Source: Clostridium sp. CAG:343
Lineage (GTDB): Bacteria > Bacillota > Clostridia > TANB77 > CAG-508
Length of the DNA: 64,000 bases
Assembly (NCBI GenBank): GCA_000431335.1
Contig: FR888054.1
Coordinates: 96,307-160,306, forward strand
Direction of reading: 5' to 3'
Part shown: piece by piece, positions 1 through 64,000 of the stretch
How positions within the stretch are numbered: position 1 is the stretch's first letter
Layout: each line of letters opens with the position of its first letter
The notes under the pieces: generated by a model
Databases searched by the model: none
Told to the model about the DNA's origin: nothing
Seen by the model: the letters and a program-made list of their open reading frames with translations, nothing else
Program-made: the position numbers and the translations under genes

Positions 1-163
1 AAATTAATTCTAATATTGTTACAATTAATTCTATTTTTAATAGTTTACTTGTTTTTATTTTATGCAATATTTCTTTAGATTTTTTCATATTATAAATCCC
101 TCCATTCTTACTTAATTAATTTGTATGAATAAAGGGCTTGTTCTTATGCTTATTTTCAATATT

Positions 164-1609
164 TTATACATTAACTTCATCTTTTCTAACTTCTATTTCC
201 TTTTGTCGATAAGATATAATATTGAATTCATCTTTTTTATTAAATACTATCATAATCACTTTTGTATAATTATCTTTAGCTGGTTTACCATATTCATTAA
301 TAGTAATACTTGCTTTATGTTTTTTAAGAGTATCAAAAGTGTTCATAAATCCCATTCCTGTTCCACCACTTTCTTTGTGGGTTGTACTTGGGATTTTTCC
401 TAATTTATGCAATGTATTTATTTCAAATTCAATTCCTGAATCATATATATAAATTGAGTATTGTCCGTCTATTTTTCCTATTCTTACTAAAATACTTCTA
501 TTACTATTATTAGAATAATTTACTGCAATTATTGCATTTTTCACATGGTCTGCTATTAATATTTCTAATTCCTCTTTTGTTATATGATTATTAATCATTT
601 GATATATGTTTCCATTTAATTGTACTTCAAACTTAATTTTATTTTTTATGCATTCTGATTTCATATAATTTAACATATCGTCTATTTCTGAAATGTTTGT
701 CTTTGGAATTTCTATTTCTGGTTCTTCTGATATTTGCTTTGTGATGTTGTTTAGCCTATTTTTTACATCTATTTCTTCTGCTATTTCGTTCTTTAATGCT
801 AGTTCATTTAGTTTGTATTCTAATGCTTTTTGTTTGTGTGCTATTGAATGACTTGTTTTACTAAAGTTTAGATTTTCTTGTTCTAATTGTTTTATTTCTT
901 TTTTCTTGTCCTCTAGTTCCTTTTTGGTTTCTTCTAAATCTTGTACTAACAACCTTTGCTTATAGTAAAGTTGTAATGATTTTTGAATTATGATGAACAT
1001 CATTATAGAAAAGATAATAAATCCAAAACCCAAAGCACTTGTAAAAGATTCATTATAATTAGTCAAAACAATAAAAGAAAATATTATAATTACACTTATA
1101 TTTAAAATTAACATATTAAAATATTCGTTTTTAAGTCTTTTATTTAAAAATATAATACCTTGTTTGAATCTTTTTATTTTTAAAATTCTATTAATTATTA
1201 TGCTATAACAAATTATTATCACTATTAGACTAATCCAATCATTATTAATATTAAAGATTATATTGGGTATAAAAGCTATTGCTACTGAAAGCAAAAATAC
1301 AATATAATTTATACTTAAAGAAAATATTATAATTAAAATCGAATAAACTATATCTTCTTTATTAATTATAGAAAATCCTATAGCCAAAGAAGTTGCTAAA
1401 AAAATCATACTATTTAATGAACTAGAACAAAATTTAATTTCTCCTCCTATAATGGCAATAACTATAATTATCATGTATGAAATAATTTTTTTATTATCTT
1501 TCTTATTTATAATTCTTATAGCAAAATTATATGTAAAAATACTGATACTTAAAATCTTTAATATATAAATAACTATACCTATATTCTCTAGATTATTTAT
1601 AAAATCCAT
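164..1609 (-). CDS. sensor histidine kinase, AgrC/VirS-like (multi-TM N-terminus, coiled-coil linker, GHKL HATPase_c_5-type C-terminus)
   Basis: Translation shows about 6 hydrophobic helices and a K/E-rich coiled coil. The C-terminus carries an N-box-like LIADHVKNAI, a G1 IYDSGIEF and a G2 GGTGMGF, typical of AgrC-family kinases. Confidence 0.6.
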   Translation of the reverse strand: MDFINNLENIGIVIYILKILSISIFTYNFAIRIINKKDNKKIISYMIIIVIAIIGGEIKFCSSSLNSMIFLATSLAIGFSIINKEDIVYSILIIIFSLSINYIVFLLSVAIAFIPNIIFNINNDWISLIVIIICYSIIINRILKIKRFKQGIIFLNKRLKNEYFNMLILNISVIIIFSFIVLTNYNESFTSALGFGFIIFSIMMFIIIQKSLQLYYKQRLLVQDLEETKKELEDKKKEIKQLEQENLNFSKTSHSIAHKQKALEYKLNELALKNEIAEEIDVKNRLNNITKQISEEPEIEIPKTNISEIDDMLNYMKSECIKNKIKFEVQLNGNIYQMINNHITKEELEILIADHVKNAIIAVNYSNNSNRSILVRIGKIDGQYSIYIYDSGIEFEINTLHKLGKIPSTTHKESGGTGMGFMNTFDTLKKHKASITINEYGKPAKDNYTKVIMIVFNKKDEFNIISYRQKEIEVRKDEVNV

Positions 1610-1918
1610 ATTTTATTTTTCCTTTTACAACATTTAATATTATACATATTATATATAAAAATAAAGGGATATTCAATATGAAATATTAATATCTCCTTAT
1701 TTTTATCCCTTTATTTTTATACTTTAACCAGCCCAATGGCTAATCCATCTCCAAAAGGCATTAAACCAATATCTCATTGTATTCACCACCTTTTCCATTT
1801 CGTTTTTTCTCTTGGTGTCAATAAAAAAATACCATTTATTACTTTCAAATAAACGGTATCTAATAATAGAAAAAAATGATGAAAAATGGCGAAAAATAAA
1901 AAAATCTAGTATTTACTA

Positions 1919-2707
1919 CTAGATCATCTTTTTTATTTTATCAACATAATAATAAATAAACTCCATAGGCGTTGGTATTCCTGTCTCATAATTCACTTTG
2001 GCTGTATAATATGTTGTTAAATCTTCTATTGATGAAACTCTCCAAGCATGTATAATTGCATTTTGAATTCCATTAGTTATAGTATTTCCTGATTTTTTAT
2101 ATATTTTCGTTAAATGTTGTATAACATTTATATTACTATTTTCGTTTTGTATTAAGTATAATATAGCATCATGAATATATTTTCTTCCTTTTAACTTTGC
2201 TGTTACTCCTATCAAATCCAACTCATGATAAATATGTTCTGAAATTTTACTTTCACTTTCTCGTAATTCCTCTTCTAAGTTTTTAATATCTGATTGTATT
2301 TCTATTTTTCTTAAATTAATGAATTTATTTAAGACTTGATTACATGAATAATTAGGATGATCTTTATATAATATAAGATCAACTCCATTCCTATGTAGTA
2401 TTTCATAAGTTCTTTTTGAGTTAACATGTGTAGTTACAATTACAATTGGTACATAATTCAAATTTAATTTTTTTAAGTTTAATAAAAATTCTAGAGAATC
2501 CGTGTTGCCTGATGTGCTATTATTTAGCTCTAAATCTAAAACTATACCTTCTGGGTGCTTCAACTTTACATATTTTAATCCTTCTATGTCTGAATCTGTT
2601 ATTCCAACTAATTCTATATCTTTTCTTTCTTTGATACAATTAACAAATCTATTACAGTCATCAATATCATCTTCTATAATTAGTATCTTCATTGCTTTAG
2701 ATTCCAT
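1919..2707 (-). CDS. response regulator: REC domain + Spo0A C-terminal-like DNA-binding domain (Spo0A paralog-type)
   Basis: N-terminus KILIIEDD...VLDLEL...IVTTH...ILYK has REC hallmarks. The C-terminus IGVTAKLKG..Y..AI...NAIIHAW...IPTPMEFIYYYVDKI aligns to the Spo0A_C signature (IGVPAHIKGY..AI...ERAIRHAIEVAW...KPTNSEFIAMVADKL). It lies directly upstream of the kinase on the same strand. Confidence 0.55.
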   Translation of the reverse strand: MESKAMKILIIEDDIDDCNRFVNCIKERKDIELVGITDSDIEGLKYVKLKHPEGIVLDLELNNSTSGNTDSLEFLLNLKKLNLNYVPIVIVTTHVNSKRTYEILHRNGVDLILYKDHPNYSCNQVLNKFINLRKIEIQSDIKNLEEELRESESKISEHIYHELDLIGVTAKLKGRKYIHDAILYLIQNENSNINVIQHLTKIYKKSGNTITNGIQNAIIHAWRVSSIEDLTTYYTAKVNYETGIPTPMEFIYYYVDKIKKMI

Positions 2708-2846
2708 ACTATACTCCTCCTTTTATTCTTATTATGGATAATATACCATAAAACCTCATTGAATACTACATTAATGTAGAATATTTTCCTATATATTTTC
2801 GGTTTTTTTAATATAAAATGAACAATAAGTATAAGGAGTGGTTTTT

Positions 2847-3209
2847 ATGAATATTAATCATAGCAGTAAAGAAATAGAATTAGATAAATTAGAACAAATA
2901 GAAAGAGGCAAAAGAATTAAATTTATTAGAGAAAATGAACTACATATGAATAAAACTCAACTTGCTAAAGAGATTGGCATTTCTGGACAATTCCTAGGAT
3001 TAGTAGAAGAAGGAAAAGGTAACCTTGTCTATAAAAGTATAAAAAAACTAAGAAATATAAGTGGACATTCAGCTGACTTTATTTTATATGGTTTTGATGA
3101 TACAACTATAACTAAAACCAAAGAATGTTTACAACATTATTCTGAAGAAGAATTTATTTATGCTACTAAAATAATTACACAAATTGCCACTTTCATAAAA
3201 AACACTTAA
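2847..3209 (+). CDS. XRE-family helix-turn-helix transcriptional regulator
   Basis: HTH_3-like segment MNKTQLAKEIGISGQFLGLVEEGKG. Start moved to ATG 2847, which follows the RBS AAGGAGTG; the ORF-track start falls inside that RBS. Confidence 0.5.
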   Translation: MNINHSSKEIELDKLEQIERGKRIKFIRENELHMNKTQLAKEIGISGQFLGLVEEGKGNLVYKSIKKLRNISGHSADFILYGFDDTTITKTKECLQHYSEEEFIYATKIITQIATFIKNT

Positions 3210-3323
3210 TGTTTTATGTATGTTTTATATTGTTTTGAATATATCGTATTGACTTTTTGTATTTCTTTAAATAAAATATTCCACATAAAGTACTAATATA
3301 TATACTAAAAGGTGGAATATTTT

Positions 3324-3509
3324 ATGATTACAAATTATTTATTTTTTTTAATAGCTTTACCAAAAGAAGAACTAAAAAAACAACTTTTAATTATTTTATT
3401 ATTTTTTGTGTTTATCATGTTGACTTATCTATTTTTAAATTATCTAAAATTAAAATTCACAAATGAAAATAGTAATTCTCTTTTTCAAAAATTTTTAAAA
3501 AGGCTTTAA
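3324..3509 (+). CDS. small hydrophobic membrane peptide (61 aa)
   Basis: Strong RBS AAAGGTGG sits 8 nt before ATG 3324. The peptide has two hydrophobic stretches and a basic tail. Function unknown. Confidence 0.35.
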   Translation: MITNYLFFLIALPKEELKKQLLIILLFFVFIMLTYLFLNYLKLKFTNENSNSLFQKFLKRL

Positions 3510-3658
3510 ATAACTACTGAAATCATTTAATATATCACATTGTAAAAAGTTAGAAGAATTTTAGTATTTTCAAATATAAAAATCTTTCTTACAATATAAA
3601 GACTTTTTATAGTCCAAATATTTATAAAGAAAGATCTATATGTTTTTTATAAACATTT

Positions 3659-4165
3659 TTATTTTTGCATTTGAATTAAAAAATTATATTTATTTGCATG
3701 TCTTATTTCATCTGTCATTATTGACATAAGTAAAGTATAACTTTTACCACTTGGCATAGTTCCCATTATTTTTCTATACTTCTTAATAGCATCAAGTTCC
3801 CCAAATAATGCCTTTTCTAAATTTTCTTTATAACTCATTTGATTATTGCTACTATTTGTTAAATTATCTGCTGGCAAAATTTGACCTGTAAAATCATAAT
3901 ATAATTCTCTTAAAATTTGATTATGTTTTCTTTCATCATCTCTAATACTTCTTATTATATCTTTTTCTTTATCAGTTGGTGCTTGTTCTATTAATATACC
4001 ATAAAACATTTCATCTTCTTTTTCATCATCAACAGACTTTCTTATCAAATCAATTGCTTGATTTAATGTTATAATTTCTCCGCTTTCCTCTTTCATCTCA
4101 CTATTTCTGTAATTATATTCTCTAAATCCATAATATTGATTATACATATTATAATTAGGATACAT
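3659..4165 (-). CDS. ferritin-like diiron-domain protein
   Basis: Two E..H motifs (DERKH, DEIRH) in predicted helical segments. No closer family assignment is possible by eye. Confidence 0.4.
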   Translation of the reverse strand: MYPNYNMYNQYYGFREYNYRNSEMKEESGEIITLNQAIDLIRKSVDDEKEDEMFYGILIEQAPTDKEKDIIRSIRDDERKHNQILRELYYDFTGQILPADNLTNSSNNQMSYKENLEKALFGELDAIKKYRKIMGTMPSGKSYTLLMSIMTDEIRHANKYNFLIQMQK

Positions 4166-4222
4166 TTTATCCCCTCCCTTAAGCTATAATATGTATTAAA
4201 TATTATTTTGTTAAATAGATTA

Positions 4223-5197
4223 CTAATTTTGCATTTTTATTTGTTCATCTTTTATTAATGGATATCTAATAAGATTTTCACTATTCAAATTTTCTTTATG
4301 CATGTCTATAGCAGTAATTTGATGATTATCGTATGTTGTATAATAATAAATTCCCTTACTTGCATTACAACAAGATGTATAAATTGTTATTTCAAATATT
4401 CCATCATCTAATTCACAACATCCTCTTTGTTGTTCAACAGAATTAAGTATATGAAAAAACTGGCTAACACTTTCTTTTTCTTCTTCTTTAGATACTGAAT
4501 TCATTTTTACAAAAGCTGCTCTTATGAATCTAGATTGAGATGATAAATCTCCTGGAAGCCCTATCGCTCCCATACCTCTACTATATTTCTCTAAATTCAA
4601 CGATTTTGCAAATGTGTTTTTTGGTGATTTAGTTGATAAATTCATATAGTTATTTAATTCGAACATTTGCTTATCAAATGTAGGATTATTGGTTAACACT
4701 CCTACTGGATTTTCATATATTTTTATTCCATCTTTTACAGCTTCTACTGTTATAGATTCTATGCTATCTGAAATAATCCAATGTAATTGTGCTAATGGTA
4801 AATTTGTGCTAAATGGTTCATCTAAAAAATTTATTTTTTCTATTAATTTTTTTGCCTCTTTTACTGTTGTACTCTGACTTAAAATCCATGGAATAAATTC
4901 AAATTGCGTAATATTATCTTTTCCTTTTATTTTTTTATTATATTGTGCATTTCCTACAAAATTTAGTCCTGCTATTCCTAAACCTTTTTCGTTTACTGCT
5001 TCATAATATAATGGATAATTTTCTGTAACATATGCCATTCCTATTATGGCGTAGTGATTTTTTATATTTTGCTTATGTCTAAAGTTAAATTCATAATTTC
5101 TTGGCGTTATTGTTACTTCATCTCCATATGAAATTTCATAGTCTAGTGTCCTTCCAAAATAGAAATCTTTTGTTTTGTATGTTATCGCTGTACACAT
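4223..5197 (-). CDS. cbh: choloylglycine hydrolase / bile salt hydrolase (Ntn hydrolase, Cys2 nucleophile)
   Basis: Begins MCTAITY, with Cys2 directly after the initiator Met. The length and motifs (GLNFVG, LPGD..S.SRFIR, YTSC) match linear amide C-N hydrolases such as clostridial CBAH. Confidence 0.8.
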   Translation of the reverse strand: MCTAITYKTKDFYFGRTLDYEISYGDEVTITPRNYEFNFRHKQNIKNHYAIIGMAYVTENYPLYYEAVNEKGLGIAGLNFVGNAQYNKKIKGKDNITQFEFIPWILSQSTTVKEAKKLIEKINFLDEPFSTNLPLAQLHWIISDSIESITVEAVKDGIKIYENPVGVLTNNPTFDKQMFELNNYMNLSTKSPKNTFAKSLNLEKYSRGMGAIGLPGDLSSQSRFIRAAFVKMNSVSKEEEKESVSQFFHILNSVEQQRGCCELDDGIFEITIYTSCCNASKGIYYYTTYDNHQITAIDMHKENLNSENLIRYPLIKDEQIKMQN

Positions 5198-5285
5198 ATT
5201 TATTTTCTCCTATTCGTTTTTATTCTTTTTGTTTTATTATATCACTTTTGTTTCTTTTTGTGTTGCTTTTTATTATTGATTAATG

Positions 5286-5300
5286 CCTTCGGGTTATGAG
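5286..5300. repeat. 15-bp direct-repeat core (attL-like), identical to 28407..28421
   Basis: Exact match. The sequence is the reverse complement of a tRNA-Met anticodon loop plus 3' stem (ctcataacccgaagg). Confidence 0.55.
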
Positions 5301-5418
5301 CGAGGTTTAACCGATTTTTGTGAGTTTGTGAAAATTAGAGTTTTTGTTGGTATATTGATATTTACAAGAGTTTTAACTTATAGAACATTTGTGCATTTTT
5401 AGGGCATTTTTGGAGAAG

Positions 5419-5440
5419 ATTTTACCCAATTTTTACCCAA
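5419..5440. repeat. arm-type tandem repeat attttacccaatttttacccaa (candidate integrase arm-binding site)
   Basis: The identical 22-mer recurs at 28260..28281, and both copies lie just inside the island ends. Confidence 0.45.
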
Positions 5441-5527
5441 TGGGTATGGTACGTTTGTTCTTAGGAATTTGGCTCTTGTGATAGCTATTTTTATTGAGAA
5501 AAATTTTAATTTTGGAGGTAAATTTTT

Positions 5528-5821
5528 ATGAGTAATTTAAGAGAAGTTAATGATGATATTTTAAAGGATTGGTTAGATTTTAGAGAGGATGCTATTGCTT
5601 CGTTAGGTTGTGCAGAGGATAAAAAGCATTGGATTTATTTTGATGAGATTTCTGAGAGGATTTTGAAGAATGTTCCTGATCAGAATAGAAAGTATGTTGA
5701 GAAACAACTAAAACAGCTTGATGATAATTTCTTTGATTATATTTGCTATTGGAATGAGAAGTATTATAGGAATGGATTTTGTGATGGTTCTCAATTAGTT
5801 ATGGGATGTTTTTCTAATTAA
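5528..5821 (+). CDS. hypothetical small protein (97 aa)
   Basis: Clean ORF with RBS GGAGGT. A degenerate copy of its 3' end is found at 9990..10045. Confidence 0.4.
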   Translation: MSNLREVNDDILKDWLDFREDAIASLGCAEDKKHWIYFDEISERILKNVPDQNRKYVEKQLKQLDDNFFDYICYWNEKYYRNGFCDGSQLVMGCFSN

Positions 5822-5852
5822 GAATACCAGGAAAATAATTTTCCTGGTATTC
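5822..5852. terminator. bidirectional rho-independent terminator hairpin (gaataccagga/tcctggtattc)
   Basis: Perfect 11-bp inverted repeat lying between convergent genes. Confidence 0.5.
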
Positions 5853-5876
5853 CTATATTTATTCTCATATTATTTC

Positions 5877-8800
5877 TTAATCTACTTTAATTTCATTTTT
5901 CAATTCGTAATTGTCTATTTTCATTATTAAATAATTAAATCCATTTATTGAAAAATCTTCTCCTTGTTTTCCTCTTTTTAAGCTTTGACCTACTGGAGCT
6001 TCTGGCGAAATTTTATTGTATCCAATTTTTCTTAATTCTTCTATTTCTGATTCATATATATATAATTTTAATGTTTCATTTTGATCCTCACTATATAATT
6101 CATATAATTTTACTTCATCTATTGTTTGTTTTATATACTTATTGTTTTCACTTTTTATTTCTTCAATTTGTTTATCCATCTTTTTTATATTTAAAGTTGC
6201 ATCTTCTATATCATATTTACTTTCAATTTGTCCTAAAAAATAATCTTCAATAAATTGCCATCTTTCATCATCATTTTTTAATTGAGTAAAGAAATATGTC
6301 ATATAACAAACTGAATCATAATGTAATTTTTGAATTGTCGTTAATGTTCTGCTTTTATATGAATGATTATCTAATACTTTTTGTATAGTTTCTTCACTGT
6401 TTACACGAACAAAAAATTCTAAACTATTTCCTCTTTCAAATGTATATGATGTTAAGTCAAGTAATTCTAATATTTGTGCAGCAATTAATATTGGATCAGA
6501 TCTCATCTTTTTATTATCATCTTTATTAGTATTTATTACTAATATAGTTTCATTATTGTCCTTACATGACTTAAGCATATTTTCTATTGAATTTTTAATA
6601 TGATTTATAGTTCTATCATAATATGCTGAAACAATATGATATCTATTAGTTTTTGAATTATAATCACAAAACTTATATTTTCCAGCTGTATAGTTAAAAT
6701 CGTAAGAAATTAACAAACTAAGTAGTGGTTCAATTAGGTTATTTACTTTTGTTTTACTATTATTAATTCCCTTTTTTATAATTAATTCTGCTATTTCATT
6801 TGAATTATAATGTTTATTTGACATTTTCATGTCATCTAATACACTTTTTATAACATTTAACCATTGTATTGCTTTTATTTCTACATCTCCAAAATCATTT
6901 AATTTTGCAGATAATTTTAATAAAGTTCTATCACTAAAACATGTTCTGTCTATTTGTGGTAATTCCCCTAAGTAAAATTTTCTTTTAAAATTACCAAATG
7001 TTAATCCATCATATTTACCATTATAATGTTCTAACCAACATTGTTTAAAATCAAAAACATATAAATCTCCCGTATATTTAGTCTTTACATCAGATACGTC
7101 CATTTTTTCTAATTGTTTTCTATCATATTTTAATTCTAAATACTTTTTCCAACCATATTGTTCAATGATAGGCATTTTTGAATCTGAAATAAAAAATAAT
7201 CCTTTAGTAAACATACTTCTTGGTTTAAATACTAAAGGCACATAATTTGACATACTTTTAAAATCTCTCTTTATTGCTATAATTGTTGCCTTTAATTTAT
7301 TTTCTATTTCATCATCGTTTGTTGCTTGAAACACATGTGCAAATTCATCTGTAGAAACCAAAAAATTTCTTCTATTTCCAGTCTTATATTTATATAAGAT
7401 TTTCATAAGAACACCAATAATATTGTAAACTGTAATTTGAGACATTCCTTCTAATTTATTAATATATCTGAAATCTTCTTTGTAAAAATCTGTAGATGCA
7501 ATTCCTTTCATTCCAGGCTTTCTTGCCGCTCTTCCAATCTCTTGAACATAATCTGCTAAGTTTCCTGTAGGTGCAAAGTGATAAACATTTTTTATATCTT
7601 CAATATCAATTCCCATGCCAAAAGCTTTTGTTGCTAAAATTATATTCTTATTTCCTTTTCTTATATCTTCAAGTGCCTCGTCTTTGTCTATCTTATCCAT
7701 TTTTCCATGATATATAGCAACTTCATTGTCTGAAAAATTACTAGCTATATTATTTAAAGATTTTATTGTTGGAAAATATACTAGTGTTTTTTCATTATAG
7801 TTTTCAGAATAATCCCTAATTCTTTTAATTACTATTTCATCCTTTTCTTCTTTATATGCACGATCCTTTAAATGATTATATATATTAAAACTTATATCAT
7901 TTCTTTTTATCGCTCCAAAAAAGGTATCACAAGTTAAATTCAAACTCTCAACTATATCATGATACATATCTTCTGTTCCATTGCTAATAGTTGCTGTAGC
8001 TGTAAAAGTTGCAATTGGAAAAATATGTTTTGTTTTATGTCTTAATTTATCTAAATAATCTCCTAAATACCAATAATCCGGTCTAAAATTTTTTCCCCAA
8101 GTAGAAACAGTATGAGCTTCATCCACCACTAATAATCCAATTTGTCTATCTCCTATAAATGTTTCTATGTCTGCATTACTTAATAAAGTTTCAGGAGATA
8201 TATATAAGATAGAAATTTTCTTTTCTTTAATATCTTCTATAATTTTTTCCTTTTCTATTGGTGTAAATTCTGAATTTATAGTTGCTGCACAATTAGTTAA
8301 TACTTTTATATTATTCACTTGATCTTTCATTAGTCCTATTAATGGTGATATTACTATAGTTAATAATTCATTCTTTTCAGCCGCAACTATTGCAGGTATT
8401 TGGAATAAAATTGATTTACCGGCACCTGTTGGTGCTGTCACAAAAATATCTTTAAAACTTTCATTGTTTTGCGCTCTTAAAATGTTTTGATATATTGTAT
8501 CTATAATAATACTTTGATCTACATCTTCCATTTCATTACTATTAAATGGATCTTTATACATTGGGATTTTTCTAAAATTGTATTCAGAATTTTTTCTTTT
8601 TAAAACTTCTAAATATACATTATATAAATCCGGTACAACATCCCTTTTTTTTCTTTTTTCTTCTATAATATTTATCCCCATATAATTAAGAATAAATAAG
8701 AATTTTTTTATATATTTTTCATCTTTTCCTTCAATTTGAATAAATTTAATAGTATTATATTTCCCATCTAATATTTCATTAAAAACTTGAATAAACTCTT

Positions 8801-9386
8801 CTGAAGTCGAATTATCAAATAACTCTGTTTCTTTTACTATATCTAATTTTTTATTTTCATAGTACTCTGAATACCTTCTGATTAACTTTACAAACATTTC
8901 GGATATTTCATTTTCAAATTTATTATAAGAAATAACTAAATTTCCATTTCTAATTTCCATACTAGTATATATTTTCTGTAGCATGTTACTTTGAGTCGTT
9001 TCTTCTTCAAATTTTTTTATTATATTTTTCAAATTTTCACTTTGAATACCTGGATAGTAATAATCAAAACAACCTATATCTATTATTTTTATTTTATATC
9101 CTGAAGCTTGAACTAATCCATATAAATTCTTCTTTTCAACATAAATTATTTCTTCATATAAACACCAATAAATATTCTTTGAACTTAATTTGATGAAATT
9201 ATCTTTCATAAACGCTTCATCATCTACATAAAAAATATTCATCAAGTCTTTAATTATTCCTAAATCAAATATATGCTCACATTTTAAGTTGATTCTTTTA
9301 ATTATAGAATCAAAACCTTTTAACACATATATAGTTTTTTCTTCGTTAACTATCTTAGAAATTTCATCTTCAATCATCTTCAACAT
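5877..9386 (-). CDS. large RecQ-family SF2 helicase (1169 aa) with uncharacterised N- and C-terminal extensions
   Basis: Motif I TAPTGAGKS. Motif II VVDEAHTVSTWGKNFRPDY mirrors the RecQ signature DEAHC.S.WGHDFRP. Motif V/VI GMGIDIEDI...YVQEIGRAARKPG. About 300 aa N-terminal and 350 aa C-terminal have no recognised domain. Confidence 0.7.
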   Translation of the reverse strand: MLKMIEDEISKIVNEEKTIYVLKGFDSIIKRINLKCEHIFDLGIIKDLMNIFYVDDEAFMKDNFIKLSSKNIYWCLYEEIIYVEKKNLYGLVQASGYKIKIIDIGCFDYYYPGIQSENLKNIIKKFEEETTQSNMLQKIYTSMEIRNGNLVISYNKFENEISEMFVKLIRRYSEYYENKKLDIVKETELFDNSTSEEFIQVFNEILDGKYNTIKFIQIEGKDEKYIKKFLFILNYMGINIIEEKRKKRDVVPDLYNVYLEVLKRKNSEYNFRKIPMYKDPFNSNEMEDVDQSIIIDTIYQNILRAQNNESFKDIFVTAPTGAGKSILFQIPAIVAAEKNELLTIVISPLIGLMKDQVNNIKVLTNCAATINSEFTPIEKEKIIEDIKEKKISILYISPETLLSNADIETFIGDRQIGLLVVDEAHTVSTWGKNFRPDYWYLGDYLDKLRHKTKHIFPIATFTATATISNGTEDMYHDIVESLNLTCDTFFGAIKRNDISFNIYNHLKDRAYKEEKDEIVIKRIRDYSENYNEKTLVYFPTIKSLNNIASNFSDNEVAIYHGKMDKIDKDEALEDIRKGNKNIILATKAFGMGIDIEDIKNVYHFAPTGNLADYVQEIGRAARKPGMKGIASTDFYKEDFRYINKLEGMSQITVYNIIGVLMKILYKYKTGNRRNFLVSTDEFAHVFQATNDDEIENKLKATIIAIKRDFKSMSNYVPLVFKPRSMFTKGLFFISDSKMPIIEQYGWKKYLELKYDRKQLEKMDVSDVKTKYTGDLYVFDFKQCWLEHYNGKYDGLTFGNFKRKFYLGELPQIDRTCFSDRTLLKLSAKLNDFGDVEIKAIQWLNVIKSVLDDMKMSNKHYNSNEIAELIIKKGINNSKTKVNNLIEPLLSLLISYDFNYTAGKYKFCDYNSKTNRYHIVSAYYDRTINHIKNSIENMLKSCKDNNETILVINTNKDDNKKMRSDPILIAAQILELLDLTSYTFERGNSLEFFVRVNSEETIQKVLDNHSYKSRTLTTIQKLHYDSVCYMTYFFTQLKNDDERWQFIEDYFLGQIESKYDIEDATLNIKKMDKQIEEIKSENNKYIKQTIDEVKLYELYSEDQNETLKLYIYESEIEELRKIGYNKISPEAPVGQSLKRGKQGEDFSINGFNYLIMKIDNYELKNEIKVD

Positions 9387-9989
9387 TTTACTAACACCTC
9401 TTTTTTTACAATTAAAGTTTATTTATTTCTTCTATTTTAAATGTTTTAATTTTCTACATTATATCACAAAGTATTAATATGAAAAAGATCAATTATAAAA
9501 CTATTTATCTTTTAATAATACTTTTTTCAACTTAAAATTTCATCATCATAAATAACATTATTGCTTCTTGTATTGTTTTAACAATTTTGATTTTAATCTT
9601 ATTCTATCATAAACAAAAATTACAAGTATAAATTTACTCCCAACTCATTCTCGATGAAAGTCAAATAAATTAATAAATTTTAAATTATACATTTAAAATT
9701 TAACTTACAACTTTTAAGGTATAAAAGTCAACTGAATACTTACGTTTGAAATTGTAAATTTCATAAGAAATCTGCTATAATTTTTAATATAATACTAAAG
9801 ATTTTATTCTAAAAAATGCACCAACAATTATTAAAAAATTTGCTACTATTTTTTATTTTTTTTAATTTGTTATGAATAAAGAAAACATTGGATTAATTTT
9901 GATAAAATTATTGAATTTATTAAGCGAATTTTTCTAAACGAAATAAAATATATGTAAAAAATCAATTAGGTAAACTTCACAAAAATTTT

Positions 9990-10045
9990 ATGTATTATAT
10001 TTGTTATTGAAATGAGAAGTATTATAGATTTAAATTTTGTTATGT
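9990..10045 (+). repeat. degenerate duplicate of the 3' end of gene 5528..5821 inside a 730-bp non-coding AT-rich tract
   Basis: tattatatttgttattgaaatgagaagtattatag here matches gattatatttgctattggaatgagaagtattatag at 5741..5775. Confidence 0.4.
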
Positions 10046-10076
10046 TTTTCAGCTAGTTATTGCTTTAATATATAGT

Positions 10077-10107
10077 AAAAGGCGAGTTAATTCTCGCCTT
10101 TTGTTTC
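10077..10107. terminator. rho-independent terminator (aaaaggcgag ttaatt ctcgcctttt)
   Basis: Perfect 10-bp stem flanked by A and T runs. It is bidirectional and lies downstream of the MBL gene. Confidence 0.5.
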
Positions 10108-10113
10108 TTATAA

Positions 10114-11010
10114 TTAAACTTCTAATGTTCCTATATAATAGTCATAACTGTTTGATTTATATTTGTCCTTTAAAAACGAAACTGAGTAATCTTTATTAGA
10201 AACATATATATGTACATTTTTAGATTCACATTCAAATGTTATGTCTCCTGCTGAATTCTGAGTTATTGTATTATAATTACTATAATAGTTCAAGCTATTT
10301 GATGGAGCTTCCCCTATTATTATTATTTTTGGATTTATCTTGTCTAATATTTCTTTTGGAATTTTACCAGATTCTCTACCATGATGTGGAGCAAAAATAA
10401 TATCCGCTTCTTCTATCTCCAAATCATCTTTTATATTCTCCATAAAGTCCTTTTCTAAATCCCCAAACCATAATACTTTAACTCCATCTTCTAAACTATA
10501 CTTGATAATTGGTGATATATTATTAGGACTCTCTCCCTCTTTTGCATTTTCTAATGCATTTTTAAAATATTGATTATTTGTATTTGGCCATAATATATTT
10601 ATACCAGAAGATCCTCTTTCAAATCCAGAATCATCTTTTCCTTCTCTATTCATCCATTTTCTACTGCAACCCTCGTATAAATAAAAATGTTTATTTCCAT
10701 CTCTTAAAGAACAATATTCCTCAAAATCTTCTGTTTTATCTTTTTTTGTTGCTTTGTTTTCCACACAATAAAAATTATTTATACCAACTTTTTCTCTATA
10801 TCTTTTTAATCCCATGATGTGATCTTCATCTGGATGAGTAGAAATGAACCTAGTAATTCCTTTATTTTTAGATTTATCAATTATTTCATCTATAATTTTA
10901 TCCTCATTATCTTCATGCATATAACAGTCAATTACTGTAAAATTATCTGAACCATGTTTAATATAAAACATATCTCCATTTCCAACTGAAAACGATTTTA
11001 TGATACTCAT
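10114..11010 (-). CDS. MBL-fold metallo-hydrolase
   Basis: HPDEDH (HxHxDH) motif with downstream His/Asp ligands (APHHG). Confidence 0.6.
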   Translation of the reverse strand: MSIIKSFSVGNGDMFYIKHGSDNFTVIDCYMHEDNEDKIIDEIIDKSKNKGITRFISTHPDEDHIMGLKRYREKVGINNFYCVENKATKKDKTEDFEEYCSLRDGNKHFYLYEGCSRKWMNREGKDDSGFERGSSGINILWPNTNNQYFKNALENAKEGESPNNISPIIKYSLEDGVKVLWFGDLEKDFMENIKDDLEIEEADIIFAPHHGRESGKIPKEILDKINPKIIIIGEAPSNSLNYYSNYNTITQNSAGDITFECESKNVHIYVSNKDYSVSFLKDKYKSNSYDYYIGTLEV

Positions 11011-11597
11011 TTTTTTTCCTCCTTTTTATTTATTTTTTCTACTACTATTTGACTAACAAAATCTTTAGACTTTAGCCTGCATGATATAACCCCAATTATA
11101 TATGCAATTGTTATAGCTATTAGCTCTTTCCAGAAATAACTTGTCCATATTATAGTTAATACTATAAATACAATAACAAAAATAAATATTAAGAAAACAA
11201 TATCTCTTATAATACAATATTCAGCATTCTTACTTTCAACTATATTATTTTTTTCAACTGGTTTATAATAATCTCTGTAAAATATAAAATTAGGAATATT
11301 ATTCAATTCTTTTATCTTATAATTGTTCTTATCAATTCTTTTGTCATTTTTTATATATTCTTTTGCTTTCTCAAAAGGTGTTTTTTTATAAAAAATACCT
11401 AGTGCTATCCTTTGTTTTTTATTTCTATCAAACATTGATAGAAACAATAATGTAAAAACTAATAGTATTGCATCTATCGGCCATATTTCACTTATTAAAT
11501 TTGGGTAAATCACATTCAAGTTTAAAATAATATGATGACTGATTGCTATAATTAAAGTATATAACAAAATATACCTTTTCTCAAAACTTATTTCCAT
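11007..11597 (-). CDS. 4-TM membrane protein, translationally coupled to the MBL-fold gene
   Basis: Two N-terminal and two C-terminal hydrophobic helices. Its stop overlaps the start of the MBL gene by 4 nt. Confidence 0.4.
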   Translation of the reverse strand: MEISFEKRYILLYTLIIAISHHIILNLNVIYPNLISEIWPIDAILLVFTLLFLSMFDRNKKQRIALGIFYKKTPFEKAKEYIKNDKRIDKNNYKIKELNNIPNFIFYRDYYKPVEKNNIVESKNAEYCIIRDIVFLIFIFVIVFIVLTIIWTSYFWKELIAITIAYIIGVISCRLKSKDFVSQIVVEKINKKEEKK

Positions 11598-11690
11598 TAT
11601 ATTTTCTCCTTTCTCATTATCTTAATTTAAAAAAGCAAAATAATCCTGTAACTATTAATTACTCTCTTACTTTGCTTTTCCTATGTAAAC

Positions 11691-12335
11691 TTATTCTAAA
11701 TATTCTTTTAATCCATCAATTATTTTATACACTTTGGTCATTGGATTTTTTCGTGATGCTTGTCCATCTTTATTTAATTCTTCCATATATTCGCAATTCT
11801 TTATTGCTGTATGTAGCCTTTCTTCACTTGTAGCTTTTTCAAAAATGTTTGTATCGTTTTTAGTATATTCCCCTAAACCTTTTTTCTGAAATTCTTTACT
11901 TAATTCTTGTAATACATTGTCCTTTGAAATATACCTATTTACTTTCTTAAAATGTGATAATAACCACAATTCAAAATTAGGATTAGACCAAGCCACATTA
12001 TAATCACAGGTTTTAATTGCTTTATCAAATTGTTCATCTGAGTAATCATCTTTATCAAACACAACCCAAACTTGTCCATATCTTTTATTTGAATAATTTA
12101 CAAATTTATCTGTATATTTTACTAAAGCTGTGGTATTTTCACCTGTTCCTTTTATTTCAATATTAGGAATTAATACATCAACTTTGCTTCCATACTTTTC
12201 ATTTATCTTTTTCTTTAATCCATTAAAATAATTGGGTTCAGTTTGCTTCCCTTCACATACAATTAAGTAATTAGCTGGTGCAAGCCTCTTACTTTTTAAT
12301 CTGTCTTTTCTTGATATATTTCTATTATTCTTCAT
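11691..12335 (-). CDS. RloB-like (Toprim-like) protein, AbiLii-like
   Basis: N-terminus LIVCEGKQTEPNYF is the hallmark of the RloB family. It overlaps the upstream ATPase gene by 11 nt. Confidence 0.6.
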   Translation of the reverse strand: MKNNRNISRKDRLKSKRLAPANYLIVCEGKQTEPNYFNGLKKKINEKYGSKVDVLIPNIEIKGTGENTTALVKYTDKFVNYSNKRYGQVWVVFDKDDYSDEQFDKAIKTCDYNVAWSNPNFELWLLSHFKKVNRYISKDNVLQELSKEFQKKGLGEYTKNDTNIFEKATSEERLHTAIKNCEYMEELNKDGQASRKNPMTKVYKIIDGLKEYLE

Positions 12336-13557
12336 GTATTATATCAAATTCTTCCAATACTGGAATAGCACCATACCTTCCAGTTAAATAGTCTTTATTG
12401 TATGTTGCATCATTTCTTACTTTTTTACCTGCATTTTTATCATCTTCTAATATATAATCAGATAATGCATATATTTCTGAAATTCCATCTTTGTCTTTTT
12501 CTGCAAACCATATTTCATCTCTTCTAAATGTTTCTTTATTTAAGTTTACCGTATCATGTGTTGAATATATTAACTGTCCATTTCCTATATTGGTCAGACT
12601 ATTATGAAACAAGTTAATAATATATCTAGTTAATAGTGGATGTAATTTTGCATCTAATTCATCAACAAATAATACCATTCCATTTTTTAATGCATCCATA
12701 AAGAAATCAAATAAGTGAAACATTTTTCTCGTACCATTAGATTCTAAATAAAATGGCAATGCTTTTAACTTTCCATTTTCTCCCCTGTGAAGAACTTCAA
12801 TATCTATAATACCATTATTATTTTTAACAGCTTCTATTGAATCTGGTGTAGTTTTTATTCCTTCAATTCCAGAATCAAATGTCTTTATAAATTTTAATAA
12901 TTCTTTTTTATAAATTTCATCGCTTAGTATTTTTAATGAAACTCTGTTATTAATAAATCTTTCAAAATTTGGATTACCTAAGTCTAAATACATGCTATTC
13001 ACAAACCAGTCATATACATTGCTAAAATCCTCATTATTTCTATCTATTTTGCTATATATATTTAAGAATAATGTTCTTTCATCTATATTCACTAAATCTG
13101 AAATTTTATTAGGTTTCATTGATACATTGTTATTTTCTCTTTCGAAAATAACATAGAATTTATTTACCCTTTTCTCAAATAACCATTCTGAAATAATTGT
13201 ATCCTTTAAAACTTCAAAACCATATTTATATATTTTATTATTTTTAGCTAATATTTCTACTTCTAAAGCTATTGGATCATTATTTATCATAAAACTATAA
13301 ATATTTTCTTCATCTATTGGAGAATTCTTTTTAGAGTCATCACTTACCAATATTCTTTTTTTCATATAGTCAAAAGCTTGTAACACATTAGTTTTTCCAC
13401 TAGCATTGGCACCATAAATTGCAGATACTTTCAAATATTCACCATTTTCTGTTTTAGCCACATTATATTCATGTTCTTTTAATGATGTTGCTTCCATATC
13501 TAAACAATTTTCATTTTTAAAAGATTTGAAATTTTTAAAACTAAATCTTATTAACAT
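12325..13557 (-). CDS. AAA ATPase (AAA_21/AAA_15 ABC-like), AbiLi-like
   Basis: Walker A GANASGKTN, a split ABC-type ATPase layout, and Walker B LFVDELD. Confidence 0.6.
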   Translation of the reverse strand: MLIRFSFKNFKSFKNENCLDMEATSLKEHEYNVAKTENGEYLKVSAIYGANASGKTNVLQAFDYMKKRILVSDDSKKNSPIDEENIYSFMINNDPIALEVEILAKNNKIYKYGFEVLKDTIISEWLFEKRVNKFYVIFERENNNVSMKPNKISDLVNIDERTLFLNIYSKIDRNNEDFSNVYDWFVNSMYLDLGNPNFERFINNRVSLKILSDEIYKKELLKFIKTFDSGIEGIKTTPDSIEAVKNNNGIIDIEVLHRGENGKLKALPFYLESNGTRKMFHLFDFFMDALKNGMVLFVDELDAKLHPLLTRYIINLFHNSLTNIGNGQLIYSTHDTVNLNKETFRRDEIWFAEKDKDGISEIYALSDYILEDDKNAGKKVRNDATYNKDYLTGRYGAIPVLEEFDIIHEE

Positions 13558-13646
13558 ATTAAAATCCTCCTTTGCTTTATATATTATATGCTATAATTTA
13601 AAAAATATCAATATTTTTGAGGTGTTTTCTCAAAAATTATTGATAT

Positions 13647-14408
13647 TTATTTAAAAATACTATTAAATTCTAATGGTACTATATTTTCATATAGTAATGT
13701 AAACTGTGAATTAATTTGCCTATAATCATGATAATGTCCAAAATACCATTTCTTAAACTCACATTTTTCTGAAATTTTTTGCAAATAATCTGTTAAAATA
13801 TCTTTTTTATAAGATGGATTTAACAATGTTTGTATGCTTGTAGGACAGCAATGAGAAATAATATAATCAACTTTATAATTTACATTTTCTAAATTTTTTA
13901 TTCCATTTTTCATTTCCTCATTAGTAGGAAGTTCTAAATCCCACCACGAATAATCTCTTATTCTAAAATATGCTCCTCTTTTTCGATATTCATATATTTT
14001 TTCATATTCATCTATGTTTAATATTCCATCCATTATGTCATGTGATCTAGCACCACCAAATGTGAAAAACTTTTTATTATCTATATTAAATATTTCTCCA
14101 CGCATTAAATGAATAACTGATTCTCTTATTTTATGAACTTTACCACCATGCCATTCTTCTACTGGATAATTATATAATCTTTCAAAATTCTCATGATTAC
14201 CATCAACAAATAAAGTGGTAAAATTTTTATTATTTAACCAATCTAGCCAATACTTTTCATATATACTCTCTACTATATAGTTCCATACTCCACCAAAATC
14301 ACCACAAATAATTATATAATCATTTTTAGTCATTTCAGATTGTATAGAAAATTTATTTTCTTCAAATCTTAAAAAATCAGCATGTGTATCACCTGTAATA
14401 TAAATCAT
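13647..14408 (-). CDS. calcineurin-like metallophosphoesterase
   Basis: Motifs GDTHAD, GDFGG and GNHEN. Confidence 0.65.
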   Translation of the reverse strand: MIYITGDTHADFLRFEENKFSIQSEMTKNDYIIICGDFGGVWNYIVESIYEKYWLDWLNNKNFTTLFVDGNHENFERLYNYPVEEWHGGKVHKIRESVIHLMRGEIFNIDNKKFFTFGGARSHDIMDGILNIDEYEKIYEYRKRGAYFRIRDYSWWDLELPTNEEMKNGIKNLENVNYKVDYIISHCCPTSIQTLLNPSYKKDILTDYLQKISEKCEFKKWYFGHYHDYRQINSQFTLLYENIVPLEFNSIFK

Positions 14409-14432
14409 TTTTCTTTACCCCAATTTCTTTTT

Positions 14433-15236
14433 TTAAAATCTGTTTATGTTTTTTCCATATTTCTCCCAATTTATTTCATATGTTTCCTGTTCTGTATTAT
14501 TATCTATTAACATTAGTATTTTTTTACCTACTATCCTTGATGCAAAATAACATATTATTGCATCATCTAAATGGAATGTTCTATCTATTTCATCATTTGA
14601 TAGAATTTCGTGTTTGGATATGTTATACAAATCAACAAACAATTTTAACTCTTCACTTAAATTTTTTTCGAAAATATTTTTATCTGATATGTAATTTAAT
14701 AGTTTTCCTAAAGGATACTTCCTAACTTTCAAAAATTCTAATTTTTTATAAAAACGTAAATATATTTTTATTGATTCTTCGAAATGATGTCCACAATTTT
14801 CTATTATGTCTCTCGCTGTATAGTTTAAATCTAAAATATCTATATCTGTTCTAACATATTGAAAACATCTATATGCATTTCTATATATTGAACCTTGAAA
14901 TGCATTAAAATTGGCTGGATCACAACCTTGACAATAACCACCTATTCCACCTAATGATTGATCAAATTTCCATAGTTCTATAGTTTTATAATTATCTCCT
15001 GCTTTTTTTATATTTTCAATGATACTATCAATAGTATCATTTTGAGTTTTTGTAAATATTACTTTTAATTTTTGTGTTTGTTCTAACATATTCTTTCCTC
15101 TATTAATTATATTTTTGAATATTAAATAATAATAAGCAAAATAATCATGCAATATACACAATTTATCTTGCTTATCCTTTGTATTAATTTGGTAAATAAT
15201 TATATTTATTAGTAATTTCTTGATTTCAGTTCTCAT
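14433..15236 (-). CDS. hypothetical protein (Cys-rich central region)
   Basis: ORF only. It is tightly linked upstream of the phosphoesterase with a 24-nt gap. No recognisable domain. Confidence 0.35.
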   Translation of the reverse strand: MRTEIKKLLINIIIYQINTKDKQDKLCILHDYFAYYYLIFKNIINRGKNMLEQTQKLKVIFTKTQNDTIDSIIENIKKAGDNYKTIELWKFDQSLGGIGGYCQGCDPANFNAFQGSIYRNAYRCFQYVRTDIDILDLNYTARDIIENCGHHFEESIKIYLRFYKKLEFLKVRKYPLGKLLNYISDKNIFEKNLSEELKLFVDLYNISKHEILSNDEIDRTFHLDDAIICYFASRIVGKKILMLIDNNTEQETYEINWEKYGKNINRF

Positions 15237-15490
15237 TCTAGAATCTTTCTTTTATGTCACAATCAATAATCATATTCTTATTAGCTGTTTCAACAAATTC
15301 TTAATCTATTTTTTGAGGTCATAATTTCTTGTATTATTATTCTATGTCTTCTACACTCATTCTTTAATTGTATTAAATCACTATTTTTAAATTTAGTAGA
15401 AATTCTTCATTTAAATAAATATTTTTTAGTCTTCAAAAATAAACAATATAATTAGTTTTTTATTATATTTGTTAATATAATTTATACTAT

Positions 15491-17059
15491 CTATTTATTA
15501 ATCTTTATCGTCAAATTATTATATCCATATTTATTTAATAATCCTAATAAAGCTTGTCCATCTATAAGAGTTAGAGGTTTATCTTGTGCAAAATCATATG
15601 CTTCTTTTCCATAAAAACTTGTAGTAACAAGAATTCCTTTTGTAGCGCCTTCATGTATCATTGTACCATATAAATCTCTTACAGCGGATACTGGAACAAC
15701 ATTATTATATCTTTTAGCTTGTATAACAAACTTTCCACCTCTTATTGGATCATCATCAAAAGCAATTGCATCAACGCCTCCATCATGACTTGCTTGTGTT
15801 ACTTTAACTTCTCCACCATTAACATTAAACATTTTATCAAATAATTCACGTATAAAATATTCAAAATCCTCCCATGGCATGTTTGCTAGATTAAAACCAT
15901 CTAAATCAATATTAGCAACATCTTTACTCTCTATAAATCTAGAATCTTCTCTATTAATTTTCATATATGGAATAACCGGTGTTAGGGATAAAATATTCGG
16001 TGCAAAAATTCCTTTTAATCCTTTTATACATTCTTTATAATCAACATTTTCAATATTTAAATCCAAGAATTTTTCTTTAGTAGACTCTACTGTAATTATA
16101 CAACTTTCAGCTTCTTTCCCTGTACTTTTGTCAATATACTTAATCCATCCATTATATACAATTTTATCAATATTGTTATTATCATCTGAACGTAATATAT
16201 CATTCATAGTTTTCAAACAACACATAAAAATGATATCATTATAAAACTTCTCAAACTTTTTGTCTGTAAGCTTTATTTCATCAATTTCATTCCTTGTACT
16301 AACATATTTATGTTGGATGATTCTTGGGACAGTATCAGCATTTGGCAAGTAATATGCAATAATTAGTGTTTTACTTTCTTTTAAATATTGTATTTCGAAA
16401 TCTTTAACAACTTCGCTTGGCATATAAATATTTTCAATAACATATTCAAAATAATCCTCTATCTGTTGGATATTACCTTCGTTATATTCTTTTCTATTAT
16501 TTTCAACTTGTTTGTTCTTTTCTTCTTGTTCTTTTAAAAATTTTTCTTTTTGCCTATCATATTCTTCTCTTTCTTCTTTTAGTTTCTTATTATATTCATC
16601 ATTTCTTTTTAGTAATTCTGCATTTGCTTCTTCTTCTTTTTTTATTCTAAAATTTTTCCTATTAGTAGAAAAAATTTCTATCCAGCTTTTTTTGGGGACA
16701 TTTAATTCTTCTTTTATTTCTTCTATTGTGTCTCTTTTTAACTTTGATTCAAATTTTCTAAATTCGGATTTATCTATTAAACTGTCATAATATTTTTTTG
16801 ATTTCTGAATATTTCTTTTATTTATAATATTTTTATAACTTTCTATCTTCTTTTCATCGTTTTTTGTTAATTGTTCGGCTTTTCTTTTCATTTCTTCTTT
16901 ATTTTGTTTAGCAATCTCTCTTTTTACTCTTTCGTCCCAAATTCTTTTTTGATTTTCAACCTTGGCATCAAGTTCGTACCTTGTTGGTGCACTAATTTCC
17001 TTGCTTACTCCTAAAAAGTCATTACTTAACACTACTCTATAATAGTTTCTATATGCCAT
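15491..17059 (-). CDS. Mrr_cat-type restriction endonuclease-domain protein with N-terminal K/E-rich coiled coil
   Basis: C-terminus FEYFIRELF...GGVDAIAF...VIQAKRY matches the Mrr catalytic (PD-(D/E)xK) domain. A long KE-rich helical region sits upstream. Confidence 0.6.
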   Translation of the reverse strand: MAYRNYYRVVLSNDFLGVSKEISAPTRYELDAKVENQKRIWDERVKREIAKQNKEEMKRKAEQLTKNDEKKIESYKNIINKRNIQKSKKYYDSLIDKSEFRKFESKLKRDTIEEIKEELNVPKKSWIEIFSTNRKNFRIKKEEEANAELLKRNDEYNKKLKEEREEYDRQKEKFLKEQEEKNKQVENNRKEYNEGNIQQIEDYFEYVIENIYMPSEVVKDFEIQYLKESKTLIIAYYLPNADTVPRIIQHKYVSTRNEIDEIKLTDKKFEKFYNDIIFMCCLKTMNDILRSDDNNNIDKIVYNGWIKYIDKSTGKEAESCIITVESTKEKFLDLNIENVDYKECIKGLKGIFAPNILSLTPVIPYMKINREDSRFIESKDVANIDLDGFNLANMPWEDFEYFIRELFDKMFNVNGGEVKVTQASHDGGVDAIAFDDDPIRGGKFVIQAKRYNNVVPVSAVRDLYGTMIHEGATKGILVTTSFYGKEAYDFAQDKPLTLIDGQALLGLLNKYGYNNLTIKINK

Positions 17060-17070
17060 TTTTCCATCTC

Positions 17071-19032
17071 CTACTCATATTTGTACTCTTCACTATCTTC
17101 AGCAACTTTTAGTTCAGTATATTGATTTTCCTCATCTACTGTGTAAATTATTTCTTTGGCTGTAGTCAATCTGTTTTTTAAATATTCAGATAAAGCTTTG
17201 TCTTCGCAGTATATATAACACCCATTTTGTCCTCTTGTTAATAATGTCCTATATGTATTTTTTATAATTTCATCTGCCAATTTTAAAGCTCCTTCTGGAT
17301 TTTCTTTATACATCTTCTTTATTCCAGATAAAGATTTATCTGTTGATGCTCTTTCTTTAAAATCTGTTATAATTTTTCCGTTTTCATATCGTAAATCTTT
17401 TCCTATAATTACTCCAACATAGTCAAATTCTAATCCTTGTGATGTATGTATGCAACCAGCTTGTTCAACAGAATCTTTATCTATTGCCCAAATTGTTTTA
17501 TTAAAATTCCATTTCATTTTAAAATCATATTCTGGTATCTCTATGTCATATTTATCACCTTTAGGATCTTCTTTTGAAATCCAATCCCAGCAGTATCCTG
17601 CCAATATTCTTGATTTATTCTTAATATTATTACATCTAATAATTTGTTCTTTTAGCTCATTTGGATTATCAAAAACTTTAACTCTATAATCTTTAAGAAA
17701 TGTCATATCTATTTCTTCATCAGTCACGTCACCATACTGTAGAGAGCTTTCTACCCAATCTATAAATTTTTCAGCTCCTCCGCATCTAAATTGAGCATTT
17801 AATTTTCCATATGATATTTCAGCATTTAATTCTTTAGCAAAAAATTCTATTCTTTCTTTTGTTCCATAATCATCTATATGTATATGTTGCTTTGAATCAA
17901 TAAAAAATATTGCAAATCTAGTAGCATTAATAATCTCTTTTATTTGATTCTCTCCTCTTTTTAGGAATCCTGTCTTTTCGGTAAGTCTATGTGCTTCATC
18001 AACGATCAATGCATCAAACTCATTGCTTTTTTCATTTATATATGATCCTGACCCACAAAATAAATTATCAATTTCAGTCTTTTTATATGTTCCTTTTAAT
18101 TGAACAGAATAAACATCTCTTGGTGTTTGATTTTTTGTTATATACTGACAGTTCATTCCATACTTTCCCAAAAATTGTCCTAGTAAATTTATTGCAATTA
18201 CAGACTTTCCTGTACCAGGTCCACCTTCTACTATATAAACTCTTTTCTTACCATCTTTTTTTGATAATTTTGCTAATCTTTTTGCTTCTTCAAATACATC
18301 CTTTTGTAAATCAACCATAGAAAATTCTTCTTTACCATTTAGCATATTTAATATATTATCCTGTAATTGTTTTGAAGGTTTGATTCCACCTTCTTCTAGT
18401 ATATATAATGTTTCCTTATTATCTCCATATTTTATATGTTTTCTAATAAATTCTTTTAGCTTATCATTCTCTCCATTCAAAAAAATTGGTGACTCTTTTA
18501 AAAGGCTTCTATATTGATTGTTTGTTATAGCATCATTTTCTGTTTTTTCATATCTATGTAAACACGAACATGGAATTATATCCATTTTTTCTTCTTCTGC
18601 AGCCGCATAGAAATTTTTCATAATTTTTGCATATGAAAGTGCTTGATATGAAGGATGTTGTACTATACCATATGCTTTTACTTCAACCATATCATCTCTA
18701 TCTGTAACTACTTTAGCACTATTCCACCTTTTGAATTCTATTACTATAATTGTGTGTTCCTTCTCTTCGTTTAATCCACATATTATAAAATCCACTCTTA
18801 ATTTTGAATTATATAATTTAAATTCCATTGCTACAGAAATATCATTTGGAAATATATTATCTCTTAATATTTTTTCCATATGATTTGCTGTATCTATCCA
18901 AGATTCATTTTCACTACTACCTACATTAAATCCTAATCTTGCTTTTATTTTTTTGGCTACTTGATCATTATATACATCTTCTAAAAAAGATTGTTTCGTT
19001 GCCTCATATACTATCATAATAATTGCCCCCAT
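17071..19032 (-). CDS. nuclease-helicase: N-terminal PD-(D/E)xK-like segment plus DUF2075/SF1-type P-loop ATPase
   Basis: N-terminus D...IEFKRW is a PD-ExK-like motif. Walker A GGPGTGKS and Walker B/DEAH-like VDEAHRL are present. The C-terminal region resembles a UvrD-like SF1 helicase. Confidence 0.55.
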   Translation of the reverse strand: MGAIIMIVYEATKQSFLEDVYNDQVAKKIKARLGFNVGSSENESWIDTANHMEKILRDNIFPNDISVAMEFKLYNSKLRVDFIICGLNEEKEHTIIVIEFKRWNSAKVVTDRDDMVEVKAYGIVQHPSYQALSYAKIMKNFYAAAEEEKMDIIPCSCLHRYEKTENDAITNNQYRSLLKESPIFLNGENDKLKEFIRKHIKYGDNKETLYILEEGGIKPSKQLQDNILNMLNGKEEFSMVDLQKDVFEEAKRLAKLSKKDGKKRVYIVEGGPGTGKSVIAINLLGQFLGKYGMNCQYITKNQTPRDVYSVQLKGTYKKTEIDNLFCGSGSYINEKSNEFDALIVDEAHRLTEKTGFLKRGENQIKEIINATRFAIFFIDSKQHIHIDDYGTKERIEFFAKELNAEISYGKLNAQFRCGGAEKFIDWVESSLQYGDVTDEEIDMTFLKDYRVKVFDNPNELKEQIIRCNNIKNKSRILAGYCWDWISKEDPKGDKYDIEIPEYDFKMKWNFNKTIWAIDKDSVEQAGCIHTSQGLEFDYVGVIIGKDLRYENGKIITDFKERASTDKSLSGIKKMYKENPEGALKLADEIIKNTYRTLLTRGQNGCYIYCEDKALSEYLKNRLTTAKEIIYTVDEENQYTELKVAEDSEEYKYE

Positions 19033-19042
19033 AATTATATCT

Positions 19043-19360
19043 TTATAGCTTATTATATTTTGTACTTACACCCTTTGCTTTTTCTACTGGATATTTTTTC
19101 TTTGTTTTTTCTAATTTCTTTAATATTATATCTTTTGGATTAACATTTAATTTCATAGCCATTTGAATACAATATGTAAATACATCTGCTAATTCTTCGC
19201 ATACTTCTTCTTTATTGTAATTTTCACTATCCCATTGAAAGCACTCTAATAATTCTCCAGCTTCTATCGAAATTGATTTTGCTAAATTTTCTGGCGAATG
19301 AAATTTATCCCAATCTCTTTCTTCATTAAATTTACTTATTTCTTTCATCAATTCTTTCAT
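19043..19360 (-). CDS. MazG-like nucleotide pyrophosphohydrolase
   Basis: Small all-alpha protein with EE..E.LADV..Y motifs. Start set at the Met preceded by AAAGGA. Confidence 0.55.
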   Translation of the reverse strand: MKELMKEISKFNEERDWDKFHSPENLAKSISIEAGELLECFQWDSENYNKEEVCEELADVFTYCIQMAMKLNVNPKDIILKKLEKTKKKYPVEKAKGVSTKYNKL

Positions 19361-19460
19361 ATTATCATTTCCTTTAATATACATTTAATCTATTATACTT
19401 TATATCATAAAACGACTTTTTTCTCAATAGTTTTATTATATTTGTGTTTGATTGTTGTAA

Positions 19461-20135
19461 CTAATTTTTATGAAAAAAATGATCATATGGATAACCTGCT
19501 TTAATATATAACTCCGTTAACTCCATTTTATATTTCTCCAATAACTCTAAATACTTTTGCTTAAAAACATTTTTACAAATCCATTCAACTCCTTTTCTTG
19601 AAATAATAACTTTATTATTATCTAAATATTTATAATTACTAAATCCATTATCACACATTTTTTTAATTGCTTTTCTTATACTAGATTCTGCTCTATTAAA
19701 GTATTTTTCTAGTTGTTTTATGTCCATATCTTCATTCCACCAATTTTCATTATGCTCTACTTTTAAAAAATCTTCATACAATTTAATTCTGGTTTCAAAA
19801 AATTCTACATCAGCATCTATTAAAGATTTTTCTTTTTCAAAATACACAAATTTTATCCAGTCATACCCTTCTACTAAAATAAAATATTTTCTACTTCTTA
19901 CTTTTTCACTTCTCCATCTACAAGTTGGATGTTTTTTCAACATAACATCTACTGCTTTTCTTAAATCTACATGCTTTACTTCTTTACCATGTTTTGTTGT
20001 TATTCCTAATAGTTGTAATCTTTTTAAAATTTTATTATATGATAAAAAAATACTATCCAAAATTTGTTCTGAATCTCTCCACATTTTCACCACTTCCTTG
20101 CTATAAAAATTTATTAATGCTAGTTTACGAAGCAT
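19461..20135 (-). CDS. hypothetical protein
   Basis: ORF only. It may be the first gene of the MazG operon. Confidence 0.3.
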   Translation of the reverse strand: MLRKLALINFYSKEVVKMWRDSEQILDSIFLSYNKILKRLQLLGITTKHGKEVKHVDLRKAVDVMLKKHPTCRWRSEKVRSRKYFILVEGYDWIKFVYFEKEKSLIDADVEFFETRIKLYEDFLKVEHNENWWNEDMDIKQLEKYFNRAESSIRKAIKKMCDNGFSNYKYLDNNKVIISRKGVEWICKNVFKQKYLELLEKYKMELTELYIKAGYPYDHFFHKN

Positions 20136-20155
20136 TAATAATTAGCAAAATTTAT

Positions 20156-20275
20156 TTTGCTCCGAATAGTGTGGCATTTTTGGTGTCCAATATTCGCCAG
20201 CATGGTGTTTTGACACCCTTTTCGCTGTTTAGGGCAAAATGCCCTAATACCCTTTTTGCTCTCCGAGGGATATTT
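20156..20275. other. GC-rich structured intergenic element (candidate small RNA or recombination/transfer site)
   Basis: Locally GC-rich in an AT-rich genome. Hairpins ggtgtc...gacacc and tagggca aaa tgcccta are present. It shares a ggcatttttgg/tagggca motif with 5396..5412. Confidence 0.3.
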
Positions 20276-20418
20276 TTTTATAAAAACTCTCTTATTTTTA
20301 TTTTAAATAATTTCAAAAAAGTTCAAATTTTGAGTTTAGAAATTTGAACTTTTTTCTTTACTTTTGTCTTTAAATATACTATAATAAATTTAGTTTTTGA
20401 ATTAAGTTAGCATTTAGT

Positions 20419-21255
20419 TTAGTCGCTTATGCTAGCTTTTTCTTTTTGATTTTTATCATCTTCTTTTAGTTCAATTCCATAACACATTCTATATAATTTT
20501 TGAATAATAGCATTGGATAATTCTTTATCATTACTCTGATAAAATCTATGTAATAAACTTTCCTTATTAAATCTAGTTGTTATTATAATTGGTAGTTTAT
20601 TTTCATTTCTATTTTCTATAATTGTATATAATTTATCTAGAGCCCACTGGCTTATTTTTTCTGTTCCTAAATCATCTATTACAACCATATCTGTATTTGA
20701 AAATAATTCTATTAATTCATTTTCTGACTTTGAATTATCTTTAAAAGTTTCTTTGATCATATCTAACAATGATGATAACCTCCCCATCAACACTATTTTA
20801 TCTTCTTTAATTAATTCATTTGAAATTGATGCTGCTAAATGTGTTTTTCCTACGCCTGTATTTCCAGTAATAATAAGTCCATTTTCTTGTTTGTTTTCGG
20901 TACATTTTTTAGTATAATCTTTTGCTATTTCAACTTCATTTTTATTAGAATCTGTTACTTTAAAATTGTTAAAATTATAATCCTTTAGTCTTTTACTAAT
21001 GTAATTTTGCGAATAAAACTGATTGATAATTTCCCTATAATGTTCATTCTTTTTCTGCTCTTGAACTTCTAAATCAATTCCTTTCCAAAATTCAACAGAT
21101 TCCTTACAAGTACATCTTTCATATTCAATGGAATCTGGAGATATATTAGTATATAAATAATCTAAGCCTATTGGTTTTAATTCTTTTCCACAAAATTTGC
21201 ATTTATTGTGAAAATTCTTTTGATAATTATTACATTTTGTATTCTCTAAATCCAT
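20419..21255 (-). CDS. DnaC/IstB-like AAA+ helicase loader with N-terminal Cys-rich zinc-finger
   Basis: Walker A GNTGVGKTHLA and Walker B VVIDDLGTE. The N-terminus has C..C...C.C. Confidence 0.6.
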   Translation of the reverse strand: MDLENTKCNNYQKNFHNKCKFCGKELKPIGLDYLYTNISPDSIEYERCTCKESVEFWKGIDLEVQEQKKNEHYREIINQFYSQNYISKRLKDYNFNNFKVTDSNKNEVEIAKDYTKKCTENKQENGLIITGNTGVGKTHLAASISNELIKEDKIVLMGRLSSLLDMIKETFKDNSKSENELIELFSNTDMVVIDDLGTEKISQWALDKLYTIIENRNENKLPIIITTRFNKESLLHRFYQSNDKELSNAIIQKLYRMCYGIELKEDDKNQKEKASISD

Positions 21256-21745
21256 TTATATTCTCATTCTCCTTTCTGTTATTTTCTATAATTTCTTCTA
21301 ATGTATTATCTTCTTGTGCGTTATTTTCCGTTATTGTAACGTTACTTTTTTCTTTTTCACTTTTCAATCTTTCACGATATTTTTGTTGTCTTATTCTATT
21401 TTGTTCTTTATATTTTTCGGATGATTCAATACTTTGGTATTCATCCCAATTCTTAATTTTGTATGCTCCTTCTTCTACAATTATCATATTTAATTCTTGA
21501 AATCTTTTAATAATTTTCTCAATCTTTTTCTTAGACTTTCCCATAATCTTAAAAAAATCTTCTATTGTCATTGGTTTATTATCTCCTATTACTAATTTAC
21601 CGTTGCAATTACATTCTATAGCAATAGTCAATAATTGAATCCATACTCTAAAATATGTATCTCCATCTTGTTCTTTTAGTAATATTTGAATTTTTCTGTT
21701 TGAAAATATTTTAATTTCAATTTTTAACCATTGTAAATTATACAT
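21230..21745 (-). CDS. phage replisome organizer N-terminal domain protein (DnaD-like)
   Basis: W.K....F...K...L......G...YF.VW..LL..A pattern at the N-terminus. It overlaps the DnaC-like gene. Confidence 0.5.
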   Translation of the reverse strand: MYNLQWLKIEIKIFSNRKIQILLKEQDGDTYFRVWIQLLTIAIECNCNGKLVIGDNKPMTIEDFFKIMGKSKKKIEKIIKRFQELNMIIVEEGAYKIKNWDEYQSIESSEKYKEQNRIRQQKYRERLKSEKEKSNVTITENNAQEDNTLEEIIENNRKENENINGFREYKM

Positions 21746-21773
21746 ATCCTCCTTTCCTCACTTTCCCTATAAT

Positions 21774-21971
21774 CTAGCTAATAGATTGTTGTTCCATATT
21801 TTCTAAATATTCATCTAGTGCTTGTACTCTAAATAAATATTTTCCACCAACTTTTGAGCATGGTATTTGCTTTCTTCTTACTAATTGATTGACTAACCAA
21901 TAAGATATTCCTAAATACTCTGCTGCTTCTTTCATTGTTAGTGTAGTTCTTTGAACTTTTTGTAATTCCAT
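21774..21971 (-). CDS. excisionase-family (MerR-like) HTH DNA-binding protein
   Basis: MKEAAEYLGIS...VNQLVRRKQIP..KVGGKYLF is the typical Xis/AlpA HTH. Confidence 0.5.
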   Translation of the reverse strand: MELQKVQRTTLTMKEAAEYLGISYWLVNQLVRRKQIPCSKVGGKYLFRVQALDEYLENMEQQSIS

Positions 21972-22246
21972 AGTATCACCTCCTTATATTTTTCTAGAAG
22001 AGATTTTTATCTTTCCTTCCCTTCTATTTAATAGCCCACAAACTACCTTCAAAATAAGCCCCTTTTCAAAAATTTTTTTATATTTTTTTGTTAATTTTAT
22101 TTTGTTAGTGTTTTCAATAGTTTCAAGGATTATTTTTTATTAAACTTATTGCATTTCGCGTTAGTTTTTTGTATAATTTAATTAATTTGTTAGCAATTTT
22201 ATTTTGGTTATTTTATTGCAATTTGTATTTATAGGAGGAAATTTTA

Positions 22247-23338
22247 GTGTTAAGAGAAAATAACATTCCAGTTAAAAATAGTTTTAATATATGGTTTAAT
22301 AGAGAAAAAAGAAAAGAGTTTTATACAACTTCTATAATTTTGTATAAAACTGCCTTTAATCATAATCCTAATAATAAATTTTCTAACATTATTCTTAAAC
22401 CAAATGAAGCTACTAACAAAATCTACTTTACTTCGGCTAATTTTAATGCCCCTTTTGAAGAAAGCTATGGTACATTATTAATTAGATTTCTAAATAGCAA
22501 TTTTTCAACTTTTAAAACTGCTTATGATACTTTCTTTTGTTTTTATGGATTTTCAATATTAGAGGAATTTTATAAAAACATTCCTAAAGCACAATTATTT
22601 AAATCAAAAAAGGACTTTTTTAACACTTATGAACCAATTTTTATAAATATTAAACGTAAATTAAAAGAATTACAATATTTAATGAAAAGGTGTATTGATT
22701 ATATGTATAATCTAAATAACAATTTGGAGGATAAAAATTATTCTTCATTTGAAAAATATTTAACATATGTAATAAAGAATAATCTTTTTAGATATTCAAC
22801 AAATATTGATGTATTTTATTTTCAACAATTTGCACATGATACATTAAATATAGCTGTTGAATCTATCACACCAAAAATAGTGAGAGAGCATTTAGAAAAT
22901 GGAATAATAGATGTAAATGATAGTCCAGTTTTTCATGCATGTAATTTATCTAATATTCTATATGTATCATTGTCAGAAATTGCATCAAATAAGGATATAA
23001 AAATTAAGACTTGTAAAAATTGTGGCAAATACTTTATTCCAATTAAAAATACAGAAAAATATTGTGATATTACTTATTATGAAAATGAAAAAACTTGTAA
23101 AACAATTGGTGCTACTAATTCTTATACTAAAAAACGAAAAACTGTAGAAGGAATAAGATTTTATAGAAATAACTATCAAAGAAGGTTGATGCAAGCTAAA
23201 AGATCTAATAATCAGCAAATTGAATTTGCTTTTGAAAATTGGAAGAAACTCTCTAAGGTTAAGATTAAGGAATTTAATAATAATGAGATTTCTGAAGAAA
23301 AGTTAATTGAGTGGATGAAGAGAAATAAAAATATTTAG
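22247..23338 (+). CDS. hypothetical protein with C-terminal zinc-ribbon (CKNCGKYF...EKYCD)
   Basis: ORF with a plausible RBS GGAGGA. No recognisable catalytic domain. Confidence 0.35.
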   Translation: MLRENNIPVKNSFNIWFNREKRKEFYTTSIILYKTAFNHNPNNKFSNIILKPNEATNKIYFTSANFNAPFEESYGTLLIRFLNSNFSTFKTAYDTFFCFYGFSILEEFYKNIPKAQLFKSKKDFFNTYEPIFINIKRKLKELQYLMKRCIDYMYNLNNNLEDKNYSSFEKYLTYVIKNNLFRYSTNIDVFYFQQFAHDTLNIAVESITPKIVREHLENGIIDVNDSPVFHACNLSNILYVSLSEIASNKDIKIKTCKNCGKYFIPIKNTEKYCDITYYENEKTCKTIGATNSYTKKRKTVEGIRFYRNNYQRRLMQAKRSNNQQIEFAFENWKKLSKVKIKEFNNNEISEEKLIEWMKRNKNI

Positions 23339-23401
23339 ATTACAATTTTTGATTATGTATATAATTAAAAGAATGACAATTTTTAAGAGAGTATAGAAAA
23401 A

Positions 23402-24747
23402 GTTGTGTAAATAAATCCTTCCGTGATAAAATATAAAATATCAAGGAGGGATTTTTCTATGGGTAAAAAAATAGAAAAAGAAAAAAATGAAATAGTAGAG
23501 GAGTTTTTTAGAAGGAATGATCCAAAAAATATTAAATCCATGAATGATATGTACACAGCCTGGAAAGATTTCTTTGCCCCTGCTTTTCAACAATTGTTGG
23601 ATGCTGAAATGGAAGCAAAAATTGGTTATTCCAAAAACGAAAGAACAGATAATAATAATTATCGAAATGGATATTATCCAGAAAGAACTGTAGCAACAGA
23701 AATGGGAGATATTCCAGTAAAAGTTCCTAGAGATAGAAACGGAGAAATTGATTCCGATTTAGTGCCTAAATAATCAAGAACAGCAAATGGTTTTGATGAA
23801 AAAGTAATATCTATGTATGCATTAGGAATGTCTGATAGGGACATTCAGGAACAAATAAAGGAGATATTTGGCTGTAATCTTTCACCAGATATGATAAGTG
23901 ATATAACAGATAAAATTATACCTGAAATACAAGAATGGCAAAAAAGGAAATTAGAAAGTGTATACCCTATAGTATTTATTGATTCTACTCATTTTCATGT
24001 TAGAGATAATGGACAGATAGTAAAAAAAGCAACCTATGTTGTGTTAGGAATTGATAAAGATGGAATGAAAAAAGTTTTAACAATAACAATTGGAGAAAAT
24101 GAAAGTGCAAAATATTGGATGACTGTATTAAACGAACTTAAAAATCGCGGAGTACAAGATATTTTAGTATTATGTGCAGATGGATTGACAGGGCTTAAAG
24201 ATGCAATATCAGCAATATACCCTAAGACGGAATATCAAAGATGTATAGTGCATCAAATAAGGAACTCTTTAAAGTATGTACCATATACAGATAGAAAAGA
24301 ACTTGCTAATGATTTAAAAACAGTTTACAAAGCAAGTACAGAGGAATTAGGGTATACTAACTTATTAGAGTTGGAAGAAAAATGGAAACATAAATATCCT
24401 GGTGCGATTCAAAGTTGGATAGATAACTGGGATGTACTTTCAGTATTCTTTAAATTTTCTACTGAAATAAGAAAAATAATGTATACAACAAGTGCGATAG
24501 AGAGCTTAAATAGTACCTATAAACGAATAAATCGAAACAGAAATGTATTTATGTATGAAGGCAGAATATAAAATAAAGCCTAAAAATAATAGGCTTAAGA
24601 AGGATTTTTCTTAAGCCCTATTAAACTTACACAACTTTTTCTAAAATATTGATTTTTTAGAAAAATATTATTAAAATAATGTTAATAATAAAAATATTAA
24701 ATTTTTTTAAGTTATCAATCGGAAGGAAATCCGATTTACACAACATT
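23402..24747 (+). mobile_element. IS256-family insertion sequence remnant
   Basis: Terminal inverted repeats run from gttgtgtaaat..atccttcc at 23402..23424 to its reverse complement at 24721..24747. An extra IRR-like copy lies at 24626..24641. The interior encodes an IS256-type transposase. Confidence 0.6.
23423..24571 (+). pseudogene. IS256-family (Mutator-like) transposase, interrupted by an in-frame TAA at 23771..23773 and C-terminally truncated
   Basis: The two ORFs are in the same frame and separated only by a TAA where intact homologs have Gln/Arg (DLVPK*SRTANGFDEK). The protein ends about 30 aa short of family length. Confidence 0.65.
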
Positions 24748-24767
24748 TACGATACTCTCCTTTTGTC

Positions 24768-25508
24768 TTATATATTTTTATCCATCCAGTCTACTTCATT
24801 AGGATATATAATATCTGCAAAATATGCATTTTCATTATAATCATATTTAAACCATCCTTTTATTTCTTGCTCATCTTTATTTTTCATGTCTTCAATCATA
24901 ACATTAATAAAATTGTCATAAGTCATTTTTGAATATGCAATAATATTTTTCCCATTTCTACCTGCCACATTAGCTAAATTACATGCTTTTACTACTGCAT
25001 TTCCAATCCAAATTTTATCATTTATTCCAGACCCTTTTTTTCCTGCTTTTACAATTAAATCTTGTCCAACAGATACTCCAATTCCCACTCTAATTTGTCT
25101 TAATTCTTCTCTTTGAAATAATTTATTTAGCATTTTAATACATGTGTTGATATATGCAGATATATCAACTAATTCATATATATCTTTTTGATACGGCGTA
25201 TTGTAAATTCCATACACACAATCACCCCTTATACCTATTTCTCTTACATTATTACTACTATTCATAATAGTAATTAACTCAGATGAAAAACTTCTCAAAA
25301 TTTTTGACACCTTAATATCTTCTTCTTTACCTATAATATCTGATGATTTGACAATATCTACGAAAATAGATCCAATCCATGATTTAATACCATTACTATA
25401 TGTAAATTCACTATCGTCTTTAGGAACATTTTTTTCTTCAATTTCCTCATTGTTTTTTAGAATTTCTTCAACTCTTTTTTTTCCTTCCTCAAAATTGTAA
25501 AATGCCAT
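24768..25508 (-). CDS. class III nucleotidyl cyclase (adenylate/guanylate cyclase fold), PycC-like
   Basis: Metal-binding motifs FVDIVKSS and IRGDCVYG (like F.DI.GFT and IGDCYM). RVGIGVSVGQ and WIGNAVVKACNLANVA match the RIGIH.G and WGD.VN.ASR signatures. Good RBS AGAGGGAG. Confidence 0.6.
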   Translation of the reverse strand: MAFYNFEEGKKRVEEILKNNEEIEEKNVPKDDSEFTYSNGIKSWIGSIFVDIVKSSDIIGKEEDIKVSKILRSFSSELITIMNSSNNVREIGIRGDCVYGIYNTPYQKDIYELVDISAYINTCIKMLNKLFQREELRQIRVGIGVSVGQDLIVKAGKKGSGINDKIWIGNAVVKACNLANVAGRNGKNIIAYSKMTYDNFINVMIEDMKNKDEQEIKGWFKYDYNENAYFADIIYPNEVDWMDKNI

Positions 25509-25521
25509 AATTTTTCTCCCT

Positions 25522-26106
25522 CTATATTATCTTAAAAATTTTTACTATAAATAATAGTATTATAGTTATCATAGCCATATTTAGTCCAATATTATAATTT
25601 TTAAATTTTTTATTGCATATTTTACTATTTATATATACTTGTGAAAGTATATCATTTATATTGCTCTGTTTTGTTTGATTTTTTATTTTTTTGTTAAATT
25701 CTTCATAATTATATTTAGAAATACTTCCATAAAACACTAATGAATTTAGTGTTACCCCTGATTCTTTAAATTCTTTAATATTGATTTTTCCTTTTAGAGC
25801 ATATATTAATTTTATTATTGAAAAAATTGTATTAAAATAAAGTAATAACACCAATAGTCCTTTTGCTATTTTGGAAAAACTTAGACTGTTATTGTTTATA
25901 GTTGTTACTATTCTTTCGATAAAGTCAATATTTGAATCTATTAATATATATCCTAAAACAACTCCCATAAATGCAATAAGTATTGATATCTTTATATCCA
26001 CATTATTAATCCATTCTTTTATATTATCCAAGATATATTTCGCATTTTCAATTTTTTCTCCATATTCTTTTTCTTTATTTTCTGTTGACATCCTTATATT
26101 CTCCAT
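25522..26106 (-). CDS. 3-TM membrane protein (candidate PycTM-like effector)
   Basis: Three predicted hydrophobic helices. It lies immediately upstream of the cyclase on the same strand with a 13-nt gap. Confidence 0.4.
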   Translation of the reverse strand: MENIRMSTENKEKEYGEKIENAKYILDNIKEWINNVDIKISILIAFMGVVLGYILIDSNIDFIERIVTTINNNSLSFSKIAKGLLVLLLYFNTIFSIIKLIYALKGKINIKEFKESGVTLNSLVFYGSISKYNYEEFNKKIKNQTKQSNINDILSQVYINSKICNKKFKNYNIGLNMAMITIILLFIVKIFKII

Positions 26107-26662
26107 TCTGTATATTAGATATTAAAATTTTGTTAAAACTTTGCATTTCATCATAATCCAATACATTACCATATTGTTTTCCACATTTTGGGCAAACATA
26201 TTGTTCCGTTCCAAAATGTCTATTTCCTATTTGCCATTTTTCATCTAGCTGGCATCCACATTCGCATATAGGTATAAAGTTACATAGTGTGTACTTGCCA
26301 TTATAATCTTTTTCATATTGCCATCTAAATTTTACTCTACCTTTATATTTGTCTTCATTATATTTTAGAAAATCTGGTTCTTCTATTTTTTCTTGTTCAT
26401 TTATAATTTTCACATATATAGTTAATATAAGTATTAATGCTATATCTATTATAATATAACCCCCTATAGCTACTTTTATATTTAAAAAATTCCAAATAAT
26501 TTTTATTAATTCCCAAATTTTCTGTCCCAAAAATTTTAATATATTAAACTGCGTAATTTGTTCTACTATAAAATTTGCAATAATTGTACTTATCACTCCT
26601 AGTATGCTTTGTCCAATTAATGACTTAAAAAATTGTTTTATCTTTTTCATTTCTATCTCCAT
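26075..26662 (-). CDS. membrane protein with C-terminal zinc-ribbon (CECGC...CPKCG)
   Basis: Two or three N-terminal TM helices and a C-terminal 4-Cys ribbon. It overlaps the downstream TM gene. Confidence 0.4.
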   Translation of the reverse strand: MEIEMKKIKQFFKSLIGQSILGVISTIIANFIVEQITQFNILKFLGQKIWELIKIIWNFLNIKVAIGGYIIIDIALILILTIYVKIINEQEKIEEPDFLKYNEDKYKGRVKFRWQYEKDYNGKYTLCNFIPICECGCQLDEKWQIGNRHFGTEQYVCPKCGKQYGNVLDYDEMQSFNKILISNIQNGEYKDVNRK

Positions 26663-26909
26663 TTAATCTAATTACTTTGACTCATTATATCATCTTTCTA
26701 GTGTTTTTTCCATATAAATTACAAATTATTACATTTCTTCTAGTATTTTTATGTTTCTTATATATCTTTTTATGAATTTTAGTGTACTCTTTGAAACAGG
26801 CATAAAATAGCTAAAAAAGGCTGGTAATTTTTCTAAAAATAATATATAATACCATAAAATACATACTCCTCCCACCCATAGGCATACTTGAAAGGAGGTG
26901 AAATAAGTA

Positions 26910-28103
26910 ATGGCTGGGAGTATAGAAAAAAGAGGAAAAAATAGTTACAGGCTAACAGTATCTGAAGGATTTGACTTAAATGGAAACCCAATGATACATA
27001 GAAAGACAGTACATGGAACTAAAAAAGATGCAGAAGTTGAACTAGCTAAATTTGTTACTGAAGTACAAAATGGCTTAGTAGTTGATGGTAAATCTCTTAA
27101 ATTTTCTGAATTTACTGAAATATGGAAACGAGATTATGGCTCAAAAGAGCTTGCGCCTTCTACATATAAACGTTATTGTAGAATGTTAGAAACAAGACTT
27201 TTACCATACTTTGGTCATTTCTACATTAATAAAATTAGACCAACTGACATTATGAAGTTTTATGATTTACTTGAAAAAGATACTCAGTTAGTTAGAAAAA
27301 AAGGTAACAATGGTACAAAAACTAAAAAGCCTTTGTCTGGTAAAACAATTTTAGAACATCATAGGTTACTTCGTGCAATGCTACACAGAGCAGTTTATTG
27401 GCAACTTATTGTTAGTAATCCTGCTGAACGTGTTCAAGCTCCTAGAGCAAAAAAGCCAAAAAGAAGATCTTATGATGATGAGCAAACTAAAATATTACTA
27501 GAAAATTTAGAGCAACTTTCTATAGAAGATACTAAATATAAAGTTGCAATCATTCTAACGGTTTTCACAGGCGTTCGTTTAGGTGAACTAATGGGATTAG
27601 AATGGCAAGATATTGATTTTAAAAATGGAATTATTAGTATTAATCGTTCTAGTCAGTATCTATCAGATATGGGAGTCTTTACAAAAGTTCCAAAAACAGA
27701 AAGTTCCATTAGAGAGATTGCAATACCCGAATTTATCATTTCTTTACTTGAGGAATATAAGTTATGGTATGAAGAACAAAAATCGATTTATAACGAATTG
27801 TGGAACGATTCTAATAGGTTATTTGTACAAGCAGATGGCAAACCAATGCATCCTTCTACCATTAGCAAATGGTTTGTAAAATATGTTGGTCAAATAGGTT
27901 TACCTGTAATTAATTTTCACGGATTAAGACATACAAATGCAAGTTTACTAGTTGCACAGAATATTGATATAGCAATAATTTCTGCGAGACTTGGTCATGC
28001 ACAAATAAGTACTACACTTAATTTTTATGTGCATCCACTACTTTCTCATAACAGAAAAGCTGGATATGCACTAGAAAACTTATTATTACCAACAAGGTCT
28101 TAA
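26910..28103 (+). CDS. int: tyrosine recombinase / phage-type integrase
   Basis: N-terminal AP2-like arm-binding segment. The C-terminal catalytic motifs R...HGLRHT...Y(HPLLSH..R) are present. It sits at the right end of island A. Confidence 0.8.
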   Translation: MAGSIEKRGKNSYRLTVSEGFDLNGNPMIHRKTVHGTKKDAEVELAKFVTEVQNGLVVDGKSLKFSEFTEIWKRDYGSKELAPSTYKRYCRMLETRLLPYFGHFYINKIRPTDIMKFYDLLEKDTQLVRKKGNNGTKTKKPLSGKTILEHHRLLRAMLHRAVYWQLIVSNPAERVQAPRAKKPKRRSYDDEQTKILLENLEQLSIEDTKYKVAIILTVFTGVRLGELMGLEWQDIDFKNGIISINRSSQYLSDMGVFTKVPKTESSIREIAIPEFIISLLEEYKLWYEEQKSIYNELWNDSNRLFVQADGKPMHPSTISKWFVKYVGQIGLPVINFHGLRHTNASLLVAQNIDIAIISARLGHAQISTTLNFYVHPLLSHNRKAGYALENLLLPTRS

Positions 28104-28259
28104 TTTAAACTTTTTTCTAATTTTCACAAATTACAAATTTTCACGATAAAAAATAAAAGGCAACTAAATATTTTTAGATTTCCCATTGCCTTTTATTATA
28201 TATAAAAAGTATAAATTTTTGATGAATTTTTATTGATATTTATGGCTTTTTAGGAGATT

Positions 28260-28281
28260 ATTTTACCCAATTTTTACCCAA
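28260..28281. repeat. arm-type tandem repeat attttacccaatttttacccaa (second copy)
   Basis: Identical to 5419..5440 and located between int and the right core repeat. Confidence 0.45.
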
Positions 28282-28376
28282 ATCAACATAATAATGCTTA
28301 AAAATAGCATTATCGCAACCAATTTTTAGGCATAAAAAAATCACTAAAACCGTTACAGTTCTAATGATATATGGTT

Positions 28377-28421
28377 TGGTTGCGGGGGTAAGACTCGAAC
28401 TTACGACCTTCGGGTTATGAG
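28377..28421 (-). other. partial tRNA-Met, 3' 45 nt (anticodon loop to CCA), att remnant
   Basis: The reverse complement reads ctcataacccgaaggtcgtaagttcgagtcttacccccgcaacca, closely matching the 3' half of the intact tRNA at 33009..33084. No 5' half is present. Confidence 0.55.
28407..28421. repeat. 15-bp direct-repeat core (attR-like)
   Basis: Exact copy of 5286..5300. Confidence 0.55.
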
Positions 28422-28595
28422 ATCACATGCGGGAGAATCTTTATATTTTCAGTATATATTTTTTATTTATATTCAATATTTTCATTAAATCTATACCAAT
28501 TATCACATAAAAAAAAGTAACTACCTAATTTCTCCCCTAAATATAATTTTTTTATCAATATTTCTATTAATAATACAGTAACATTTTATTCTATT

Positions 28596-29174
28596 CTATA
28601 ATTTTTTAGCTATCACATTGAATATATGCCAATGCTTCATTTTACCTAAACCAGTAAAATCATCTTTTTCAACTTCTATAAATTTTATAATTTTAAAATT
28701 CTCAAACAATTCTATTACCTGCTCTCTTGTTAAGAAAGTCATCTGTTCTTTTATACTCTTCCATTCATCATTATTTCCGAAGAAATTACCAACAAAATAT
28801 CCATCTTTTAAAATGCTATCATTTATCTTATTCCATAATTCTTTAAAATTATTTTTATTGCAGAATGGAAGACTAAAATTAGCAATCACTAAATTATTCT
28901 TTTCCAATTCAATTTTCTCAAATTTTTGTCTTAAAAATTTAAACTGCTTCGATTCTTCTTTAGATAGTTTCGTTTTAATTCTAGGTTCAATATCTTCTCT
29001 ATCTATTGCTAATACATTCCAACCATTTTTTATTAAATATATTGTATCCCTTCCTGCTCCACATCCAAGTTCAACCGCATTGCCTGGTTCAATCTTTAAT
29101 TCAATAAATTTTTTAACAATATAATTAGGATTTGCATCTGCTGTACTTTCATAATATTTCTCTATTTTTTTCAT
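28596..29174 (-). CDS. class I SAM-dependent methyltransferase (TehB-like)
   Basis: Motif I VELGCGAGRD and motif II-like LAIDRE. Confidence 0.6.
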   Translation of the reverse strand: MKKIEKYYESTADANPNYIVKKFIELKIEPGNAVELGCGAGRDTIYLIKNGWNVLAIDREDIEPRIKTKLSKEESKQFKFLRQKFEKIELEKNNLVIANFSLPFCNKNNFKELWNKINDSILKDGYFVGNFFGNNDEWKSIKEQMTFLTREQVIELFENFKIIKFIEVEKDDFTGLGKMKHWHIFNVIAKKL

Positions 29175-29554
29175 ATGTTATACTCCCACAAACTCAATTT
29201 TCCTTTTGCTTCTATTGGTTCATCAAATACTTCTACATTTTCCAGTTGCCAACCATAATTTTCTTTAAAAGAACTATCTGTGTATATATCTGCATTTTCT
29301 TTTAATAACATCGCTTTAAATTCTGGTGACATTTTCACACAATCTACTAATGTTACTTTTCCTAATATTTTTCCTGCTGGCAAATCTTCTGGAATATATT
29401 TTGCTAATCTTTTCATTGCCTCTTTATCTATTCCTTTTCCTGCATGTATTAATAAATCTCCTCTATATTTAGTTTGCCAACTTCTAAATTCAAATCTTTT
29501 ATCTCCTTGCATTATTAGTGTTGCCCAAGGTTGTTTTATTGTTAATACTTTCAT
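29171..29554 (-). CDS. ASCH-domain protein
   Basis: KQPWA motif and a PUA-like fold signature. Its stop overlaps the methyltransferase start by 4 nt. Confidence 0.55.
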   Translation of the reverse strand: MKVLTIKQPWATLIMQGDKRFEFRSWQTKYRGDLLIHAGKGIDKEAMKRLAKYIPEDLPAGKILGKVTLVDCVKMSPEFKAMLLKENADIYTDSSFKENYGWQLENVEVFDEPIEAKGKLSLWEYNI

Positions 29555-29562
29555 ATTCCCTC

Positions 29563-30036
29563 CTATATTTTTCTCTCCTTAAGTATTTTCTTAAACAATT
29601 CCCTAGTATTATCATATGTAATTGTTTGCATTGCCTCATCAAAATCCAACCATTTTATATCATTCACTTCACATTCCTGTGCTTTTATCTCTCCACCTGT
29701 ACATTTTGCAATAAATAGGACCACTTGTTTCAATGTTCCTTTATCTGTTACATATTCCATTGTATATCTTTTATTAGCATCAATTTCTACGTCTAAATTT
29801 GTTTCTTCTTTTACTTCTCTAATTGCAGTTTCAATTTCTGTTTCATCTTTTTCGACATGTCCTTTCGGAAATCCCCAATGCCCTTTGGTTTGTTTAATTA
29901 ATAACACTTTATTTTTATTTATTATGATACATCCACAAGATTTCTCTCTTTCTTTATTAGTCTCACTTAATATCTTATTCAATTCTATTTCCTCCTTTTT
30001 AACAAAACAATTATATATATATATCGGTATGTCCAA
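29563..30036 (-). CDS. NUDIX hydrolase
   Basis: Nudix box GFPKGHVEKDETEIETAIREVKEETNL. Confidence 0.7.
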   Translation of the reverse strand: MDIPIYIYNCFVKKEEIELNKILSETNKEREKSCGCIIINKNKVLLIKQTKGHWGFPKGHVEKDETEIETAIREVKEETNLDVEIDANKRYTMEYVTDKGTLKQVVLFIAKCTGGEIKAQECEVNDIKWLDFDEAMQTITYDNTRELFKKILKERKI

Positions 30037-30289
30037 TTATTTATTTTTTTGATATCCTATTACTTTTAATGAATCTTTCGCATCCTCTATAAAATATCAC
30101 AATTAATTGACTCTTGTCCTAATATATCCCCTTTATTATTAAATTTCTTAATTTTAGATGTTATTTTTTAATTATTTTATTTGTTCCAAACTTACTAATT
30201 TATTTTTTCTAAAAATCATTTTTAACAAACAAGGAGATGTTATATTCAAAATAGTATTATTGTATACTAATTTAACCTCTTCATTTACT

Positions 30290-30814
30290 TCACACCAATT
30301 TAATAAAAAGAATTTTATCGCTCCCCCGATGACTTACAACAGCAATTTTATTTTCTTCATACTCTTTGAGTATTCTATTTAAAAAAATATTCATTCTTTT
30401 TCTTGTATCTTCTGCACTTTCACCATCAGAAGTCTTATAATTTCTGTCTAATAATTGTTCTTGAGATGGATCTCTTGTACTTTTGTCTTTCATAAATTTT
30501 CCTAATTCTTTTAAATTTCCTAATTTTCTTTCATTTAAGTTACTATCTAAATTAATAGGTAAATTATTAGTATTAGCAATATATTTTGCAGTCGCTTTTG
30601 CCCTTGTATAACTACTTGACCAAATAACGTCAATATTCTTTAACTCAGTATTTTCGCTTAATTTCTTTGATTGCTCTTCACCATATACAGACAATATTTC
30701 TTTTTCGTTAATTATTTGTGTTTCTTCATTTGTATTTCTAATTCCATTTTCAACAACAGTTTCAGCATGTCTAATTAAATAGATTATAGTATTTTCCATC
30801 TTCAATAACTCCAT
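30290..30814 (-). CDS. histidine phosphatase family protein (phosphoglycerate mutase-like)
   Basis: N-terminal LIRHAET (RHG motif) and a downstream His-containing segment. Confidence 0.6.
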   Translation of the reverse strand: MELLKMENTIIYLIRHAETVVENGIRNTNEETQIINEKEILSVYGEEQSKKLSENTELKNIDVIWSSSYTRAKATAKYIANTNNLPINLDSNLNERKLGNLKELGKFMKDKSTRDPSQEQLLDRNYKTSDGESAEDTRKRMNIFLNRILKEYEENKIAVVSHRGSDKILFIKLV

Positions 30815-30842
30815 TTCTCATATTAAAAGTTAATATGTTTAA

Positions 30843-31151
30843 CTAATTTTTTCTTAATAATTCTGTATAATATATGACTTCCTTTTCTAATTTTTTCGCA
30901 TATTCAATTTCTAAACTTGTGCTATCTCCAATATAATTATTTACATTCACAACTAAAATAGCATCAGATAATTCTATTCTTTTAAAATGTTCCTCTTTTA
31001 GTTTCGCTAATTGTTCTTTTGTTCTTTCAACATTCTCTATAATTGGATAAATAGGTGTCAAAATACAATTACCTAATAAAGCCATTTTTTCTGCAATTTC
31101 CATCATCTCTTTTTTGAATTTTAAACTTCCACATAACGTTATTATTTTCAT
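30843..31151 (-). CDS. hypothetical small protein (possibly nucleoside 2-deoxyribosyltransferase-like fold)
   Basis: ORF only. The assignment rests on weak similarity of MKIITLCGS...AILVVN to that fold and should not be trusted without a search. Confidence 0.3.
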   Translation of the reverse strand: MKIITLCGSLKFKKEMMEIAEKMALLGNCILTPIYPIIENVERTKEQLAKLKEEHFKRIELSDAILVVNVNNYIGDSTSLEIEYAKKLEKEVIYYTELLRKN

Positions 31152-31533
31152 TTTTTAAATTCTCCCTATCATTTTCCACAATTATACCACTCCCTGTGTA
31201 CAAATCCAATACATTTATATTCATTTTTTAGTCAAATTAACCCAAAAGATCAAGAAAAAAGCAAATGCTAAAATCTAGCAAATGCTTATAATCTTTCATA
31301 CCTACATAAAAAGCTTCTTTTCTATCTTTTCTAGCAGTAACTCCTGCTATTGCACCATATTTTTTATTTGATACACCATTACTATAAAATTTTCTCATAT
31401 TCTTTTCTAAGTGATCCTACAGTTTGAAAATATCTGGAATTATATACTTCATTTTTGCATATGGATTTTGCATAGAATTTCCTAATTCCTTATGAATATT
31501 TATATAATTTTTAATGCATTGTCCTTTTCCTGT

Positions 31534-32010
31534 TTATGAAATTATTGGATTTTCATTTTTATCAGGATACTTATCAATATTAAATAAGTTTAATATTGAT
31601 ACTATATCTGTTACATCAATATCTCCATGCACTTCATCATCCTGAAATCCAATTGTGACTAAATCGTTTTTATTGTCATATTTTACTGATTTAGCAGAAA
31701 TCGTTAATCCCCTATTTAACAAATAAAAATTGTTACTCTTTCCATTAAGTAATGATGCCCTTATTTTTTTGGCAACTGCTGTAGTAAGTTTTTGTTCCCT
31801 TGGATTAGTTTCCATTGGAATATCTTTAAGAATGTCTTTTATATCACAAATCATTATATACATTTCTGAATTATCCATATAGTTGTTTAAATTGTAAAAT
31901 GGATTTGGAATTTTCCTAAAAGATTTTGTTTTAAAATTTAAAAGTTTCATTTTTTCCTCCTTTTCACATATAAGTGATTTTTTATTAGAATACACAATAT
32001 CCATTGTCAT
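31534..32010 (-). CDS. hypothetical protein, probably the 5' fragment of a disrupted gene
   Basis: The ORF ends abruptly. The 330 bp downstream contain stop-interrupted reading frames that look like its decayed continuation. Confidence 0.3.
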   Translation of the reverse strand: MTMDIVYSNKKSLICEKEEKMKLLNFKTKSFRKIPNPFYNLNNYMDNSEMYIMICDIKDILKDIPMETNPREQKLTTAVAKKIRASLLNGKSNNFYLLNRGLTISAKSVKYDNKNDLVTIGFQDDEVHGDIDVTDIVSILNLFNIDKYPDKNENPIIS

Positions 32011-32072
32011 TCTTTTTGCATTTTATAATTAATTTCTATTGAAGTAAACGCTATGTTAAAAAGGAGAAATTT

Positions 32073-32231
32073 ATGAATATAAATGAAAAAATAGGTCTAA
32101 ATATTAGAAAATATAGGGAAGAACAAGGGTACACACAGAATGATTTCGCAGAAGAATGTCAAATAAGTAGAGCTTATTATGGAAGGATAGAAAGAGGAGA
32201 ACATAGTATAACAGTAGAAACTTCCTCTTGA
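32073..32231 (+). CDS. short XRE-type HTH protein (52 aa), possibly truncated
   Basis: RBS AAAGGAG then ATG. The HTH segment is TQNDFAEECQISRAYYGRIERGE. Confidence 0.4.
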   Translation: MNINEKIGLNIRKYREEQGYTQNDFAEECQISRAYYGRIERGEHSITVETSS

Positions 32232-32342
32232 TTTAATCATTTATTATAATAAAATATTGACAATAAATTTTTTTCTAATATAATAAATATTAAATTATTA
32301 CTTTACTAAAAACTTATTTTAATAATTATATGGAGGTCTTAT

Positions 32343-32879
32343 ATGTATAATCGAATTTCTATTGTTGGAGGATCTGGTAGTGGGAAAAGTACTTTATGTA
32401 ATATTTTATCTAAAGAACTTAATTTACCTGCCATTCATTTAGACAGTCTAAACTATAAACCAAATTGGGTTGAACTTGATAAAAATGAAAGAGACAAAAT
32501 TATATCTGCTAAATCTTCTGAAGAGAAATGGATAATTGATGGAAACTATAACAATACTATCAAAGAAAGATTTAATAAAGCTGACTTAATTATTTGGCTA
32601 GATTACTCTACTTTTTCTCAATTAAAAGGTGTTTTTAAAAGAATAATAACAACATTCAATAAGGAACGTCCTGAAATCCCTGGTTGCAAAGAACGATTAA
32701 ATTTTACTTTTATAAAATATGTTGCTACATATAATAGAAAAAAACGTCCTTTGCTTTTAGAAAATTTAAAAGATATTTCTCCTGATAAAATATTAATATT
32801 TAAAAATCAAAAAGCTTTAAATAAATGGTTAATTGATTTTACACATAACAAAAATATTTTAAATAACATTAAAAACTAA
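32343..32879 (+). CDS. P-loop NTPase, topology-modulation / adenylate-kinase-like
   Basis: Walker A GGSGSGKST, NMP-kinase-like size, and a downstream DLIIWLD. Confidence 0.55.
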   Translation: MYNRISIVGGSGSGKSTLCNILSKELNLPAIHLDSLNYKPNWVELDKNERDKIISAKSSEEKWIIDGNYNNTIKERFNKADLIIWLDYSTFSQLKGVFKRIITTFNKERPEIPGCKERLNFTFIKYVATYNRKKRPLLLENLKDISPDKILIFKNQKALNKWLIDFTHNKNILNNIKN

Positions 32880-33008
32880 AATTTTGTAATAAATCTTTTT
32901 TATTAGAATATAATATATTATATGACCCTACAACACTAAATTCTTTAATAATTTAATAAAATGTATTGACAAAGTACAGGTTTAGCCTTATAATAATAAT
33001 TGTTATAT

Positions 33009-33084
33009 CGCGGGGTGGAGCAGTTGGCAGCTCGTTGGGCTCATAACCCAAAGGTCGGTAGTTCGAGTCTACCCTCCGCAACCA
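33009..33084 (+). tRNA. tRNA-Met (anticodon CAT), initiator-type
   Basis: Cloverleaf is readable. 5' CGCGGGG pairs with 3' CTCCGCA and carries the C1:A72 mismatch typical of initiator tRNA. Anticodon loop CTCATAA, T-arm GGTAGTTCGAGTCTACC, and CCA is encoded. Confidence 0.8.
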
Positions 33085-33087
33085 ATT
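33037..33087. repeat. 51-bp direct repeat (attL, within the intact tRNA)
   Basis: gggctcataacccaaaggtcggtagttcgagtctaccctccgcaaccaatt. Confidence 0.6.
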
Positions 33088-33242
33088 CGAGAGTTTTTAC
33101 TTAAAGGGATATCCCTTTAAATGTAATTTTAATACAGAGATTTTACTATAAAAAGTAAGGTCTCTTTTTTGTATTCTATAAACACTTTCATACTCTATAG
33201 ATTTGCCCTTCAGCAAAATTTAAAGATTTGGAGGTGCATAAT

Positions 33243-33944
33243 ATGAGTAAAAAAGAACAACCAAATTATTATGCAATAATACCTGCAACAGTTAGGTATG
33301 ACACTAATCTAAAATATACAGAAAAATTATTATATGGAGAAATTACAGCATTATCCAATAAAAATGGTTATTGTTATGCTCAAAATAAATACTTTGCAGA
33401 TTTATATAATGTAACAGCCGTCTCAGTTAGCAGATGGATTTCACATTTGCAACAGCTTGGATATATAAAAACAGAAGTTATAAGAAATGAAAATAAAGAA
33501 ATAGTATCAAGAAATATTTACATTGTAGATATCCCCTATTATCAAAAAAATCAATACCCCTATATACAAAAAAGTATAGAGGGTATTAACAAAAATGTTA
33601 AAGATAATAATATAAAATATAATATAGATGATTTATTTCATTTAATTATAAATAATAGCAACGAAATTCCAGAAGAATTTTTAGCAATAATTGATAGGTT
33701 AGAATTTAATTATAAACCTTATATGCTTCAATATATGAAAGAAGATAAAATTAATATGGTAAAAAATGTTATATATGTTTTATATGATTTGTATAATAGT
33801 AATTTTCAATTTTTATTGCAAAATGTAAGTAGAGAATATTTAATAAATTTATATTTTTTAGCAGTGGATAATAAACCAGATACCTTATTAAATTATTACA
33901 AAAAATCTATCATAAATAGTAGTACAAACTATAAAAAAATATAA
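33243..33944 (+). CDS. RepA_N-type replication initiator protein
   Basis: N-terminus YAIIPATVRYD..L...EKLLYGEI..LS...GYCYA...YFADL..V...VSRWI..L...GYI fits the firmicute RepA_N pattern. Start set at ATG 33243 after GGAGGTG. Confidence 0.45.
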   Translation: MSKKEQPNYYAIIPATVRYDTNLKYTEKLLYGEITALSNKNGYCYAQNKYFADLYNVTAVSVSRWISHLQQLGYIKTEVIRNENKEIVSRNIYIVDIPYYQKNQYPYIQKSIEGINKNVKDNNIKYNIDDLFHLIINNSNEIPEEFLAIIDRLEFNYKPYMLQYMKEDKINMVKNVIYVLYDLYNSNFQFLLQNVSREYLINLYFLAVDNKPDTLLNYYKKSIINSSTNYKKI

Positions 33945-34164
33945 GTTTTACAGTAACAAAAAGTATGGCAAAATTAGCTTTTTTTCAAGAAGAAATTTGG
34001 CATATTTTAGAGTACAATGAAATGCATATATTTCAAGTGTTTTATAATTTTTATTACATGTTTTTTGAAGTGGAGGTAGGTTGCAATATCGGAAGATATG
34101 GCATACCTACCAAAAGGACAATTTATTGATAAACTTTTAGTTCGTATTGGAGGTGATGATAATT

Positions 34165-35058
34165 TTGAATTATTTTTTGAAAGATAAAGAGGAGATTTCT
34201 TTAATAAAATTTATTGCAAAATATCAATGTTTAAATGTAAATAGTGCAAAATATTTTTTTAGTAGTAGTAGATATTATAGAAATAGAATTAAAAATCTAA
34301 TAGATAAAAATTTTTTAAGAAAAATTAAGTGGATACTGGTATTAGGAAAATCAGGAATTCAATATGTAAAACTATTAAATTTTGAGTACAACAAATTGAA
34401 TAAAAACCAAAAATATAGAGAAAGACTATTAAAATTAAGTAACATAGCTACTTTTTATTATAATTGTAATACAGTTGATTTTATACCATCATTTGCAATA
34501 AAAGATAAAACAATACTTACGACAACAGGTAGAAGATTTATAGGAATATTTAATATAAATGGATTTGAATACTTGGCTTATCAAATTTTTAAAGAACATG
34601 ACAATAGATATATTGAATCTGTAGCCTTTGATATACAAAAAGAAATGAAATATAGCAATATTATTATTTTAGTAAATGATATAAACAGAATAGATTTCAG
34701 TTATTTTGCCTTTGGGAAGAATCAAATATTAGTAATTGAAGATAATGATATTAATAGAGAAAAATTAAAATATTTACATAGTATGAGATGGAAAGAATTA
34801 ATAGATAAGTATTATAGTAATGTTCATTTATCTGAATATAGCTTTTGTGAATATTCAAATAATAAAGATAAATTTATTAATACTTTTTACTTTATAGATA
34901 CTGAAAAGATTAACAGATTTAGATATTTTATAAATGAGAATTCCACTAAAAGAACATATATTATTTGTGATGCAGAACTGGAAACAAAATTACGAAAAGA
35001 ACTACCTGATGCTAACTATTGTATGGTGGATTTTGAAAAATATATTGATAAAGAGTGA
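34165..35058 (+). CDS. replication-relaxation (Replic_Relax)-like protein
   Basis: N-terminal winged-helix-like pattern (EISLIKFIAKYQCLNVNSAKYFF...RNRIKNLIDKNFL). The start is uncertain; TTG 34165 lies 9 nt after GGAGGTG. Confidence 0.35.
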   Translation: MNYFLKDKEEISLIKFIAKYQCLNVNSAKYFFSSSRYYRNRIKNLIDKNFLRKIKWILVLGKSGIQYVKLLNFEYNKLNKNQKYRERLLKLSNIATFYYNCNTVDFIPSFAIKDKTILTTTGRRFIGIFNINGFEYLAYQIFKEHDNRYIESVAFDIQKEMKYSNIIILVNDINRIDFSYFAFGKNQILVIEDNDINREKLKYLHSMRWKELIDKYYSNVHLSEYSFCEYSNNKDKFINTFYFIDTEKINRFRYFINENSTKRTYIICDAELETKLRKELPDANYCMVDFEKYIDKE

Positions 35059-35414
35059 AGATATTATTGTTGTTAGTTGGAGAGTAATAACTTAGATTAC
35101 ATTATAAGCAGAGTGTTTCGAGATTTAGTGCCACTCGGCTATAATTTGGAAAACATATATCAAATTATAAAGATTTTTAAATTGTGATTTTAATGTTGAT
35201 TATACATAAAAAAAGTTAAAAATAGAGATGGTAAAATTGAAGAATGCTGGTAATGAAAATTTAAATATTACAATCTTTTTGCTATTATATGGAACTATTT
35301 TAAAAAATATTATAAACTTTGAAAGGATATATAAAGTTAATGGACTCATATAAATAGAAAAATAAATGTTAGTTACAGATTTTATTATTACAAGACATAG
35401 GAAGGGGAAAATAA

Positions 35415-35951
35415 ATGGAAGAATTAGTGGTAAAGGCTAAGAAAGGAGATAAAGAAGCTTTTACACAAATAGTGTTAATATTAAAAGAAGATTTATACAA
35501 GATAGCAAAAACTAGAATTACAAATGAAGCAGATATAGAAGATGCCATTCAAGAAACAATGATTGAAGCATATAAATCTATAAAAAAGATAAAGGATGTA
35601 AGTAAAATAAAGCAATGGATAATTAAAATATTGATTAATAAATGCAATAGAATATATAGAAGAAAATACAAAAAGGACATTTCCATAGACGAATATAATT
35701 TAGAAAAATATATTATTCTAAATGGATATAAAGATGTAGAAAACGATTTAAGTTTTTACTCTTTATTAAAGAATCTAAATTATAAAGAAAGAATAATATT
35801 AACATTATATTACATGGAAGAATATTCAGTAAAGGAAATTAAAGAAATAACTAAAATGAACGAAAACACAATAAATACTTGTTTGCATAGGGCAAGAAAG
35901 AAAATAAAAGAAGATATAGGAGGAGAATTTGTTGATGAAAGAGTCAAGTGA
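35415..35951 (+). CDS. sigma-70 family ECF-type RNA polymerase sigma factor
   Basis: Region 2 (DAIQETMIEAYKS...QWIIKILINKC) and region 4 (ERIILTLYYMEEYSVKEIKEITKMNENTINTCLHRARKKI). Confidence 0.65.
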   Translation: MEELVVKAKKGDKEAFTQIVLILKEDLYKIAKTRITNEADIEDAIQETMIEAYKSIKKIKDVSKIKQWIIKILINKCNRIYRRKYKKDISIDEYNLEKYIILNGYKDVENDLSFYSLLKNLNYKERIILTLYYMEEYSVKEIKEITKMNENTINTCLHRARKKIKEDIGGEFVDERVK

Positions 35952-37095
35952 GGAAAAAATCAAACAAATTTTAAAAAGCAAAATAAATATTCCAAGTGGG
36001 TATGTTGATGCAATTAATACAGCGTTCATTAAAAAGGGAAAAAGTAATCATTTTATAAAAATATTAACAACTACTTGTGCAGGAATTATATTAACCAGCG
36101 GAATTGTTTTGGCAGGATATAATATCTATCAAAAAATATGGAAAGAACCAGAGATGGTTAAAAATAGCGATATAGAAAAGTCATTAGAAAATAAAGAAAT
36201 CTCAAAAGAGGATCAGGAGAAGTTAATTACAACTGAAGAGGCAAAGAAAAAATCATTAGAAATATTAAATGCACTTGGATATGAAGAATTAAAAATTGAA
36301 GAAGCAGAACTTAAAAATTCAAATAATACAATTTATTTTGATATAAAAATAGTAGGCAATAACAAGTTTAATGTTTTAATTGATGGTAAAAACGGAAAAT
36401 TAATTGGAATTAATAACTTAAATAATATTTATAATGATATAAGTCAAATATCTGAAATGGAAGCAAAAGAAGATGCTGTATATATAAGTGAAAATTTAAA
36501 ACTAGATAACGAAAAATATGAATTAAATTATTGTAAAGAAGAAAGCAGTTGTTATGGAGAAAAGCAATATAAAATATGGGTAGCGAGTTTTAATAAAAAG
36601 TATGATGAAAGATATAATCCCTATGACAGTATGAAAATTTACTTTTATGAAAGCAATAAAATCATAAAATTAGATTCTGTAATAATCAATAAAGATGAGA
36701 ATTTTCAAAATAATGAAATAAAAATTAGTGAAGATGATGCAAAAAGCATTTCAATAGAAAAAGAAAAACAATTAAGTCAATTAGAAATTATTGATATAGC
36801 CTCTGAATTAGAAATAAGAAAAATGAATACATATATTTTCAAATTAGAAAATAATATTGATGATGCTAATATAGATGAAAGTAACGAAGAAACTACTATA
36901 TATAAAACAGAAAATATTACGCGAAATGTATGGATAGTGAGAATAAAGCACAATAAGCCGGAAAATATAAATTTTAGCACAAGCCTAGAATATAATAAAC
37001 AAATGGATAAAAAATATTATATTGATGCAACCACAGGTGAAATAATTGGAGGAGAAGACTTTTTTGAAAAAATGAACAATCCATTGTATAACTAA
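35935..37095 (+). CDS. single-pass membrane protein, putative anti-sigma factor (large extracytoplasmic domain)
   Basis: Overlaps the sigma gene. One TM helix is predicted at about residues 48-70, with a short cytoplasmic N-terminus. Confidence 0.4.
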   Translation: MKESSEEKIKQILKSKINIPSGYVDAINTAFIKKGKSNHFIKILTTTCAGIILTSGIVLAGYNIYQKIWKEPEMVKNSDIEKSLENKEISKEDQEKLITTEEAKKKSLEILNALGYEELKIEEAELKNSNNTIYFDIKIVGNNKFNVLIDGKNGKLIGINNLNNIYNDISQISEMEAKEDAVYISENLKLDNEKYELNYCKEESSCYGEKQYKIWVASFNKKYDERYNPYDSMKIYFYESNKIIKLDSVIINKDENFQNNEIKISEDDAKSISIEKEKQLSQLEIIDIASELEIRKMNTYIFKLENNIDDANIDESNEETTIYKTENITRNVWIVRIKHNKPENINFSTSLEYNKQMDKKYYIDATTGEIIGGEDFFEKMNNPLYN

Positions 37096-37101
37096 TAAGC
37101 C

Positions 37102-37133
37102 AAGAAGGAGCTGAAATACAACTCCTTCTTTTG
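37102..37133. terminator. bidirectional rho-independent terminator (aagaaggag...ctccttctt + T-run)
   Basis: Perfect 9-bp stem followed by TTTT. Confidence 0.5.
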
Positions 37134-37156
37134 GTAGAAAGCTAGAATATGGTTAA

Positions 37157-37624
37157 TTAACTAATATAGTACCAGTATTCAATAAAAGCTCGTCTGTAAT
37201 ATCCAGGCGGATTTGAGATGCTACTTGCATCAAAGAAGATTTGGACTTGTTGACCGTAACTTACTGGGCAAGTAACCTCAAAGTCAACAAGACCACTTCT
37301 ATTATCATCCTTTGTAATACTAGCATTTCCAATTGCCCCACCATATGCATACCTTATTTGTGCAGTTAATCTAATGGGGCTTACAGCAGCATGAGCATCT
37401 TCTCCATAAAAATGCCCTACTATGTGTAAAGTACCTGTTCTTTTGATTGTTTTTACCTGCGTTAAGTTGTTATCTGTCATGTGCATAGAACCAACATAGG
37501 TTTTAGTTGAACTTGACCAATCTTCGGCACCAGCTGCAAATGCAGGAACTGCAGATGTTATTATCATTGCACACATAAGTACAAAACTAATAATAAACCG
37601 TGTTGCTTTATTTTTTACCTTCAT
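37157..37624 (-). CDS. small secreted protein, paralog A (signal peptide; conserved C-terminal ...NPPGYYRRAFIEY)
   Basis: N-terminal signal peptide with an AFAAGA cleavage region. Shares blocks with 38704..39195 (DNNLTQVKTI / DNLTPVKTI; GQQVQIFFDASSISNPPGYYR / GQRIQVYWDISSQYNPPGPYR). Locally higher GC. Confidence 0.5.
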   Translation of the reverse strand: MKVKNKATRFIISFVLMCAMIITSAVPAFAAGAEDWSSSTKTYVGSMHMTDNNLTQVKTIKRTGTLHIVGHFYGEDAHAAVSPIRLTAQIRYAYGGAIGNASITKDDNRSGLVDFEVTCPVSYGQQVQIFFDASSISNPPGYYRRAFIEYWYYIS

Positions 37625-37812
37625 AATAAAATATCCTCCTTAAAATGCATCAGTAGTATTTTTCTAGCTCTCTACCTGTATCTATTCAAAAAGGATAGAT
37701 ATTAATTATATATATAACTAGAACAGAAAAAAGTAAAAAAAGTAAAAAAAAGTAAAAATGTGAAAGATAAAAGTATATAAAAGGACTCTTATATTATAGG
37801 GGAAGTGAGAGT

Positions 37813-38535
37813 ATGACAAATGTTCTAGTAGTAGAAGATAATTTTTATCAATCAAAGCAAATTATTAATTATTTATCTCAAAGAAATAAAGAATTAAAAT
37901 TATATAGTATGGTTTATTCTGGAGAAGAAGCATTAGAAATAATAGAAGAACAAAAAGTTGATATTATTATACTAGATTTAAAATTAAAAGGGATGAACGG
38001 AGTAGATGTTATTAAAGAAATTGAATACAAAAAGATAGAAAAATATAGAAGTTCCATAATTGTTGTTTCTGGAGATTATTCTATGATAAGACAAGTTTAT
38101 AATAGTGATTACATATATAGATGCTTTTTAAAACCTTTTAATTTTAATGAGATTGAAGAAAGTATAGAGAAAATTATCTGTGAAAATAATTATGAAATGG
38201 AAACAGATGTAAAATCAAAAATAAACAAAGAATTGAAAAAATTAAAATTTAATTTTACATATAAGGGAACAAAATACTTATCTGAATGTATATATCAAAT
38301 ATATAAATCAAACGAATCGGATGTAGATAATTTATCTAAAGAGTTTTATCCTATTGTGGCAGAAAAATATAATAAATCGGTTAATACTATTTATGGAAAT
38401 ATAAAGCAGGCAATTAATGCAATGTTTTTTGATTGCGAAGAGAGAATATTAAAAGAATATTTTAAATATAGTTTTGTCGTTAAGCCAAAGCCAAAAGAAA
38501 TTGTTTATATAATATTAAATAAATTATATGGATAA
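37813..38535 (+). CDS. response regulator: REC + Spo0A_C-like domain (second copy in the window)
   Basis: REC motifs VLVVEDN...IIILDLKL. The C-terminus GTKYLSECIY...NIKQAINAMFF...KPKPKEIVYIILNKL is Spo0A_C-like. Confidence 0.55.
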   Translation: MTNVLVVEDNFYQSKQIINYLSQRNKELKLYSMVYSGEEALEIIEEQKVDIIILDLKLKGMNGVDVIKEIEYKKIEKYRSSIIVVSGDYSMIRQVYNSDYIYRCFLKPFNFNEIEESIEKIICENNYEMETDVKSKINKELKKLKFNFTYKGTKYLSECIYQIYKSNESDVDNLSKEFYPIVAEKYNKSVNTIYGNIKQAINAMFFDCEERILKEYFKYSFVVKPKPKEIVYIILNKLYG

Positions 38536-38703
38536 ATTTACTTTTTTTTACTTTTTCCGTGCCGTTATGGCAAAATATTTTATAATGTATAATGTATACT
38601 GCATATGAATTACATAGTGCAACATATGATATTAAAATGGCAAGTGTCATTTTAATATAACAAGTATGTGAGAGATATTTTTTTCATAATGGAGGTATAG
38701 AAG

Positions 38704-39195
38704 ATGACAAGATTTAAAGCAACATTTCTATCACTTTTTCTAGCATTAGGTATGATACTAGGAACAACTACAGCTTATGCTGCTGAAACACGGTCAGGAA
38801 CAGAAGTTTGGCATTTAGGAGAGGCAACAGTTGGCTCTTTTGTAGTTGAAAATGATAATCTTACACCTGTGAAGACAATAGGAGATGATGGAAAGTTATT
38901 TATTTGGACGCAATTTTCACGTGCAGATAGTTCATCGTATCCACCTATTGTTGTAACAGTAGAATTAAGAGATTATGATACAGGAGCAGTTCTTGACAGA
39001 GTTCAATACAAAGAAGGCGAAACAATAGATCGCGTTTTATATTATCCTAATGCTAAAAAAGGACAAAGAATCCAAGTGTATTGGGATATTAGCAGTCAGT
39101 ATAATCCACCTGGACCATACAGAAAAGCAAATATAACATATGGTTATATACTTTATCAAGATGAAGTTCCACCTGAAGGACCAGGAACTGACTAA
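38704..39195 (+). CDS. small secreted protein, paralog B
   Basis: Signal peptide ending TAYAAE. Paralogous to 37157..37624 and GC-richer than its surroundings. Confidence 0.5.
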   Translation: MTRFKATFLSLFLALGMILGTTTAYAAETRSGTEVWHLGEATVGSFVVENDNLTPVKTIGDDGKLFIWTQFSRADSSSYPPIVVTVELRDYDTGAVLDRVQYKEGETIDRVLYYPNAKKGQRIQVYWDISSQYNPPGPYRKANITYGYILYQDEVPPEGPGTD

Positions 39196-39390
39196 AAATA
39201 CTCTTTGAAAAAATCAAAAATTAAGTAACTATAAATTTTCAATGCTCTCACATACTGGGGACTAACTTGTTTAGTCCCCATCATTAAATAAAGTAGAAAA
39301 ATGCTTTACTTTTCTTGATGTTTAATATATATTGGTTAATATAATAAAGAATACTGAACAAATGTTAATTTTTTTGGAGGAGGAAAACTG

Positions 39391-40584
39391 ATGATAAAAT
39401 TAAGAATAAAAATTATAGGAATTATATTAATAATGATTTGTACTTTACATAGCATAGTTTTAGCTTCATCATCTACTACTAGTTTAAAAAATGAGCAAGC
39501 TGAAAATAACAAAAAAATAAATGAAGCACAATCAGAATTAAAAGACATTCAAGTAGAAAAATCAGATACAATAAAACAAGTAGATGAGTTAACCTCACAA
39601 ATAACAGAATATCAAAAACAAATTAGCGAAATAGATAGTAAAATCGAAGAATTAGATAATAAAATACAAACTTCACAAAAAGAAATAGAAGAGGCACAAA
39701 AGAATTATGAAAAAAAAGAAGAATTATTAAAAGCAAGATTAGTTGCTGTTTATGAATCGGGTGAAACTTCTTATTTGGATGTTTTATTAGGCTCAGAAAG
39801 TTTAATTGATTTAATTTCAAACTATTATTTAGTATCTGAAATTGTGATAAGTGATGAAGAATTATTGGAAGAAATACAAAAACAAAAAGAAAATATAGAA
39901 AATTCTAAACATGATTTGGAAGTAAGCCAAGAAGAAATGAACACATCAAAAGAACAAAAACAAAATGTATCTGAAGAATTACAAAAGTCAAAAACAGAAA
40001 AAAATACATATGTTGCAAAATTATCAAATGATGAGAAAGAAATACAAGAACAAATAGAAGATTTAAACCAAGCTAATAAGTCAATAGATGATAAAATAAC
40101 CGCAATTATAGCATCTAGCAATAATACTAGCAGTAACAATAACTCTAACAATGGAAATATTAATGTAAATGTAAATGGATCATCCTCAGCAGGATTTATA
40201 AAACCAGTTAATAGTTATGTCACAACTGGAATGTATTATTCAAGTGGGCAATATCATGGTGCGGTAGATTATGGAGCAGCAGGAATAAATGGATTACCTG
40301 TATATGCTGTTGGAGATGGAGAAGTAATCCTAGCAGAAGCATTAACTACAAGTTATGGAAATTATATTATTATAAAACATGATAATGGACTATTTACTTT
40401 ATATGCACATGGACAAGCAGGCTCAATTGCAGTTTCAAAAGGGCAAAGAGTTTCAAAGGGACAACAAATTATGAGAGTAGGAAATACAGGAAACTCGACG
40501 GGACCACATTTGCATTTTGAAGTAAGACAATATCCAGGATTATATAATAACAGAGTAGCCCCTTTAGATTATATACCTAGATAG
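39391..40584 (+). CDS. secreted M23-family metallopeptidase with N-terminal coiled coil and N/S-rich linker
   Basis: Signal peptide, a roughly 200-aa heptad-rich region, and an M23 catalytic region with HGAVDY...YAHG...GNTGNSTGPHLHFEV (the H.H motif). Confidence 0.75.
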   Translation: MIKLRIKIIGIILIMICTLHSIVLASSSTTSLKNEQAENNKKINEAQSELKDIQVEKSDTIKQVDELTSQITEYQKQISEIDSKIEELDNKIQTSQKEIEEAQKNYEKKEELLKARLVAVYESGETSYLDVLLGSESLIDLISNYYLVSEIVISDEELLEEIQKQKENIENSKHDLEVSQEEMNTSKEQKQNVSEELQKSKTEKNTYVAKLSNDEKEIQEQIEDLNQANKSIDDKITAIIASSNNTSSNNNSNNGNINVNVNGSSSAGFIKPVNSYVTTGMYYSSGQYHGAVDYGAAGINGLPVYAVGDGEVILAEALTTSYGNYIIIKHDNGLFTLYAHGQAGSIAVSKGQRVSKGQQIMRVGNTGNSTGPHLHFEVRQYPGLYNNRVAPLDYIPR

Positions 40585-40660
40585 AGAATAATAGTATTGA
40601 TATTTCAAGACGAAATAACTTAGAAATCAGAACAAATGCTTATATGATAATCCTAATAAT

Positions 40661-40873
40661 TTAATTATAATAGAATACATCTCTATGACCAGACAGAGAT
40701 GTGTTTTTTTTGTTGTCTAATCTTCTTATTGTAACAACTAGAGCTACAAATAAGGCAATAGCGACAACAGTTACCATTGCAAGTTTACCAATTAGTATGT
40801 AAATAAAAAGTACATAAACTTGTTCAAATAACATATACATCTCCCCGTTCATAAAGAAAGCGACACTCCACAC
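40661..40873 (-). CDS. small membrane protein (about 60 aa)
   Basis: One long hydrophobic helix followed by a basic tail. ORF only. Confidence 0.25.
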   Translation of the reverse strand: MWSVAFFMNGEMYMLFEQVYVLFIYILIGKLAMVTVVAIALFVALVVTIRRLDNKKNTSLSGHRDVFYYN

Positions 40874-41208
40874 ACTGTTTTACTCATTTTCTTTTATTAT
40901 TAGACTTATTTGTTCGTTGTAAATCAAGCAAACAAGTCTATTTTTTTAAATAAAAATGAATACAAAAAATTAATAATAAAAATTTTTTGCCATACTAAAA
41001 TTGCTTAAAAATGCCTAAATATCAATAAAAATTTTTTTTTAGGCGTGCTTATTGAAATTTACAAAAAAAGGTTATAAAATTATATACGAGAAAGGAAGTG
41101 ATTGGAAAAAAGATTAATAAAAATATAATATAGTGTTTCAAAAAAATTTGCCCTTCCATAAGGCAGTTTATAGTAAATGTGCCTAATCTATATATGGAAG
41201 TGATATAA

Positions 41209-41406
41209 ATGAATGAAAATTTTAATGAAAAAATTGGTTTAAATGTTAGTGAAGCAGCTAACATGCTCGGCATTAGTAAAAACTTAATGAGTGAATTAAT
41301 AAAGTACCCTGATTTTCCTTGCATTAAGTTCAAAAGAAGAATTGTCATTAACAAAAAGAAATTACAGGAATGGTTTGATAAAAATTCTGGAAGATTTTTT
41401 GTATAA
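41209..41406 (+). CDS. xis: excisionase-family HTH DNA-binding protein
   Basis: LNVSEAANMLGISKNLMSELIK...FPCIKFKRRIVINKKKLQEW. It lies immediately upstream of int. Confidence 0.55.
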   Translation: MNENFNEKIGLNVSEAANMLGISKNLMSELIKYPDFPCIKFKRRIVINKKKLQEWFDKNSGRFFV

Positions 41407-41499
41407 CATTGCTTTCCTCTATATTTTGCCCTATAATAGAGAATATTAAATATTGTGCTTTTACTTTTAATGTTCTCTATCTTGAATGGAGGCAAAGTT

Positions 41500-42741
41500 A
41501 TGGTAAAAACATCGCAAAACCAATCCGTAAAGAAAAAAAGAAACACCAGAGGAATGGGCTCTATTAGACCCAAAAATGGTGGATATGAAGGAAGAATAAC
41601 AATAAAAGCAAATGGCAAATCAAAACAAATATCTTTATTTAACAAAGATAAGAGAATTCTAGTGCAAGAAATGATAAAAGCAAAACAAGAAGCAAATGAC
41701 AATGAATATGTAGAAAAAGACAAAATAACTTTAGAAGAGTGGCTAAAGAAATGGATTCGTATTCATAAAAAACCATTTGTTAAGCCTAGAACTCTACAAG
41801 GGTACATTGAAAAAATCAAAACAAACATTATTCCCTATTTAGGTAACTATCCTATGCAATCGCTAGATAGATTAATTCTTCAAGAATATTTTTCAGATTT
41901 AACAACGGGAAATGAAAAAAATGGCATCAAAAAATACTCTCCTAAAACAATTAAGGAAATAAAAAGTATTCTAAATATGGCTTTTACAGATGCTGAAATT
42001 GATAAAATAATAAAATTTAATCCTATTCCAACAATTCGTACACCGAAAGTGCAAAGACAGAAGAAGAAACCTATTATATCACCAGCAGAGCAACAACAAC
42101 TAATAGAAATATTATTGTCTGAAACAAATGGACTATGCTATATTTTTATAATGAATACAGGTGTTAGACCAGGAGAAAATGGTGGGATGAAATGGAAACA
42201 TTACAGCTATGAAAATGCTAATGTAAAAGTAAGAGATAATTATGGAAAAGTAACCTATTATGATGATAATTTTGAAAAAATCGAATCTACTTATGAAGAA
42301 AAAGACTTGAAAACACCATCTAGTTATAGAAACATACCATTGCAAAATTGGTTAAATAATTTAATGCATACATATATGCTATATGTTATGAAACAAAAAG
42401 GATATACCAATAAAAAACAGCTAGATGATGAGTATATTTTTATGAATAGTTTAGGACATGCTTTAAGTAGTGATTATTTATGGGATACACTTGATAAGAT
42501 TTTAAAAAGACATAATTTTAAACATTTAAGTGTTTATCAATTAAGGCATTTATTTGCGACAAGATGCATTGATGTAAACATACCTGTAAATCAAATCAAA
42601 CAATATTTAGGTCATGCTTTAGCGAGTACAACAATGGACTATTATGTTGAATATGATGAAGATACGAATAAAGCTGAAATTGAAAAATTAGAACCCATCA
42701 ATAATATGCAAATAGTACCTAAAATTTTAAAGGGAATGTAA
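41500..42741 (+). CDS. int: tyrosine recombinase / integrase
   Basis: Start at ATG 41500 after GGAGG. The C-terminal catalytic region has R..LRH..A.......Y.GH...TT..Y. Confidence 0.8.
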   Translation: MVKTSQNQSVKKKRNTRGMGSIRPKNGGYEGRITIKANGKSKQISLFNKDKRILVQEMIKAKQEANDNEYVEKDKITLEEWLKKWIRIHKKPFVKPRTLQGYIEKIKTNIIPYLGNYPMQSLDRLILQEYFSDLTTGNEKNGIKKYSPKTIKEIKSILNMAFTDAEIDKIIKFNPIPTIRTPKVQRQKKKPIISPAEQQQLIEILLSETNGLCYIFIMNTGVRPGENGGMKWKHYSYENANVKVRDNYGKVTYYDDNFEKIESTYEEKDLKTPSSYRNIPLQNWLNNLMHTYMLYVMKQKGYTNKKQLDDEYIFMNSLGHALSSDYLWDTLDKILKRHNFKHLSVYQLRHLFATRCIDVNIPVNQIKQYLGHALASTTMDYYVEYDEDTNKAEIEKLEPINNMQIVPKILKGM

Positions 42742-42893
42742 TATAGTGTCTGTCCTTAAAAATACAGTTTAAGGGACATGAAAGGGACATTGATAAATTT
42801 ATATAAAAAATCGAAATATTAAATACTTTCGAAATGGTTGCAAGAGTAAGAATATATAAAAATTTTAAAAGATAAAAATTGGAAGAAATGGTC

Positions 42894-42944
42894 GGGCTCA
42901 TAACCCAAAGGTCGGTAGTTCGAGTCTACCCCCCGCAACCAATT
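42894..42944. repeat. 51-bp direct repeat (attR): displaced 3' part of tRNA-Met
   Basis: One mismatch to 33037..33087. Confidence 0.6.
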
Positions 42945-42952
42945 ATATCAAG

Positions 42953-42984
42953 CATTTGCTAGCAATAGCAAATGTTTTTTTTTT
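42953..42984. terminator. rho-independent terminator (catttgcta gcaa tagcaaatg + T10), native tRNA terminator
   Basis: Perfect 9-bp stem, 4-nt loop and ten T residues. Confidence 0.65.
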
Positions 42985-43054
42985 ATAATCCTATTGTTAA
43001 TTAACATAAAACATGATATAATATATGCCATGGAAAATATATGGAGGAAAATAT

Positions 43055-45742
43055 ATGAAAAAACTAAATAAAATAACTTTAAAAGAACTTTTAGACTCTA
43101 CGGACTTATTAATGCATTTATCTGATATATTATATTTTTGTGATGATGTTGAAACAATTAATGAATTCGTTAATTCTACTAGAAAAAATTCTGACTTAAA
43201 CTATAAAGAAATTAAAGATTTTTTAATTAAACACGAAAACAAAATAAATAAACAAAAATTATTATTATTAATTGTAAAAAATTATTCTGATAATATACAA
43301 TTAATAGATTCTATATTAAAAGATAATACCTATAAATCAAAAAGTAATAATTCTGAAACTCTGGAATTAATAATACAGAAACAAAAGCAAGAACAAAATC
43401 TAAATATAGCCAAAAAAATAGGTAAAGGTATGGATGAATCTTTTGCATTCTATTTCTATAATACAGATACCAATAGATATGACATAAATATAATTGATTC
43501 AAAAGAATTAATTGATGGTATTAAAATAAACAGTTCCGCTAATCTAAAAAGATTCAAAGAAATAAACCAAGATTTCATGGAATCTGATAAAACCGAAACT
43601 GTAGGAATTGAATATCTATTACAATCAATCGTACTAACAGATTTTAATAATATATTTCCTAATGAACAAATTGGAGATAATATGAGAACTTTACTTTTGG
43701 AAAACCAAATCCTAAAAAACAATGTTAAAACCAGAAAAGAAATAGAAAATTTAAAAAACCAAAATTATGATGAATATGAAAATTTAATAGAAAACAATAA
43801 ATTTCATGATATATTATCAGATATGAAAAATTTACTAGAAAAATATATAAAATATGTAGATATTGACAAGCTTCTTGCAATTAGTGCATATAGATTTGAG
43901 GAAAGTCTAGAAAATGAATTCATATCTATAGAAAATGCACCTGCTATAAAAGAAATTTTAAATACAATTATAAAACATACCAAAAATAATAAAACATTAA
44001 CTTTATCTCTACAAGATAGAAAAAATTCTTATGATCTTAAAGACATAGAATATTCATTAACTGATATAATTAACTGTATAAATAGATTTACAGACGACTC
44101 ATATATAAAGAAATCACAAATAGAAGAATATAAAAATAAAATAAATTCAGAAGAACTTACTTTATTTGATTTAGATCCTCAATATGTAAAGATTTGTTTT
44201 TCACCTTCTGAATTAGAAAATATAGCTAAATTAAATAGTCAAAACTTACAATATGTATCTACAATATTACAATGGAATAAAGATAAAATATTAAATAATA
44301 TTAAATTTCAAAAAAATTGCCCTGTTGAGTTATTGAAAGATTTTATGACTAAAAAAATTATTTATCCAAATGATATAATATCATTATATAAAGATAATAT
44401 AATAGATATAGAATATATAAAAAATTTAAAAGAATATTCAAATTTTTCTAATGAAATTTCCGCTTCAGAACTAATTTCTTTATATGATAATTATAATAAA
44501 AATAAATCTGAAGAAAATAATTTAATAAACTATACTAGATATTTAGATCTTTATAAAGAAATATTACTAAATGATAATCCTAAAGAAACCGAAAAATATT
44601 CACTAAACTTTATGGAGCAAATGATTGAAAATTATGACAAAAGACATATAGATACACATATAACTCAATTAGAAGAATTTTATAAACAAGGATTATTAAC
44701 ATTAAATACTATTATAGAATGGAATGATCCTTCTGTAATAGAAACTTTTTTAACAGACTTATATAAAGAAAATATTATTCAATTAAATGATGTAAAAAAA
44801 TTCGTAAAAAACGGTAACTTACCTTTCGAATATATAAAACAATTAGTATGGGAAGAAAATATTAATTATGAAGAAAGACTAAAACTCTTAGAAGAAGGTT
44901 GGATCCCTGAAGAAGAAATCTTTGAATTATACTCAAAGGCTCTTATTAGAGAGGATGATTTATTAAAATTATCACAAAAATCAATTATAAGTAAACAAAA
45001 AACACTTGATATTATAAATAATACTCAATTACAAGATTTAGAAAAATATTCTAATATTGTATTAGTAATAGGTGATAAACTCCAAAAAATAAAAAGAGAT
45101 GATAGCTTGTATTTTAATGAAGAAAAAAACACTTCAAGCAAAAGCTCTAAACCTAAATTAATGATTGACCCAAATGAAAGAGAGTCCCTTTTTAGTTTGT
45201 TAAAAGCTGGTAAACCAAATAAAGTAGAAATATCAGAGACTAGTCCTTTCTATAATTATGAATTTTATATTATCCCTGATGAAAGTGGAAAAGTAAATTT
45301 AAATAGTGTTATAATTGCAGAAAGAATTTATGAAGAAAAAGAAGAGCATATAAAAAATCCTAATACAACCATTAAATATGCTACTGATAACGCTACATAC
45401 TTCTTCAAATATAAAGATTTAATGGTTCTAAGTAATTACTTAAAAAAAGATGATGCAATAAAAGAAACAAAGAATATAATCTTTAAAGCAAATCACACAC
45501 TTGCAAACGATAAAAGGAATGGACATTGGGCTGCTAGCGTAATTTATGGAGTTGCTAAAACTATGTTATCATCTGACTTAAAGGAATATAGCAAAGATAA
45601 TCAAAGAAAAATAATAGTTGAAAAACTTAGTAAAGTATATACTTACGATGAATTAGAAAAAATTTTAGATAAAGGATCTTCAATAGATTCCGGAGATTCT
45701 ATTTGTGAAATTATAGATTATGATGACTCTGACTCTAGATAA
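43055..45742 (+). CDS. large hypothetical protein (896 aa), N/K/E-rich, predicted helical, no recognisable domain
   Basis: Start at ATG 43055 after GGAGGA. No catalytic motifs found by eye. Confidence 0.5.
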   Translation: MKKLNKITLKELLDSTDLLMHLSDILYFCDDVETINEFVNSTRKNSDLNYKEIKDFLIKHENKINKQKLLLLIVKNYSDNIQLIDSILKDNTYKSKSNNSETLELIIQKQKQEQNLNIAKKIGKGMDESFAFYFYNTDTNRYDINIIDSKELIDGIKINSSANLKRFKEINQDFMESDKTETVGIEYLLQSIVLTDFNNIFPNEQIGDNMRTLLLENQILKNNVKTRKEIENLKNQNYDEYENLIENNKFHDILSDMKNLLEKYIKYVDIDKLLAISAYRFEESLENEFISIENAPAIKEILNTIIKHTKNNKTLTLSLQDRKNSYDLKDIEYSLTDIINCINRFTDDSYIKKSQIEEYKNKINSEELTLFDLDPQYVKICFSPSELENIAKLNSQNLQYVSTILQWNKDKILNNIKFQKNCPVELLKDFMTKKIIYPNDIISLYKDNIIDIEYIKNLKEYSNFSNEISASELISLYDNYNKNKSEENNLINYTRYLDLYKEILLNDNPKETEKYSLNFMEQMIENYDKRHIDTHITQLEEFYKQGLLTLNTIIEWNDPSVIETFLTDLYKENIIQLNDVKKFVKNGNLPFEYIKQLVWEENINYEERLKLLEEGWIPEEEIFELYSKALIREDDLLKLSQKSIISKQKTLDIINNTQLQDLEKYSNIVLVIGDKLQKIKRDDSLYFNEEKNTSSKSSKPKLMIDPNERESLFSLLKAGKPNKVEISETSPFYNYEFYIIPDESGKVNLNSVIIAERIYEEKEEHIKNPNTTIKYATDNATYFFKYKDLMVLSNYLKKDDAIKETKNIIFKANHTLANDKRNGHWAASVIYGVAKTMLSSDLKEYSKDNQRKIIVEKLSKVYTYDELEKILDKGSSIDSGDSICEIIDYDDSDSR

Positions 45743-45885
45743 TTTTTTGTATATTATAACAACTAAAAGATACTTTTAAAAGTATTTTTATTGAATTTTT
45801 TGTCGAAATACGATATATTATTTATATTGTTTTAATAGAAAGGAGTCCATGATTTATTTAGTTTATTAAATAATCATATAAAAAA

Positions 45886-47103
45886 ATGAAAATAAAAAAA
45901 ATATTTATTATATTATTATGTACATTTTTAATTTTAATTCCATTTGGAAATGTTCTATCAGCTGATATTGTAAATCAACCTTCAATTAGTGCAGATGCTT
46001 CTATTGTAATTGACAATAAAACTAATAAAATCCTATATAGTAAAAACGAAAATAAAAAAATGTACCCTGCTAGTACTACTAAGATTTTAACAGCAATTCT
46101 TGTTATTGAAAATTCAAATTTAGATGATTTAGTAACAGCAAGCTATGATGCTATTATGTCTATTCCAGATGGTTATTCAATAGCTAATATTCAAATTGGT
46201 GAACAACTTACAGTTGAACAATTATTAGAACTTTTATTAGTTCACTCTGCTAATGACGCGGCTAACGTATTAGCAGAATTTATTGGAGGTTCAACAGACA
46301 GTTTCGTTTCTATGATGAATACTAGAATTAATGAATTAGGATTATCTAATTCTCATTTTACTAATGTTTATGGTATGCATAATGAAAATCATTATACAAC
46401 TGCTCATGACTTAGCAATAATTATGAAATATTGCCTCAAGAACGATACATTTAGAAAAATCTCTGGTCAAGCTTCTTGTTCTATCCCATCAACTAACAAA
46501 TATGGCACTAGAACATATAATTCTACAAATGAACTTTTAATTCCAAATAGTTCATCTTATTATAAATATTTAACTACTGGAAAAACAGGATTTACTTCTC
46601 AAGCAAAAGAGTGCTTAGTTTCTTCTGCTTATAAAGATGATTTAGAATTAATTGGAGTTGTACTTGGAAGTAATAATCGATTTTCTGATACTCGTGCTAT
46701 ATATGACTTTGCATATTCTAATTATTCTATTAAGATTATTGCAAATGAAGGAGACATTGCAAGTAATATAACCATCTCTAATGCAACAAAAGAAACCGAA
46801 AGTCTGAATCTATTATTAGATGAAAGTATTCCTGTACTGATATCTAATTCTCAAGATATTTCTGAAATTTCACCTGAAATAATATTGAATGATAATATTT
46901 CAGCTCCAATTGAAGAAGGCTCTATTTTAGGTAAAATAAAATATACAGTAGCAGGAGTTACTTATTCGACTAATATTATCGCTGAACATAATGTTGAAAA
47001 ATCTAAATTGCCAGTTTATATTTTGTATTTAAGTATTGCTTTTATATTTATTATAATTTGTTTTATTTTAATTTATAAAAAAAATAGTAAAAAAAAGATT
47101 TAA
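45886..47103 (+). CDS. D-alanyl-D-alanine carboxypeptidase (S11, PBP5/DacF-like) with C-terminal membrane anchor
   Basis: SxxK (ASTTK), SxN (HSAND) and KTG (KTGFT) motifs, with a C-terminal hydrophobic helix. Confidence 0.8.
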   Translation: MKIKKIFIILLCTFLILIPFGNVLSADIVNQPSISADASIVIDNKTNKILYSKNENKKMYPASTTKILTAILVIENSNLDDLVTASYDAIMSIPDGYSIANIQIGEQLTVEQLLELLLVHSANDAANVLAEFIGGSTDSFVSMMNTRINELGLSNSHFTNVYGMHNENHYTTAHDLAIIMKYCLKNDTFRKISGQASCSIPSTNKYGTRTYNSTNELLIPNSSSYYKYLTTGKTGFTSQAKECLVSSAYKDDLELIGVVLGSNNRFSDTRAIYDFAYSNYSIKIIANEGDIASNITISNATKETESLNLLLDESIPVLISNSQDISEISPEIILNDNISAPIEEGSILGKIKYTVAGVTYSTNIIAEHNVEKSKLPVYILYLSIAFIFIIICFILIYKKNSKKKI

Positions 47104-47142
47104 GTTAAAATTATAACTTAAATCTCTTTTTTAATTTTTTGC

Positions 47143-50100
47143 TTATTTTATATAATGTTTTTTTCTCACTATATAACTTACTCCTGCAATTGTAGCTCCT
47201 ACTCCAACAGATGCTATTATAATCCAAAATGCTACTGAACCTGTATATGGTAATTTAAATGGTAATTTTTCTAAAACTCCTTCATTTTTATTACTATTGC
47301 TATTGCTTTCATTTTCTTTCACAATTTCATTTATTTGTCCAGTTACAACATTTGAAATATTAATCTTACTTAAATCTGTTTTATTTCCAGCTGCATCTTC
47401 TATATTTTCTGTTATATTATTGATGGTCATTTTGCCAATATCTTTTTCTGATATTGTATATGTATATATTATAGAATTTACATATTCTCCTACAGTATAG
47501 TCGCTTTCTAAATTTCCTTCTGCTTTGTTTCTTCCAAATTTAATATTTAATACAGGTACTTCTTCAGCTGCTATATACTCATTTCTGTTTTTCATATTTT
47601 CATCTTCAAAAACGACTTTAATTTTAACTTTATCTCCTGCCTTATAATTTTTTCCTTCTTCTGCCATTACATAAATTGCCTTTATAGTTGATTTTGAATA
47701 ATCAATCACTATTGGCTCATCCATATTTTCTTCATTCATTACTGTCAAATTTGCTTCATTCCCTGATAAATCTCTACATCCACTTACTTGGATTTCAAGA
47801 TATCCCTCTTTTATTTTGTCATTTATTTCTAAACTAGCTGTATACTCTTTGCCACTACCTTCTACTGTAGCCACTTGTCCTCCCATTGTAACTGTTGGCA
47901 ATTCTGCTAAATCTTCATTTGAAGTAATATTAACTTTTACAATATCTCCTTTATTTAAATAATAACTATCTTTTTCTATTTCTGGGACTACTGTTATCTC
48001 TGGTGCTGTAGTATCTGCTACAACTTCACCAACTAATAAATTTATTCCGTTTGGAACTGTTTCTAAATTGCCTGTTAATTCATCAGACATTTCGTCTTGC
48101 TCTGTTACATCATCTCCTACAAATGCTTTAGTATTGCTAGAAATATATTCTTCACTTAGTTCTTTGCTTTCATCTTCTGATTCATCATTAGATAAAACTT
48201 CCATTTTTTCATTTTCTATATCTATATTTTCTTCTGTTTCTTCAATAGTAAAATCTTCTTCTTCTTCATTATTAACTGTTAATATAGTATCCATTTTACC
48301 AGTATCATCTGTTAAATTTCCATCATTTAGTCCTACTATTTTTAATATTCCATTATCTCCTTCTTGCACTTCATATTCGTATCTAATAGCTGTATTATTG
48401 TCTTCAAATCTAATAAATTCTGGATTTTTAACACTTGAATTGTTACCAAATTCTAACTGTAGTTCTGGTACATTTCCTTTTACTTCTTCTGAAAATGCAA
48501 TCTTTATACTTATTTTTTCCCCTTGTTTATATTCTTGTTGTCCTTCATCTTGATCAATTGTAACTTTTTGAATAGTAGGTATATTTAATGGCTTTACATT
48601 TACTTTTATTGTCTCTTTAACATCTTCATTTGTTGGGCTACTTATTTCTATAGTTGCTTTTCCCTCTGAAATAGCAAGTATTTTATATGCTCCTGTCTCT
48701 TCATCCTTATACATTCTTGCAATATCTTCATCTGATGATGTAATAATTGGTTCTTCTGTTGCATCTATTTCTCCTTCTATATCTTGACTATTTGCACTTG
48801 ATTTTAGAAGTTTAGATACTGAATTTGCAATTATATATTCCTCATCTTCTAATGATTCTTTTAGCGTAATATCTTGCTTACTTGTATAAATTTTAGTAAT
48901 AGACTTCTCTACCTTTACATCACATCCATCACTTATACCATCGATTGTAACAGTTACCTTTGCAGTTCCTTCTTTTACAGGTATAACTTCTACATTTCCA
49001 TAACTATCCTCTTTTAATTTTACAATATTTTCATCTGAACTTTTCCACTCAGCGTCTTTATTATCTAAATTTGTGTTTACTTTTAAATATGTATATTTAT
49101 CCGGTAAGTTAGACAAATCATAGTTTATTGTATTTTCACTTAATTCAACATATGCTTTATCTATAATTTCAATATTAAATCTAGCTGTTTTATATTTATT
49201 ATCTTCACTATTCTCATCTAGCATGCTACAACATATAACTATTTTGCTACCTGTTACAGCATTTTCATTAACTTTAATATTAGCACTTCCATCATTATTT
49301 TGAGTAATAGTTACCATATCTGCTTGCCCTTCAGCATACCATCTAATTTTATTTTGAATACTTTCATCTTTAAAATCTTCATAATCGTCATCTTTTAAAC
49401 TTTTAAACTTTAATGTAAAAACATCATTTTTATACATTCTATTATAATTATTAAAGCTCATTTTCTGAATGCCTGTAGCATCAACTACATTTAATGAACC
49501 ATCTCTGTTAATATCTCCTCTTTCTTTTTCTTCTTCTGTAAATTGAACCAAGTTTACTATTGCTCTTTGTACCTCAAACGAATCCACCTCTGTAATAAAT
49601 CCATCTTTGTTAACATCTCCTAAAATATTTTTGTTTACTTTCTTTGCAGTAATTACTTCAAATCCAGTAGTAATATTATTTTTATCTATTATTTTTAATT
49701 TTATTTCTCCCACTTTTTCTTCTTCATTATTTTCATTTAGGTATGTTACTTTTATTACCACACTACCGTTTAAAGCTGATAGTTCATTTTTTGATTTAAT
49801 TGAAATTCCATCTTGACTTTTAGTAACATTTACTAATTCTTCTCCTTCAGTAACAGATAATTTTAAATTGTCAATTGAAACTAATTTATTTTTATCGTCA
49901 TATACCTTAAATGTTTCTGAACTTCCTATTTGTAATGAATTTACTCTTTTATTTATAATAACTTTTAAAGCTGTTAAATCATTAGCGTCAATAGTATCAT
50001 TTCCATCAACATTAGCATATTTTTTTTGATCATCTGTAAGTTCTTGTAATTTAGATAAATATCTTTGTAATAACAAATAGTCGTATTCATTAATATATCC

Positions 50101-52974
50101 ATCTTGATTTATATCTCCTGCTATAGCCTCATTCTTTACATTCGTCGCACTATCTGTTTTGGCAGATTTTACTAATATATATCCATTTCCTTCCATATAC
50201 TTTTCTACTAAAGTATTTATATTGTCTGTTTCTGTTCCGCTTTCACTATCCCTACCAGCATTTGAAATTGTTACAGTATCTCCACTTATACTTAAAAGAA
50301 CTAACCAATGACCTATTGTAGTATATTTAGAATCAGGCCCTGGACTAACTCCAACAAGCACAGGCATACCTTTTTCTAAATTATTCCTTATATTTTTAAT
50401 AGTAGTTTCTGTTGAAGTATTATATTTTAGTTCAACTGTTACTCCAAAATTTTCAAAAGCTGTTTTTAATGATGAAGGGGACGTTCCCTCTTTTATACTA
50501 TTAGCTACATCTCCTGGATTTTTATCTATTCCTAATCCACTAAGTACAATTGCAACAGATGTTGGTCCACACCCATACTGATGTATTGTACCTCCCCAAT
50601 ATGATTTTTCAGCATATGAACCTCTAAACTGCTTATAATTTTTATAATTCTTATCTCCAACTTTTGTTAACCAAGTATATCCATCTCCTGTTTCTGAATA
50701 AGTTGAAATATCTACAGCACTTGCGAAATATAACTTATTTGCTTCACTATTTCCGTAATATAAATAAATTCCATTTGAAGATTTATTACTTTCATCTATA
50801 ATAATGTCATCTCCCAAGTTTCCTGACAAATTTTTATAATTCTTTATCTCTATTGGTATACATTTATCTACATAACCAAATGCATTAGCTGTTTGTAGTA
50901 TATAATTTGAATCTAAATATGCATAATAATGATATATTTCACTTTTATCTTTTTTATTTTTATTTTTTAATCTAGCAAAAGTCGTTTTGTGTCCACATAC
51001 ATATATTTCTGGATTATTTCCAAGTTTCTCTTCTGTTGTTAAATCTATTACTATTTTTTGATTTTGGTATATTGTCATTTTTTGTTTATCAGATGACAAT
51101 TTTCCTCCTGTTATATTTATTTCACTTATTTCAGGATAACTACTATCGAAATAAACTTTATTTTTTATAGTATAACTTGTAGCATTTCCCCATTTATCTG
51201 ATAGTCCATATATTTCTATTACATAATCTCCATATAAAGTCCCTGTTCCAAATTTATCTGTTATTGGAATTTCTATAGAGAAATTGGTTTTATTTCCTAC
51301 ATTTATTGTACCAGTTTTTAAATCTGTTCCATTAATTTTTATTCCACTATATTTTGAAACTTCTTCATGTGCTTTAAGATTTAATATCAATTTGTCTCCT
51401 ACTTTTACTGCACATTTATCTTTATCATAAATCTTGCCATCTTTCTTTATTTGTAAACTTTGTATTTTAGGTGGCGTTGTATCTGTTTTAATTTTTTTCT
51501 TTGATATTCTAATATTGCCTGCTAAATCCTCAACTTCGATATTATATGTTCCAGATTTTGTAACTTCATATGTTACAGGATATGCACAATAGTAATTTTT
51601 ATTATTACATTTATAAATATCACTTCCATTTACTGATATCCTTTTTATAGCCACATTATCTTTAGCACATATCATTAAGTACTTTATGTTTTTTCCTAAT
51701 TCACTTTTGCAACTAGCAGTAATCGTTGGACGATTTGTATCAATTCCTTTAACCTCTTGAGAAAAAGCAATAGTATTTAGTCCTGGATATATTACTTTTA
51801 TATTATAAGTTCCATTTTTTGTTACTAAATATTTTACTGTATTATACCCTACATATTTTCCATTTACATAAATTTTAGCATTGTTGCAATCAACATTTAA
51901 ACCATTACTTGGCCAAATATTTATATATTTCTTTTTTGCCCAACCATTAGTAACACTCGAATTATATCTTAAAGACATTTGATAATAATTGTTGCTATTA
52001 TTATTGTTGTTGTTATTATTGTTGTTATTATTATTTGGATTAGTACTTGCTTTGGTTCCTGACCAATTAAACATTACATATGATCCTTTAAATGGTGAAC
52101 TTGACGTACCTGGTATTCGAACCATTGCTTTTTCTTTTTCTTTTCCTTTACTTTTAACTGTAACTTTTTTTCCAGATATCTTGACAATATTCTCCTTATA
52201 ATAAGTAGGTGCTACTATATTACCATATGATTTCACAAAGATATCTGGCAATGTACTATTTCCTGTATTTCCACTTTTTATTGTTCCTAAATATTTAGTT
52301 ATTATTTGGTGTTGTAAATTATATCTAGCATCATGTACAATACCATCATTTATGCTTTCAATATTATTTTTACTTAAATCTATATATGTAATATTTTTTA
52401 AAGCTTTCCTTCCAGAAGAGGTCATAAACCCACTTGTTCCAGATATTTTACAATTAGAAAAATTTAATCTTCTTAAATTCGGCCATTTTGAAAAATCAGG
52501 TAATGTAGTTATTCCTCCTATATTTAATCCTGAAAAATTAAACTCTGTTTCTTTTTTACATGTAGCTGAACTAAAATATCTACTTGGTACTTCAATATAA
52601 TATCCTCCTGATATTTTATGTAATGCCTTTCTATTATTTCTTTCTAATGATGCCTCTACTGGATTCATATTTTTTTGTTCATCCCACGTTAACCATATTT
52701 CATCGGATATCTTATTAATAATATATTTTAATATTACATCACTAGAGCTAGTTATTCTAACAGAACTATATTTAGCCAATTTTTTCTCAATTGGATTAAT
52801 TGCTATTTGAGTAATACTAGTTTTATCTTCTTCATACTTAGCATCTTTTATCTTATTTGTTATACATACTAGTCCAATTATTACTTCTGCCACCAAAATA
52901 ATAAATAAAAAATTTAATACTTTTAAAAATTTCATAATTTTCATAATAATATCCCCTTTAATGTTATTAATCAC
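47143..52974 (-). CDS. giant cell-wall-anchored surface protein (1943 aa): signal/TM, LRR, polyAsn tract, Ig-like repeats, C39-like cysteine peptidase, dockerin-like repeats, LPxTG-type sorting signal
   Basis: LRR-like L..L.LS.N.I. A run of N x22. QYGCGPTSVAIVL...GHWLV is C39_2-like. Two pairs of dockerin/EF-hand-like D.N.DG.I...D. The C-terminal sorting signal is LPYTG followed by a hydrophobic segment and RKKHYIK. Confidence 0.7.
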   Translation of the reverse strand: MINNIKGDIIMKIMKFLKVLNFLFIILVAEVIIGLVCITNKIKDAKYEEDKTSITQIAINPIEKKLAKYSSVRITSSSDVILKYIINKISDEIWLTWDEQKNMNPVEASLERNNRKALHKISGGYYIEVPSRYFSSATCKKETEFNFSGLNIGGITTLPDFSKWPNLRRLNFSNCKISGTSGFMTSSGRKALKNITYIDLSKNNIESINDGIVHDARYNLQHQIITKYLGTIKSGNTGNSTLPDIFVKSYGNIVAPTYYKENIVKISGKKVTVKSKGKEKEKAMVRIPGTSSSPFKGSYVMFNWSGTKASTNPNNNNNNNNNNNNNSNNYYQMSLRYNSSVTNGWAKKKYINIWPSNGLNVDCNNAKIYVNGKYVGYNTVKYLVTKNGTYNIKVIYPGLNTIAFSQEVKGIDTNRPTITASCKSELGKNIKYLMICAKDNVAIKRISVNGSDIYKCNNKNYYCAYPVTYEVTKSGTYNIEVEDLAGNIRISKKKIKTDTTPPKIQSLQIKKDGKIYDKDKCAVKVGDKLILNLKAHEEVSKYSGIKINGTDLKTGTINVGNKTNFSIEIPITDKFGTGTLYGDYVIEIYGLSDKWGNATSYTIKNKVYFDSSYPEISEINITGGKLSSDKQKMTIYQNQKIVIDLTTEEKLGNNPEIYVCGHKTTFARLKNKNKKDKSEIYHYYAYLDSNYILQTANAFGYVDKCIPIEIKNYKNLSGNLGDDIIIDESNKSSNGIYLYYGNSEANKLYFASAVDISTYSETGDGYTWLTKVGDKNYKNYKQFRGSYAEKSYWGGTIHQYGCGPTSVAIVLSGLGIDKNPGDVANSIKEGTSPSSLKTAFENFGVTVELKYNTSTETTIKNIRNNLEKGMPVLVGVSPGPDSKYTTIGHWLVLLSISGDTVTISNAGRDSESGTETDNINTLVEKYMEGNGYILVKSAKTDSATNVKNEAIAGDINQDGYINEYDYLLLQRYLSKLQELTDDQKKYANVDGNDTIDANDLTALKVIINKRVNSLQIGSSETFKVYDDKNKLVSIDNLKLSVTEGEELVNVTKSQDGISIKSKNELSALNGSVVIKVTYLNENNEEEKVGEIKLKIIDKNNITTGFEVITAKKVNKNILGDVNKDGFITEVDSFEVQRAIVNLVQFTEEEKERGDINRDGSLNVVDATGIQKMSFNNYNRMYKNDVFTLKFKSLKDDDYEDFKDESIQNKIRWYAEGQADMVTITQNNDGSANIKVNENAVTGSKIVICCSMLDENSEDNKYKTARFNIEIIDKAYVELSENTINYDLSNLPDKYTYLKVNTNLDNKDAEWKSSDENIVKLKEDSYGNVEVIPVKEGTAKVTVTIDGISDGCDVKVEKSITKIYTSKQDITLKESLEDEEYIIANSVSKLLKSSANSQDIEGEIDATEEPIITSSDEDIARMYKDEETGAYKILAISEGKATIEISSPTNEDVKETIKVNVKPLNIPTIQKVTIDQDEGQQEYKQGEKISIKIAFSEEVKGNVPELQLEFGNNSSVKNPEFIRFEDNNTAIRYEYEVQEGDNGILKIVGLNDGNLTDDTGKMDTILTVNNEEEEDFTIEETEENIDIENEKMEVLSNDESEDESKELSEEYISSNTKAFVGDDVTEQDEMSDELTGNLETVPNGINLLVGEVVADTTAPEITVVPEIEKDSYYLNKGDIVKVNITSNEDLAELPTVTMGGQVATVEGSGKEYTASLEINDKIKEGYLEIQVSGCRDLSGNEANLTVMNEENMDEPIVIDYSKSTIKAIYVMAEEGKNYKAGDKVKIKVVFEDENMKNRNEYIAAEEVPVLNIKFGRNKAEGNLESDYTVGEYVNSIIYTYTISEKDIGKMTINNITENIEDAAGNKTDLSKINISNVVTGQINEIVKENESNSNSNKNEGVLEKLPFKLPYTGSVAFWIIIASVGVGATIAGVSYIVRKKHYIK
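51985..52040. repeat. AAT/AAC trinucleotide tract (minus strand) encoding the polyAsn run
   Basis: About 55 bp of (att/gtt)n on the plus strand. This is a simple-sequence repeat prone to in-frame length variation. Confidence 0.5.
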
Positions 52975-53147
52975 TAATTTAAATTTACTACATTATTATT
53001 TTAGTTTCAATAGTAGCTATTTCTTAGTTCAAGAATGTTACAATGCATTACTAGAAAACTACTTGCGGATATTTAAAATATAAACACCACATTCTTTAAT
53101 ATTTTATTTTTATTACAATTTGATTACATGCCATTTTATTTACTATT

Positions 53148-53852
53148 TTATACTGTAATTAGTTCCTTTATCTTATTAAATTTATTTTCTCCAATGCCAT
53201 TTACCTGTTTTATATCTTCTATTAATTTAAACTTTCCTTTCTTCTTTCTGTATTCTATTATTTTTAAAGCTGTTGATTCTCCAATTCCAGGTAAAGTTTC
53301 TAAATCCGTTTTAGTAGCTGTATTTATATTTATCTTTAACTTTTTATTATTATTACTTTTTATCTCATTACTTTGTTCTACTGTTCCAGAATCTATATTA
53401 CTTTCTACAATTATAGTTGACTCTTTTTCTTCTTTACTTGGTATATGAATTTTCATCCCATCTTCTATTATATATGCTAAATTTATATTTGTAATATCTG
53501 CTTCATCTTTTAATCCCCCAGCTTTATCTATAGCATCTATAATTCTGGAATTATTTTTCAATTCTACAATTCCCTCTTTATTTACGGCTCCGCTAACATG
53601 AACAATTGTATTTTCGTTTTTTTCTAGTTGTTGTTCATTAGAATTATTTTCAATTTGATCATTTGTTTTAATCTCTTCTTTTATTTCTAAATTTTGTTCT
53701 TGATTGTTTAACCACTCTTCTTTTCTATCAAAAATAAAATAGTAACTAATTATTGCAACAATTGCTACAATTACTATTAATAGAATTTTATTTTTTTTAT
53801 TGAAATCATTTATTCTTATATGTATCTCTCCTTCCTCAGAATAATTTAGCAA
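53148..53852 (-). CDS. comEA: competence protein ComEA (TM anchor, SLBB domain, tandem helix-hairpin-helix)
   Basis: C-terminal LETLPGIGESTALKIIEYR...VNGIGENKFNKIK HhH pair, and an upstream SLBB-like VHVSGAV...G. Confidence 0.75.
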   Translation of the reverse strand: MLNYSEEGEIHIRINDFNKKNKILLIVIVAIVAIISYYFIFDRKEEWLNNQEQNLEIKEEIKTNDQIENNSNEQQLEKNENTIVHVSGAVNKEGIVELKNNSRIIDAIDKAGGLKDEADITNINLAYIIEDGMKIHIPSKEEKESTIIVESNIDSGTVEQSNEIKSNNNKKLKININTATKTDLETLPGIGESTALKIIEYRKKKGKFKLIEDIKQVNGIGENKFNKIKELITV

Positions 53853-54055
53853 ACCATATAATTTATATTAATCTTATATTTTTTCTTTGGTTTTTTTATA
53901 TAATCACCACATTATGTGCTTTATAACTAATATTTATTAATTTGAATTTTAGTAAGAATTTTACTTGAAATAAATTTGATTGAATTAAATTTATTATAGA
54001 AAAGATAAGTATTTCAAATTGTTATCTTATCTTTTCTATAATAGTATATTGATTG

Positions 54056-55417
54056 TTAATAATCTTTTCCTATAATAATCGTTACATCTACTTTGCTTGA
54101 ACTTGATTGACTATTTTGTATAACCCCTGTACCTAATACTTCTTTCATGTTTTGTAATAAAGTATTGCTTACATCTTTTTTATCTATAATAGTTGTTTTA
54201 GAAGTTGAATTAGTAGTTCCAGTTCTAGTAACTTTATAACCTGCTCCTTCTAGTTCACTTACTGCCTTTTGTAGTTTTTTACTATTTCCGCTTCCATTTA
54301 ATATTTCTATTTTAATATCACTTTTTTTATTTGATGTTACTGTATTATTAATAGTACTATTCGTTGAAGTATTTGAAGTCACATTATTTGTTGTAGTTTC
54401 TGCATTTTCAGTTAACTCTTCTGTATTATCTCTATCATAAAATAATTCCTGTATTAATGCTTGTGTTGCTTTTTTATCATGTATAAATACCCATTTTCCA
54501 GATGTATTTTTATTAGTATTGATTCCTGGTAAACTAGCTGTTAATAAATCATCTGTATTAAACTCTACTGCATATGGGACATAATCTTTTGCAACTTCAA
54601 AGTCTATATTAGTTATTACATATTCTTTTGCAACTTCTAAAATTTCTCCAATTTTAAATATATTTTCTGGTTTTGCTGTTTGTTTTATAACTTGCATAAT
54701 AAATTCTCTTTGTGTTCTCATTCTTCCTGTGTCATTGTCACCATATTCCTCTGGATATGAAGTACCATCATTATTATGTCTAAACCTTACTAACTGTTCT
54801 GCTTTGTCTCCATCTAATTTTTGTTCTCCTGCTTTTAAATGAATGTGTAAATTCTGTGATGTATCATCATAATTCATATCAATTGGAACATCAAATGTAA
54901 TACCTCCAATTACATCTACTAATTTAATTAAAGCTTCTGTTTTTACTACTACATAATATTTAATATCTAAACCTGTTATTTCATTTACTGCTTCTAAAGT
55001 TTCATCTGGTCTATGTTTTCTACTATACAATGCATTTATTTTTTCATAAGCTGTTGCTTTAGCTGGGGTTTTTCCAGTATATGTATCCCTTGGAATAGAT
55101 AATAATGTAGCTTTTTGAGTATTTGGATTATAAGAAGCAACCATAATAGTATCAGTTAAATCTACATTTTCTTGATCTGTACTAATACCTAATATTAAGC
55201 ATTTAAATTCCCCTAAATTTTTCTTGGTATTTTCATCATGTCCTACCACTGTTGCTAACATTCCAGACATTCCGCCTCCATTTTTATAAACTTTATATGC
55301 AAATACACTTCCTGCTATTAATATAATAAATAACATTATAAGCAAAACTTTTTTCCATACTTTTTTCTTATTTGTTGTTCCTTTTTTTCCTCTTTTGTTA
55401 GAATTACTTTTTTTCAA
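54056..55417 (-). CDS. LCP (LytR-CpsA-Psr) family cell-envelope phosphotransferase
   Basis: N-terminal TM. LytR_cpsA_psr core DTIMVASYNP...LLSIPRDTY. Confidence 0.75.
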   Translation of the reverse strand: MKKSNSNKRGKKGTTNKKKVWKKVLLIMLFIILIAGSVFAYKVYKNGGGMSGMLATVVGHDENTKKNLGEFKCLILGISTDQENVDLTDTIMVASYNPNTQKATLLSIPRDTYTGKTPAKATAYEKINALYSRKHRPDETLEAVNEITGLDIKYYVVVKTEALIKLVDVIGGITFDVPIDMNYDDTSQNLHIHLKAGEQKLDGDKAEQLVRFRHNNDGTSYPEEYGDNDTGRMRTQREFIMQVIKQTAKPENIFKIGEILEVAKEYVITNIDFEVAKDYVPYAVEFNTDDLLTASLPGINTNKNTSGKWVFIHDKKATQALIQELFYDRDNTEELTENAETTTNNVTSNTSTNSTINNTVTSNKKSDIKIEILNGSGNSKKLQKAVSELEGAGYKVTRTGTTNSTSKTTIIDKKDVSNTLLQNMKEVLGTGVIQNSQSSSSKVDVTIIIGKDY

Positions 55418-55642
55418 AATTGCTCACTCCTAAAATTTTATGTTATAAGTATAACAAACTTATATATAAAACGCAATAATTTTACAAAAAATTCACAATA
55501 AATAAACACAGTATAATTTACATTCTTATAATCTTTACTGAATTTACTTTTTAATAGTAACATAAACTCCAACATTAACAAAAAAAGATTGAGTCGTAAC
55601 TAATACCCCAATCTCTTATTTTATAGTATTTTTTAGAAAATA

Positions 55643-56257
55643 TTATGTTTTAAAAAACACATTTAATATATTATAAGTACTCATTGTCTTTGCTAAATAC
55701 GATTCTTGCATAGCATTATCAAGTGCTCCATTTGGATTAAGTATTACTACTAATTGTATTACCATTAAAATCACATAAGTAATAATAATTCCTCTTAATA
55801 ATCCGTACAAAACTCCTCCTATTTCATTAAACTGTTTTATAATTGGAAATTTTGCTACTTGATTAGCTAACGAATTAACTAGTAATAAACAAATTTTAAT
55901 TATTATAAATAACACTATTAATGTTATTCCATATATAATATTTATCGATAAACTTTTAGATGTATCTGGTAAAAGTCCATTTTTTGCACTTTCTATAAGT
56001 TTACTTGAACTATCTTTACTATCATCATTTTTCATAAACTCTTCTATTTTGGTTTGTATCATTTGTTGTAACTTTTCATCTACTGTAGTATTATTAATTA
56101 TTATATTACCAATTGGTTTATATAATAATAATGTTACAACCATTGCAATTATAAATGCTAATATATTTATTGCCAATGAAATTAATCCCTTTTTATAGCC
56201 AAAAAACGCTGAAGCTAATATAAATAATATAATTATTATATCAATTACAATTCCCAT
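55643..56257 (-). CDS. cvpA: CvpA-family membrane protein
   Basis: N-terminus IDIIIILFILASAFFGYKKGLI plus 3-4 TM helices. Confidence 0.55.
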   Translation of the reverse strand: MGIVIDIIIILFILASAFFGYKKGLISLAINILAFIIAMVVTLLLYKPIGNIIINNTTVDEKLQQMIQTKIEEFMKNDDSKDSSSKLIESAKNGLLPDTSKSLSINIIYGITLIVLFIIIKICLLLVNSLANQVAKFPIIKQFNEIGGVLYGLLRGIIITYVILMVIQLVVILNPNGALDNAMQESYLAKTMSTYNILNVFFKT

Positions 56258-56270
56258 AATTTATCCCCTT

Positions 56271-57455
56271 TTATAAGTTTATAATTTCAATTTTATCTCT
56301 ATAGATAATTCCGGCTATACTATCTGAAACAACAATATTAGTAATTTCTTGATTTGCCACATATCTCTTTACAAGCCATCCATCTGTACTAATGAACTCT
56401 ACTTCTGTTCCTAAATTAATTGCTATAATATTTCCATATGTATATAATTCTTTAGTAACAGAACTTGCTGTATATTGCTTTATTTCATGATTTTCAATAT
56501 TCACTATATTTACTAAAGAATCTGCTGTAAATAATCCCGAAGATTTTTCTTCAATTGAACATGCTCTATTTACTAAATTTACTGATTGAAATATTACTTT
56601 TTTATTTTGATTATCTATTAGTGTTATATCTTCTCCGTTCTCTATTTGATGTATAGAGTCTGTATACATACAAACTAGCTTATTTTTATTTTGATATTTT
56701 ATATTAGTTATTAGCTTATTTTCTTCTCCCTTATATGTATTTTCTAATGAATTAGTAGGATCAGTACTTGCCTTATCTATTGATATAACTTTTATACTAG
56801 ATTGTATCATAGTACCTGATGTGTCAACTTCTGCAATTGCTAAATACTTATTATCATTTGAGATGCTAACATCTACTGCTCTTGTTGATGATAGATATGT
56901 ATTAAACAATTCTTTTCCTTGAGGATTATATGTTTTTATAACTGTTTTATAACTTGTATCTACTATTACTACTGCTACATATCCATTTTTATTAACATGT
57001 ACTTGTGAAATGTTTCCTTCCACTTCCGCTTCCCAAGCTATGTCTTTATCTGAAATTAAATAGACTTTTTTCCCTTTGTTTTCTGCTATTGCTAAAAATC
57101 TATTTGCTGAACCCCAAATAGGATTTGAAATTTGTAAATCAAGTGTCTTTTCCTGACTTCCTGTACTATTATAAATTGAAAATTTAGTTTTATTTAAAAT
57201 ACCTATATATTTATTAAAAGCATAAATATTAGAATCTTGATTCTCTTTTAAATCTATTGTTGCTACTTTATCTTGTAATACTTCTTTTCTAAATATATTT
57301 TTATCAATCCATTCTCTTGCCTTGTCATTAGTACTATATAGCCCAATTGTTATAATTGCTATTACAATAAATACTATAATTATCGTTAAAATAACTATTT
57401 TTTTCTTATTAACTTTCTTTTCCTTATTAGTTGCGTCTATCCAAATATCTTTCAT
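56271..57455 (-). CDS. membrane-anchored hypothetical protein (single N-terminal TM, beta-rich ectodomain)
   Basis: ORF with one TM helix. No recognised motif. Confidence 0.4.
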   Translation of the reverse strand: MKDIWIDATNKEKKVNKKKIVILTIIIVFIVIAIITIGLYSTNDKAREWIDKNIFRKEVLQDKVATIDLKENQDSNIYAFNKYIGILNKTKFSIYNSTGSQEKTLDLQISNPIWGSANRFLAIAENKGKKVYLISDKDIAWEAEVEGNISQVHVNKNGYVAVVIVDTSYKTVIKTYNPQGKELFNTYLSSTRAVDVSISNDNKYLAIAEVDTSGTMIQSSIKVISIDKASTDPTNSLENTYKGEENKLITNIKYQNKNKLVCMYTDSIHQIENGEDITLIDNQNKKVIFQSVNLVNRACSIEEKSSGLFTADSLVNIVNIENHEIKQYTASSVTKELYTYGNIIAINLGTEVEFISTDGWLVKRYVANQEITNIVVSDSIAGIIYRDKIEIINL

Positions 57456-57545
57456 TTTATATTTTCTCCTTGGTTTTTATTAGTTAAGTTATATCAGTTT
57501 TTCATGTTTTTTTCAAGGTTTTTACGAATTTTTTAAGTTTCAAAA

Positions 57546-58054
57546 GTTACAGTTCAGTAAGAGATGATTATGATGTCCAATCTTTGCCTCCAACTATAAC
57601 ACTTAAATTTTATTTAATGTCTTTTCATTTCATTCAAAAAGAAAATCTAATACAAGAAAATAAGGCGCTTTCACTCAAGCTCAAAATTATTATTATATGA
57701 ATTTAAACTTTTCGAATGTAATTGGAGTAATCTTAGAATTTCTTAGATAATTTAATGGAAAATGTTCGCGTCGAGCTTTAGCTCGGACTAAGTGAAAGGG
57801 TGCCATTAAATTATTTTAGAAATTCTTAGATTATGTATTGAACTGAGAAAAGTTTAAATTCATATAATAATAATTTTGCCCGTGAACATTACTCATTTTC
57901 TTGTAAAAGATTTTCTATTTTTCATTCCAATCAAACGTCATTAAATAAAATTTAAGTGTTATAGTTGGAAAATCAAACGTCATTAAATAAAATCTAAGTG
58001 TTATAGTGGGAGCCAAAGCTTGGACATCATAAGCATTTCTTACTGACCTATAAC
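57546..58054. repeat. about 510-bp near-perfect palindrome (long inverted repeat, MITE-like) in the dapF upstream region
   Basis: The arms match over about 230 bp. For example 57546..57579 aligns with the reverse complement of 58021..58054 at 30 of 34 positions. The centre is near 57782 (cgagctttagctcg). The right arm has an internal 40-bp tandem duplication. Confidence 0.6.
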
Positions 58055-58083
58055 AAAATACTAAAACTTAAAAATAAGAAAGC

Positions 58084-58112
58084 TTTACAAAAAAATATAC
58101 ATATGATAGAAT
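58084..58112 (+). promoter_or_regulatory. sigmaA-type promoter candidate for dapF (-35 TTTACA, 17-nt spacer, -10 TAGAAT)
   Basis: Hexamers at 58084..58089 and 58107..58112. An RBS AGAGGGTG precedes the ATG at 58165. Confidence 0.35.
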
Positions 58113-58164
58113 GACAACTAATAAAATATAACTATATTTTATTTAGTATTAATACCTAAAGAGG

Positions 58165-59008
58165 GTGAAGAAAATGAAAAAATTTACAAAAATGCACGGG
58201 TTAGGAAATGATTATGTCTATATGGATGCCATACACCAAAAAATAGACAATGGATCTGAACTAGCTCGTTTTGTTAGTAATAGGCACTTTGGGATTGGTT
58301 CAGATGGTTTGATTTTAATCTGTAAAAGTGATATTGCTGATTTTAAAATGAGAATGTTTAATCAAGATGGTAGTGAAGCAGAAATGTGTGGCAATGGAAT
58401 TCGTTGTGTAGGAAAGTTCGTATATGACAAAGGGTTAACTAATAAAACAACGGTAACAATTGAGACTTTAGCTGGAATAAAAACACTAAAATTTAATTTA
58501 AAAGATAAAAAAGTAGAAACAGTAAGGGTAGATATGGGAGAACCAATTTTAAATCCAGAAATGATTCCAGTTATATCAAGTGAAAATCCAGTAAAAGATT
58601 TAAAGTTAAAAGCTTTAGATAAAGAATTTATTTTTACTTGTGTATCTATGGGAAATCCGCATGCTATTACAGTAGTAAAAGACACAGAAAAATTTGATGT
58701 AGAAACTTATGGAAGAATATTGGAAGTAGACAAAGCTTTTCCAAATAAAACAAATGTTGAATTTGTTCAAATAGTAGACAAAGAACATATAAAAATGAGA
58801 GTATGGGAAAGAGGTGCAGGAGAAACTTTAGCTTGTGGAACAGGAGCATGTGCAACAGCAGTTGCCTGCCATTTAAATGGTCTTACAGATAGAAATGTAT
58901 ACATAGAATTACTTCGGAGGAACATTAAAAATAGAATGGAATAAAGAAGATAATCATATTTATATGACAGGACCAGCAGTAACAGTATTTGAGGGGGAAT
59001 TAGAATGA
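58165..59008 (+). CDS. dapF: diaminopimelate epimerase, with an apparent +1 frameshift near 58909..58915
   Basis: N-terminal [11 protein letters not shown] and catalytic Cys motifs (CGNGIRC, GTGACA). The annotated frame ends ...[12 protein letters not shown]. The +1 frame continues as [31 protein letters not shown] and ends in the ATGA overlap with dapL, matching the conserved DapF C-terminus (ELPGG.L.I.W...MTGPA). Confidence 0.75.
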
Positions 59009-60201
59009 GTTTAATAAATGAAAATTTTTTAAAATTACAAGATAGCTATTTATTTTCAACAATAGCAAAAAAAGTAGCAAAATTTACTGAAGAAAATCCA
59101 GAAAAGGAAATAATAAAACTTGGAATAGGTGATGTTACAAGGCCTATAGTTCCAGCATGTATAGAAGCTATGCATAAAGCAGTAGATGAAATAGGAACAA
59201 AAGAAGGTTTTAAAGGATATGGACCAGAGCAAGGTTATGATTTCTTAAGAGATGCAATAGTAAAAAACGATTATAAATCAAGAGGAATAGATGTAAAAAA
59301 AGATGAAATATTTGTATCAGATGGAGCAAAATGTGATTGTGGAAATATAGTAGATATTTTTGGAAAAGAAAATAAAGTAGCTATTACAGACCCTGTTTAT
59401 CCTGTATATTTAGATACAAACATTATGTCAGGAAGAGATGTTATATACTTACCTGTAACAGCTAAAAATAACTTTATGCCAGAGCTACCAAAAGAAAAAG
59501 TAGATATGATATATCTATGTTTCCCAAATAATCCAACAGGAACAGTTTTAACAAAAGAAGAATTGAAGAAGTGGGTAGACTATGCTAAAGCAAATAATTC
59601 AGTAATTTTATATGATGCTGCATACGAAGCATTCATAACAGAAGAAAAAATACCACATAGTATTTATGAAGTAGAAGGAGCAAAGGAAGTTGCAATTGAG
59701 TTCAAAAGCTACTCAAAAACAGCAGGATTTACAGGAGTTAGATGTGCATATGTAGTAATACCAAAAGAGTTAAAAGGATATACAAAAGATGGAAAAGAAA
59801 TAAGCTATAATAAGTTATGGAATAGAAGAACTTGTACAAAATTTAATGGTGTATCTTACATAGTACAAAGAGCAGCAGAAGCAACATATTCTGAAAAAGG
59901 TAAAAAAGAAATAAAAGAAAATATAAATTATTATTTGGAAAATGCTAAAATAATAAAAAAAGGTTTAGAAGAAGCAGGATTTACATGCTATGGAGGGGTT
60001 AATTCACCATATGTATGGTTGAAAGTTCCAGATGGTATGACGTCTTGGGAGTTTTTTGATGAACTATTAGAAAAAGCAAATGTTGTAGGAACTCCAGGAA
60101 GTGGATTTGGACCTCATGGAGAGGGATATTTTAGATTAACAGCTTTTGGAACGAAGGAAAATACAATTAAGGCAATTGAGAGAATAAAAAAGGTAATGTA
60201 A
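59005..60201 (+). CDS. dapL: LL-diaminopimelate aminotransferase
   Basis: N-terminus [21 protein letters not shown]. Aminotransferase class I fold with the PLP lysine region ([12 protein letters not shown]). It is translationally coupled to dapF. Confidence 0.8.
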
Positions 60202-60207
60202 AAAGAG

Positions 60208-60246
60208 AAGGTAGTGATTACTAAGAAAGTAGTCATTACCTTTTTA
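60208..60246. terminator. rho-independent terminator after dapL
   Basis: Imperfect hairpin ggtagtgattact...agtagtcattacc followed by TTTTT. Confidence 0.45.
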
Positions 60247-60315
60247 TTAATTTTAAAATTGGTATGTAATAAATTGTTAAATAGTATTACAGATTAATCT
60301 AATCTGTTCATTATG

Positions 60316-60372
60316 TTCAAAAAGAGAATCTAGTATAAAAAATAAGGCACTTTCACTCAGGTTAAAATCATA
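60316..60372. repeat. partial copy of the palindrome left-arm segment (caaaaagaRaatcta...aataaggcRctttcactcaRg)
   Basis: About 50 of 57 nt match 57634..57690. Confidence 0.45.
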
Positions 60373-60518
60373 TACATATATACATTCTAATTATACTATA
60401 GGTTTGTAAATTACAATTAAATGAAAATAATACAAACATAAATTTGTAAAAAATGTTGACTTTTAATTATAATATTTATATAATTAGCAAAGAAAAAATT
60501 ATAAAAGGTGGGCGAAAA

Positions 60519-61073
60519 ATGAAGGAACAATTTTTAGAATTATTAAAAAAAGTAAAAAGAGAAGGAATAGACGAATTAATACAATTTTTAGAAAAATCAG
60601 ATTTTTTTATTGCACCAGCAAGTACAAGATTTCATGGAAATCACGAAGGTGGTCTTGTAGAACATAGTATAAAAGTTTATGAAATATTAAAACATAAAGT
60701 AGAAAATAGCATATTAAAAATAGATATACCAGAAGAATCAATAATTATAATAGGATTATTACATGATATTTGTAAAACTAATTTTTATAAAGTAGATTTT
60801 AGAAATGCTAAAAATGCCTTGGGAGTTTGGGAAAAAGTACCATATTACACAATAGAAGATACAATACCATATGGACATGGAGAAAAATCAGTAATGATGA
60901 TTACAGAATATATGAAATTAACACCAGAAGAAAAATACTCTATACGTTGGCATATGGGATACACTGAGCCAAAAGAAAATTATAATGCAATAGGAGCAAG
61001 TTATACAAAATATCCAATTGCTTTATTAACACATGAAGCAGACTTGGAAGCAACTTATTTTTATGATACATAA
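60519..61073 (+). CDS. HD-domain phosphohydrolase
   Basis: HGNHEGGLVEH...LLHDICK (H..HD motif pair). Start at ATG 60519 after AAAGGTGG. Confidence 0.6.
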   Translation: MKEQFLELLKKVKREGIDELIQFLEKSDFFIAPASTRFHGNHEGGLVEHSIKVYEILKHKVENSILKIDIPEESIIIIGLLHDICKTNFYKVDFRNAKNALGVWEKVPYYTIEDTIPYGHGEKSVMMITEYMKLTPEEKYSIRWHMGYTEPKENYNAIGASYTKYPIALLTHEADLEATYFYDT

Positions 61074-61096
61074 AAGTTAAATTAGAGAGGAAAAAA

Positions 61097-61720
61097 ATGA
61101 TAGCATATATAAAGGGAAAATTAGAAATGAAAATGACTGAATATGTAGTAATAGATGTTGGAGGCATTGGTTATAAAGTATTCATGTCAGAATTAGGAAT
61201 AGAAAATATAGGAAATATAGGAGACACAGTAAAAGTACATACATATTACAGAGTAAGAGAGGATGACATAAGTATTTTTGGTTTTAATACCCTAGAAGAA
61301 TTAAAGATGTTTGAACTTTTACTTGGAGTAAGTGGAGTTGGAGCAAAAACAGCTCTTACAATGCTTGCAGTATGTGAACCTTCTGAGTTTGCATTAGCTG
61401 TTATTTCAGAAGATGTAAAAGCATTAACAGGAATTCCTGGAATAGGACCAAAATCAGCTAAAAGAATAATATTAGAACTAAAAGATAAAATAAAGAAAGA
61501 ACAAGAAGTAAAAGCTATAAAAGATACAATAGAAAATAAGGCAAGTTCAAAAATACAAATAGCTATTCAAAATGACGAAAAAGTAAAAGAAGCAATTTCA
61601 GCTCTTCAAGTTTTAGGATATAATAGAAAAGAAATAGAAAAAGCCTTTGGAAAATTACCAACGATAGAAATGTCAACAGAAGAATTAATAAGAAAAGGAT
61701 TAGTAGCATTAGGAAAATAA
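61097..61720 (+). CDS. ruvA: Holliday junction DNA helicase subunit RuvA
   Basis: MIAYIKGKL...VVIDVGGIGYKV. HhH pair GVSGVGAKTAL...GIPGIGPKSAKRI. The C-terminal domain III is present. Confidence 0.85.
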   Translation: MIAYIKGKLEMKMTEYVVIDVGGIGYKVFMSELGIENIGNIGDTVKVHTYYRVREDDISIFGFNTLEELKMFELLLGVSGVGAKTALTMLAVCEPSEFALAVISEDVKALTGIPGIGPKSAKRIILELKDKIKKEQEVKAIKDTIENKASSKIQIAIQNDEKVKEAISALQVLGYNRKEIEKAFGKLPTIEMSTEELIRKGLVALGK

Positions 61721-61740
61721 TAAAAATAGAGGTAGAGATT

Positions 61741-62977
61741 ATGAATATGAATGAACCATTAGCATTTCGAGTAAGACCAAAAACATTAGAAGAATATATT
61801 GGTCAAGAACATGTATTACGGAAAAGATAAAATTTTATATAGAACAATTAAAGCAGATAGACTATCTAGTATCATTCTATTTGGACCTCCAGGATGTGGA
61901 AAAACTTCACTTGCAAGAGTAATAAGTGAAACAACGAAATATAAATTTTACAAAATAAATGCAGTAACAGCAGGAGTAGCAGATATAAAAAAAGTAATAG
62001 AAGAAACAAAAAACTTCATGCTAAATCCAACAGGAAAAAGCATATTATTTATAGATGAAATTCATAGATTTAACAAATTACAACAAGATGCTCTACTTCC
62101 TTATGTAGAAAATGGAACAATAATACTAATAGGAGCTACAACAGAAAATCCATATTTTGAAGTAAACAAAGCTTTAATTTCAAGATCAATGGTTGTAAAG
62201 CTAGATCCATTAACAGAGGACAATATATACGATATTTTAAAAAATGCAATAAAAAATAAAGATGGGCTTGGAGAATATAATATAAAAATTGAAGATGCTA
62301 CATTAAAAAAATTAGCTACAATATCCAATGGTGATGTAAGAACAGCACTAAATGGATTAGAAGTAGCAACTTTAACAACAGCAATGAGTGATGATGGTTA
62401 TATTCATTTAACAGATGAAGATATAAAAAATAGTGTTCAAAGTAAAAAGGCGATTTTCGATAAAAACGGTGAGCAACATTATGATAATATTAGTGCATTC
62501 ATTAAATCAATGAGAGGTTCAGATCCAGATGCAGCAGTATTTTATTTAGCACGTGCGTTAAATGGTGGAGAAGATCCAATGTTTTTAGCTAGAAGAATAG
62601 TAATATGTGCATCAGAAGATGTTGGAATGGCAAATCCAAATGCGTTAGTTGTTGCAAATAGTGCAATGCAAGCAGTACATATAATAGGAATGCCAGAAGC
62701 AAGAATATTATTGTCAGAAGCAGCTATTTATGTAGCAACATCAAAAAAATCAAATGCATCATATATGGCAATAAACAAAGCATTAGAAGATGTTAAAACA
62801 AAAGACACAGGAGAAGTTCCAATGCATATTAGAAATGCTCCTATAGAAAAAATGAAAGAATTAGGCTATCATGAGGGATACTTGTATCCACATGATTTCC
62901 CAGGACACTATGTAGAGCAACAATATCTTCCAGATAAAATGGTTGGAACTAAATATTATGTAAAAGATGAAAAATGA
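61741..62977 (+). CDS. rarA: replication-associated recombination protein A (RarA/MgsA), with an apparent +1 frameshift at about 61819
   Basis: The frame from ATG 61741 (RBS GAGGTAGAG) gives MNMNEPLAFRVRPKTLEEYIGQEHVLRKR*. The next frame continues as GKDKILYRTIKADRLSSIILFGPPGCGKTSLARVI..., matching conserved RarA (YIGQ.HLLG.GK.L). Deleting the C at 61819 restores a single ORF. Confidence 0.7.
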
Positions 62978-63053
62978 GTTATATTACTATGTAATATAGC
63001 TCTTTTTTTAAAATAAAATGAATAAATTCTGAAAAAAACTTCAAAATAATAAT

Positions 63054-63419
63054 ATGAATAAAAACAAAATTTTTTTAAAAATGGCAATAGGTTTTATAGC
63101 TGGAATAATAAGCGGACTATTTTCTACTGGAGGAGGAATGATATTAGTTCCAGCATTTATATATTTATTAAAAATCAAAGATATAAAAGCAAGAGGAACA
63201 TCAATATTTTGTATTTTACCTATGGTATTAACAAGTAGTTTTTTCTATTATAAAGGAAACTATATTAATTGGAAAATAGCATTTTTGTGTGCTCTAGGAG
63301 GTGCAATAGGGGGATATATAGGAGCAAGATTATTAAAAAAATTGCCAGAAAAGATATTAAAAAGTGCTTTTGCTATATTTTTAATATATGTAGCAGTTAG
63401 AATGTTAACAGCAAATTAA
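63054..63419 (+). CDS. TSUP (TauE/SafE) family half-size 4-TM transporter subunit
   Basis: GxxxGxxSG and GGGM motifs. About 120 aa, half of a canonical TSUP protein. Confidence 0.55.
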   Translation: MNKNKIFLKMAIGFIAGIISGLFSTGGGMILVPAFIYLLKIKDIKARGTSIFCILPMVLTSSFFYYKGNYINWKIAFLCALGGAIGGYIGARLLKKLPEKILKSAFAIFLIYVAVRMLTAN

Positions 63420-63468
63420 ACAATTGCAAAAATAAAAATCGGAAACATTCCAAATCGGAGGTAGAAAT

Positions 63469-63852
63469 ATGATAGAAATTCTTATTGGAATGATATCTGG
63501 AATTGTAAGTGGAACGGGTATGGGAGGAGGAACAATTTTAATATTTCTTCTTACTTTTATGATGGGAATAGAGCAACATGTGGCTCAAGCGACAAACTTA
63601 ATATTCTTTATTCCAACTTCAATTGTTGCAATAATTATAAATATAAAAAATAAAAATATTGATTTAAAATTAGCAATAATAATATCTATATTTGGTATTT
63701 TAGGAGCTATTATAGGCTCTAATATATCAGTATATACAGATGTTAAAATATTAAAAAAATGTTTTGGAGTTTTTTTAATAATAGTTGCGATTAATGAAAT
63801 ATATTCCATAATAAGATTGTATAAAAAAGATAAAAAAACAAATAATAAATAA
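63469..63852 (+). CDS. TSUP (TauE/SafE) family half-size 4-TM transporter subunit (second half)
   Basis: Same motifs as 63054..63419 (GIVSGTGMGGG). RBS GGAGG. Confidence 0.55.
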   Translation: MIEILIGMISGIVSGTGMGGGTILIFLLTFMMGIEQHVAQATNLIFFIPTSIVAIIINIKNKNIDLKLAIIISIFGILGAIIGSNISVYTDVKILKKCFGVFLIIVAINEIYSIIRLYKKDKKTNNK

Positions 63853-63869
63853 AAAGAGGAGGGATTTTC

Positions 63870-64000
63870 ATGAAATTTGTAAAAGGAGTTGTAATTGGAG
63901 GTTTAATAACTACTGGTTTTGTTATGATGTATGCAGAAACAGGAAAAATGAACAAAAAAATGATTATGAAAAAAGGTAAACAATTAGCAAAAAAGATGGG
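63870..64000 (+). CDS. hypothetical membrane-associated protein, 5' partial at the window edge
   Basis: RBS AGAGGAGGG then ATG 63870. The ORF runs to the end of the window. Confidence 0.3.
   Translation, partial: MKFVKGVVIGGLITTGFVMMYAETGKMNKKMIMKKGKQLAKKM

Follow-up and report, generated by a model that had tools for sequence, protein, structure and literature searches.

The locus considered here lies in the window, by which we mean the whole 64,000-nucleotide stretch of Clostridium sp. CAG:343 DNA that was analysed, and it raises the question of whether a Pycsar operon can contain a third component. The original prediction described three adjacent genes, encoding a Zn-ribbon membrane protein, a second small membrane protein and a nucleotide cyclase, as a Pycsar-like operon in an atypical order. 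We find that the locus is a known system carried as cargo of a mobile-element defence hotspot: PycTM and PycC very probably make up a standard two-gene Pycsar system, with the remaining gene, A, being the leader of a cargo slot and no Pycsar component. The relevant features of the window are these:

22247..23338, plus strand: DUF6076 gene, convergent with the cargo; far border of the variable slot
23338..24767, plus strand: IS256-family insertion sequence, inserted exactly between the stop codons of PycC and DUF6076
24768..25508, minus strand: PycC (gene C), Pycsar nucleotide cyclase, 246 aa
25522..26091, minus strand: PycTM (gene B), 189 aa; longest ORF, from 26106, 194 aa
26075..26650, minus strand: gene A, 191 aa; longer start at 26662, 195 aa
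26684..26712, minus strand: promoter-like site of A-PycTM-PycC (TGGAAA, 17 nt, TATAAT, extended -10 TG)
26910..28103, plus strand: tyrosine integrase, divergent from gene A; Pfam match
28377..28422, minus strand: 3' fragment of tRNA-Met, 46 nt, probable att site bounding the element on its integrase side

The three genes do lie on one strand and are tightly packed, as first described, with the stop codon of A located 17 nt within PycTM and a gap of 13 nt between PycTM and PycC. For both upstream genes the shorter start (26650 for A, the ATG at 26091 for B) is favoured by homologues and by the position of the ribosome binding site (RBS), homologues of PycTM being called at 189 aa.

Gene C was taken for a Pycsar-type class III cyclase, and this assignment holds. 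It matches the PADLOC PycC model PDLC02368 (1e-79, residues 3-245), exceeds the Pfam cut-off for Guanylate_cyc (27.2 bits against 21.9), and carries the motifs FVDI (49-52), IRGDC (93-97), RVGIGV (139-144) and WIGNAVVKACNLAN (167-180), in which both metal-binding Asp are present (D51 in FVDI, D96 in RGDC). Across an alignment of 20 homologues with 46-77% identity, residues F49, D51, G92, R94, G95, D96, C97, W167, I168 and G169 are invariant, and D51 and D96 align with Asp residues of 7r65 (positions 52 and 96, counted from the alignment) and of 8jsz; the role of both Asp, along with the catalytic and specificity residues of solved PycC proteins, is described in PMC11224242. A degenerate GGDEF or unrelated palm domain was also considered for this protein and is ruled out by the Pfam and PADLOC matches and the invariant Asp. 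CDC06556.1 of Clostridium sp. CAG:343 has the identical sequence.

The window PycC is distant from all characterised Pycsar cyclases, its closest solved relatives being the Pycsar cyclases 8jsz (a uridylate cyclase, and the best PDB profile match at E 1.2e-8), 7r65 and 8jsf. The substrate-specificity positions of the solved structures correspond here to F49, R94 and C97, a triplet that is invariant across the clade of this PycC and differs from that of each studied Pycsar enzyme, matching no characterised triplet exactly and coming nearest to the F/K/G of the uridylate cyclase AnPycC. Pycsar is defined by a cCMP or cUMP product, in contrast to cGMP for Pucsar and cAMP for Pycsar-like-4. For this enzyme cUMP is weakly suggested, because the top-ranking solved protein is a uridylate cyclase and the triplet lies nearest to F/K/G.

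The small 3-TM protein was likewise correctly recognised as a Pycsar transmembrane effector: gene B matches the PADLOC PycTM model PDLC02364 (4e-32) and Pfam PF18967 PycTM (32.8 bits, cut-off 27.2), and contains three hydrophobic segments (33-51, 78-96 and 168-186). Homology establishes the families of PycC and PycTM, the pair of metal-binding Asp and the 3-TM nature of the effector. The suggestion that one or more putative effectors lie ahead of the cyclase applies to PycTM and fails for A, the Pycsar effector being just one of these small TM proteins. Nor can placing the effector before the cyclase be called atypical, given that PycTM lies upstream in 49 of 80 related cyclase loci and downstream in 21 (about three more were scored as overlapping).

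Pycsar systems composed of PycC and PycTM (Tal et al. 2021) are summarised in PMC11224242, and 3-TM effectors of the family of this PycTM are described together with stand-alone cyclases in bioRxiv 10.64898/2026.08.12.744502, where the "Pycsar-1/-3" loci pair a stand-alone cyclase with a 3TM pJV1-spdB3 effector. The window pair resembles Pycsar systems with a TM effector in its cyclase, which stands alone, has the class III fold, is about 246 aa long and retains both metal-binding Asp, in the adjacent 3-TM effector above the Pfam PycTM threshold at a 13-nt gap, and in its defence-island location; it differs from most of its relatives in being coupled to an extra upstream gene. If the published Pycsar mechanism applies, phage infection would cause a PycC dimer to make a 3',5'-cyclic mononucleotide, which would activate PycTM, damage the membrane and so abort the infection.

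Gene A encodes a protein with a basic N-terminus, an amphipathic helix lying between two TM segments, and, towards the C-terminus, a Cys-rich beta domain that is followed by a helix. From its strongly hydrophobic segments (11-29 and 60-78) we predict a two-TM topology with the N-terminus inside and the Cys-rich beta domain in the cytoplasm. The description of A as a Zn-ribbon TM protein with four C-terminal Cys is accurate as to the TM segments and the Cys cluster and wrong as to the count, since the cluster (CxCxC...CxxC; PICECGC...CPKC) contains five. The protein is identical to CDC06558.1, annotated as "putative membrane protein", and has no match in Pfam, PADLOC, PHROG or NCBIfam; 47 distant members of its family are equally unnamed by these four resources. 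Profile and sequence searches of PDB sequences returned generic C2H2-like zinc-finger matches only, homologues are absent from IMG/VR, INPHARED phages and PLSDB plasmids, and a search with the A alignment recovered four loci from metagenome contigs and zero relatives from genome contigs. The family comprises proteins of about 180 aa with a uniform architecture, forming 216 clusters at 50% identity and bearing no family name. Its neighbours include Pycsar, SIR2-HerA, AbiT, a BsuBI/PstI-type restriction-modification (RM) system and a GTPase system, and 9 of 9 independent contexts adjoin defence genes.

The placement of the operon in a defence island beside the integrase is borne out: the integrase (Pfam Phage_integrase 1e-25, and Phage_int_SAM_3) diverges from A, and several other defence genes lie in the surrounding region, from 5.8 to 28.4 kb of the window. 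Gene A is the conserved first gene of the integrase-proximal cargo slot in tRNA-Met-integrating mobile elements of gut Firmicutes, with a conserved flank that runs att, integrase, an intergenic region with an invariant TGATATAAT block, and then A. In sister elements with 73-94% identical integrases, from a set in which all loci were gathered via A or PycC, and those with A via A itself, A occupies the equivalent position, divergent from the integrase, and three cargo types follow it; the window integrase is itself 73-84% identical to the A-adjacent integrases of these elements, while its best relative in IMG/VR reaches 43%. SIR2 and HerA (PADLOC HerA 8e-113, SIR2 8e-21) follow A in L008-10, L014-16 and L023-26, and a 312-aa gene follows it in L011-13; this gene, and two neighbours of 326 aa and 397 aa, are unnamed by Pfam, PADLOC, PHROGs and NCBIfam. 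SIR2-HerA is absent from the window, and its presence directly after A in the equivalent slot is evidence that A is independent of its cargo.

DNA similarity between the window and sister loci extends from 28422 through the integrase and A, ends at 26047-26063 and resumes near 21996, so that homology between elements ends at the stop codon of A, with different defence cargo beyond it. L008 and L011 have 94% identical integrases and different cargo; elements with A proteins of 61-68% identity share SIR2 and HerA at 83-97% identity, and cargo type does not track A lineage. At the far border, the DUF6076 gene (Pfam 1.6e-8) takes an equivalent position in L008, L011, L021 and L023, with 25-30% identity across elements of different cargo and 71-75% across those of the same cargo. 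The window differs from L021 and L022 in an IS256 insertion, its spacer being 1430 nt in place of 24 nt; the transposase contains one in-frame stop, with Pfam Transposase_mut matched on both ORF pieces. Cargo in the A slot measures about 1-2.7 kb.

At the integrase end, the tRNA-Met fragment reads as an anticodon loop (CAT), T arm and acceptor end with CCA. It was not called as a tRNA by ARAGORN, and no second tRNA-Met att copy is present within the window. L023 has a 100% identical copy of the fragment, and L001, L014 and L017 conserve it too. Hosts of this element family are Clostridium sp. CAG:343 and relatives. That the element is a complete prophage is not supported: a leftward scan of the larger ORFs, covering 22 of 25 with 100 aa or more in the stretch from 1 to 22000, met defence genes followed by host genes (Spo0A and choloylglycine hydrolase) but no clear virion gene.

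The promoter-like site upstream of A has the best score of a consensus scan in a region whose count of such sites is not above shuffle expectation, and the TGATATAAT block, and with it the -10 element, is invariant in 7 of 7 aligned integrase-A intergenic regions, against a mean column identity of 60%. A terminator scan found none between A, PycTM and PycC, and a single terminator-like hairpin downstream of PycC (24591-24618, minus strand), inside the IS256 element. We infer that the putative promoter of A drives the cargo. Translation of the first cargo gene would, on the evidence of junction sequence, be coupled to that of A, because the two overlap by 17 nt here and are separated by gaps of 0-1 nt elsewhere, and because the cargo RBS sits inside the last codons of A, which in the window hold the RBS (GGAG) and start codon of PycTM. 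The junction sequences are shared.

Could A be a working part of Pycsar, anchored in the membrane as a sensor or regulator so as to control PycC or gate PycTM? The 17-nt overlap and terminator-free junctions described above fit such a genuine three-component system, as does the combination of A with Pycsar in several A lineages (62-99% identity). Single-sequence and profile searches of the fetched flanks placed an A-like gene near one of 80 PycC-related loci, namely L058 (a Marinisporobacter MAG), where a distant relative (33% identity) lies 1.4 kb upstream of the Pycsar pair; given this locus, the link between A and Pycsar may be recurrent. Against it, the other 79 related Pycsar loci have no such gene, and in sister elements A heads SIR2-HerA or the unrelated 312-aa gene from the same position and through an equally tight junction. 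In L001-4 and L018, moreover, A is intact beside PycTM and PycC pseudogenes (with a deletion, frameshifts and a stop), and its dN/dS of 0.16-0.41, which includes a lineage with decayed Pycsar genes, indicates purifying selection. Characterised Pycsar systems act as two genes (PMC11224242). That the extra Zn-ribbon gene of the original prediction is a Pycsar component is very improbable. A broader accessory role would make A a phage sensor shared by different systems, or a safety device restraining PycTM, SIR2 or the 312-aa protein. An effector (PycTM or SIR2) does come directly after A in every close lineage, with an overlap or a 0-1 nt gap, and all nine independent contexts of the family adjoin defence genes; yet effector-first is also the usual order in Pycsar loci that lack A, and distant family members follow RM or AbiT genes or stand apart by gaps of 36-207 nt, RM needing no such partner. 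No one accessory is known that serves systems so different in mechanism, which also counts against this role, and we judge it improbable.

A might instead act by itself as a single-protein defence that unites sensor and membrane effector, like Rip1 or a prophage superinfection-exclusion (Sie) protein, a reading that we regard as doubtful though conceivable. Its intactness without a working neighbour system agrees with this, as do purifying selection with faster evolution of the N-terminal membrane half (dN/dS up to 0.77) and the uniform architecture of a family always found in defence neighbourhoods. In Firmicute prophages, moreover, Sie genes classically lie beside the integrase as membrane genes. 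Rip1 (ring-interacting pore 1) is prophage-encoded and combines sensor and pore in one protein (PMC13434031). Like Rip1 and superinfection-exclusion proteins, A is small and element-encoded, pairs a membrane-active helical part at the N-terminus with a small domain at the C-terminus, and is a single gene amid mobile-element genes; it differs from Rip1 in its conserved Cys cluster, which the description of Rip1 does not mention (PMC13434031). The top Foldseek match of the full-length A model is Rip1 (9oox_L, E 0.02, probability 0.93), but with TM-scores of just 0.22/0.31, and for a model of the C-terminal domain alone (pLDDT 79) the top PDB hit scores E 0.4, with Rip1 missing from the listed matches. 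The structural similarity expected of a Rip1-like C-terminal sensing domain was not found in A, and the fold match, not being reproduced with the better domain model, is kept as a lead. The absence of A from the phage, plasmid and IMG/VR collections and its lack of sequence similarity to Rip1, or to solved proteins beyond zinc-finger motifs, also weigh against a stand-alone defence. That A is instead a housekeeping gene of the element (for regulation, maintenance or membrane anchoring), bordering the hotspot with no defence role, seems unlikely. It does form part of the conserved flank with the integrase, and the definition of a hotspot calls for conserved non-defence genes at its borders (PMC9122126). 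However, A evolves faster than the integrase (dN/dS 0.10-0.16), distant members occur in unrelated neighbourhoods beside RM, AbiT and the GTPase system, and A is kept beside cargo in L001 and L025, where no intact adjacent integrase remains (lost, or a 65-nt remnant). This linkage without an intact integrase means that A as part of the cargo operons also fits.

Returning to A as leader of a cargo slot, the arrangement corresponds to the hotspot concept of a 1-5 kb variable locus flanked by two conserved phage or satellite genes (Rousset et al. 2022, PMC9122126), and the high turnover of a defence hotspot in that sense is seen in the homology break at the A stop and the three cargo types. As in the P2/P4 and Bacillus integrase-near prophage hotspots (PMC9122126), a small variable locus lies between conserved genes of an integrative element, adjacent to the integrase, with known defence systems exchanged among close elements. 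The A slot differs from those phage and satellite hotspots in being located in an uncultured gut Firmicute, with no virion genes in the element part examined, and in having the stop codon of A as its exchange boundary. Its anchor, furthermore, is itself a defence-associated membrane protein that supplies the putative promoter and a predicted translational coupling.

With low confidence, and as the likeliest reading of its role, we suggest that A acts alone at the membrane, where it would serve the element in exclusion or abortive infection. At the level of the family, it is possible, and put forward tentatively, that A represents a previously undescribed anti-phage or exclusion system made up of one gene, or else a membrane module that is portable and can be coupled to the effector downstream, and that it also serves as a recombination anchor. 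The anchor role envisaged is in the swapping of defence cassettes in gut Firmicute mobile elements.

The Pycsar pair alone adds little, being one more member of a large clade and having earlier database entries, as hypothetical proteins, from Clostridium sp. CAG:343. The product of its cyclase, once known, would extend the map of cyclic-nucleotide immune signals, given the unstudied specificity residues. The A family adjoins at least six different defence systems, making it a reasonable place to look for a new small membrane protein that acts in defence or exclusion. With the exchange boundary at the stop codon of the leader gene, this gene and its conserved putative promoter also provide a simple anchor for mining defence genes from short gut-metagenome contigs, with the 312-aa cargo gene as one candidate unknown defence gene from such mining.

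ORF calling in the window recovers the three minus-strand reading frames that the original prediction had joined into a Pycsar-like operon, with the following extents:

26662..26075, minus strand: gene A, the Zn-ribbon membrane gene (longest ORF); likely start ATG 26650, giving 191 aa (GGAG 6 nt upstream; homologues called at 189-196 aa)
26106..25522, minus strand: gene B (PycTM); likely start 26091, giving 189 aa (from the length of homologues)
25508..24768, minus strand: gene C (PycC), 246 aa

The stop of A falls 17 nt within B, and 13 nt separate B from C. Protein A, identical to CDC06558.1 ("putative membrane protein", Clostridium sp. CAG:343; on 450 contigs), has two strongly hydrophobic segments (residues 11-29 and 60-78), a basic N-terminus and a C-terminal PICECGC...CPKC cluster; B has three hydrophobic segments, and PycC is identical to CDC06556.1 of the same organism (on 583 contigs).

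Judged by sequence, PycTM and PycC form an ordinary two-gene Pycsar system. C matches the PADLOC PycC model PDLC02368 over its full length (1e-79), nine further PADLOC PycC models more weakly, and Pfam Guanylate_cyc above its cut-off, while B matches PADLOC PycTM models (4e-32, 7e-29 and 6e-23) and Pfam PycTM (32.8 bits, above the cut-off of 27.2). Four solved proteins were matched by a C-family profile, three of them Pycsar cyclases: 8jsz (the uridylate cyclase AnPycC, E = 1.2e-8), 7r65 and 8jsf (the cytidylate cyclase EaPycC); the fourth match, 6yii, carries the deposited name "Transcriptional regulator" and served as a comparison structure in PMC11224242. The cyclase motifs first read in C are present (FVDI, IRGDC, RVGIGV and WIGNAVVKACNLAN), both metal-binding aspartates are kept (D51 and D96 align with those of the solved Pycsar cyclases), and F49, D51, G92, R94, G95, D96, C97 and W167-G169 are invariant in an alignment of 20 homologues at 46-77% identity. 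Substrate choice involves Y50, D94 and R97 in BcPycC (UTP) and F100, R142 and Q144 in EaPycC (CTP) (PMC11224242). Counted along alignments against that residue numbering, the equivalent positions of C are F49, R94 and C97, a triplet closest to that of the uridylate cyclase AnPycC (F, K, G), which makes cUMP the best guess, and no more, for the predicted product of PycC. Related cyclase subclades make cGMP or possibly cAMP, and the 3-TM effector has been described as the pJV1-spdB3 family (bioRxiv 10.64898/2026.08.12.744502).

The gene order had been called atypical, a description that does not survive comparison with relatives of C (39-60% identical) encoded at 80 loci in species-representative genomes. 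An iterated profile places PycTM immediately upstream of the cyclase in 49 of the 80 and downstream in 21; the gene was scored as overlapping in four (upstream in three of these) and was not found by this profile in six. In many relatives of the window's Pycsar clade, a second cyclase paralogue, of 244 aa, also precedes PycTM directly, at about 4.3-5.0 kb in each of L039, L041, L045, L049, L055, L059 and L078; this cyclase-PycTM-cyclase order fits the "multiple cyclases" remark of the 2026 Pucsar preprint. A recurrent gene of ~450-477 aa is found upstream instead in L031, L033, L034, L053 and L062.

Considering flanks of up to 5 kb per side, an A-like gene lies near only one of these 80 Pycsar loci, which argues against the proposed three-component system. 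In that locus (L058, from a Marinisporobacter MAG), where the A-like gene was recovered by a single-sequence search and two profile searches, it lies behind an integrase and 1.4 kb from the Pycsar pair. Between them, L058:3179-4159 encodes a 326-aa protein with hydrophobic segments, a C-terminal CxxC...CxxC and no family match.

The question of whether A belongs to Pycsar is decided by the neighbourhoods of its own homologues. Among these loci, all retrieved through A itself, homologues at 76-99% identity are followed by PycTM and PycC (the window, L017, L019-22), and homologues at 57-65% identity occupy the same position, ~240 nt from a divergent integrase of 395-399 aa that is full length in most loci. 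What follows A differs: SIR2 and HerA in L008-10, L014-16 and L023-26 (PADLOC HerA, 8e-113), an unannotated 312-aa gene in L011-13, and decayed PycTM and PycC in L001-4 and L018. Aligned with the SIR2-HerA or 312-aa loci, the window shows continuous DNA similarity from 28422 across the integrase, the intergenic region and A. The similarity ends at 26047-26063, within ~25 nt of the A stop codon (26075), and restarts near 21996, in a module of HTH_17, replisome-organiser and DnaC-like genes. Cargo does not track A lineage: SIR2-HerA is found with three different A lineages, and a single A lineage is linked to SIR2-HerA, to the 312-aa gene and, judging by contigs of matching length, probably to Pycsar. 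L008 and L011 have integrases 94% identical and different cargo; conversely, elements whose A proteins share only 61-68% identity carry SIR2 and HerA that are 83-97% identical. We consider it likely that the gene taken for an extra component is a conserved leader at the head of a cargo slot and no part of Pycsar, and that PycTM and PycC are of the known kind.

A also persists where Pycsar has decayed. L001-4 keep an intact A (81 contigs) beside a PycTM with an internal deletion and a PycC with two frameshifts and a stop. Across all pairs, this lineage included, dN/dS of A is 0.16-0.41 (0.10-0.16 for the integrase, in comparison), with higher values in the membrane half (0.22-0.77) than in the C-terminal domain (mostly 0.06-0.34, 0.57 in one pair). 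The decay maps to L001:5560-6641 and recurs in L002-4 and L018; an intact version of the L001-type PycC (P0031) exists elsewhere, and 4 kb upstream, L001:230-1183 encodes an MBL-fold protein with a Pfam Anti-Pycsar_Apyc1 match. Between the window (26075-26386) and L021, dS reaches 1.84 in the C-terminal half of A, far above its N-terminal half (0.27), PycTM (0.33) and PycC (0.38), which points to a recombination tract inside A.

What A does can be approached through its family. A itself has no match in Pfam, PADLOC, PHROGs or NCBIfam; a word-index search returned 47 relatives, and none of these libraries puts a name to the family, 47 distant members included. An exhaustive HMMER search with the C-terminal domain yielded 216 clusters at 50% identity. 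Nearly all are of 170-200 aa and have a hydrophobic N-terminal half followed by the domain at the C-terminus; W110, C131, C153 and C156 are invariant and C129 nearly so. Given the basic N-terminus and two TM segments, the positive-inside rule would place the Cys-rich domain in the cytoplasm. A structure model of this domain (pLDDT 79) shows a six-stranded beta meander with a helix, to which solved structures offer no convincing match (best E 0.4). The top match of the full-length model is Rip1 (ring-interacting pore 1), a prophage-encoded sensor-pore protein (E 0.02, TM 0.22/0.31); it was not recovered with the isolated domain, and we keep it as a functional analogy only.

Distant members (30-35% identity) adjoin AbiTi/AbiTii in L005-6, a BsuBI/PstI-type RM system in L007 and L108-111, a GAAD/GASH/DO-GTPase system in L107 and Pycsar in L058; every context examined is a defence neighbourhood. 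Of the roles we ranked, that of an autonomous membrane defence or exclusion protein comes first, as a tentative suggestion; a non-defence backbone gene of the element is slightly less probable. An accessory shared by the downstream effectors seems unlikely, and a true third Pycsar component very unlikely.

The surrounding element bears out the description of a defence island next to the integrase, with defence genes (5877-19032) to the left and the integrase beside A:

5877-9386: DpdF/Cas3-like helicase
10114-11010: MBL protein PDC-M48B, a PADLOC candidate, with a 196-aa neighbour
11691-13557: AbiLii/AbiLi
15491-17059: Mrr-type IV restriction enzyme
17071-19032: Schlafen-type helicase
23338-24767: IS256-family element, exactly between the stops of PycC and DUF6076, a point occupied by a 24-nt spacer in L021 and L022
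28377-28422, minus strand: tRNA-Met 3' fragment (46 nt), just beyond the integrase

Leftward of the cargo the order is DUF6076, replisome organiser, DnaC-like loader, MazG-like protein, Schlafen-type helicase, Mrr-type enzyme, metallophosphoesterase, AbiLi and AbiLii, PDC-M48B and the DpdF/Cas3-like helicase, then host genes (choloylglycine hydrolase, rubrerythrin, Spo0A). L023 has the tRNA-Met fragment at 100% identity, and L001, L014 and L017 also conserve it, which makes it the probable attachment site at the integrase end; no second copy was found within the window. Since its transposase frame has an in-frame stop (VPK*SRT, near 23771), the IS256-family element is probably inactive. DUF6076, which borders the slot on the side away from A (22247-23338; L008, L011, L023), is Cys-rich in its C-terminal part and without mention in the literature searched; it is 71-75% identical between loci with the same cargo and 25-30% with different cargo, and may be exchanged together with it.

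All seven aligned integrase-A intergenic regions (mean identity 60%) share an extended -10 element, TGATATAAT, without variation, and this coincides with the best promoter-like site of a scan that overall did not exceed shuffled sequence. A terminator scan found no site between A, B and C, and the only one downstream of PycC (24591-24618) is inside the IS256-family element; the last codons of A contain the RBS of the first cargo gene. We infer that the genes form a single transcription unit under a promoter in the conserved flank, and that translation of the cargo is coupled to A. The A-cargo junction reads GGAGAATATAAGGATG in Pycsar loci and GGAGAATAAAATGGAAGAA in the SIR2-HerA loci L008 (4545-4600), L014 and L023 and the 312-aa locus L011 (4548-4603), differing in L025 by one A in the spacer. 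The latter junction covers the first three codons of the otherwise unrelated SIR2 and 312-aa genes, and their sharing it suggests that cassette exchange recombines within the junction. Such a slot agrees with the published concept of defence hotspots, small and variable loci flanked by conserved genes of integrative elements (PMC9122126). For the 312-aa protein directly after A (L011:4593-5531, also L012 and L013), Pfam, PADLOC and NCBIfam give no significant match and PHROGs only a weak one (E 0.008, a family of unknown function); its position makes it a candidate for a new defence gene.

Follow-up and report, generated by a model that had tools for sequence, protein, structure and literature searches.

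A tRNA-integrated island of Clostridium sp. CAG:343 that carries an ECF sigma factor, a Spo0A_C-type regulator and secreted proteins

An island at the initiator tRNA gene

The 64,000-nucleotide stretch of DNA that we analysed (the window) comes from 'Clostridium sp. CAG:343', an uncultured, low-GC Clostridium of the human gut. It contains a site-specific integrative element of 9.86 kb, a genomic island whose int-xis-rep backbone is phage-like. Its features are listed in Table 1. The target is a tRNA-Met(CAT) gene whose sequence has the initiator hallmarks of a C1:A72 mismatch and a GGG/CCC anticodon stem. This intact gene overlaps one of two direct repeats that enclose 11 genes. A repeat search returned 33034-33087 and 42891-42944 (54 nt, two mismatches), which corresponds to 51 nt with one mismatch when counted from 33037. 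Shuffles of the window give 0.00 expected chance occurrences of the 21-nt repeat core.

Table 1. Features of the island and its attachment sites, in window coordinates
Feature	Position	Strand	Basis or remark
Initiator tRNA-Met(CAT), integration target	33009-33084	+	ARAGORN; Rfam RF00005, 59.7 bits
attL core	33037-33087	+	51 nt common to attR
Terminator hairpin, element-supplied, serving rebuilt tRNA	33136-33165	+	Terminator scan
Phage-type replication initiator (HTH_36/DnaD-like)	33243-33944	+	Pfam PF13730, 1.9e-12; phrog_270, 1.4e-23
ORF2, conserved backbone protein, predicted N-terminal winged helix	34165-35058	+	487 homologs
Predicted ECF-type promoter TGAAA-N18-GACTCATAT of sigma/anti-sigma operon (autoregulation)	35320-35351	+	
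ECF-type sigma factor, regions 2 and 4 only	35415-35951	+	Pfam; NCBIfam TIGR02937
Candidate anti-sigma factor	35935-37095	+	17-nt overlap with sigma gene; position and topology
Bidirectional terminator hairpin between convergent anti-sigma and sec155 genes	37103-37130	.	Fold -16.2 kcal/mol, z = -4.4
Secreted paralog A (sec155), 155 aa, uncharacterised small secreted family	37157-37624	-	
Candidate operator, AAAAAAGTA(A) repeats, 3.4 copies, abutting regulator promoter	37727-37758	+	TRF
Second predicted ECF-type promoter TGAAA-N18-GACTCTTAT	37761-37792	+	21 nt upstream of regulator start codon
Orphan response regulator, REC and Spo0A_C-type DNA-binding domain	37813-38535	+	Pfam
Inverted AAGTAAAA repeat copy, upstream of sec163 promoter	38536-38556	-	
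Secreted paralog B (sec163), 163 aa, predicted 8-strand jelly-roll beta-sandwich	38704-39195	+	
Secreted peptidoglycan hydrolase, PcsB-type coiled coil and M23	39391-40584	+	PF24568, 2.6e-17; PF01551, 9.4e-27
Small membrane protein, 57 aa as called in assemblies	40661-40834	-	
Excisionase-type HTH_17 protein (recombination directionality factor)	41209-41406	+	PF12728, 1e-08
Tyrosine integrase, 413 aa	41500-42741	+	PF00589 and PF14659; phrog_1, 1.2e-54
attR core, partial copy of tRNA 3' end	42894-42944	+	Original tRNA terminator then at 42950-42977

Empty sites are present on three metagenome contigs (L027, L028 and L029) with both flanks matching, and L027 shares 99.7% identity with the window in its flanks. 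Where attL has T, at 33075, all three carry C, and thus this T is derived from the element. The crossover would then fall within 33037-33074, where the tyrosine integrase probably recombines a core of about 38 nt, with excision directed by Xis. In the rebuilt tRNA, the element supplies the 3' part from 33037, which puts G6:U67 in place of G6:C67. The tRNA, the repeat and the empty sites all agree with the earlier note on this DNA, which described a discrete element integrated at tRNA-fMet with a 51-bp repeat bearing one mismatch. That note had proposed a search for the empty attB in related strains, for which these three contigs give a positive answer, and no strain was seen in which the repeat is missing and these genes still occupy the locus.

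Across 25 independent assemblies (L001-L017, L020, L022-L026, L046 and L047), which were picked by exact protein match, a choice that favours identical copies, the element is 99.94-100% identical and its flanks are 96.9-99.9% identical. The contrast is the same for loci retrieved via element genes or via the flanking gene. Because element diversity is about 10-fold below that of the flanks, we conclude that the island spread recently. Contigs of the 5-10 kb bin also make up far more of the blocks with element genes (1559 of 4966 and 2122 of 6378) than of those with the flanking gene (344 of 6637). The element is real, but it is of an ordinary kind, and its cargo is uncharacterised.

Backbone genes and mobility

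The backbone has Xis and the integrase at the right, as first read from the sequence, and a DnaD-like initiator and ORF2 at the left. The HTH_17 and tyrosine integrase assignments bear out the right end. Against TIGR01764, Xis scores 20.8 bits (E 3.7e-4), under the 28.8 cutoff. The names originally given to the left end are not supported. The supposed RepA_N initiator is of the HTH_36/DnaD type and is 48% identical to replication initiators of Staphylococcus siphophages. The supposed Replic_Relax-like protein, ORF2, matches no Pfam model up to an E of 10, and no PHROG or PDB fold either. The initiator and ORF2 might maintain or replicate an excised circle. Our searches found no attP junction or circular form of the element, a scan of viral contigs was negative, and the contigs of 10 kb, L046 among them, are linear and end in att sequence.

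This backbone is common to islands with other cargo. In L033, the tRNA-Met, Rep and ORF2 are about 90% identical to the window up to position 35105, past which lie genes for a bile-salt hydrolase and an ABC transporter. In L034-L039, ORF2 is accompanied by a serine recombinase.

As genes for a relaxase, for secretion and for packaging are all missing from the element, its movement between cells would need a helper element or homologous recombination through the flanks. The label 'mobilisable' in the earlier note is unproven, as neither a relaxase nor a known transfer function was found. One type of helper would be a phage. If the island were a satellite of the PICI type, a helper phage would induce its excision and replication and package the 10-kb genome, and the regulatory cargo would be accessory. 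The integrase, Xis and initiator are all phage-type, a size of about 10 kb is typical, and copies are near-identical among strains. The element also often assembles as its own contig of about 10 kb. However, terS, head, capsid-remodelling and packaging-interference genes are all missing, as are a primase or helicase and a repressor gene divergent from int. The integrase is instead at the far end and reads in the same direction as the cargo. IMG/VR holds neither an ORF2 relative nor an attP junction, and 50,697 phage records gave 0 DNA matches. We thus give the satellite model a very low probability.

A conjugative helper is the other option. The island would then be an integrative mobilisable element of the iOriT type, which lacks a relaxase, carries nothing but an oriT and is transferred by a conjugative element in the same cell. 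The oriT, or else an accessory factor, would be provided by ORF2 or by the region between rep and ORF2. Islands of this oriT-only type are reportedly common (bioRxiv 10.64898/2026.01.13.699239), and this model accommodates clear recent spread despite the missing relaxase and secretion genes as well as the retention of ORF2 in islands with different recombinases. Yet the element has no recognisable oriT, no inverted repeats resembling a nick site stood out, and no conjugative element was seen in the window, all of which make this model unlikely.

Regulatory and secreted cargo

Gene calls uphold the original view that the cargo is a regulatory and secretory module instead of phage structural genes. 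The cargo is an older gene cluster that was captured from the chromosome. Related Clostridia have it on the chromosome, and no homolog of the island integrase was detected in its vicinity there. In L031, the gene order is the same, with identities to the element of 81% for sigma, 66% for anti-sigma, 73% for sec155 and 48% for the regulator, and a RicinB-Amidase_6 hydrolase fills the M23 slot; this locus again has no homolog of the integrase. L030 and L043 have sigma, anti-sigma and one secreted paralog, whereas L044 and L045 have a secreted paralog and M23 pair adjoining a chromosomal methyltransferase gene. In L040, a 70%-identical copy of the small membrane protein adjoins a sigma/anti-sigma pair.

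The ECF-type sigma factor, which the gene calls confirm, scores 77 bits against TIGR02937 (cutoff 42.9). The membrane protein that overlaps its gene, also noticed at the outset, is a candidate anti-sigma factor by position and topology, and no anti-sigma domain model matched it. Its short cytoplasmic N-terminus and single membrane helix are followed by a PepSY/YpeB-like ectodomain of about 320 aa. Most of the 460 homologs of this protein adjoin a sigma gene, some are fused to sigma (P0153 and P0160), and several carry PF03413 or PF14620. The anti-sigma factor might hold sigma until the ectodomain receives an envelope signal.

The motif TGAAA-N18-GACTCWTAT has two matches in 64 kb (0.33 expected), one upstream of the sigma gene and the other upstream of the REC-Spo0A_C regulator. 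Sigma orthologs in L031, in two operons of L040 and in L042 have it upstream as well, as does the L031 regulator; in all, it precedes such genes in four lineages. Freed sigma would thus transcribe its own operon and the regulator gene, as the conserved promoter suggests. The motif is absent upstream of the secreted-protein and M23 genes, and we therefore infer a cascade from sigma to the regulator to the secreted proteins. The idea that the whole cargo is under its own sigma factor can hold only indirectly, since predicted promoters precede only the sigma operon and the Spo0A-like regulator.

Both domains of the regulator named in the earlier note are present, and the REC domain has the phospho-acceptor Asp and the conserved Lys. 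We rejected the regulator as a Spo0A ortholog because it scores 68.7 bits against TIGR02875 (cutoff 200) and because, when aligned to 1FC3/1LQ1, the signature recognition helix SRVERAIRHAIEVAW of Spo0A is replaced by VNTIYGNIKQAINAMF. There is no cognate kinase gene in the element. The regulator might be phosphorylated by a host kinase and bind the AAGTAAAA repeats, which are confined to loci carrying it. Specifically, AAGTAAAAAAAAGTAAAA is found only at 37727-37758, inverted at 38536-38553, and in L031, the other locus with the regulator. In L030 and L044, the genes for the secreted proteins are preceded at a distance of 125-165 nt by a perfect TGTCGAA (0A) box, which is otherwise rare and is missing from the element. 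No such regulator was found in these two relatives (on the upstream side, the L030 contig reaches only about 0.8 kb beyond the secreted-protein gene), whose genes of the same secreted family carry canonical Spo0A boxes instead. The co-occurrence of motif and gene in two regulator lineages, together with 0A boxes in two others, tentatively suggests that the targets of the regulator are the two secreted jelly-roll paralogs and perhaps the M23 hydrolase of the PcsB type. However, the AAAAAAGTA/AAGTAAAA repeats could be A-tract UP elements instead of an operator.

The regulator might alternatively be a Spo0A mimic or phosphate sink through which the island manipulates host sporulation, as proposed for truncated phage spo0A. 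Its Spo0A_C domain is full-length, its REC domain is nearest the Spo0F and Spo0A receivers in PDB, and relatives of its secreted genes have 0A boxes. Moreover, gut phages carry spo0A homologs, which retain the effector domain only (PMC10294663). We nevertheless consider mimicry highly improbable, given the replaced helix, the low TIGR02875 score and the lack of a 0A box in the element. In addition, a natural nonsense mutation inactivates the regulator in some strains (L003, L006 and L024), from which it follows that the regulator is dispensable in the gut.

The two secreted paralogs have signal peptides and are 35% identical (E = 5e-18). As originally proposed, they are secreted and GC-richer (34-38% versus a background of 22-25%), but only the 155-aa gene is divergent from the regulator; the 163-aa gene lies downstream on the same strand. 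Paralog B belongs to a family of 169 clusters with no Pfam match, and Foldseek finds no more than weak similarity between its AlphaFold2 model (pLDDT 76.7) and jelly rolls of TNF/C1q-like or viral proteins.

The M23 protein was first described as a coiled-coil, bacteriolysin-like peptidase. The coiled coil and M23 domain stand, but PF24568 (2.6e-17) followed by a C-terminal M23 domain is the architecture of PcsB/EnvC-type division hydrolases, not of a bacteriolysin, judging from its domains. Lysostaphin, zoocin A and enterolysin A are bacteriolysins with a C-terminal wall-targeting domain, which the island protein lacks, and for this reason the bacteriocin reading is the weakest part of the earlier note. 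Spelled out in full, a bacteriolysin reading would have a mobilisable locus in which M23 kills related clostridia, the small membrane protein confers immunity and sigma drives the killing genes. Several observations fit: the catalytic motifs (HxxxD and HxH) are intact and a signal peptide is predicted, PDB matches include zoocin A and LytM, the hydrolase in the L031 slot is a lectin-targeted amidase, and a small membrane protein is indeed encoded beside M23. However, no fem-like immunity gene is present. In L044 the secreted-protein and M23 pair is chromosomal, with a Spo0A box upstream of the secreted gene that precedes M23. When the lack of a sigma promoter before these genes is also weighed, a bacteriolysin locus seems a poor prospect. 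The output of the cargo is likely cell-wall or cell-surface remodelling at the transition to stationary phase or sporulation.

We therefore favour, with somewhat better than even confidence, a recently spread island that rebuilds its own tRNA target and carries captured chromosomal cargo forming a regulatory cascade.

Comparison with known systems

The island resembles other tRNA-integrated islands, both classical att-delimited ones and the relaxase-less iOriT type (bioRxiv 10.64898/2026.01.13.699239), in its use of the 3' part of a tRNA, duplicated core, Int and Xis, conspecific empty site, and conserved backbone with exchangeable cargo and no transfer genes of its own. It differs by targeting an initiator tRNA, by carrying a phage-type replication initiator and the conserved ORF2, and by a cargo that is a regulatory cascade and not virulence, resistance or defence genes; no oriT or helper was found for it. 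With SaPI/PICI satellites it shares a size of about 10 kb, a tyrosine integrase, an excisionase-type HTH protein, a phage-like replication initiator and very low diversity among strains. Unlike them, it lacks packaging or capsid-redirection genes, a primase-helicase and an int-divergent repressor, and more than half of it is regulatory and secretory cargo.

The M23 protein is similar to FtsEX-coupled PcsB/EnvC hydrolases in its signal peptide and long N-terminal PF24568 coiled coil, and to EnvC in its C-terminal LytM/M23-type hydrolase domain. However, it has intact M23 catalytic motifs, in contrast to EnvC, in which they are degenerate, and to PcsB, which has a CHAP domain. Its gene is also on an island beside a gene for a small secreted jelly-roll protein, with no ftsEX nearby. 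The regulator has the REC and Spo0A_C fold of Spo0A and, like phage-borne spo0A (PMC10294663), is on a mobile element in a gut Firmicute. In contrast to the effector-only phage copies, its receiver domain is full-length; in contrast to Spo0A, its recognition helix is not conserved, it scores far under the equivalog cutoff, and its candidate site is the AAGTAAAA repeat and not TGTCGAA.

Finally, the sigma/anti-sigma unit recalls SigW-RsiW, SigV-RsiV and SigM of Firmicutes, in which a two-domain sigma overlaps a single-pass membrane partner and the operon is preceded by a bipartite promoter whose -35 is TGAAA and whose short -10 contains GC. Here, however, no anti-sigma domain model matches the short N-terminus of the anti-sigma factor, which has a PepSY/YpeB-like ectodomain, and the -10 is GACTC and not CGTC/CGTA. 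Moreover, a response regulator of the Spo0A_C type is predicted as the second target, and the whole unit rides on a mobile element.

The tRNA-fMet island, its backbone and its spread

The 9.86-kb element has the defining features of an att-delimited, tRNA-integrated genomic island, namely a tyrosine integrase, direct repeats of a tRNA 3' segment, and a site that is uninterrupted in related strains. The sole tRNA that ARAGORN detects in the window is a tRNA-Met(CAT) (Rfam, 59.7 bits). As read from its sequence, it carries the C1:A72 mismatch and the three G:C pairs closing the anticodon stem that are hallmarks of bacterial initiator tRNAs. A repeat search returned a 54-nt direct repeat with two mismatches (33034-33087 and 42891-42944), which becomes 51 nt with one mismatch when counted from 33037, and a 21-nt core of it has 0.00 expected chance occurrences. 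The intact initiator tRNA and 51-bp repeat described in the earlier note are therefore borne out by ARAGORN, Rfam and the repeat search.

That note also proposed a search for the empty attB in related strains, and this was positive. Metagenome contigs were scanned with a query joining the 5' part of the tRNA to the right flank, and the predicted empty junction is present in three of them (L027-L029). In the alignment, an intact tRNA is followed directly by the original terminator and then by the flanking gene of 896-901 aa. Two of these contigs, L027 and L028, also share the left flank of the window, and both flanks of L027 are 99.7% identical to those of the window, so L027 is a conspecific strain. 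Position 33075 is T in attL and C in all empty sites and in attR, which means that the T came from the element and places the crossover within 33037-33074. The rebuilt tRNA has an element-supplied terminator at 33136-33165, as located by a terminator scan. The predicted attP junction is …GAAGAAATGGTCGGGCTCATAA…ACCCTCCGCAACCAATTCGAGAG…, and none was found in a scan of IMG/VR, so we infer current excision rather than show it. The 10-kb contigs that carry the element are linear.

Eleven genes lie between the repeats (table). The excisionase and integrase are at the right end, as first read, and the integrase matches PF00589 (7.5e-17), PF14659 (1.3e-11) and phrog_1 (1.2e-54). At the left end, an assignment to RepA_N did not hold. 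The only Pfam match of this protein is HTH_36, its PHROGs matches are to replication initiation and DnaD-like families (phrog_270 at 1.4e-23), and it is 48% identical to Staphylococcus siphophage replication initiators, which makes it a phage-type DnaD-like protein.

The adjacent ORF2 behaves as a backbone gene. In L033, a tRNA-Met, rep and ORF2 match the window at ~90% DNA identity as far as position 35105, beyond which the cargo is wholly different (LysR, bile-salt hydrolase and ABC transporter). In L034-L039, ORF2 is at the left end of an island whose other end is a large serine recombinase. The 487 homologs of ORF2 are 59-84% identical to it. No relative turned up in IMG/VR viral contigs, and a search of phage and plasmid proteins gave only a weak match to a hypothetical protein of a Clostridium argentinense plasmid. 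Even at E <= 10, Pfam gives no match for ORF2, and NCBIfam, PHROG and PADLOC give none at the thresholds applied. The PDB matches of its AlphaFold2 model (pLDDT 65) are winged-helix domains only, at the N terminus. Thus, the label Replic_Relax-like (PF13814) is unsupported. A small plasmid was considered for the 3,164-bp contigs carrying ORF2, but the ends of the example L032 do not overlap and its left end falls within rep, so it is a fragment. The backbone showed no conspicuous repeats of the iteron or oriT type, and the element had no megablast match among phage and plasmid records.

Features of the element and its surroundings (window coordinates)
Feature	Position	Strand
DEAD helicase	5877-9386	
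AAA_21 ATPase	12325-13557	
Mrr_cat nuclease	15491-17059	
Schlafen-like helicase	17071-19032	
IS256-type transposase fragment	23813-24571	
Pycsar-like pair, cyclase	24768-25508	
Pycsar-like pair, PycTM effector	25522-26106	
Second tyrosine integrase	26910-28103	+
Partial tRNA-fMet-like 3' half	28376-28425	-
tRNA-Met(CAT)	33009-33084	+
HTH_36/DnaD-like replication initiator (rep)	33243-33944	+
ORF2	34165-35058	+
ECF sigma	35415-35951	+
Overlapping single-pass membrane protein	35935-37095	+
sec155, secreted 155-aa protein	37157-37624	-
REC + Spo0A_C regulator	37813-38535	+
sec163, secreted 163-aa paralog	38704-39195	+
PcsB-coiled-coil + M23 hydrolase	39391-40584	+
57-aa membrane protein	40661-40834	-
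HTH_17 excisionase	41209-41406	+
Tyrosine integrase	41500-42741	+
896-aa protein	43052-45742	
1,943-aa giant surface protein	47143-52974	-

Exact matches to the integrase and sec163 proteins fall in about 5,000-6,400 indexed blocks of public assemblies, and each of the contigs read has the same flanks. The carriers, on contigs of up to 1.75 Mb, are annotated as 'Clostridium sp. CAG:343' or as Clostridia/Clostridiaceae MAGs. Over 25 assemblies, identity is 99.94-100% for the element versus 96.9-99.9% for the flanks, and this contrast is the same whether loci are retrieved with element genes or with the flanking AAA_18 gene. In contigs of 5-10 kb, element genes are strongly over-represented relative to the flanking gene, a pattern expected for population polymorphism or extra copies in assembly graphs, and L046 is a contig of this type holding the element alone. 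The element is a discrete and polymorphic insertion, and apparently a recently spread one. In a contig scan of GTDB species-representative genomes, no close copy of either secreted paralog was found; thus, the host species' representative apparently does not carry the island, or its sequence is incomplete in this region.

Individual copies vary. The promoter region before the tRNA in L046 (positions 1-75 of 10,044 bp) differs from that of the window and all other loci, and this left end either belongs to a second tRNA-fMet locus or was joined on in assembly by way of the tRNA sequence. Some natural copies also have inactivating changes, in rep (split into 82 + 73 aa in L012), sec163 (shortened to 158 aa in L008 and L023), the regulator (divided into 173 + 59 aa by one substitution in L003, L006 and L024) and the integrase (shortened to 395 aa in L015, where the attR core is no longer an exact match).

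The sigma factor, the Spo0A-fold regulator and their candidate sites

The sigma factor has regions 2 and 4 only (PF04542 and PF08281) and scores 77.2 bits against TIGR02937 (cutoff 42.9), which upholds the ECF half of the sigma/anti-sigma pair proposed in the earlier note. Its overlapping partner carries no recognisable anti-sigma domain, with no match of the zf-HC2 or RsgI_N type. The partner is an anti-sigma candidate through its 17-nt overlap with the sigma gene, its single membrane helix and the conserved pairing of the two genes. Among the 460 homologs of the family, some match PepSY or YpeB and two are fusions with a sigma domain.

Alignment of the regions upstream of sigma genes from four lineages and of two regulator genes reveals TGAAA-N18-GACTC(T/A)TAT at fixed spacing. 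The core form, TGAAA-N17-19-GACTC, occurs exactly twice in the 64-kb window (35320 and 37761) versus 0.33 expected. In other loci, the extended motif is found only before sigma operons and before the regulator gene of L031, a related Clostridia cargo cluster. The motif resembles an ECF promoter under autoregulation, with the regulator gene as its second target. The secreted genes and the M23 gene had been expected to carry the sigma promoter as well, but the motif is absent upstream of sec155, sec163, the M23 gene and the small membrane protein gene.

As read from sequence, the regulator keeps the acidic pocket, phospho-acceptor Asp and conserved Lys of its receiver, whose closest PDB entries are Spo0F and Spo0A. 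The domain assignment first made, REC plus Spo0A_C, is correct. However, the protein scores 68.7 bits against TIGR02875 (equivalog cutoff 200), and the Spo0A signature recognition helix SRVERAIRHAIEVAW is replaced by VNTIYGNIKQAINAMF. By these measures the regulator is not a Spo0A ortholog, and its DNA specificity has probably changed relative to Spo0A.

A repeat, AAGTAAAAAAAAGTAAAA, abuts the regulator promoter, with an inverted copy upstream of sec163 and two copies in L031, and it is found in no locus without the regulator. The AAGTAAAA repeats are a candidate operator. In L030 and L044, lineages where no such regulator was found beside the secreted genes, perfect Spo0A boxes (TGTCGAA) lie 125-165 nt upstream of these genes. 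Such boxes are otherwise rare, at about one per 5-30 kb of the sequences compared, and the element has none. Near-repeats accompany the canonical boxes (L044:880-1053 and L030:690-825), and the L044 boxes adjoin a consensus TTGACA-17-TATAAT promoter. The AAGTAAAAAAAAGTAAAA repeats and the Spo0A boxes, as two motifs, point to the targets of the regulator.

These features suggest a cascade in which an envelope signal would pass through the anti-sigma to the sigma factor, then to the regulator, and from there to the secreted proteins and possibly the hydrolase. Of these steps, the one from sigma to regulator is reasonably supported in silico. The step from the regulator to the secreted genes is a hypothesis drawn from few lineages. 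We consider it rather unlikely that the complete scheme is correct, in which an envelope-sensing anti-sigma, an ECF sigma and a Spo0A-fold regulator of new DNA specificity control a secreted jelly-roll/hydrolase module that is Spo0A-controlled in related Clostridia. If true, gain of the island would rewire a sporulation-onset surface programme in one horizontal step.

The secreted paralogs, the hydrolase and the cargo cluster in relatives

The two secreted paralogs are 35% identical (E = 5e-18), and their genes are in GC peaks of 34-38% over a background of 22-25%. The family is small and has no Pfam domain. It gave 8 word-index hits and, in a set of 1.84 billion representatives, 169 clusters at 50% identity. 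Long 'homologs' in the representative search were rejected as spurious partial matches to DUF11/RHS repeat proteins. The sec163 model (pLDDT 76.7) is an eight-strand jelly-roll sandwich behind a signal peptide. Foldseek matches it to TNF/C1q-like domains, the Bacillus exosporium protein ExsFA, the lambda gpJ tip, viral capsids and CBM6, with TM-scores below 0.5 for PDB entries. The best viral-library matches (about 0.5-0.65) are to small uncharacterised phage proteins. These matches are only generic, so we name no function for sec163.

A 12-nt perfect inverted repeat, AGTATGTGAGAG / CTCTCACATACT, brackets sec163 (38663-38674 and 39245-39256), with one arm in the 5' UTR and the other just before the terminator hairpin. 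The 12-mer has no other occurrence in 64 kb, and both arms are kept in L044, where the protein is 59% identical. The repeat may serve for pairing of the 5' and 3' UTRs or as paired operator sites. An invertible segment is unlikely, since the orientation is the same in all 20 assemblies examined.

The hydrolase has intact M23 catalytic motifs, HxxxD and HxH (HGAVD and HLH; PF01551 at 9.4e-27), and a coiled coil at residues 99-171 (PF24568 at 2.6e-17), and so is the coiled-coil M23 peptidase first described. A bacteriolysin-like role fared less well. Lysostaphin, zoocin A and enterolysin A (class III bacteriocins) share the M23 catalytic domain with the island protein. However, they carry a C-terminal cell-wall targeting domain that is absent here, where M23 itself is C-terminal, and Pfam and NCBIfam reveal no SH3b or fem-like immunity match by the gene. 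Thus, a bacteriolysin is possible but not favoured. Division hydrolases coupled to FtsEX, such as PcsB and EnvC, combine an N-terminal coiled coil with a C-terminal hydrolase domain. The island protein shares this layout, with a coiled coil of PcsB type, and the EnvC and PcsB NCBIfam models match it below their cutoffs. The element carries no ftsEX.

The cargo is a captured, older gene cluster, and the module is found outside any recognisable island. The secreted family occurs at only two loci in GTDB species representatives, and the remaining examples are from metagenome contigs. L031 has the same gene order, with sigma (81% identity), anti-sigma (66%), convergent sec155 (73%) and regulator (48%). 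There, a RicinB-lectin + Amidase_6 hydrolase replaces M23, an ABC-2 transporter is adjacent, and there is no homolog of the island integrase. Sigma, anti-sigma and a secreted paralog are together in L030, where the contig ends beside the secreted gene, and in the chromosomal L043. L044/L045 carry a secreted paralog and M23 pair downstream of a chromosomal methyltransferase gene. The chromosomal L040 has two sigma/anti-sigma pairs and the small membrane protein, with secreted genes absent.

The insertion locus and comparison with known elements

The tRNA-fMet locus is a hotspot for at least two unrelated elements. The second is inserted in the anticodon loop of the same tRNA, with a core of about CTCGTTGGGCTCATAA. 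Its junctions are seen on the left in L018:6660-6740, L019 and L021 and on the right in L005:1-1560, and ARAGORN detects no tRNA gene at either junction read; another initiator tRNA copy is presumably present elsewhere in the genome. In L005, the island and the second element form a tandem, and the latter terminates in a 508-aa integrase. As a hotspot with a tRNA-splitting element, the locus is useful for strain typing and for the study of element competition.

Other features of the window lie outside the island. A second integrase is followed, about 270 nt past its end, by the tRNA-fMet-like half on the opposite strand, which looks like an att remnant of another integrative element. The stretch from this half to the tRNA (28.4-33.0 kb) is strain-variable. 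Further left, 5877-26106 looks like a defence island and also holds a DnaC/IstB-like ATPase. Directly right of attR, the 896-aa protein has no Pfam match, and its gene is far more strain-divergent than its surroundings (83% DNA identity in L029 versus 97-99% elsewhere). The giant surface protein, 4 kb right of the island, combines LRR, PEGA, Peptidase_C39-like, dockerin and Ig-like domains and ranges from 1,726 to 1,943 aa across strains.

The element itself is of an ordinary kind, and it is a clean and highly prevalent island in a common uncultured human-gut Clostridium. Its cargo is of known families, and we did not find this arrangement described; PADLOC matched no defence system to it. The element indicates that a regulatory cascade can be cargo, besides resistance or virulence genes. 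It also yields testable proposals for the promoter motif of an uncharacterised ECF group and for the operator of a Spo0A-fold paralog, and the prediction that a new small secreted jelly-roll family is linked to cell-wall hydrolases.

By its gene content, the element lacks the defining features of an ICE, a relaxase-bearing IME, a prophage or a PICI-type satellite. ICEs and such IMEs have a relaxase, and ICEs also a coupling protein and a type IV secretion system, whereas no relaxase, VirD4/FtsK or VirB4 family matches any of the 11 proteins (Pfam, NCBIfam and PHROGs). The element has no packaging genes, and there are no PHROG or Pfam matches to the terS, cpm, ppi or head genes of PICI-type satellites. 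The PICI master repressor divergent from int is likewise absent, and int here lies at the far end in the same orientation as the cargo. Relaxase-less island hitchers have recently been described (bioRxiv 10.64898/2026.01.13.699239), and the element could be one of these, with no recognisable oriT. Gut phages carry spo0A homologs as well (PMC10294663); these correspond to the effector domain, whereas the island regulator retains its receiver domain.

Follow-up and report, generated by a model that had tools for sequence, protein, structure and literature searches.

A palindrome upstream of dapF in a gut Clostridia genome is probably a copy of a non-autonomous, foldback-type (MITE-like) repeat and a recombination hotspot

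The palindrome and its gene neighbourhood

The window analysed here, a 64,000-nucleotide stretch of a contig assigned to Clostridium sp. CAG:343, has a G+C content of 25.5%. Its DapL and RuvA proteins have identical counterparts in a MetaHIT 'CAG' genome and in MAGs labelled Clostridiaceae or Clostridia bacterium. Three minus-strand genes ending with that for a DUF5711 protein lie to the left of the feature under study, and a plus-strand series that begins with dapF and a dapL-like class I/II aminotransferase gene lies to its right (Table 1). GC skew in the window tracks gene strand, with several switches, and is uninformative for a replication origin or terminus.

Between DUF5711 and dapF lies an imperfect palindrome of 509 bp, all of which is spanned by five collinear inverted-repeat blocks detected in a repeat search. 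A sequence-only reading of the same DNA had described a palindrome of about 510 bp at this position, and both the blocks and the folding energies (z about -20) bear this out. The predicted RNA fold of the plus strand reaches -199.5 kcal/mol, compared to -88.5 +/- 5.1 for shuffled sequences (z = -21.8), that of the minus strand -206.3 kcal/mol against a shuffle mean of -89.7 (z = -19.3), and the DNA fold -118.8 kcal/mol against a shuffle mean of -40.4 (z = -19.7), and none of these three energies was reached by any shuffle. The arms are less alike than the 85-90% identity proposed in that reading: aligned by BLAST, they are 76% identical over 392 columns, with 89% in the outer 74 nt. The centre is, as had been noted, itself a short palindrome, CGAGCTTTAGCTCG. 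The reported tandem duplication is likewise real, although its units measure 42 bp rather than 40 bp, and it accounts for the length of the window copy, 509 bp compared to about 467 bp for the unit described below. The short open reading frames in the element are unconserved and lack Shine-Dalgarno sequences.

Table 1. Features of the window around the palindrome. eA and eB are the copies found upstream of DUF5711 and dapF, respectively, in other strains; T1 and T2 are the half-types of the inner segment.
Feature	Position	Strand	Remarks
LytR-CpsA-Psr	54056-55417	-	left side
CvpA	55643-56257	-	left side
DUF5711	56271-57455	-	left neighbour
Imperfect palindrome (element)	57546-58054		509 bp
Inverted-repeat block	57546-57630 / 57970-58054		85 nt, 87%
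Inverted-repeat block	57589-57645 / 57913-57969		57 nt, 84%
Inverted-repeat block	57636-57664 / 57892-57920		29 nt, 86%
Inverted-repeat block	57675-57713 / 57847-57885		39 nt, 92%
Inverted-repeat block	57728-57758 / 57803-57833		31 nt, 90%
Left terminal arm, eA type	57546-57619	+	terminus GTTACAGTTCAGTAAGAGATGATTATGATG, variable outer part, 26-nt core
Conserved 26-nt core CTATAACACTTAAATTTTATTTAATG	57594-57619		inner end of left terminal arm
Inner segment	57620-57938		T1 end TCTTTTCATTTC... left, T2 end ...CCAATCAAACGT right in window
Central mini-palindrome CGAGCTTTAGCTCG	57776-57789		hairpin tip in fold
Tandem 42-bp units	57929-57969 and 57971-58011	+	95% identical; each with right-hand core
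Right end matching eB, including right terminal arm	57970-58054	-	100% to L008 8966-9050
Right copy of eB 8-bp flanking direct repeat, AAAATACT	58055-58062	+	left partner probably separated by rearrangement
dapF promoter-like site, TTTACA-17-TAGAAT with TG	58084-58112	+	outside element, between element and dapF
dapF	58174-58944	+	right neighbour
Class I/II aminotransferase (dapL-like)	59005-60201	+	right side
Terminator-like hairpin	60205-60245	+	after dapL
Element relic, 72 nt	60299-60370	+	past dapL terminator; core end, P segment, GGCRCTTTCACTCAGG motif
HD-domain gene	60453-61073	+	right side
ruvA	61097-61720	+	right side
mgsA	61799-62977	+	right side

The profile built for the element matches the window copy with 485.6 bits, and apart from the palindrome and a fragment after dapL, neither BLAST nor the profile search found another match in the 64-kb window. 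That fragment had been reported as a partial third copy of 57 bp; it exists, but as a degenerate piece of about 70 nt (60299-60371). BLAST places it at 60303-60371, with 81.7% identity to element positions 75-145 (E = 4e-12), and the profile hit covers 60299-60370 and positions 68-143 of the model (E = 5.5e-12). It is present in all strains, half of it having been taken by an 86-bp deletion in L001 and L010. The idea that dapF-dapL is bracketed by copies did not hold up, given that a fixed relic of 72 nt is all that lies downstream and that the left neighbour of the upstream copy differs elsewhere. A composite transposon around dapF-dapL was also considered and rejected, since the position of the operon is independent of the upstream copy and its downstream counterpart is only this relic.

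Whether a strain has the full element or a remnant of 170 bp or 16 bp, the interval from the end of the element to the start of dapF, including the promoter-like site, is identical. Inside the element, a consensus promoter scan detected no strong outward promoter, only weak sites with 9/12 matches. A GTTACA-17-TATGAT sequence in the termini reads inward. Nothing indicates that the element controls dapF, and it would seem not to be needed for dapF expression. On the other side, a promoter-like TTGAAA-17-TATAAC was spotted by eye for DUF5711, where the promoter scan made no call.

A dispersed repeat family with conserved termini and flanking duplications

We scanned public sequence collections with a pattern of 26 nt from the inner end of the arm, CTATAAYACTTARATTTTATTTAATG. 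The pattern was found in at least 111 human-gut metagenome stretches, the source being gut wherever contig names state it, and in 3 contigs from 2 genomes among the GTDB species genomes. One of these GTDB matches, L023, is labelled 'Sebaldella sp.' but comes from a mislabelled genome of the window's species, with 99.6% identity to L002, and the second genome is a different 'uncultured Clostridiales' MAG; the element is thus present in at least two species-level genomes. In the viral collection (IMG/VR), a single contig matched, and its copy lies in host DNA beside a prophage integrase and a tRNA. A distant-mode blastn search of phage and plasmid collections returned no match to the element, and a phage or plasmid origin was set aside on these grounds.

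The profile search identified 144 element regions in 135 loci, and the sequences just outside the arms form at least 25 classes and thus represent at least 12 sites (both counts among the matches listed). The element was recovered in more than 100 independent assemblies. Many contigs break inside it, several end in copies on both sides, 9-14 kb apart, and several carry two copies spaced 7-78 kb apart. The neighbours are varied and include DUF5711, gdpP, scpA/scpB, ddl, rpoC and a tRNA; among the neighbours of known copies, no protein family recurred beside different sites. All 65 contig-internal copies among the matches listed are intergenic, and none of the 65 overlaps an open reading frame of at least 120 aa. 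Repeats of the REP/BIME/REPIN type were considered as well and rejected, the unit here being 467 bp long, single and unclustered, with no RAYT-like gene recurring nearby. A full-text literature search for the terminal, core and motif sequences returned no papers, and the palindromic repeat family appears to be undescribed, while its general type, the bacterial MITE, is already known.

The copies have a common anatomy, in which a unit of about 467 bp consists of two terminal inverted arms of about 74 nt that start with GTTACAGTTCAGTAAG and end in the 26-nt core, with a quasi-palindromic inner segment of about 320 bp between them. At all sites, and at both ends, copies begin and end with GTTACAGTTCAGTAAGAAATGATTATGATG-like termini. 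The terminus in the window matches with 1 mismatch, where 0 matches are expected by chance, and in 1.4 Mb of loci every match to the terminal sequence lies within an element or a deletion derivative of one. An exact-match scan found the terminus nowhere in viral contigs.

Direct repeats of 8 bp flank the copies at several sites. The eB copy is flanked by AAAATACT (8/8 identical) on both sides in L001-L006, L008 and L010, L033/L046 by TAAAAAAC (8/8), and L069, like L058, L073, L095, L112 and L115, by ATATTTTT (8/8). The repeat is less exact in L105 (AGGWATAA, 7/8) and around eA (TTTCAAAA / TTTCGATA, 6/8), and flanking sequences at some sites, including L064 and L059, show no matching duplication. 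At a base composition like that of the window, we estimate the probability of one 8/8 flank match by chance at about 1e-4. These repeats are good evidence that the copies were probably inserted with an 8-bp target duplication, and we assume that later exchange of flanks could blur the duplications at some sites. Searches of the window and of the 1.4 Mb around known copies, as well as exact-match scans, gave no autonomous partner in which these termini enclose a transposase gene. L069 is the sole copy with a large insert, and this insert is an unrelated element of the IS3 family, which has a short duplication of its own. Among the strains, we saw no clean empty site. The closest case, L009, keeps a 16-bp remnant together with both AAAATACT copies, and this state seems to be a deletion or excision footprint rather than a pristine empty site. 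The element is small and non-coding, has conserved terminal inverted repeats, occurs in dispersed copies and is flanked at some sites by a duplication of fixed length, all of which are traits of a MITE, and these findings support the earlier suggestion of a MITE-like or foldback element.

Conservation rises from the edge of the element to its inside. In 36 distinct full copies, mean column identity is 0.45 in the flanks, 0.76-0.82 in the outer arms and 0.94-1.0 in the inner segment (the core is fixed by the search pattern), so that copies agree with one another at about 96% in the inner segment and about 78% in the terminal arms. Outer-arm variants always go with the flank, and inner haplotypes are common to several sites. 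Within one element, the arms pair at 87% in the outer part, 99% in the core and 76% in the inner part; this imperfect inner pairing, combined with the inner conservation, implies that the left/right asymmetry itself is kept between copies. The arm mismatches are strand-symmetric, with 217 of the G:T type and 216 of the A:C type, and therefore give no sign of selection for an RNA fold on one strand. The rise in identity from edge to inside is as expected from gene conversion among dispersed repeats; as an alternative to concerted evolution, the inner segment could have a function. In MITEs, the termini are usually the better conserved part, and the pattern seen here is the reverse.

Rearrangements within and between copies

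At its home site upstream of DUF5711, the eA copy occurs in two states. Compared to L014 and others, L012 and L013 have the same outer arms but an inner segment of about 320 bp in reverse complement. One and the same deletion was found in L016 and L019, two independent assemblies from different assemblers; it extends from the interior of a flipped eA to the flank, with the microhomology CATAATCTTAAAATTT at its joint. Since this deletion is derivable from the flipped state alone, the flipped eA really existed. Both inner orientations were found at most flank classes among the matches listed, and eB was found in a single orientation in 16-18 copies. By our own count from the sequences, the longest run of identical bases between the arms is at most about 28 in eB and about 60 in eA.

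Deletions and exchanges add to this variation. Forms of 170 bp that lack the centre have different joints in L001/L008 and in L092, at the short direct repeats TTTTCATT and CATTCAAA, and these two forms are independent slippage deletions. Loss is nearly complete in L009, in which GTTACAGTTCAGTAAC alone lies between the two AAAATACT copies. Flanks of different home sites are combined in L007, L038, L071, L088, L102 and the window. Mosaic copies were also observed, in which the T1 and T2 half-types switch at various inner positions (L021, and the flank-6 and flank-12 groups), and this variety of positions points to homologous recombination or gene conversion rather than to a site-specific crossover at one place. 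Many of the apparent flank exchanges were seen in assemblies of short reads, in which a repeat of 467 bp can lead to mis-joins.

To place the window copy among these forms, we compared strains through contigs with genes for proteins identical to the DapL and DUF5711 of the window. In the other assemblies, DUF5711 and dapF are not neighbours: the gene upstream of dapF encodes a transglycosylase, and that upstream of DUF5711 is an ABC-transporter auxiliary gene. Where both loci lie on one contig (two contigs: L004/L013; and L005/L014, of 1.58 Mb), they are on the same strand, 129-138 kb apart. Each locus has its own copy of about 467 bp, eB upstream of dapF (e.g., L002 8584-9050) and eA upstream of DUF5711 (e.g., L014 9444-9910). 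The window element combines the two. Its positions 1-424 match eA of L014 at 99.8% identity, with no difference between its left terminal arm and the DUF5711-side arm of L014, L015 and L020, and its last 85 bp (positions 425-509) match the dapF-proximal end of the L008 eB at 100%. The switch from eA to eB falls at 57969/57970 by megablast. To the left of it, the window is colinear with the DUF5711 locus over 11.7 kb, and to the right with the dapF locus for 6 kb, to the end of the window (L005 8966-14996 compared to window 57970-64000, 99.85%). The SNPs of the first 42-bp unit are of the eA type and those of the second of the eB type; the junction 20-mer of the duplication is absent from all 135 other loci, and the arrangement DUF5711-element-dapF was found in no other assembly among the approximately 50 contigs inspected. 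As judged from these alignments, the window element is a chimera of two resident copies, eA and eB, and the 42-bp duplication is their crossover joint. This recombinant nature supports the earlier suggestion of a recombination hotspot.

Both the gene order of the window and the composition of the hybrid are as predicted if the DNA from eA to eB was inverted. In such an event, the far arm of eA would have crossed over with the dapF-side arm of eB, the interval of about 130 kb between the two copies would have been inverted, and the window copy would mark one end of the inversion. We consider this inversion of about 130 kb probable; the reciprocal junction would lie outside the window.

Based on the data presented above, the palindrome is quite likely a copy of a non-autonomous, foldback-type (MITE-like) repeat that belongs to an uncultured human-gut Clostridia species of 25% G+C and acts as a recombination hotspot. 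Copies would have been inserted into intergenic DNA by a transposase acting in trans, with 8-bp target duplications. Once in place, the inverted-repeat structure of the copies and their resemblance to one another would lead to recombination within and between them. Recombination within one copy may be what flips the inner segment, slippage would remove the centre or nearly the whole element, and recombination between copies would rearrange the chromosome. The window copy would then be an eA joined in its right-hand core region, with the 42-bp duplication, to the last 85 bp of an eB.

Alternative readings and known systems

Several other explanations were weighed against a MITE-like repeat. A large regulatory hairpin was an early proposal, and a leader with RNA structure, a riboswitch or an attenuator acting on dapF-dapL would fit the place of the palindrome upstream of a lysine-pathway operon and its strong fold, but the case for this is vanishingly small: Rfam gave no relevant match (whole window at the gathering threshold; 57400-60500 at E <= 5), both strands fold equally well, the mismatch types are strand-symmetric, the promoter-like site lies downstream of the element, the sequence upstream of dapF is unchanged in strains without the element, and the same element lies beside unrelated genes. 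We give equally little credence to a local inverted duplication that arose in place, e.g., by foldback replication; a palindrome over the full length with a tandem duplication is what such an event would leave, but near-identical units also occur in a second species and at no fewer than 12 other sites, and the parts of the window copy trace to two different resident copies. A family of invertons, in which a recombinase encoded elsewhere would flip the segment of about 320 bp between the 26-nt cores and its orientation would control adjacent genes, has more to recommend it, although we still regard it as improbable. Both inner orientations occur at most sites, and at the eA locus, both orientations of one segment were seen between inverted repeats. 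Conservation between copies is strong for the inner segment and its left/right asymmetry but not for the outer arms, 53 of 55 copies among the matches listed are upstream of at least one gene (the other 2 lie between convergent genes), and the neighbours, several of them cell-envelope genes, include dapF, ddl, a LytR operon, a transglycosylase gene and gdpP. However, no recombinase gene recurs near the copies, and in place of a single defined crossover site, the T1/T2 exchange positions vary, as they do in homologous recombination, with the window joint itself staggered by 42 bp. Flipping was seen in eA, with its longer identical arm stretch of about 60 nt, but not in the 16-18 copies of eB, with at most 28 nt. 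In addition, the promoter scan revealed no strong outward promoter in the element, dapF and (by eye) DUF5711 have promoter-like sites, that of dapF outside the element, and the 8-bp flanking duplications point to transposition. A combination of the two ideas, in which a transposable unit would carry an asymmetric cassette of about 320 bp that a trans-acting recombinase flips at the 26-nt cores, seems to us more improbable still; if it were true, one system in an abundant, uncultured gut Clostridia species would phase-vary at least 12 loci, many of them related to the cell envelope, and would drive programmed large chromosome inversions as well.

A separate question is whether the junction in the window is genuine. 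That the element itself is an assembly artefact, a possibility named in the earlier reading, is refuted by its recovery in the independent assemblies described above, but it is conceivable, though unlikely, that the window junction is an assembly chimera, in which two loci were mis-joined through their common repeat, or a minority variant. Its arrangement is unique among the contigs inspected, the element confounds assemblers, with many contigs breaking inside it, and the contigs with long-read-style names (L001, L005/L014, L006, L009 and L017, whose long-read status is taken from contig names and sizes) all have the standard arrangement. On the other hand, the joint GTTGGA followed by AAATCAAACG is found in neither parent copy nor any other locus and must therefore be in the reads, and a mis-join in the assembly graph would give a seamless chimera, not a 42-bp duplication. 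The order of eA SNPs in the first unit and eB SNPs in the second is that of a physical recombinant, and 11.7 kb to the left and 6 kb to the right are colinear with the home loci. On balance, the window junction likely represents a real recombinant molecule.

The preferred reading, a MITE-like repeat, can be compared to known systems. Bacterial MITEs such as Correia/NEMIS, ERIC, RUP, RPE and YPAL have been reviewed by Delihas (2008; PMC2229807); the reviewed families are typically 100-200 bp, and the mobilising transposase is unknown for most of them (PMC2229807). The element resembles these families in being non-coding, A+T-rich and intergenic, with terminal inverted repeats and target duplications, in folding as a whole into a long stem-loop, in having dispersed copies that differ between strains, and in that no mobilising transposase was identified. 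It differs from them in its length (about 467 bp compared to 100-200 bp), in its 8-bp rather than TA duplication with no TA at the termini, in an inner part that is more conserved than the termini and found in both orientations, and in a modest copy number of at least 12 sites rather than hundreds. Eukaryotic Foldback (FB) elements have arms of tandem subrepeats that are kilobases long, most of their copies are non-coding, and they cause inversions and deletions. Like them, the element consists almost entirely of two long inverted arms, lacks coding capacity and undergoes rearrangements within and between copies, but its host belongs to another domain and the FB arms comprise kilobases of subrepeats, and no homology is implied.

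Invertons are phase-variable invertible DNA, as in fimS, the Bacteroides polysaccharide promoters and the cwpV and flgB switches of C. difficile. Like gut invertons (PMC11892184), the element has an intergenic segment of a few hundred base pairs, flanked by inverted repeats, that occurs in either orientation among close genomes and often lies near envelope genes. Unlike them, it has variable crossover positions, with no recombinase found for it and no orientation-specific promoter detected in it, is dispersed with flanking target duplications, and has a flipping segment that is itself quasi-palindromic. Recombination between IS elements in E. coli provides a precedent for repeat-mediated chromosomal inversions (PMC5009759). 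The probable event in the window would be similar, in that dispersed homologous repeats invert an interval and leave hybrid repeats at both junctions; it would differ in that the repeat is a short palindrome, so that inverted arms are available between any two copies, and in that the joint in the window has a 42-bp duplication instead of a clean homologous exchange.

For annotation, these results imply that the palindrome should be treated as a member of a repeat family and not labelled as a regulator of dapF. More broadly, a mobile or recombinogenic repeat would be tied to strain-level variation in the form of flips, deletions, flank exchanges and a probable inversion of about 130 kb. The host species is very prevalent in the human gut, with the neighbouring proteins indexed in more than 5000 assembly-collection blocks. 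Metagenome assemblies of this species repeatedly break at the element, which may also lead to mis-joins, and this matters for MAG quality and for inferences based on synteny. The stronger conservation of the inner part compared to the termini is a small puzzle in itself, and could reflect either concerted evolution or an unrecognised function.

An apparent +1 shift at the 3' end of dapF

The 3' end of dapF shows an apparent +1 shift. Relative to the gene as called, the canonical DapF C-terminus (30 residues) runs unbroken in the +1 frame to 59005. The shift site reads CTT CGG A, a Leu codon followed by Arg-CGG, and CGG is a rare codon in the window (3 of 16,920 codons). The +1 frameshift heptamer of Ty1 is CUU-AGG-C, to which the dapF site is similar. 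The shift was identical in all other assemblies spanning the site (n=15 loci), and the frame downstream of it displayed 100% identity in 13 of these loci and 93.5% in L124, and was broken in the low-coverage locus L104. Either this housekeeping gene undergoes a programmed +1 frameshift, or its truncation is fixed.

Coordinates of the features described in this part (locus handles denote loci from other assemblies)
Feature	Sequence	Coordinates	Strand	Description
dapF as called	window	58174-58944	+	256 aa
dapF 3' end	window	58906-59005
Promoter-like site at the duplication joint	window	57965-57993		TTGGAA-17-TAAAAT
Element termini	window	57546-57574 and 58026-58054		GTTACA-17-TATGAT
Dockerin/LRR gene	window	47143-52974
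Dockerin/LRR gene	L011-L020	~14512-20355
Mobile element in GH94-like gene	L002-L004, L006, L008	~900-6900
IS3-family insertion	L069	4360-5806
Prophage adjoining tRNA-like gene	L024	10403-11772

Promoter-like sites within the palindromic element

Two kinds of promoter-like site were observed in the palindromic repeat upstream of dapF. The first, oriented toward dapF, is formed by the joint of the 42-bp duplication and is not present in either of the parent copies, those upstream of DUF5711 and of dapF. The second is a pair that reads inward from the conserved termini, and its hexamers are the best-conserved outer-arm bases across element sites. These terminal hexamers may serve as transposase-binding sites or as convergent promoters.

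Mobile DNA and a variable gene in the surrounding loci

In five dapF-side loci, a mobile element encoding Mob_Pre, HTH_36 and a large serine recombinase interrupts a 2710-aa GH94 glycosyl-hydrolase-like gene ~2 kb upstream of the dapF-side element copy, leaving a 148-aa remnant; L001, L005, L009 and L010 are without it. A very large dockerin/LRR protein gene located 3' of the LytR operon encodes a product of strain-dependent length (1731-1945 aa), and comparison of L014 with the window indicated ~90% identity over part of its length and 97-99% in the flanking DNA.

Other mobile DNA lies in or near copies of the palindromic element. The IS3-family insertion sequence of L069 (orfA, 170 aa; orfB, 266 aa) sits within one copy, at approximately element position 127-130, with a duplication of 3-4 bp. 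The L024 prophage, which carries genes for a tyrosine integrase, a LexA/CI-like repressor, an antirepressor and a DnaB-like helicase, adjoins a tRNA-like gene that was recognised by eye on the minus strand, with a further copy of the element ~90 bp away; the end of the L024 viral contig falls within that copy.
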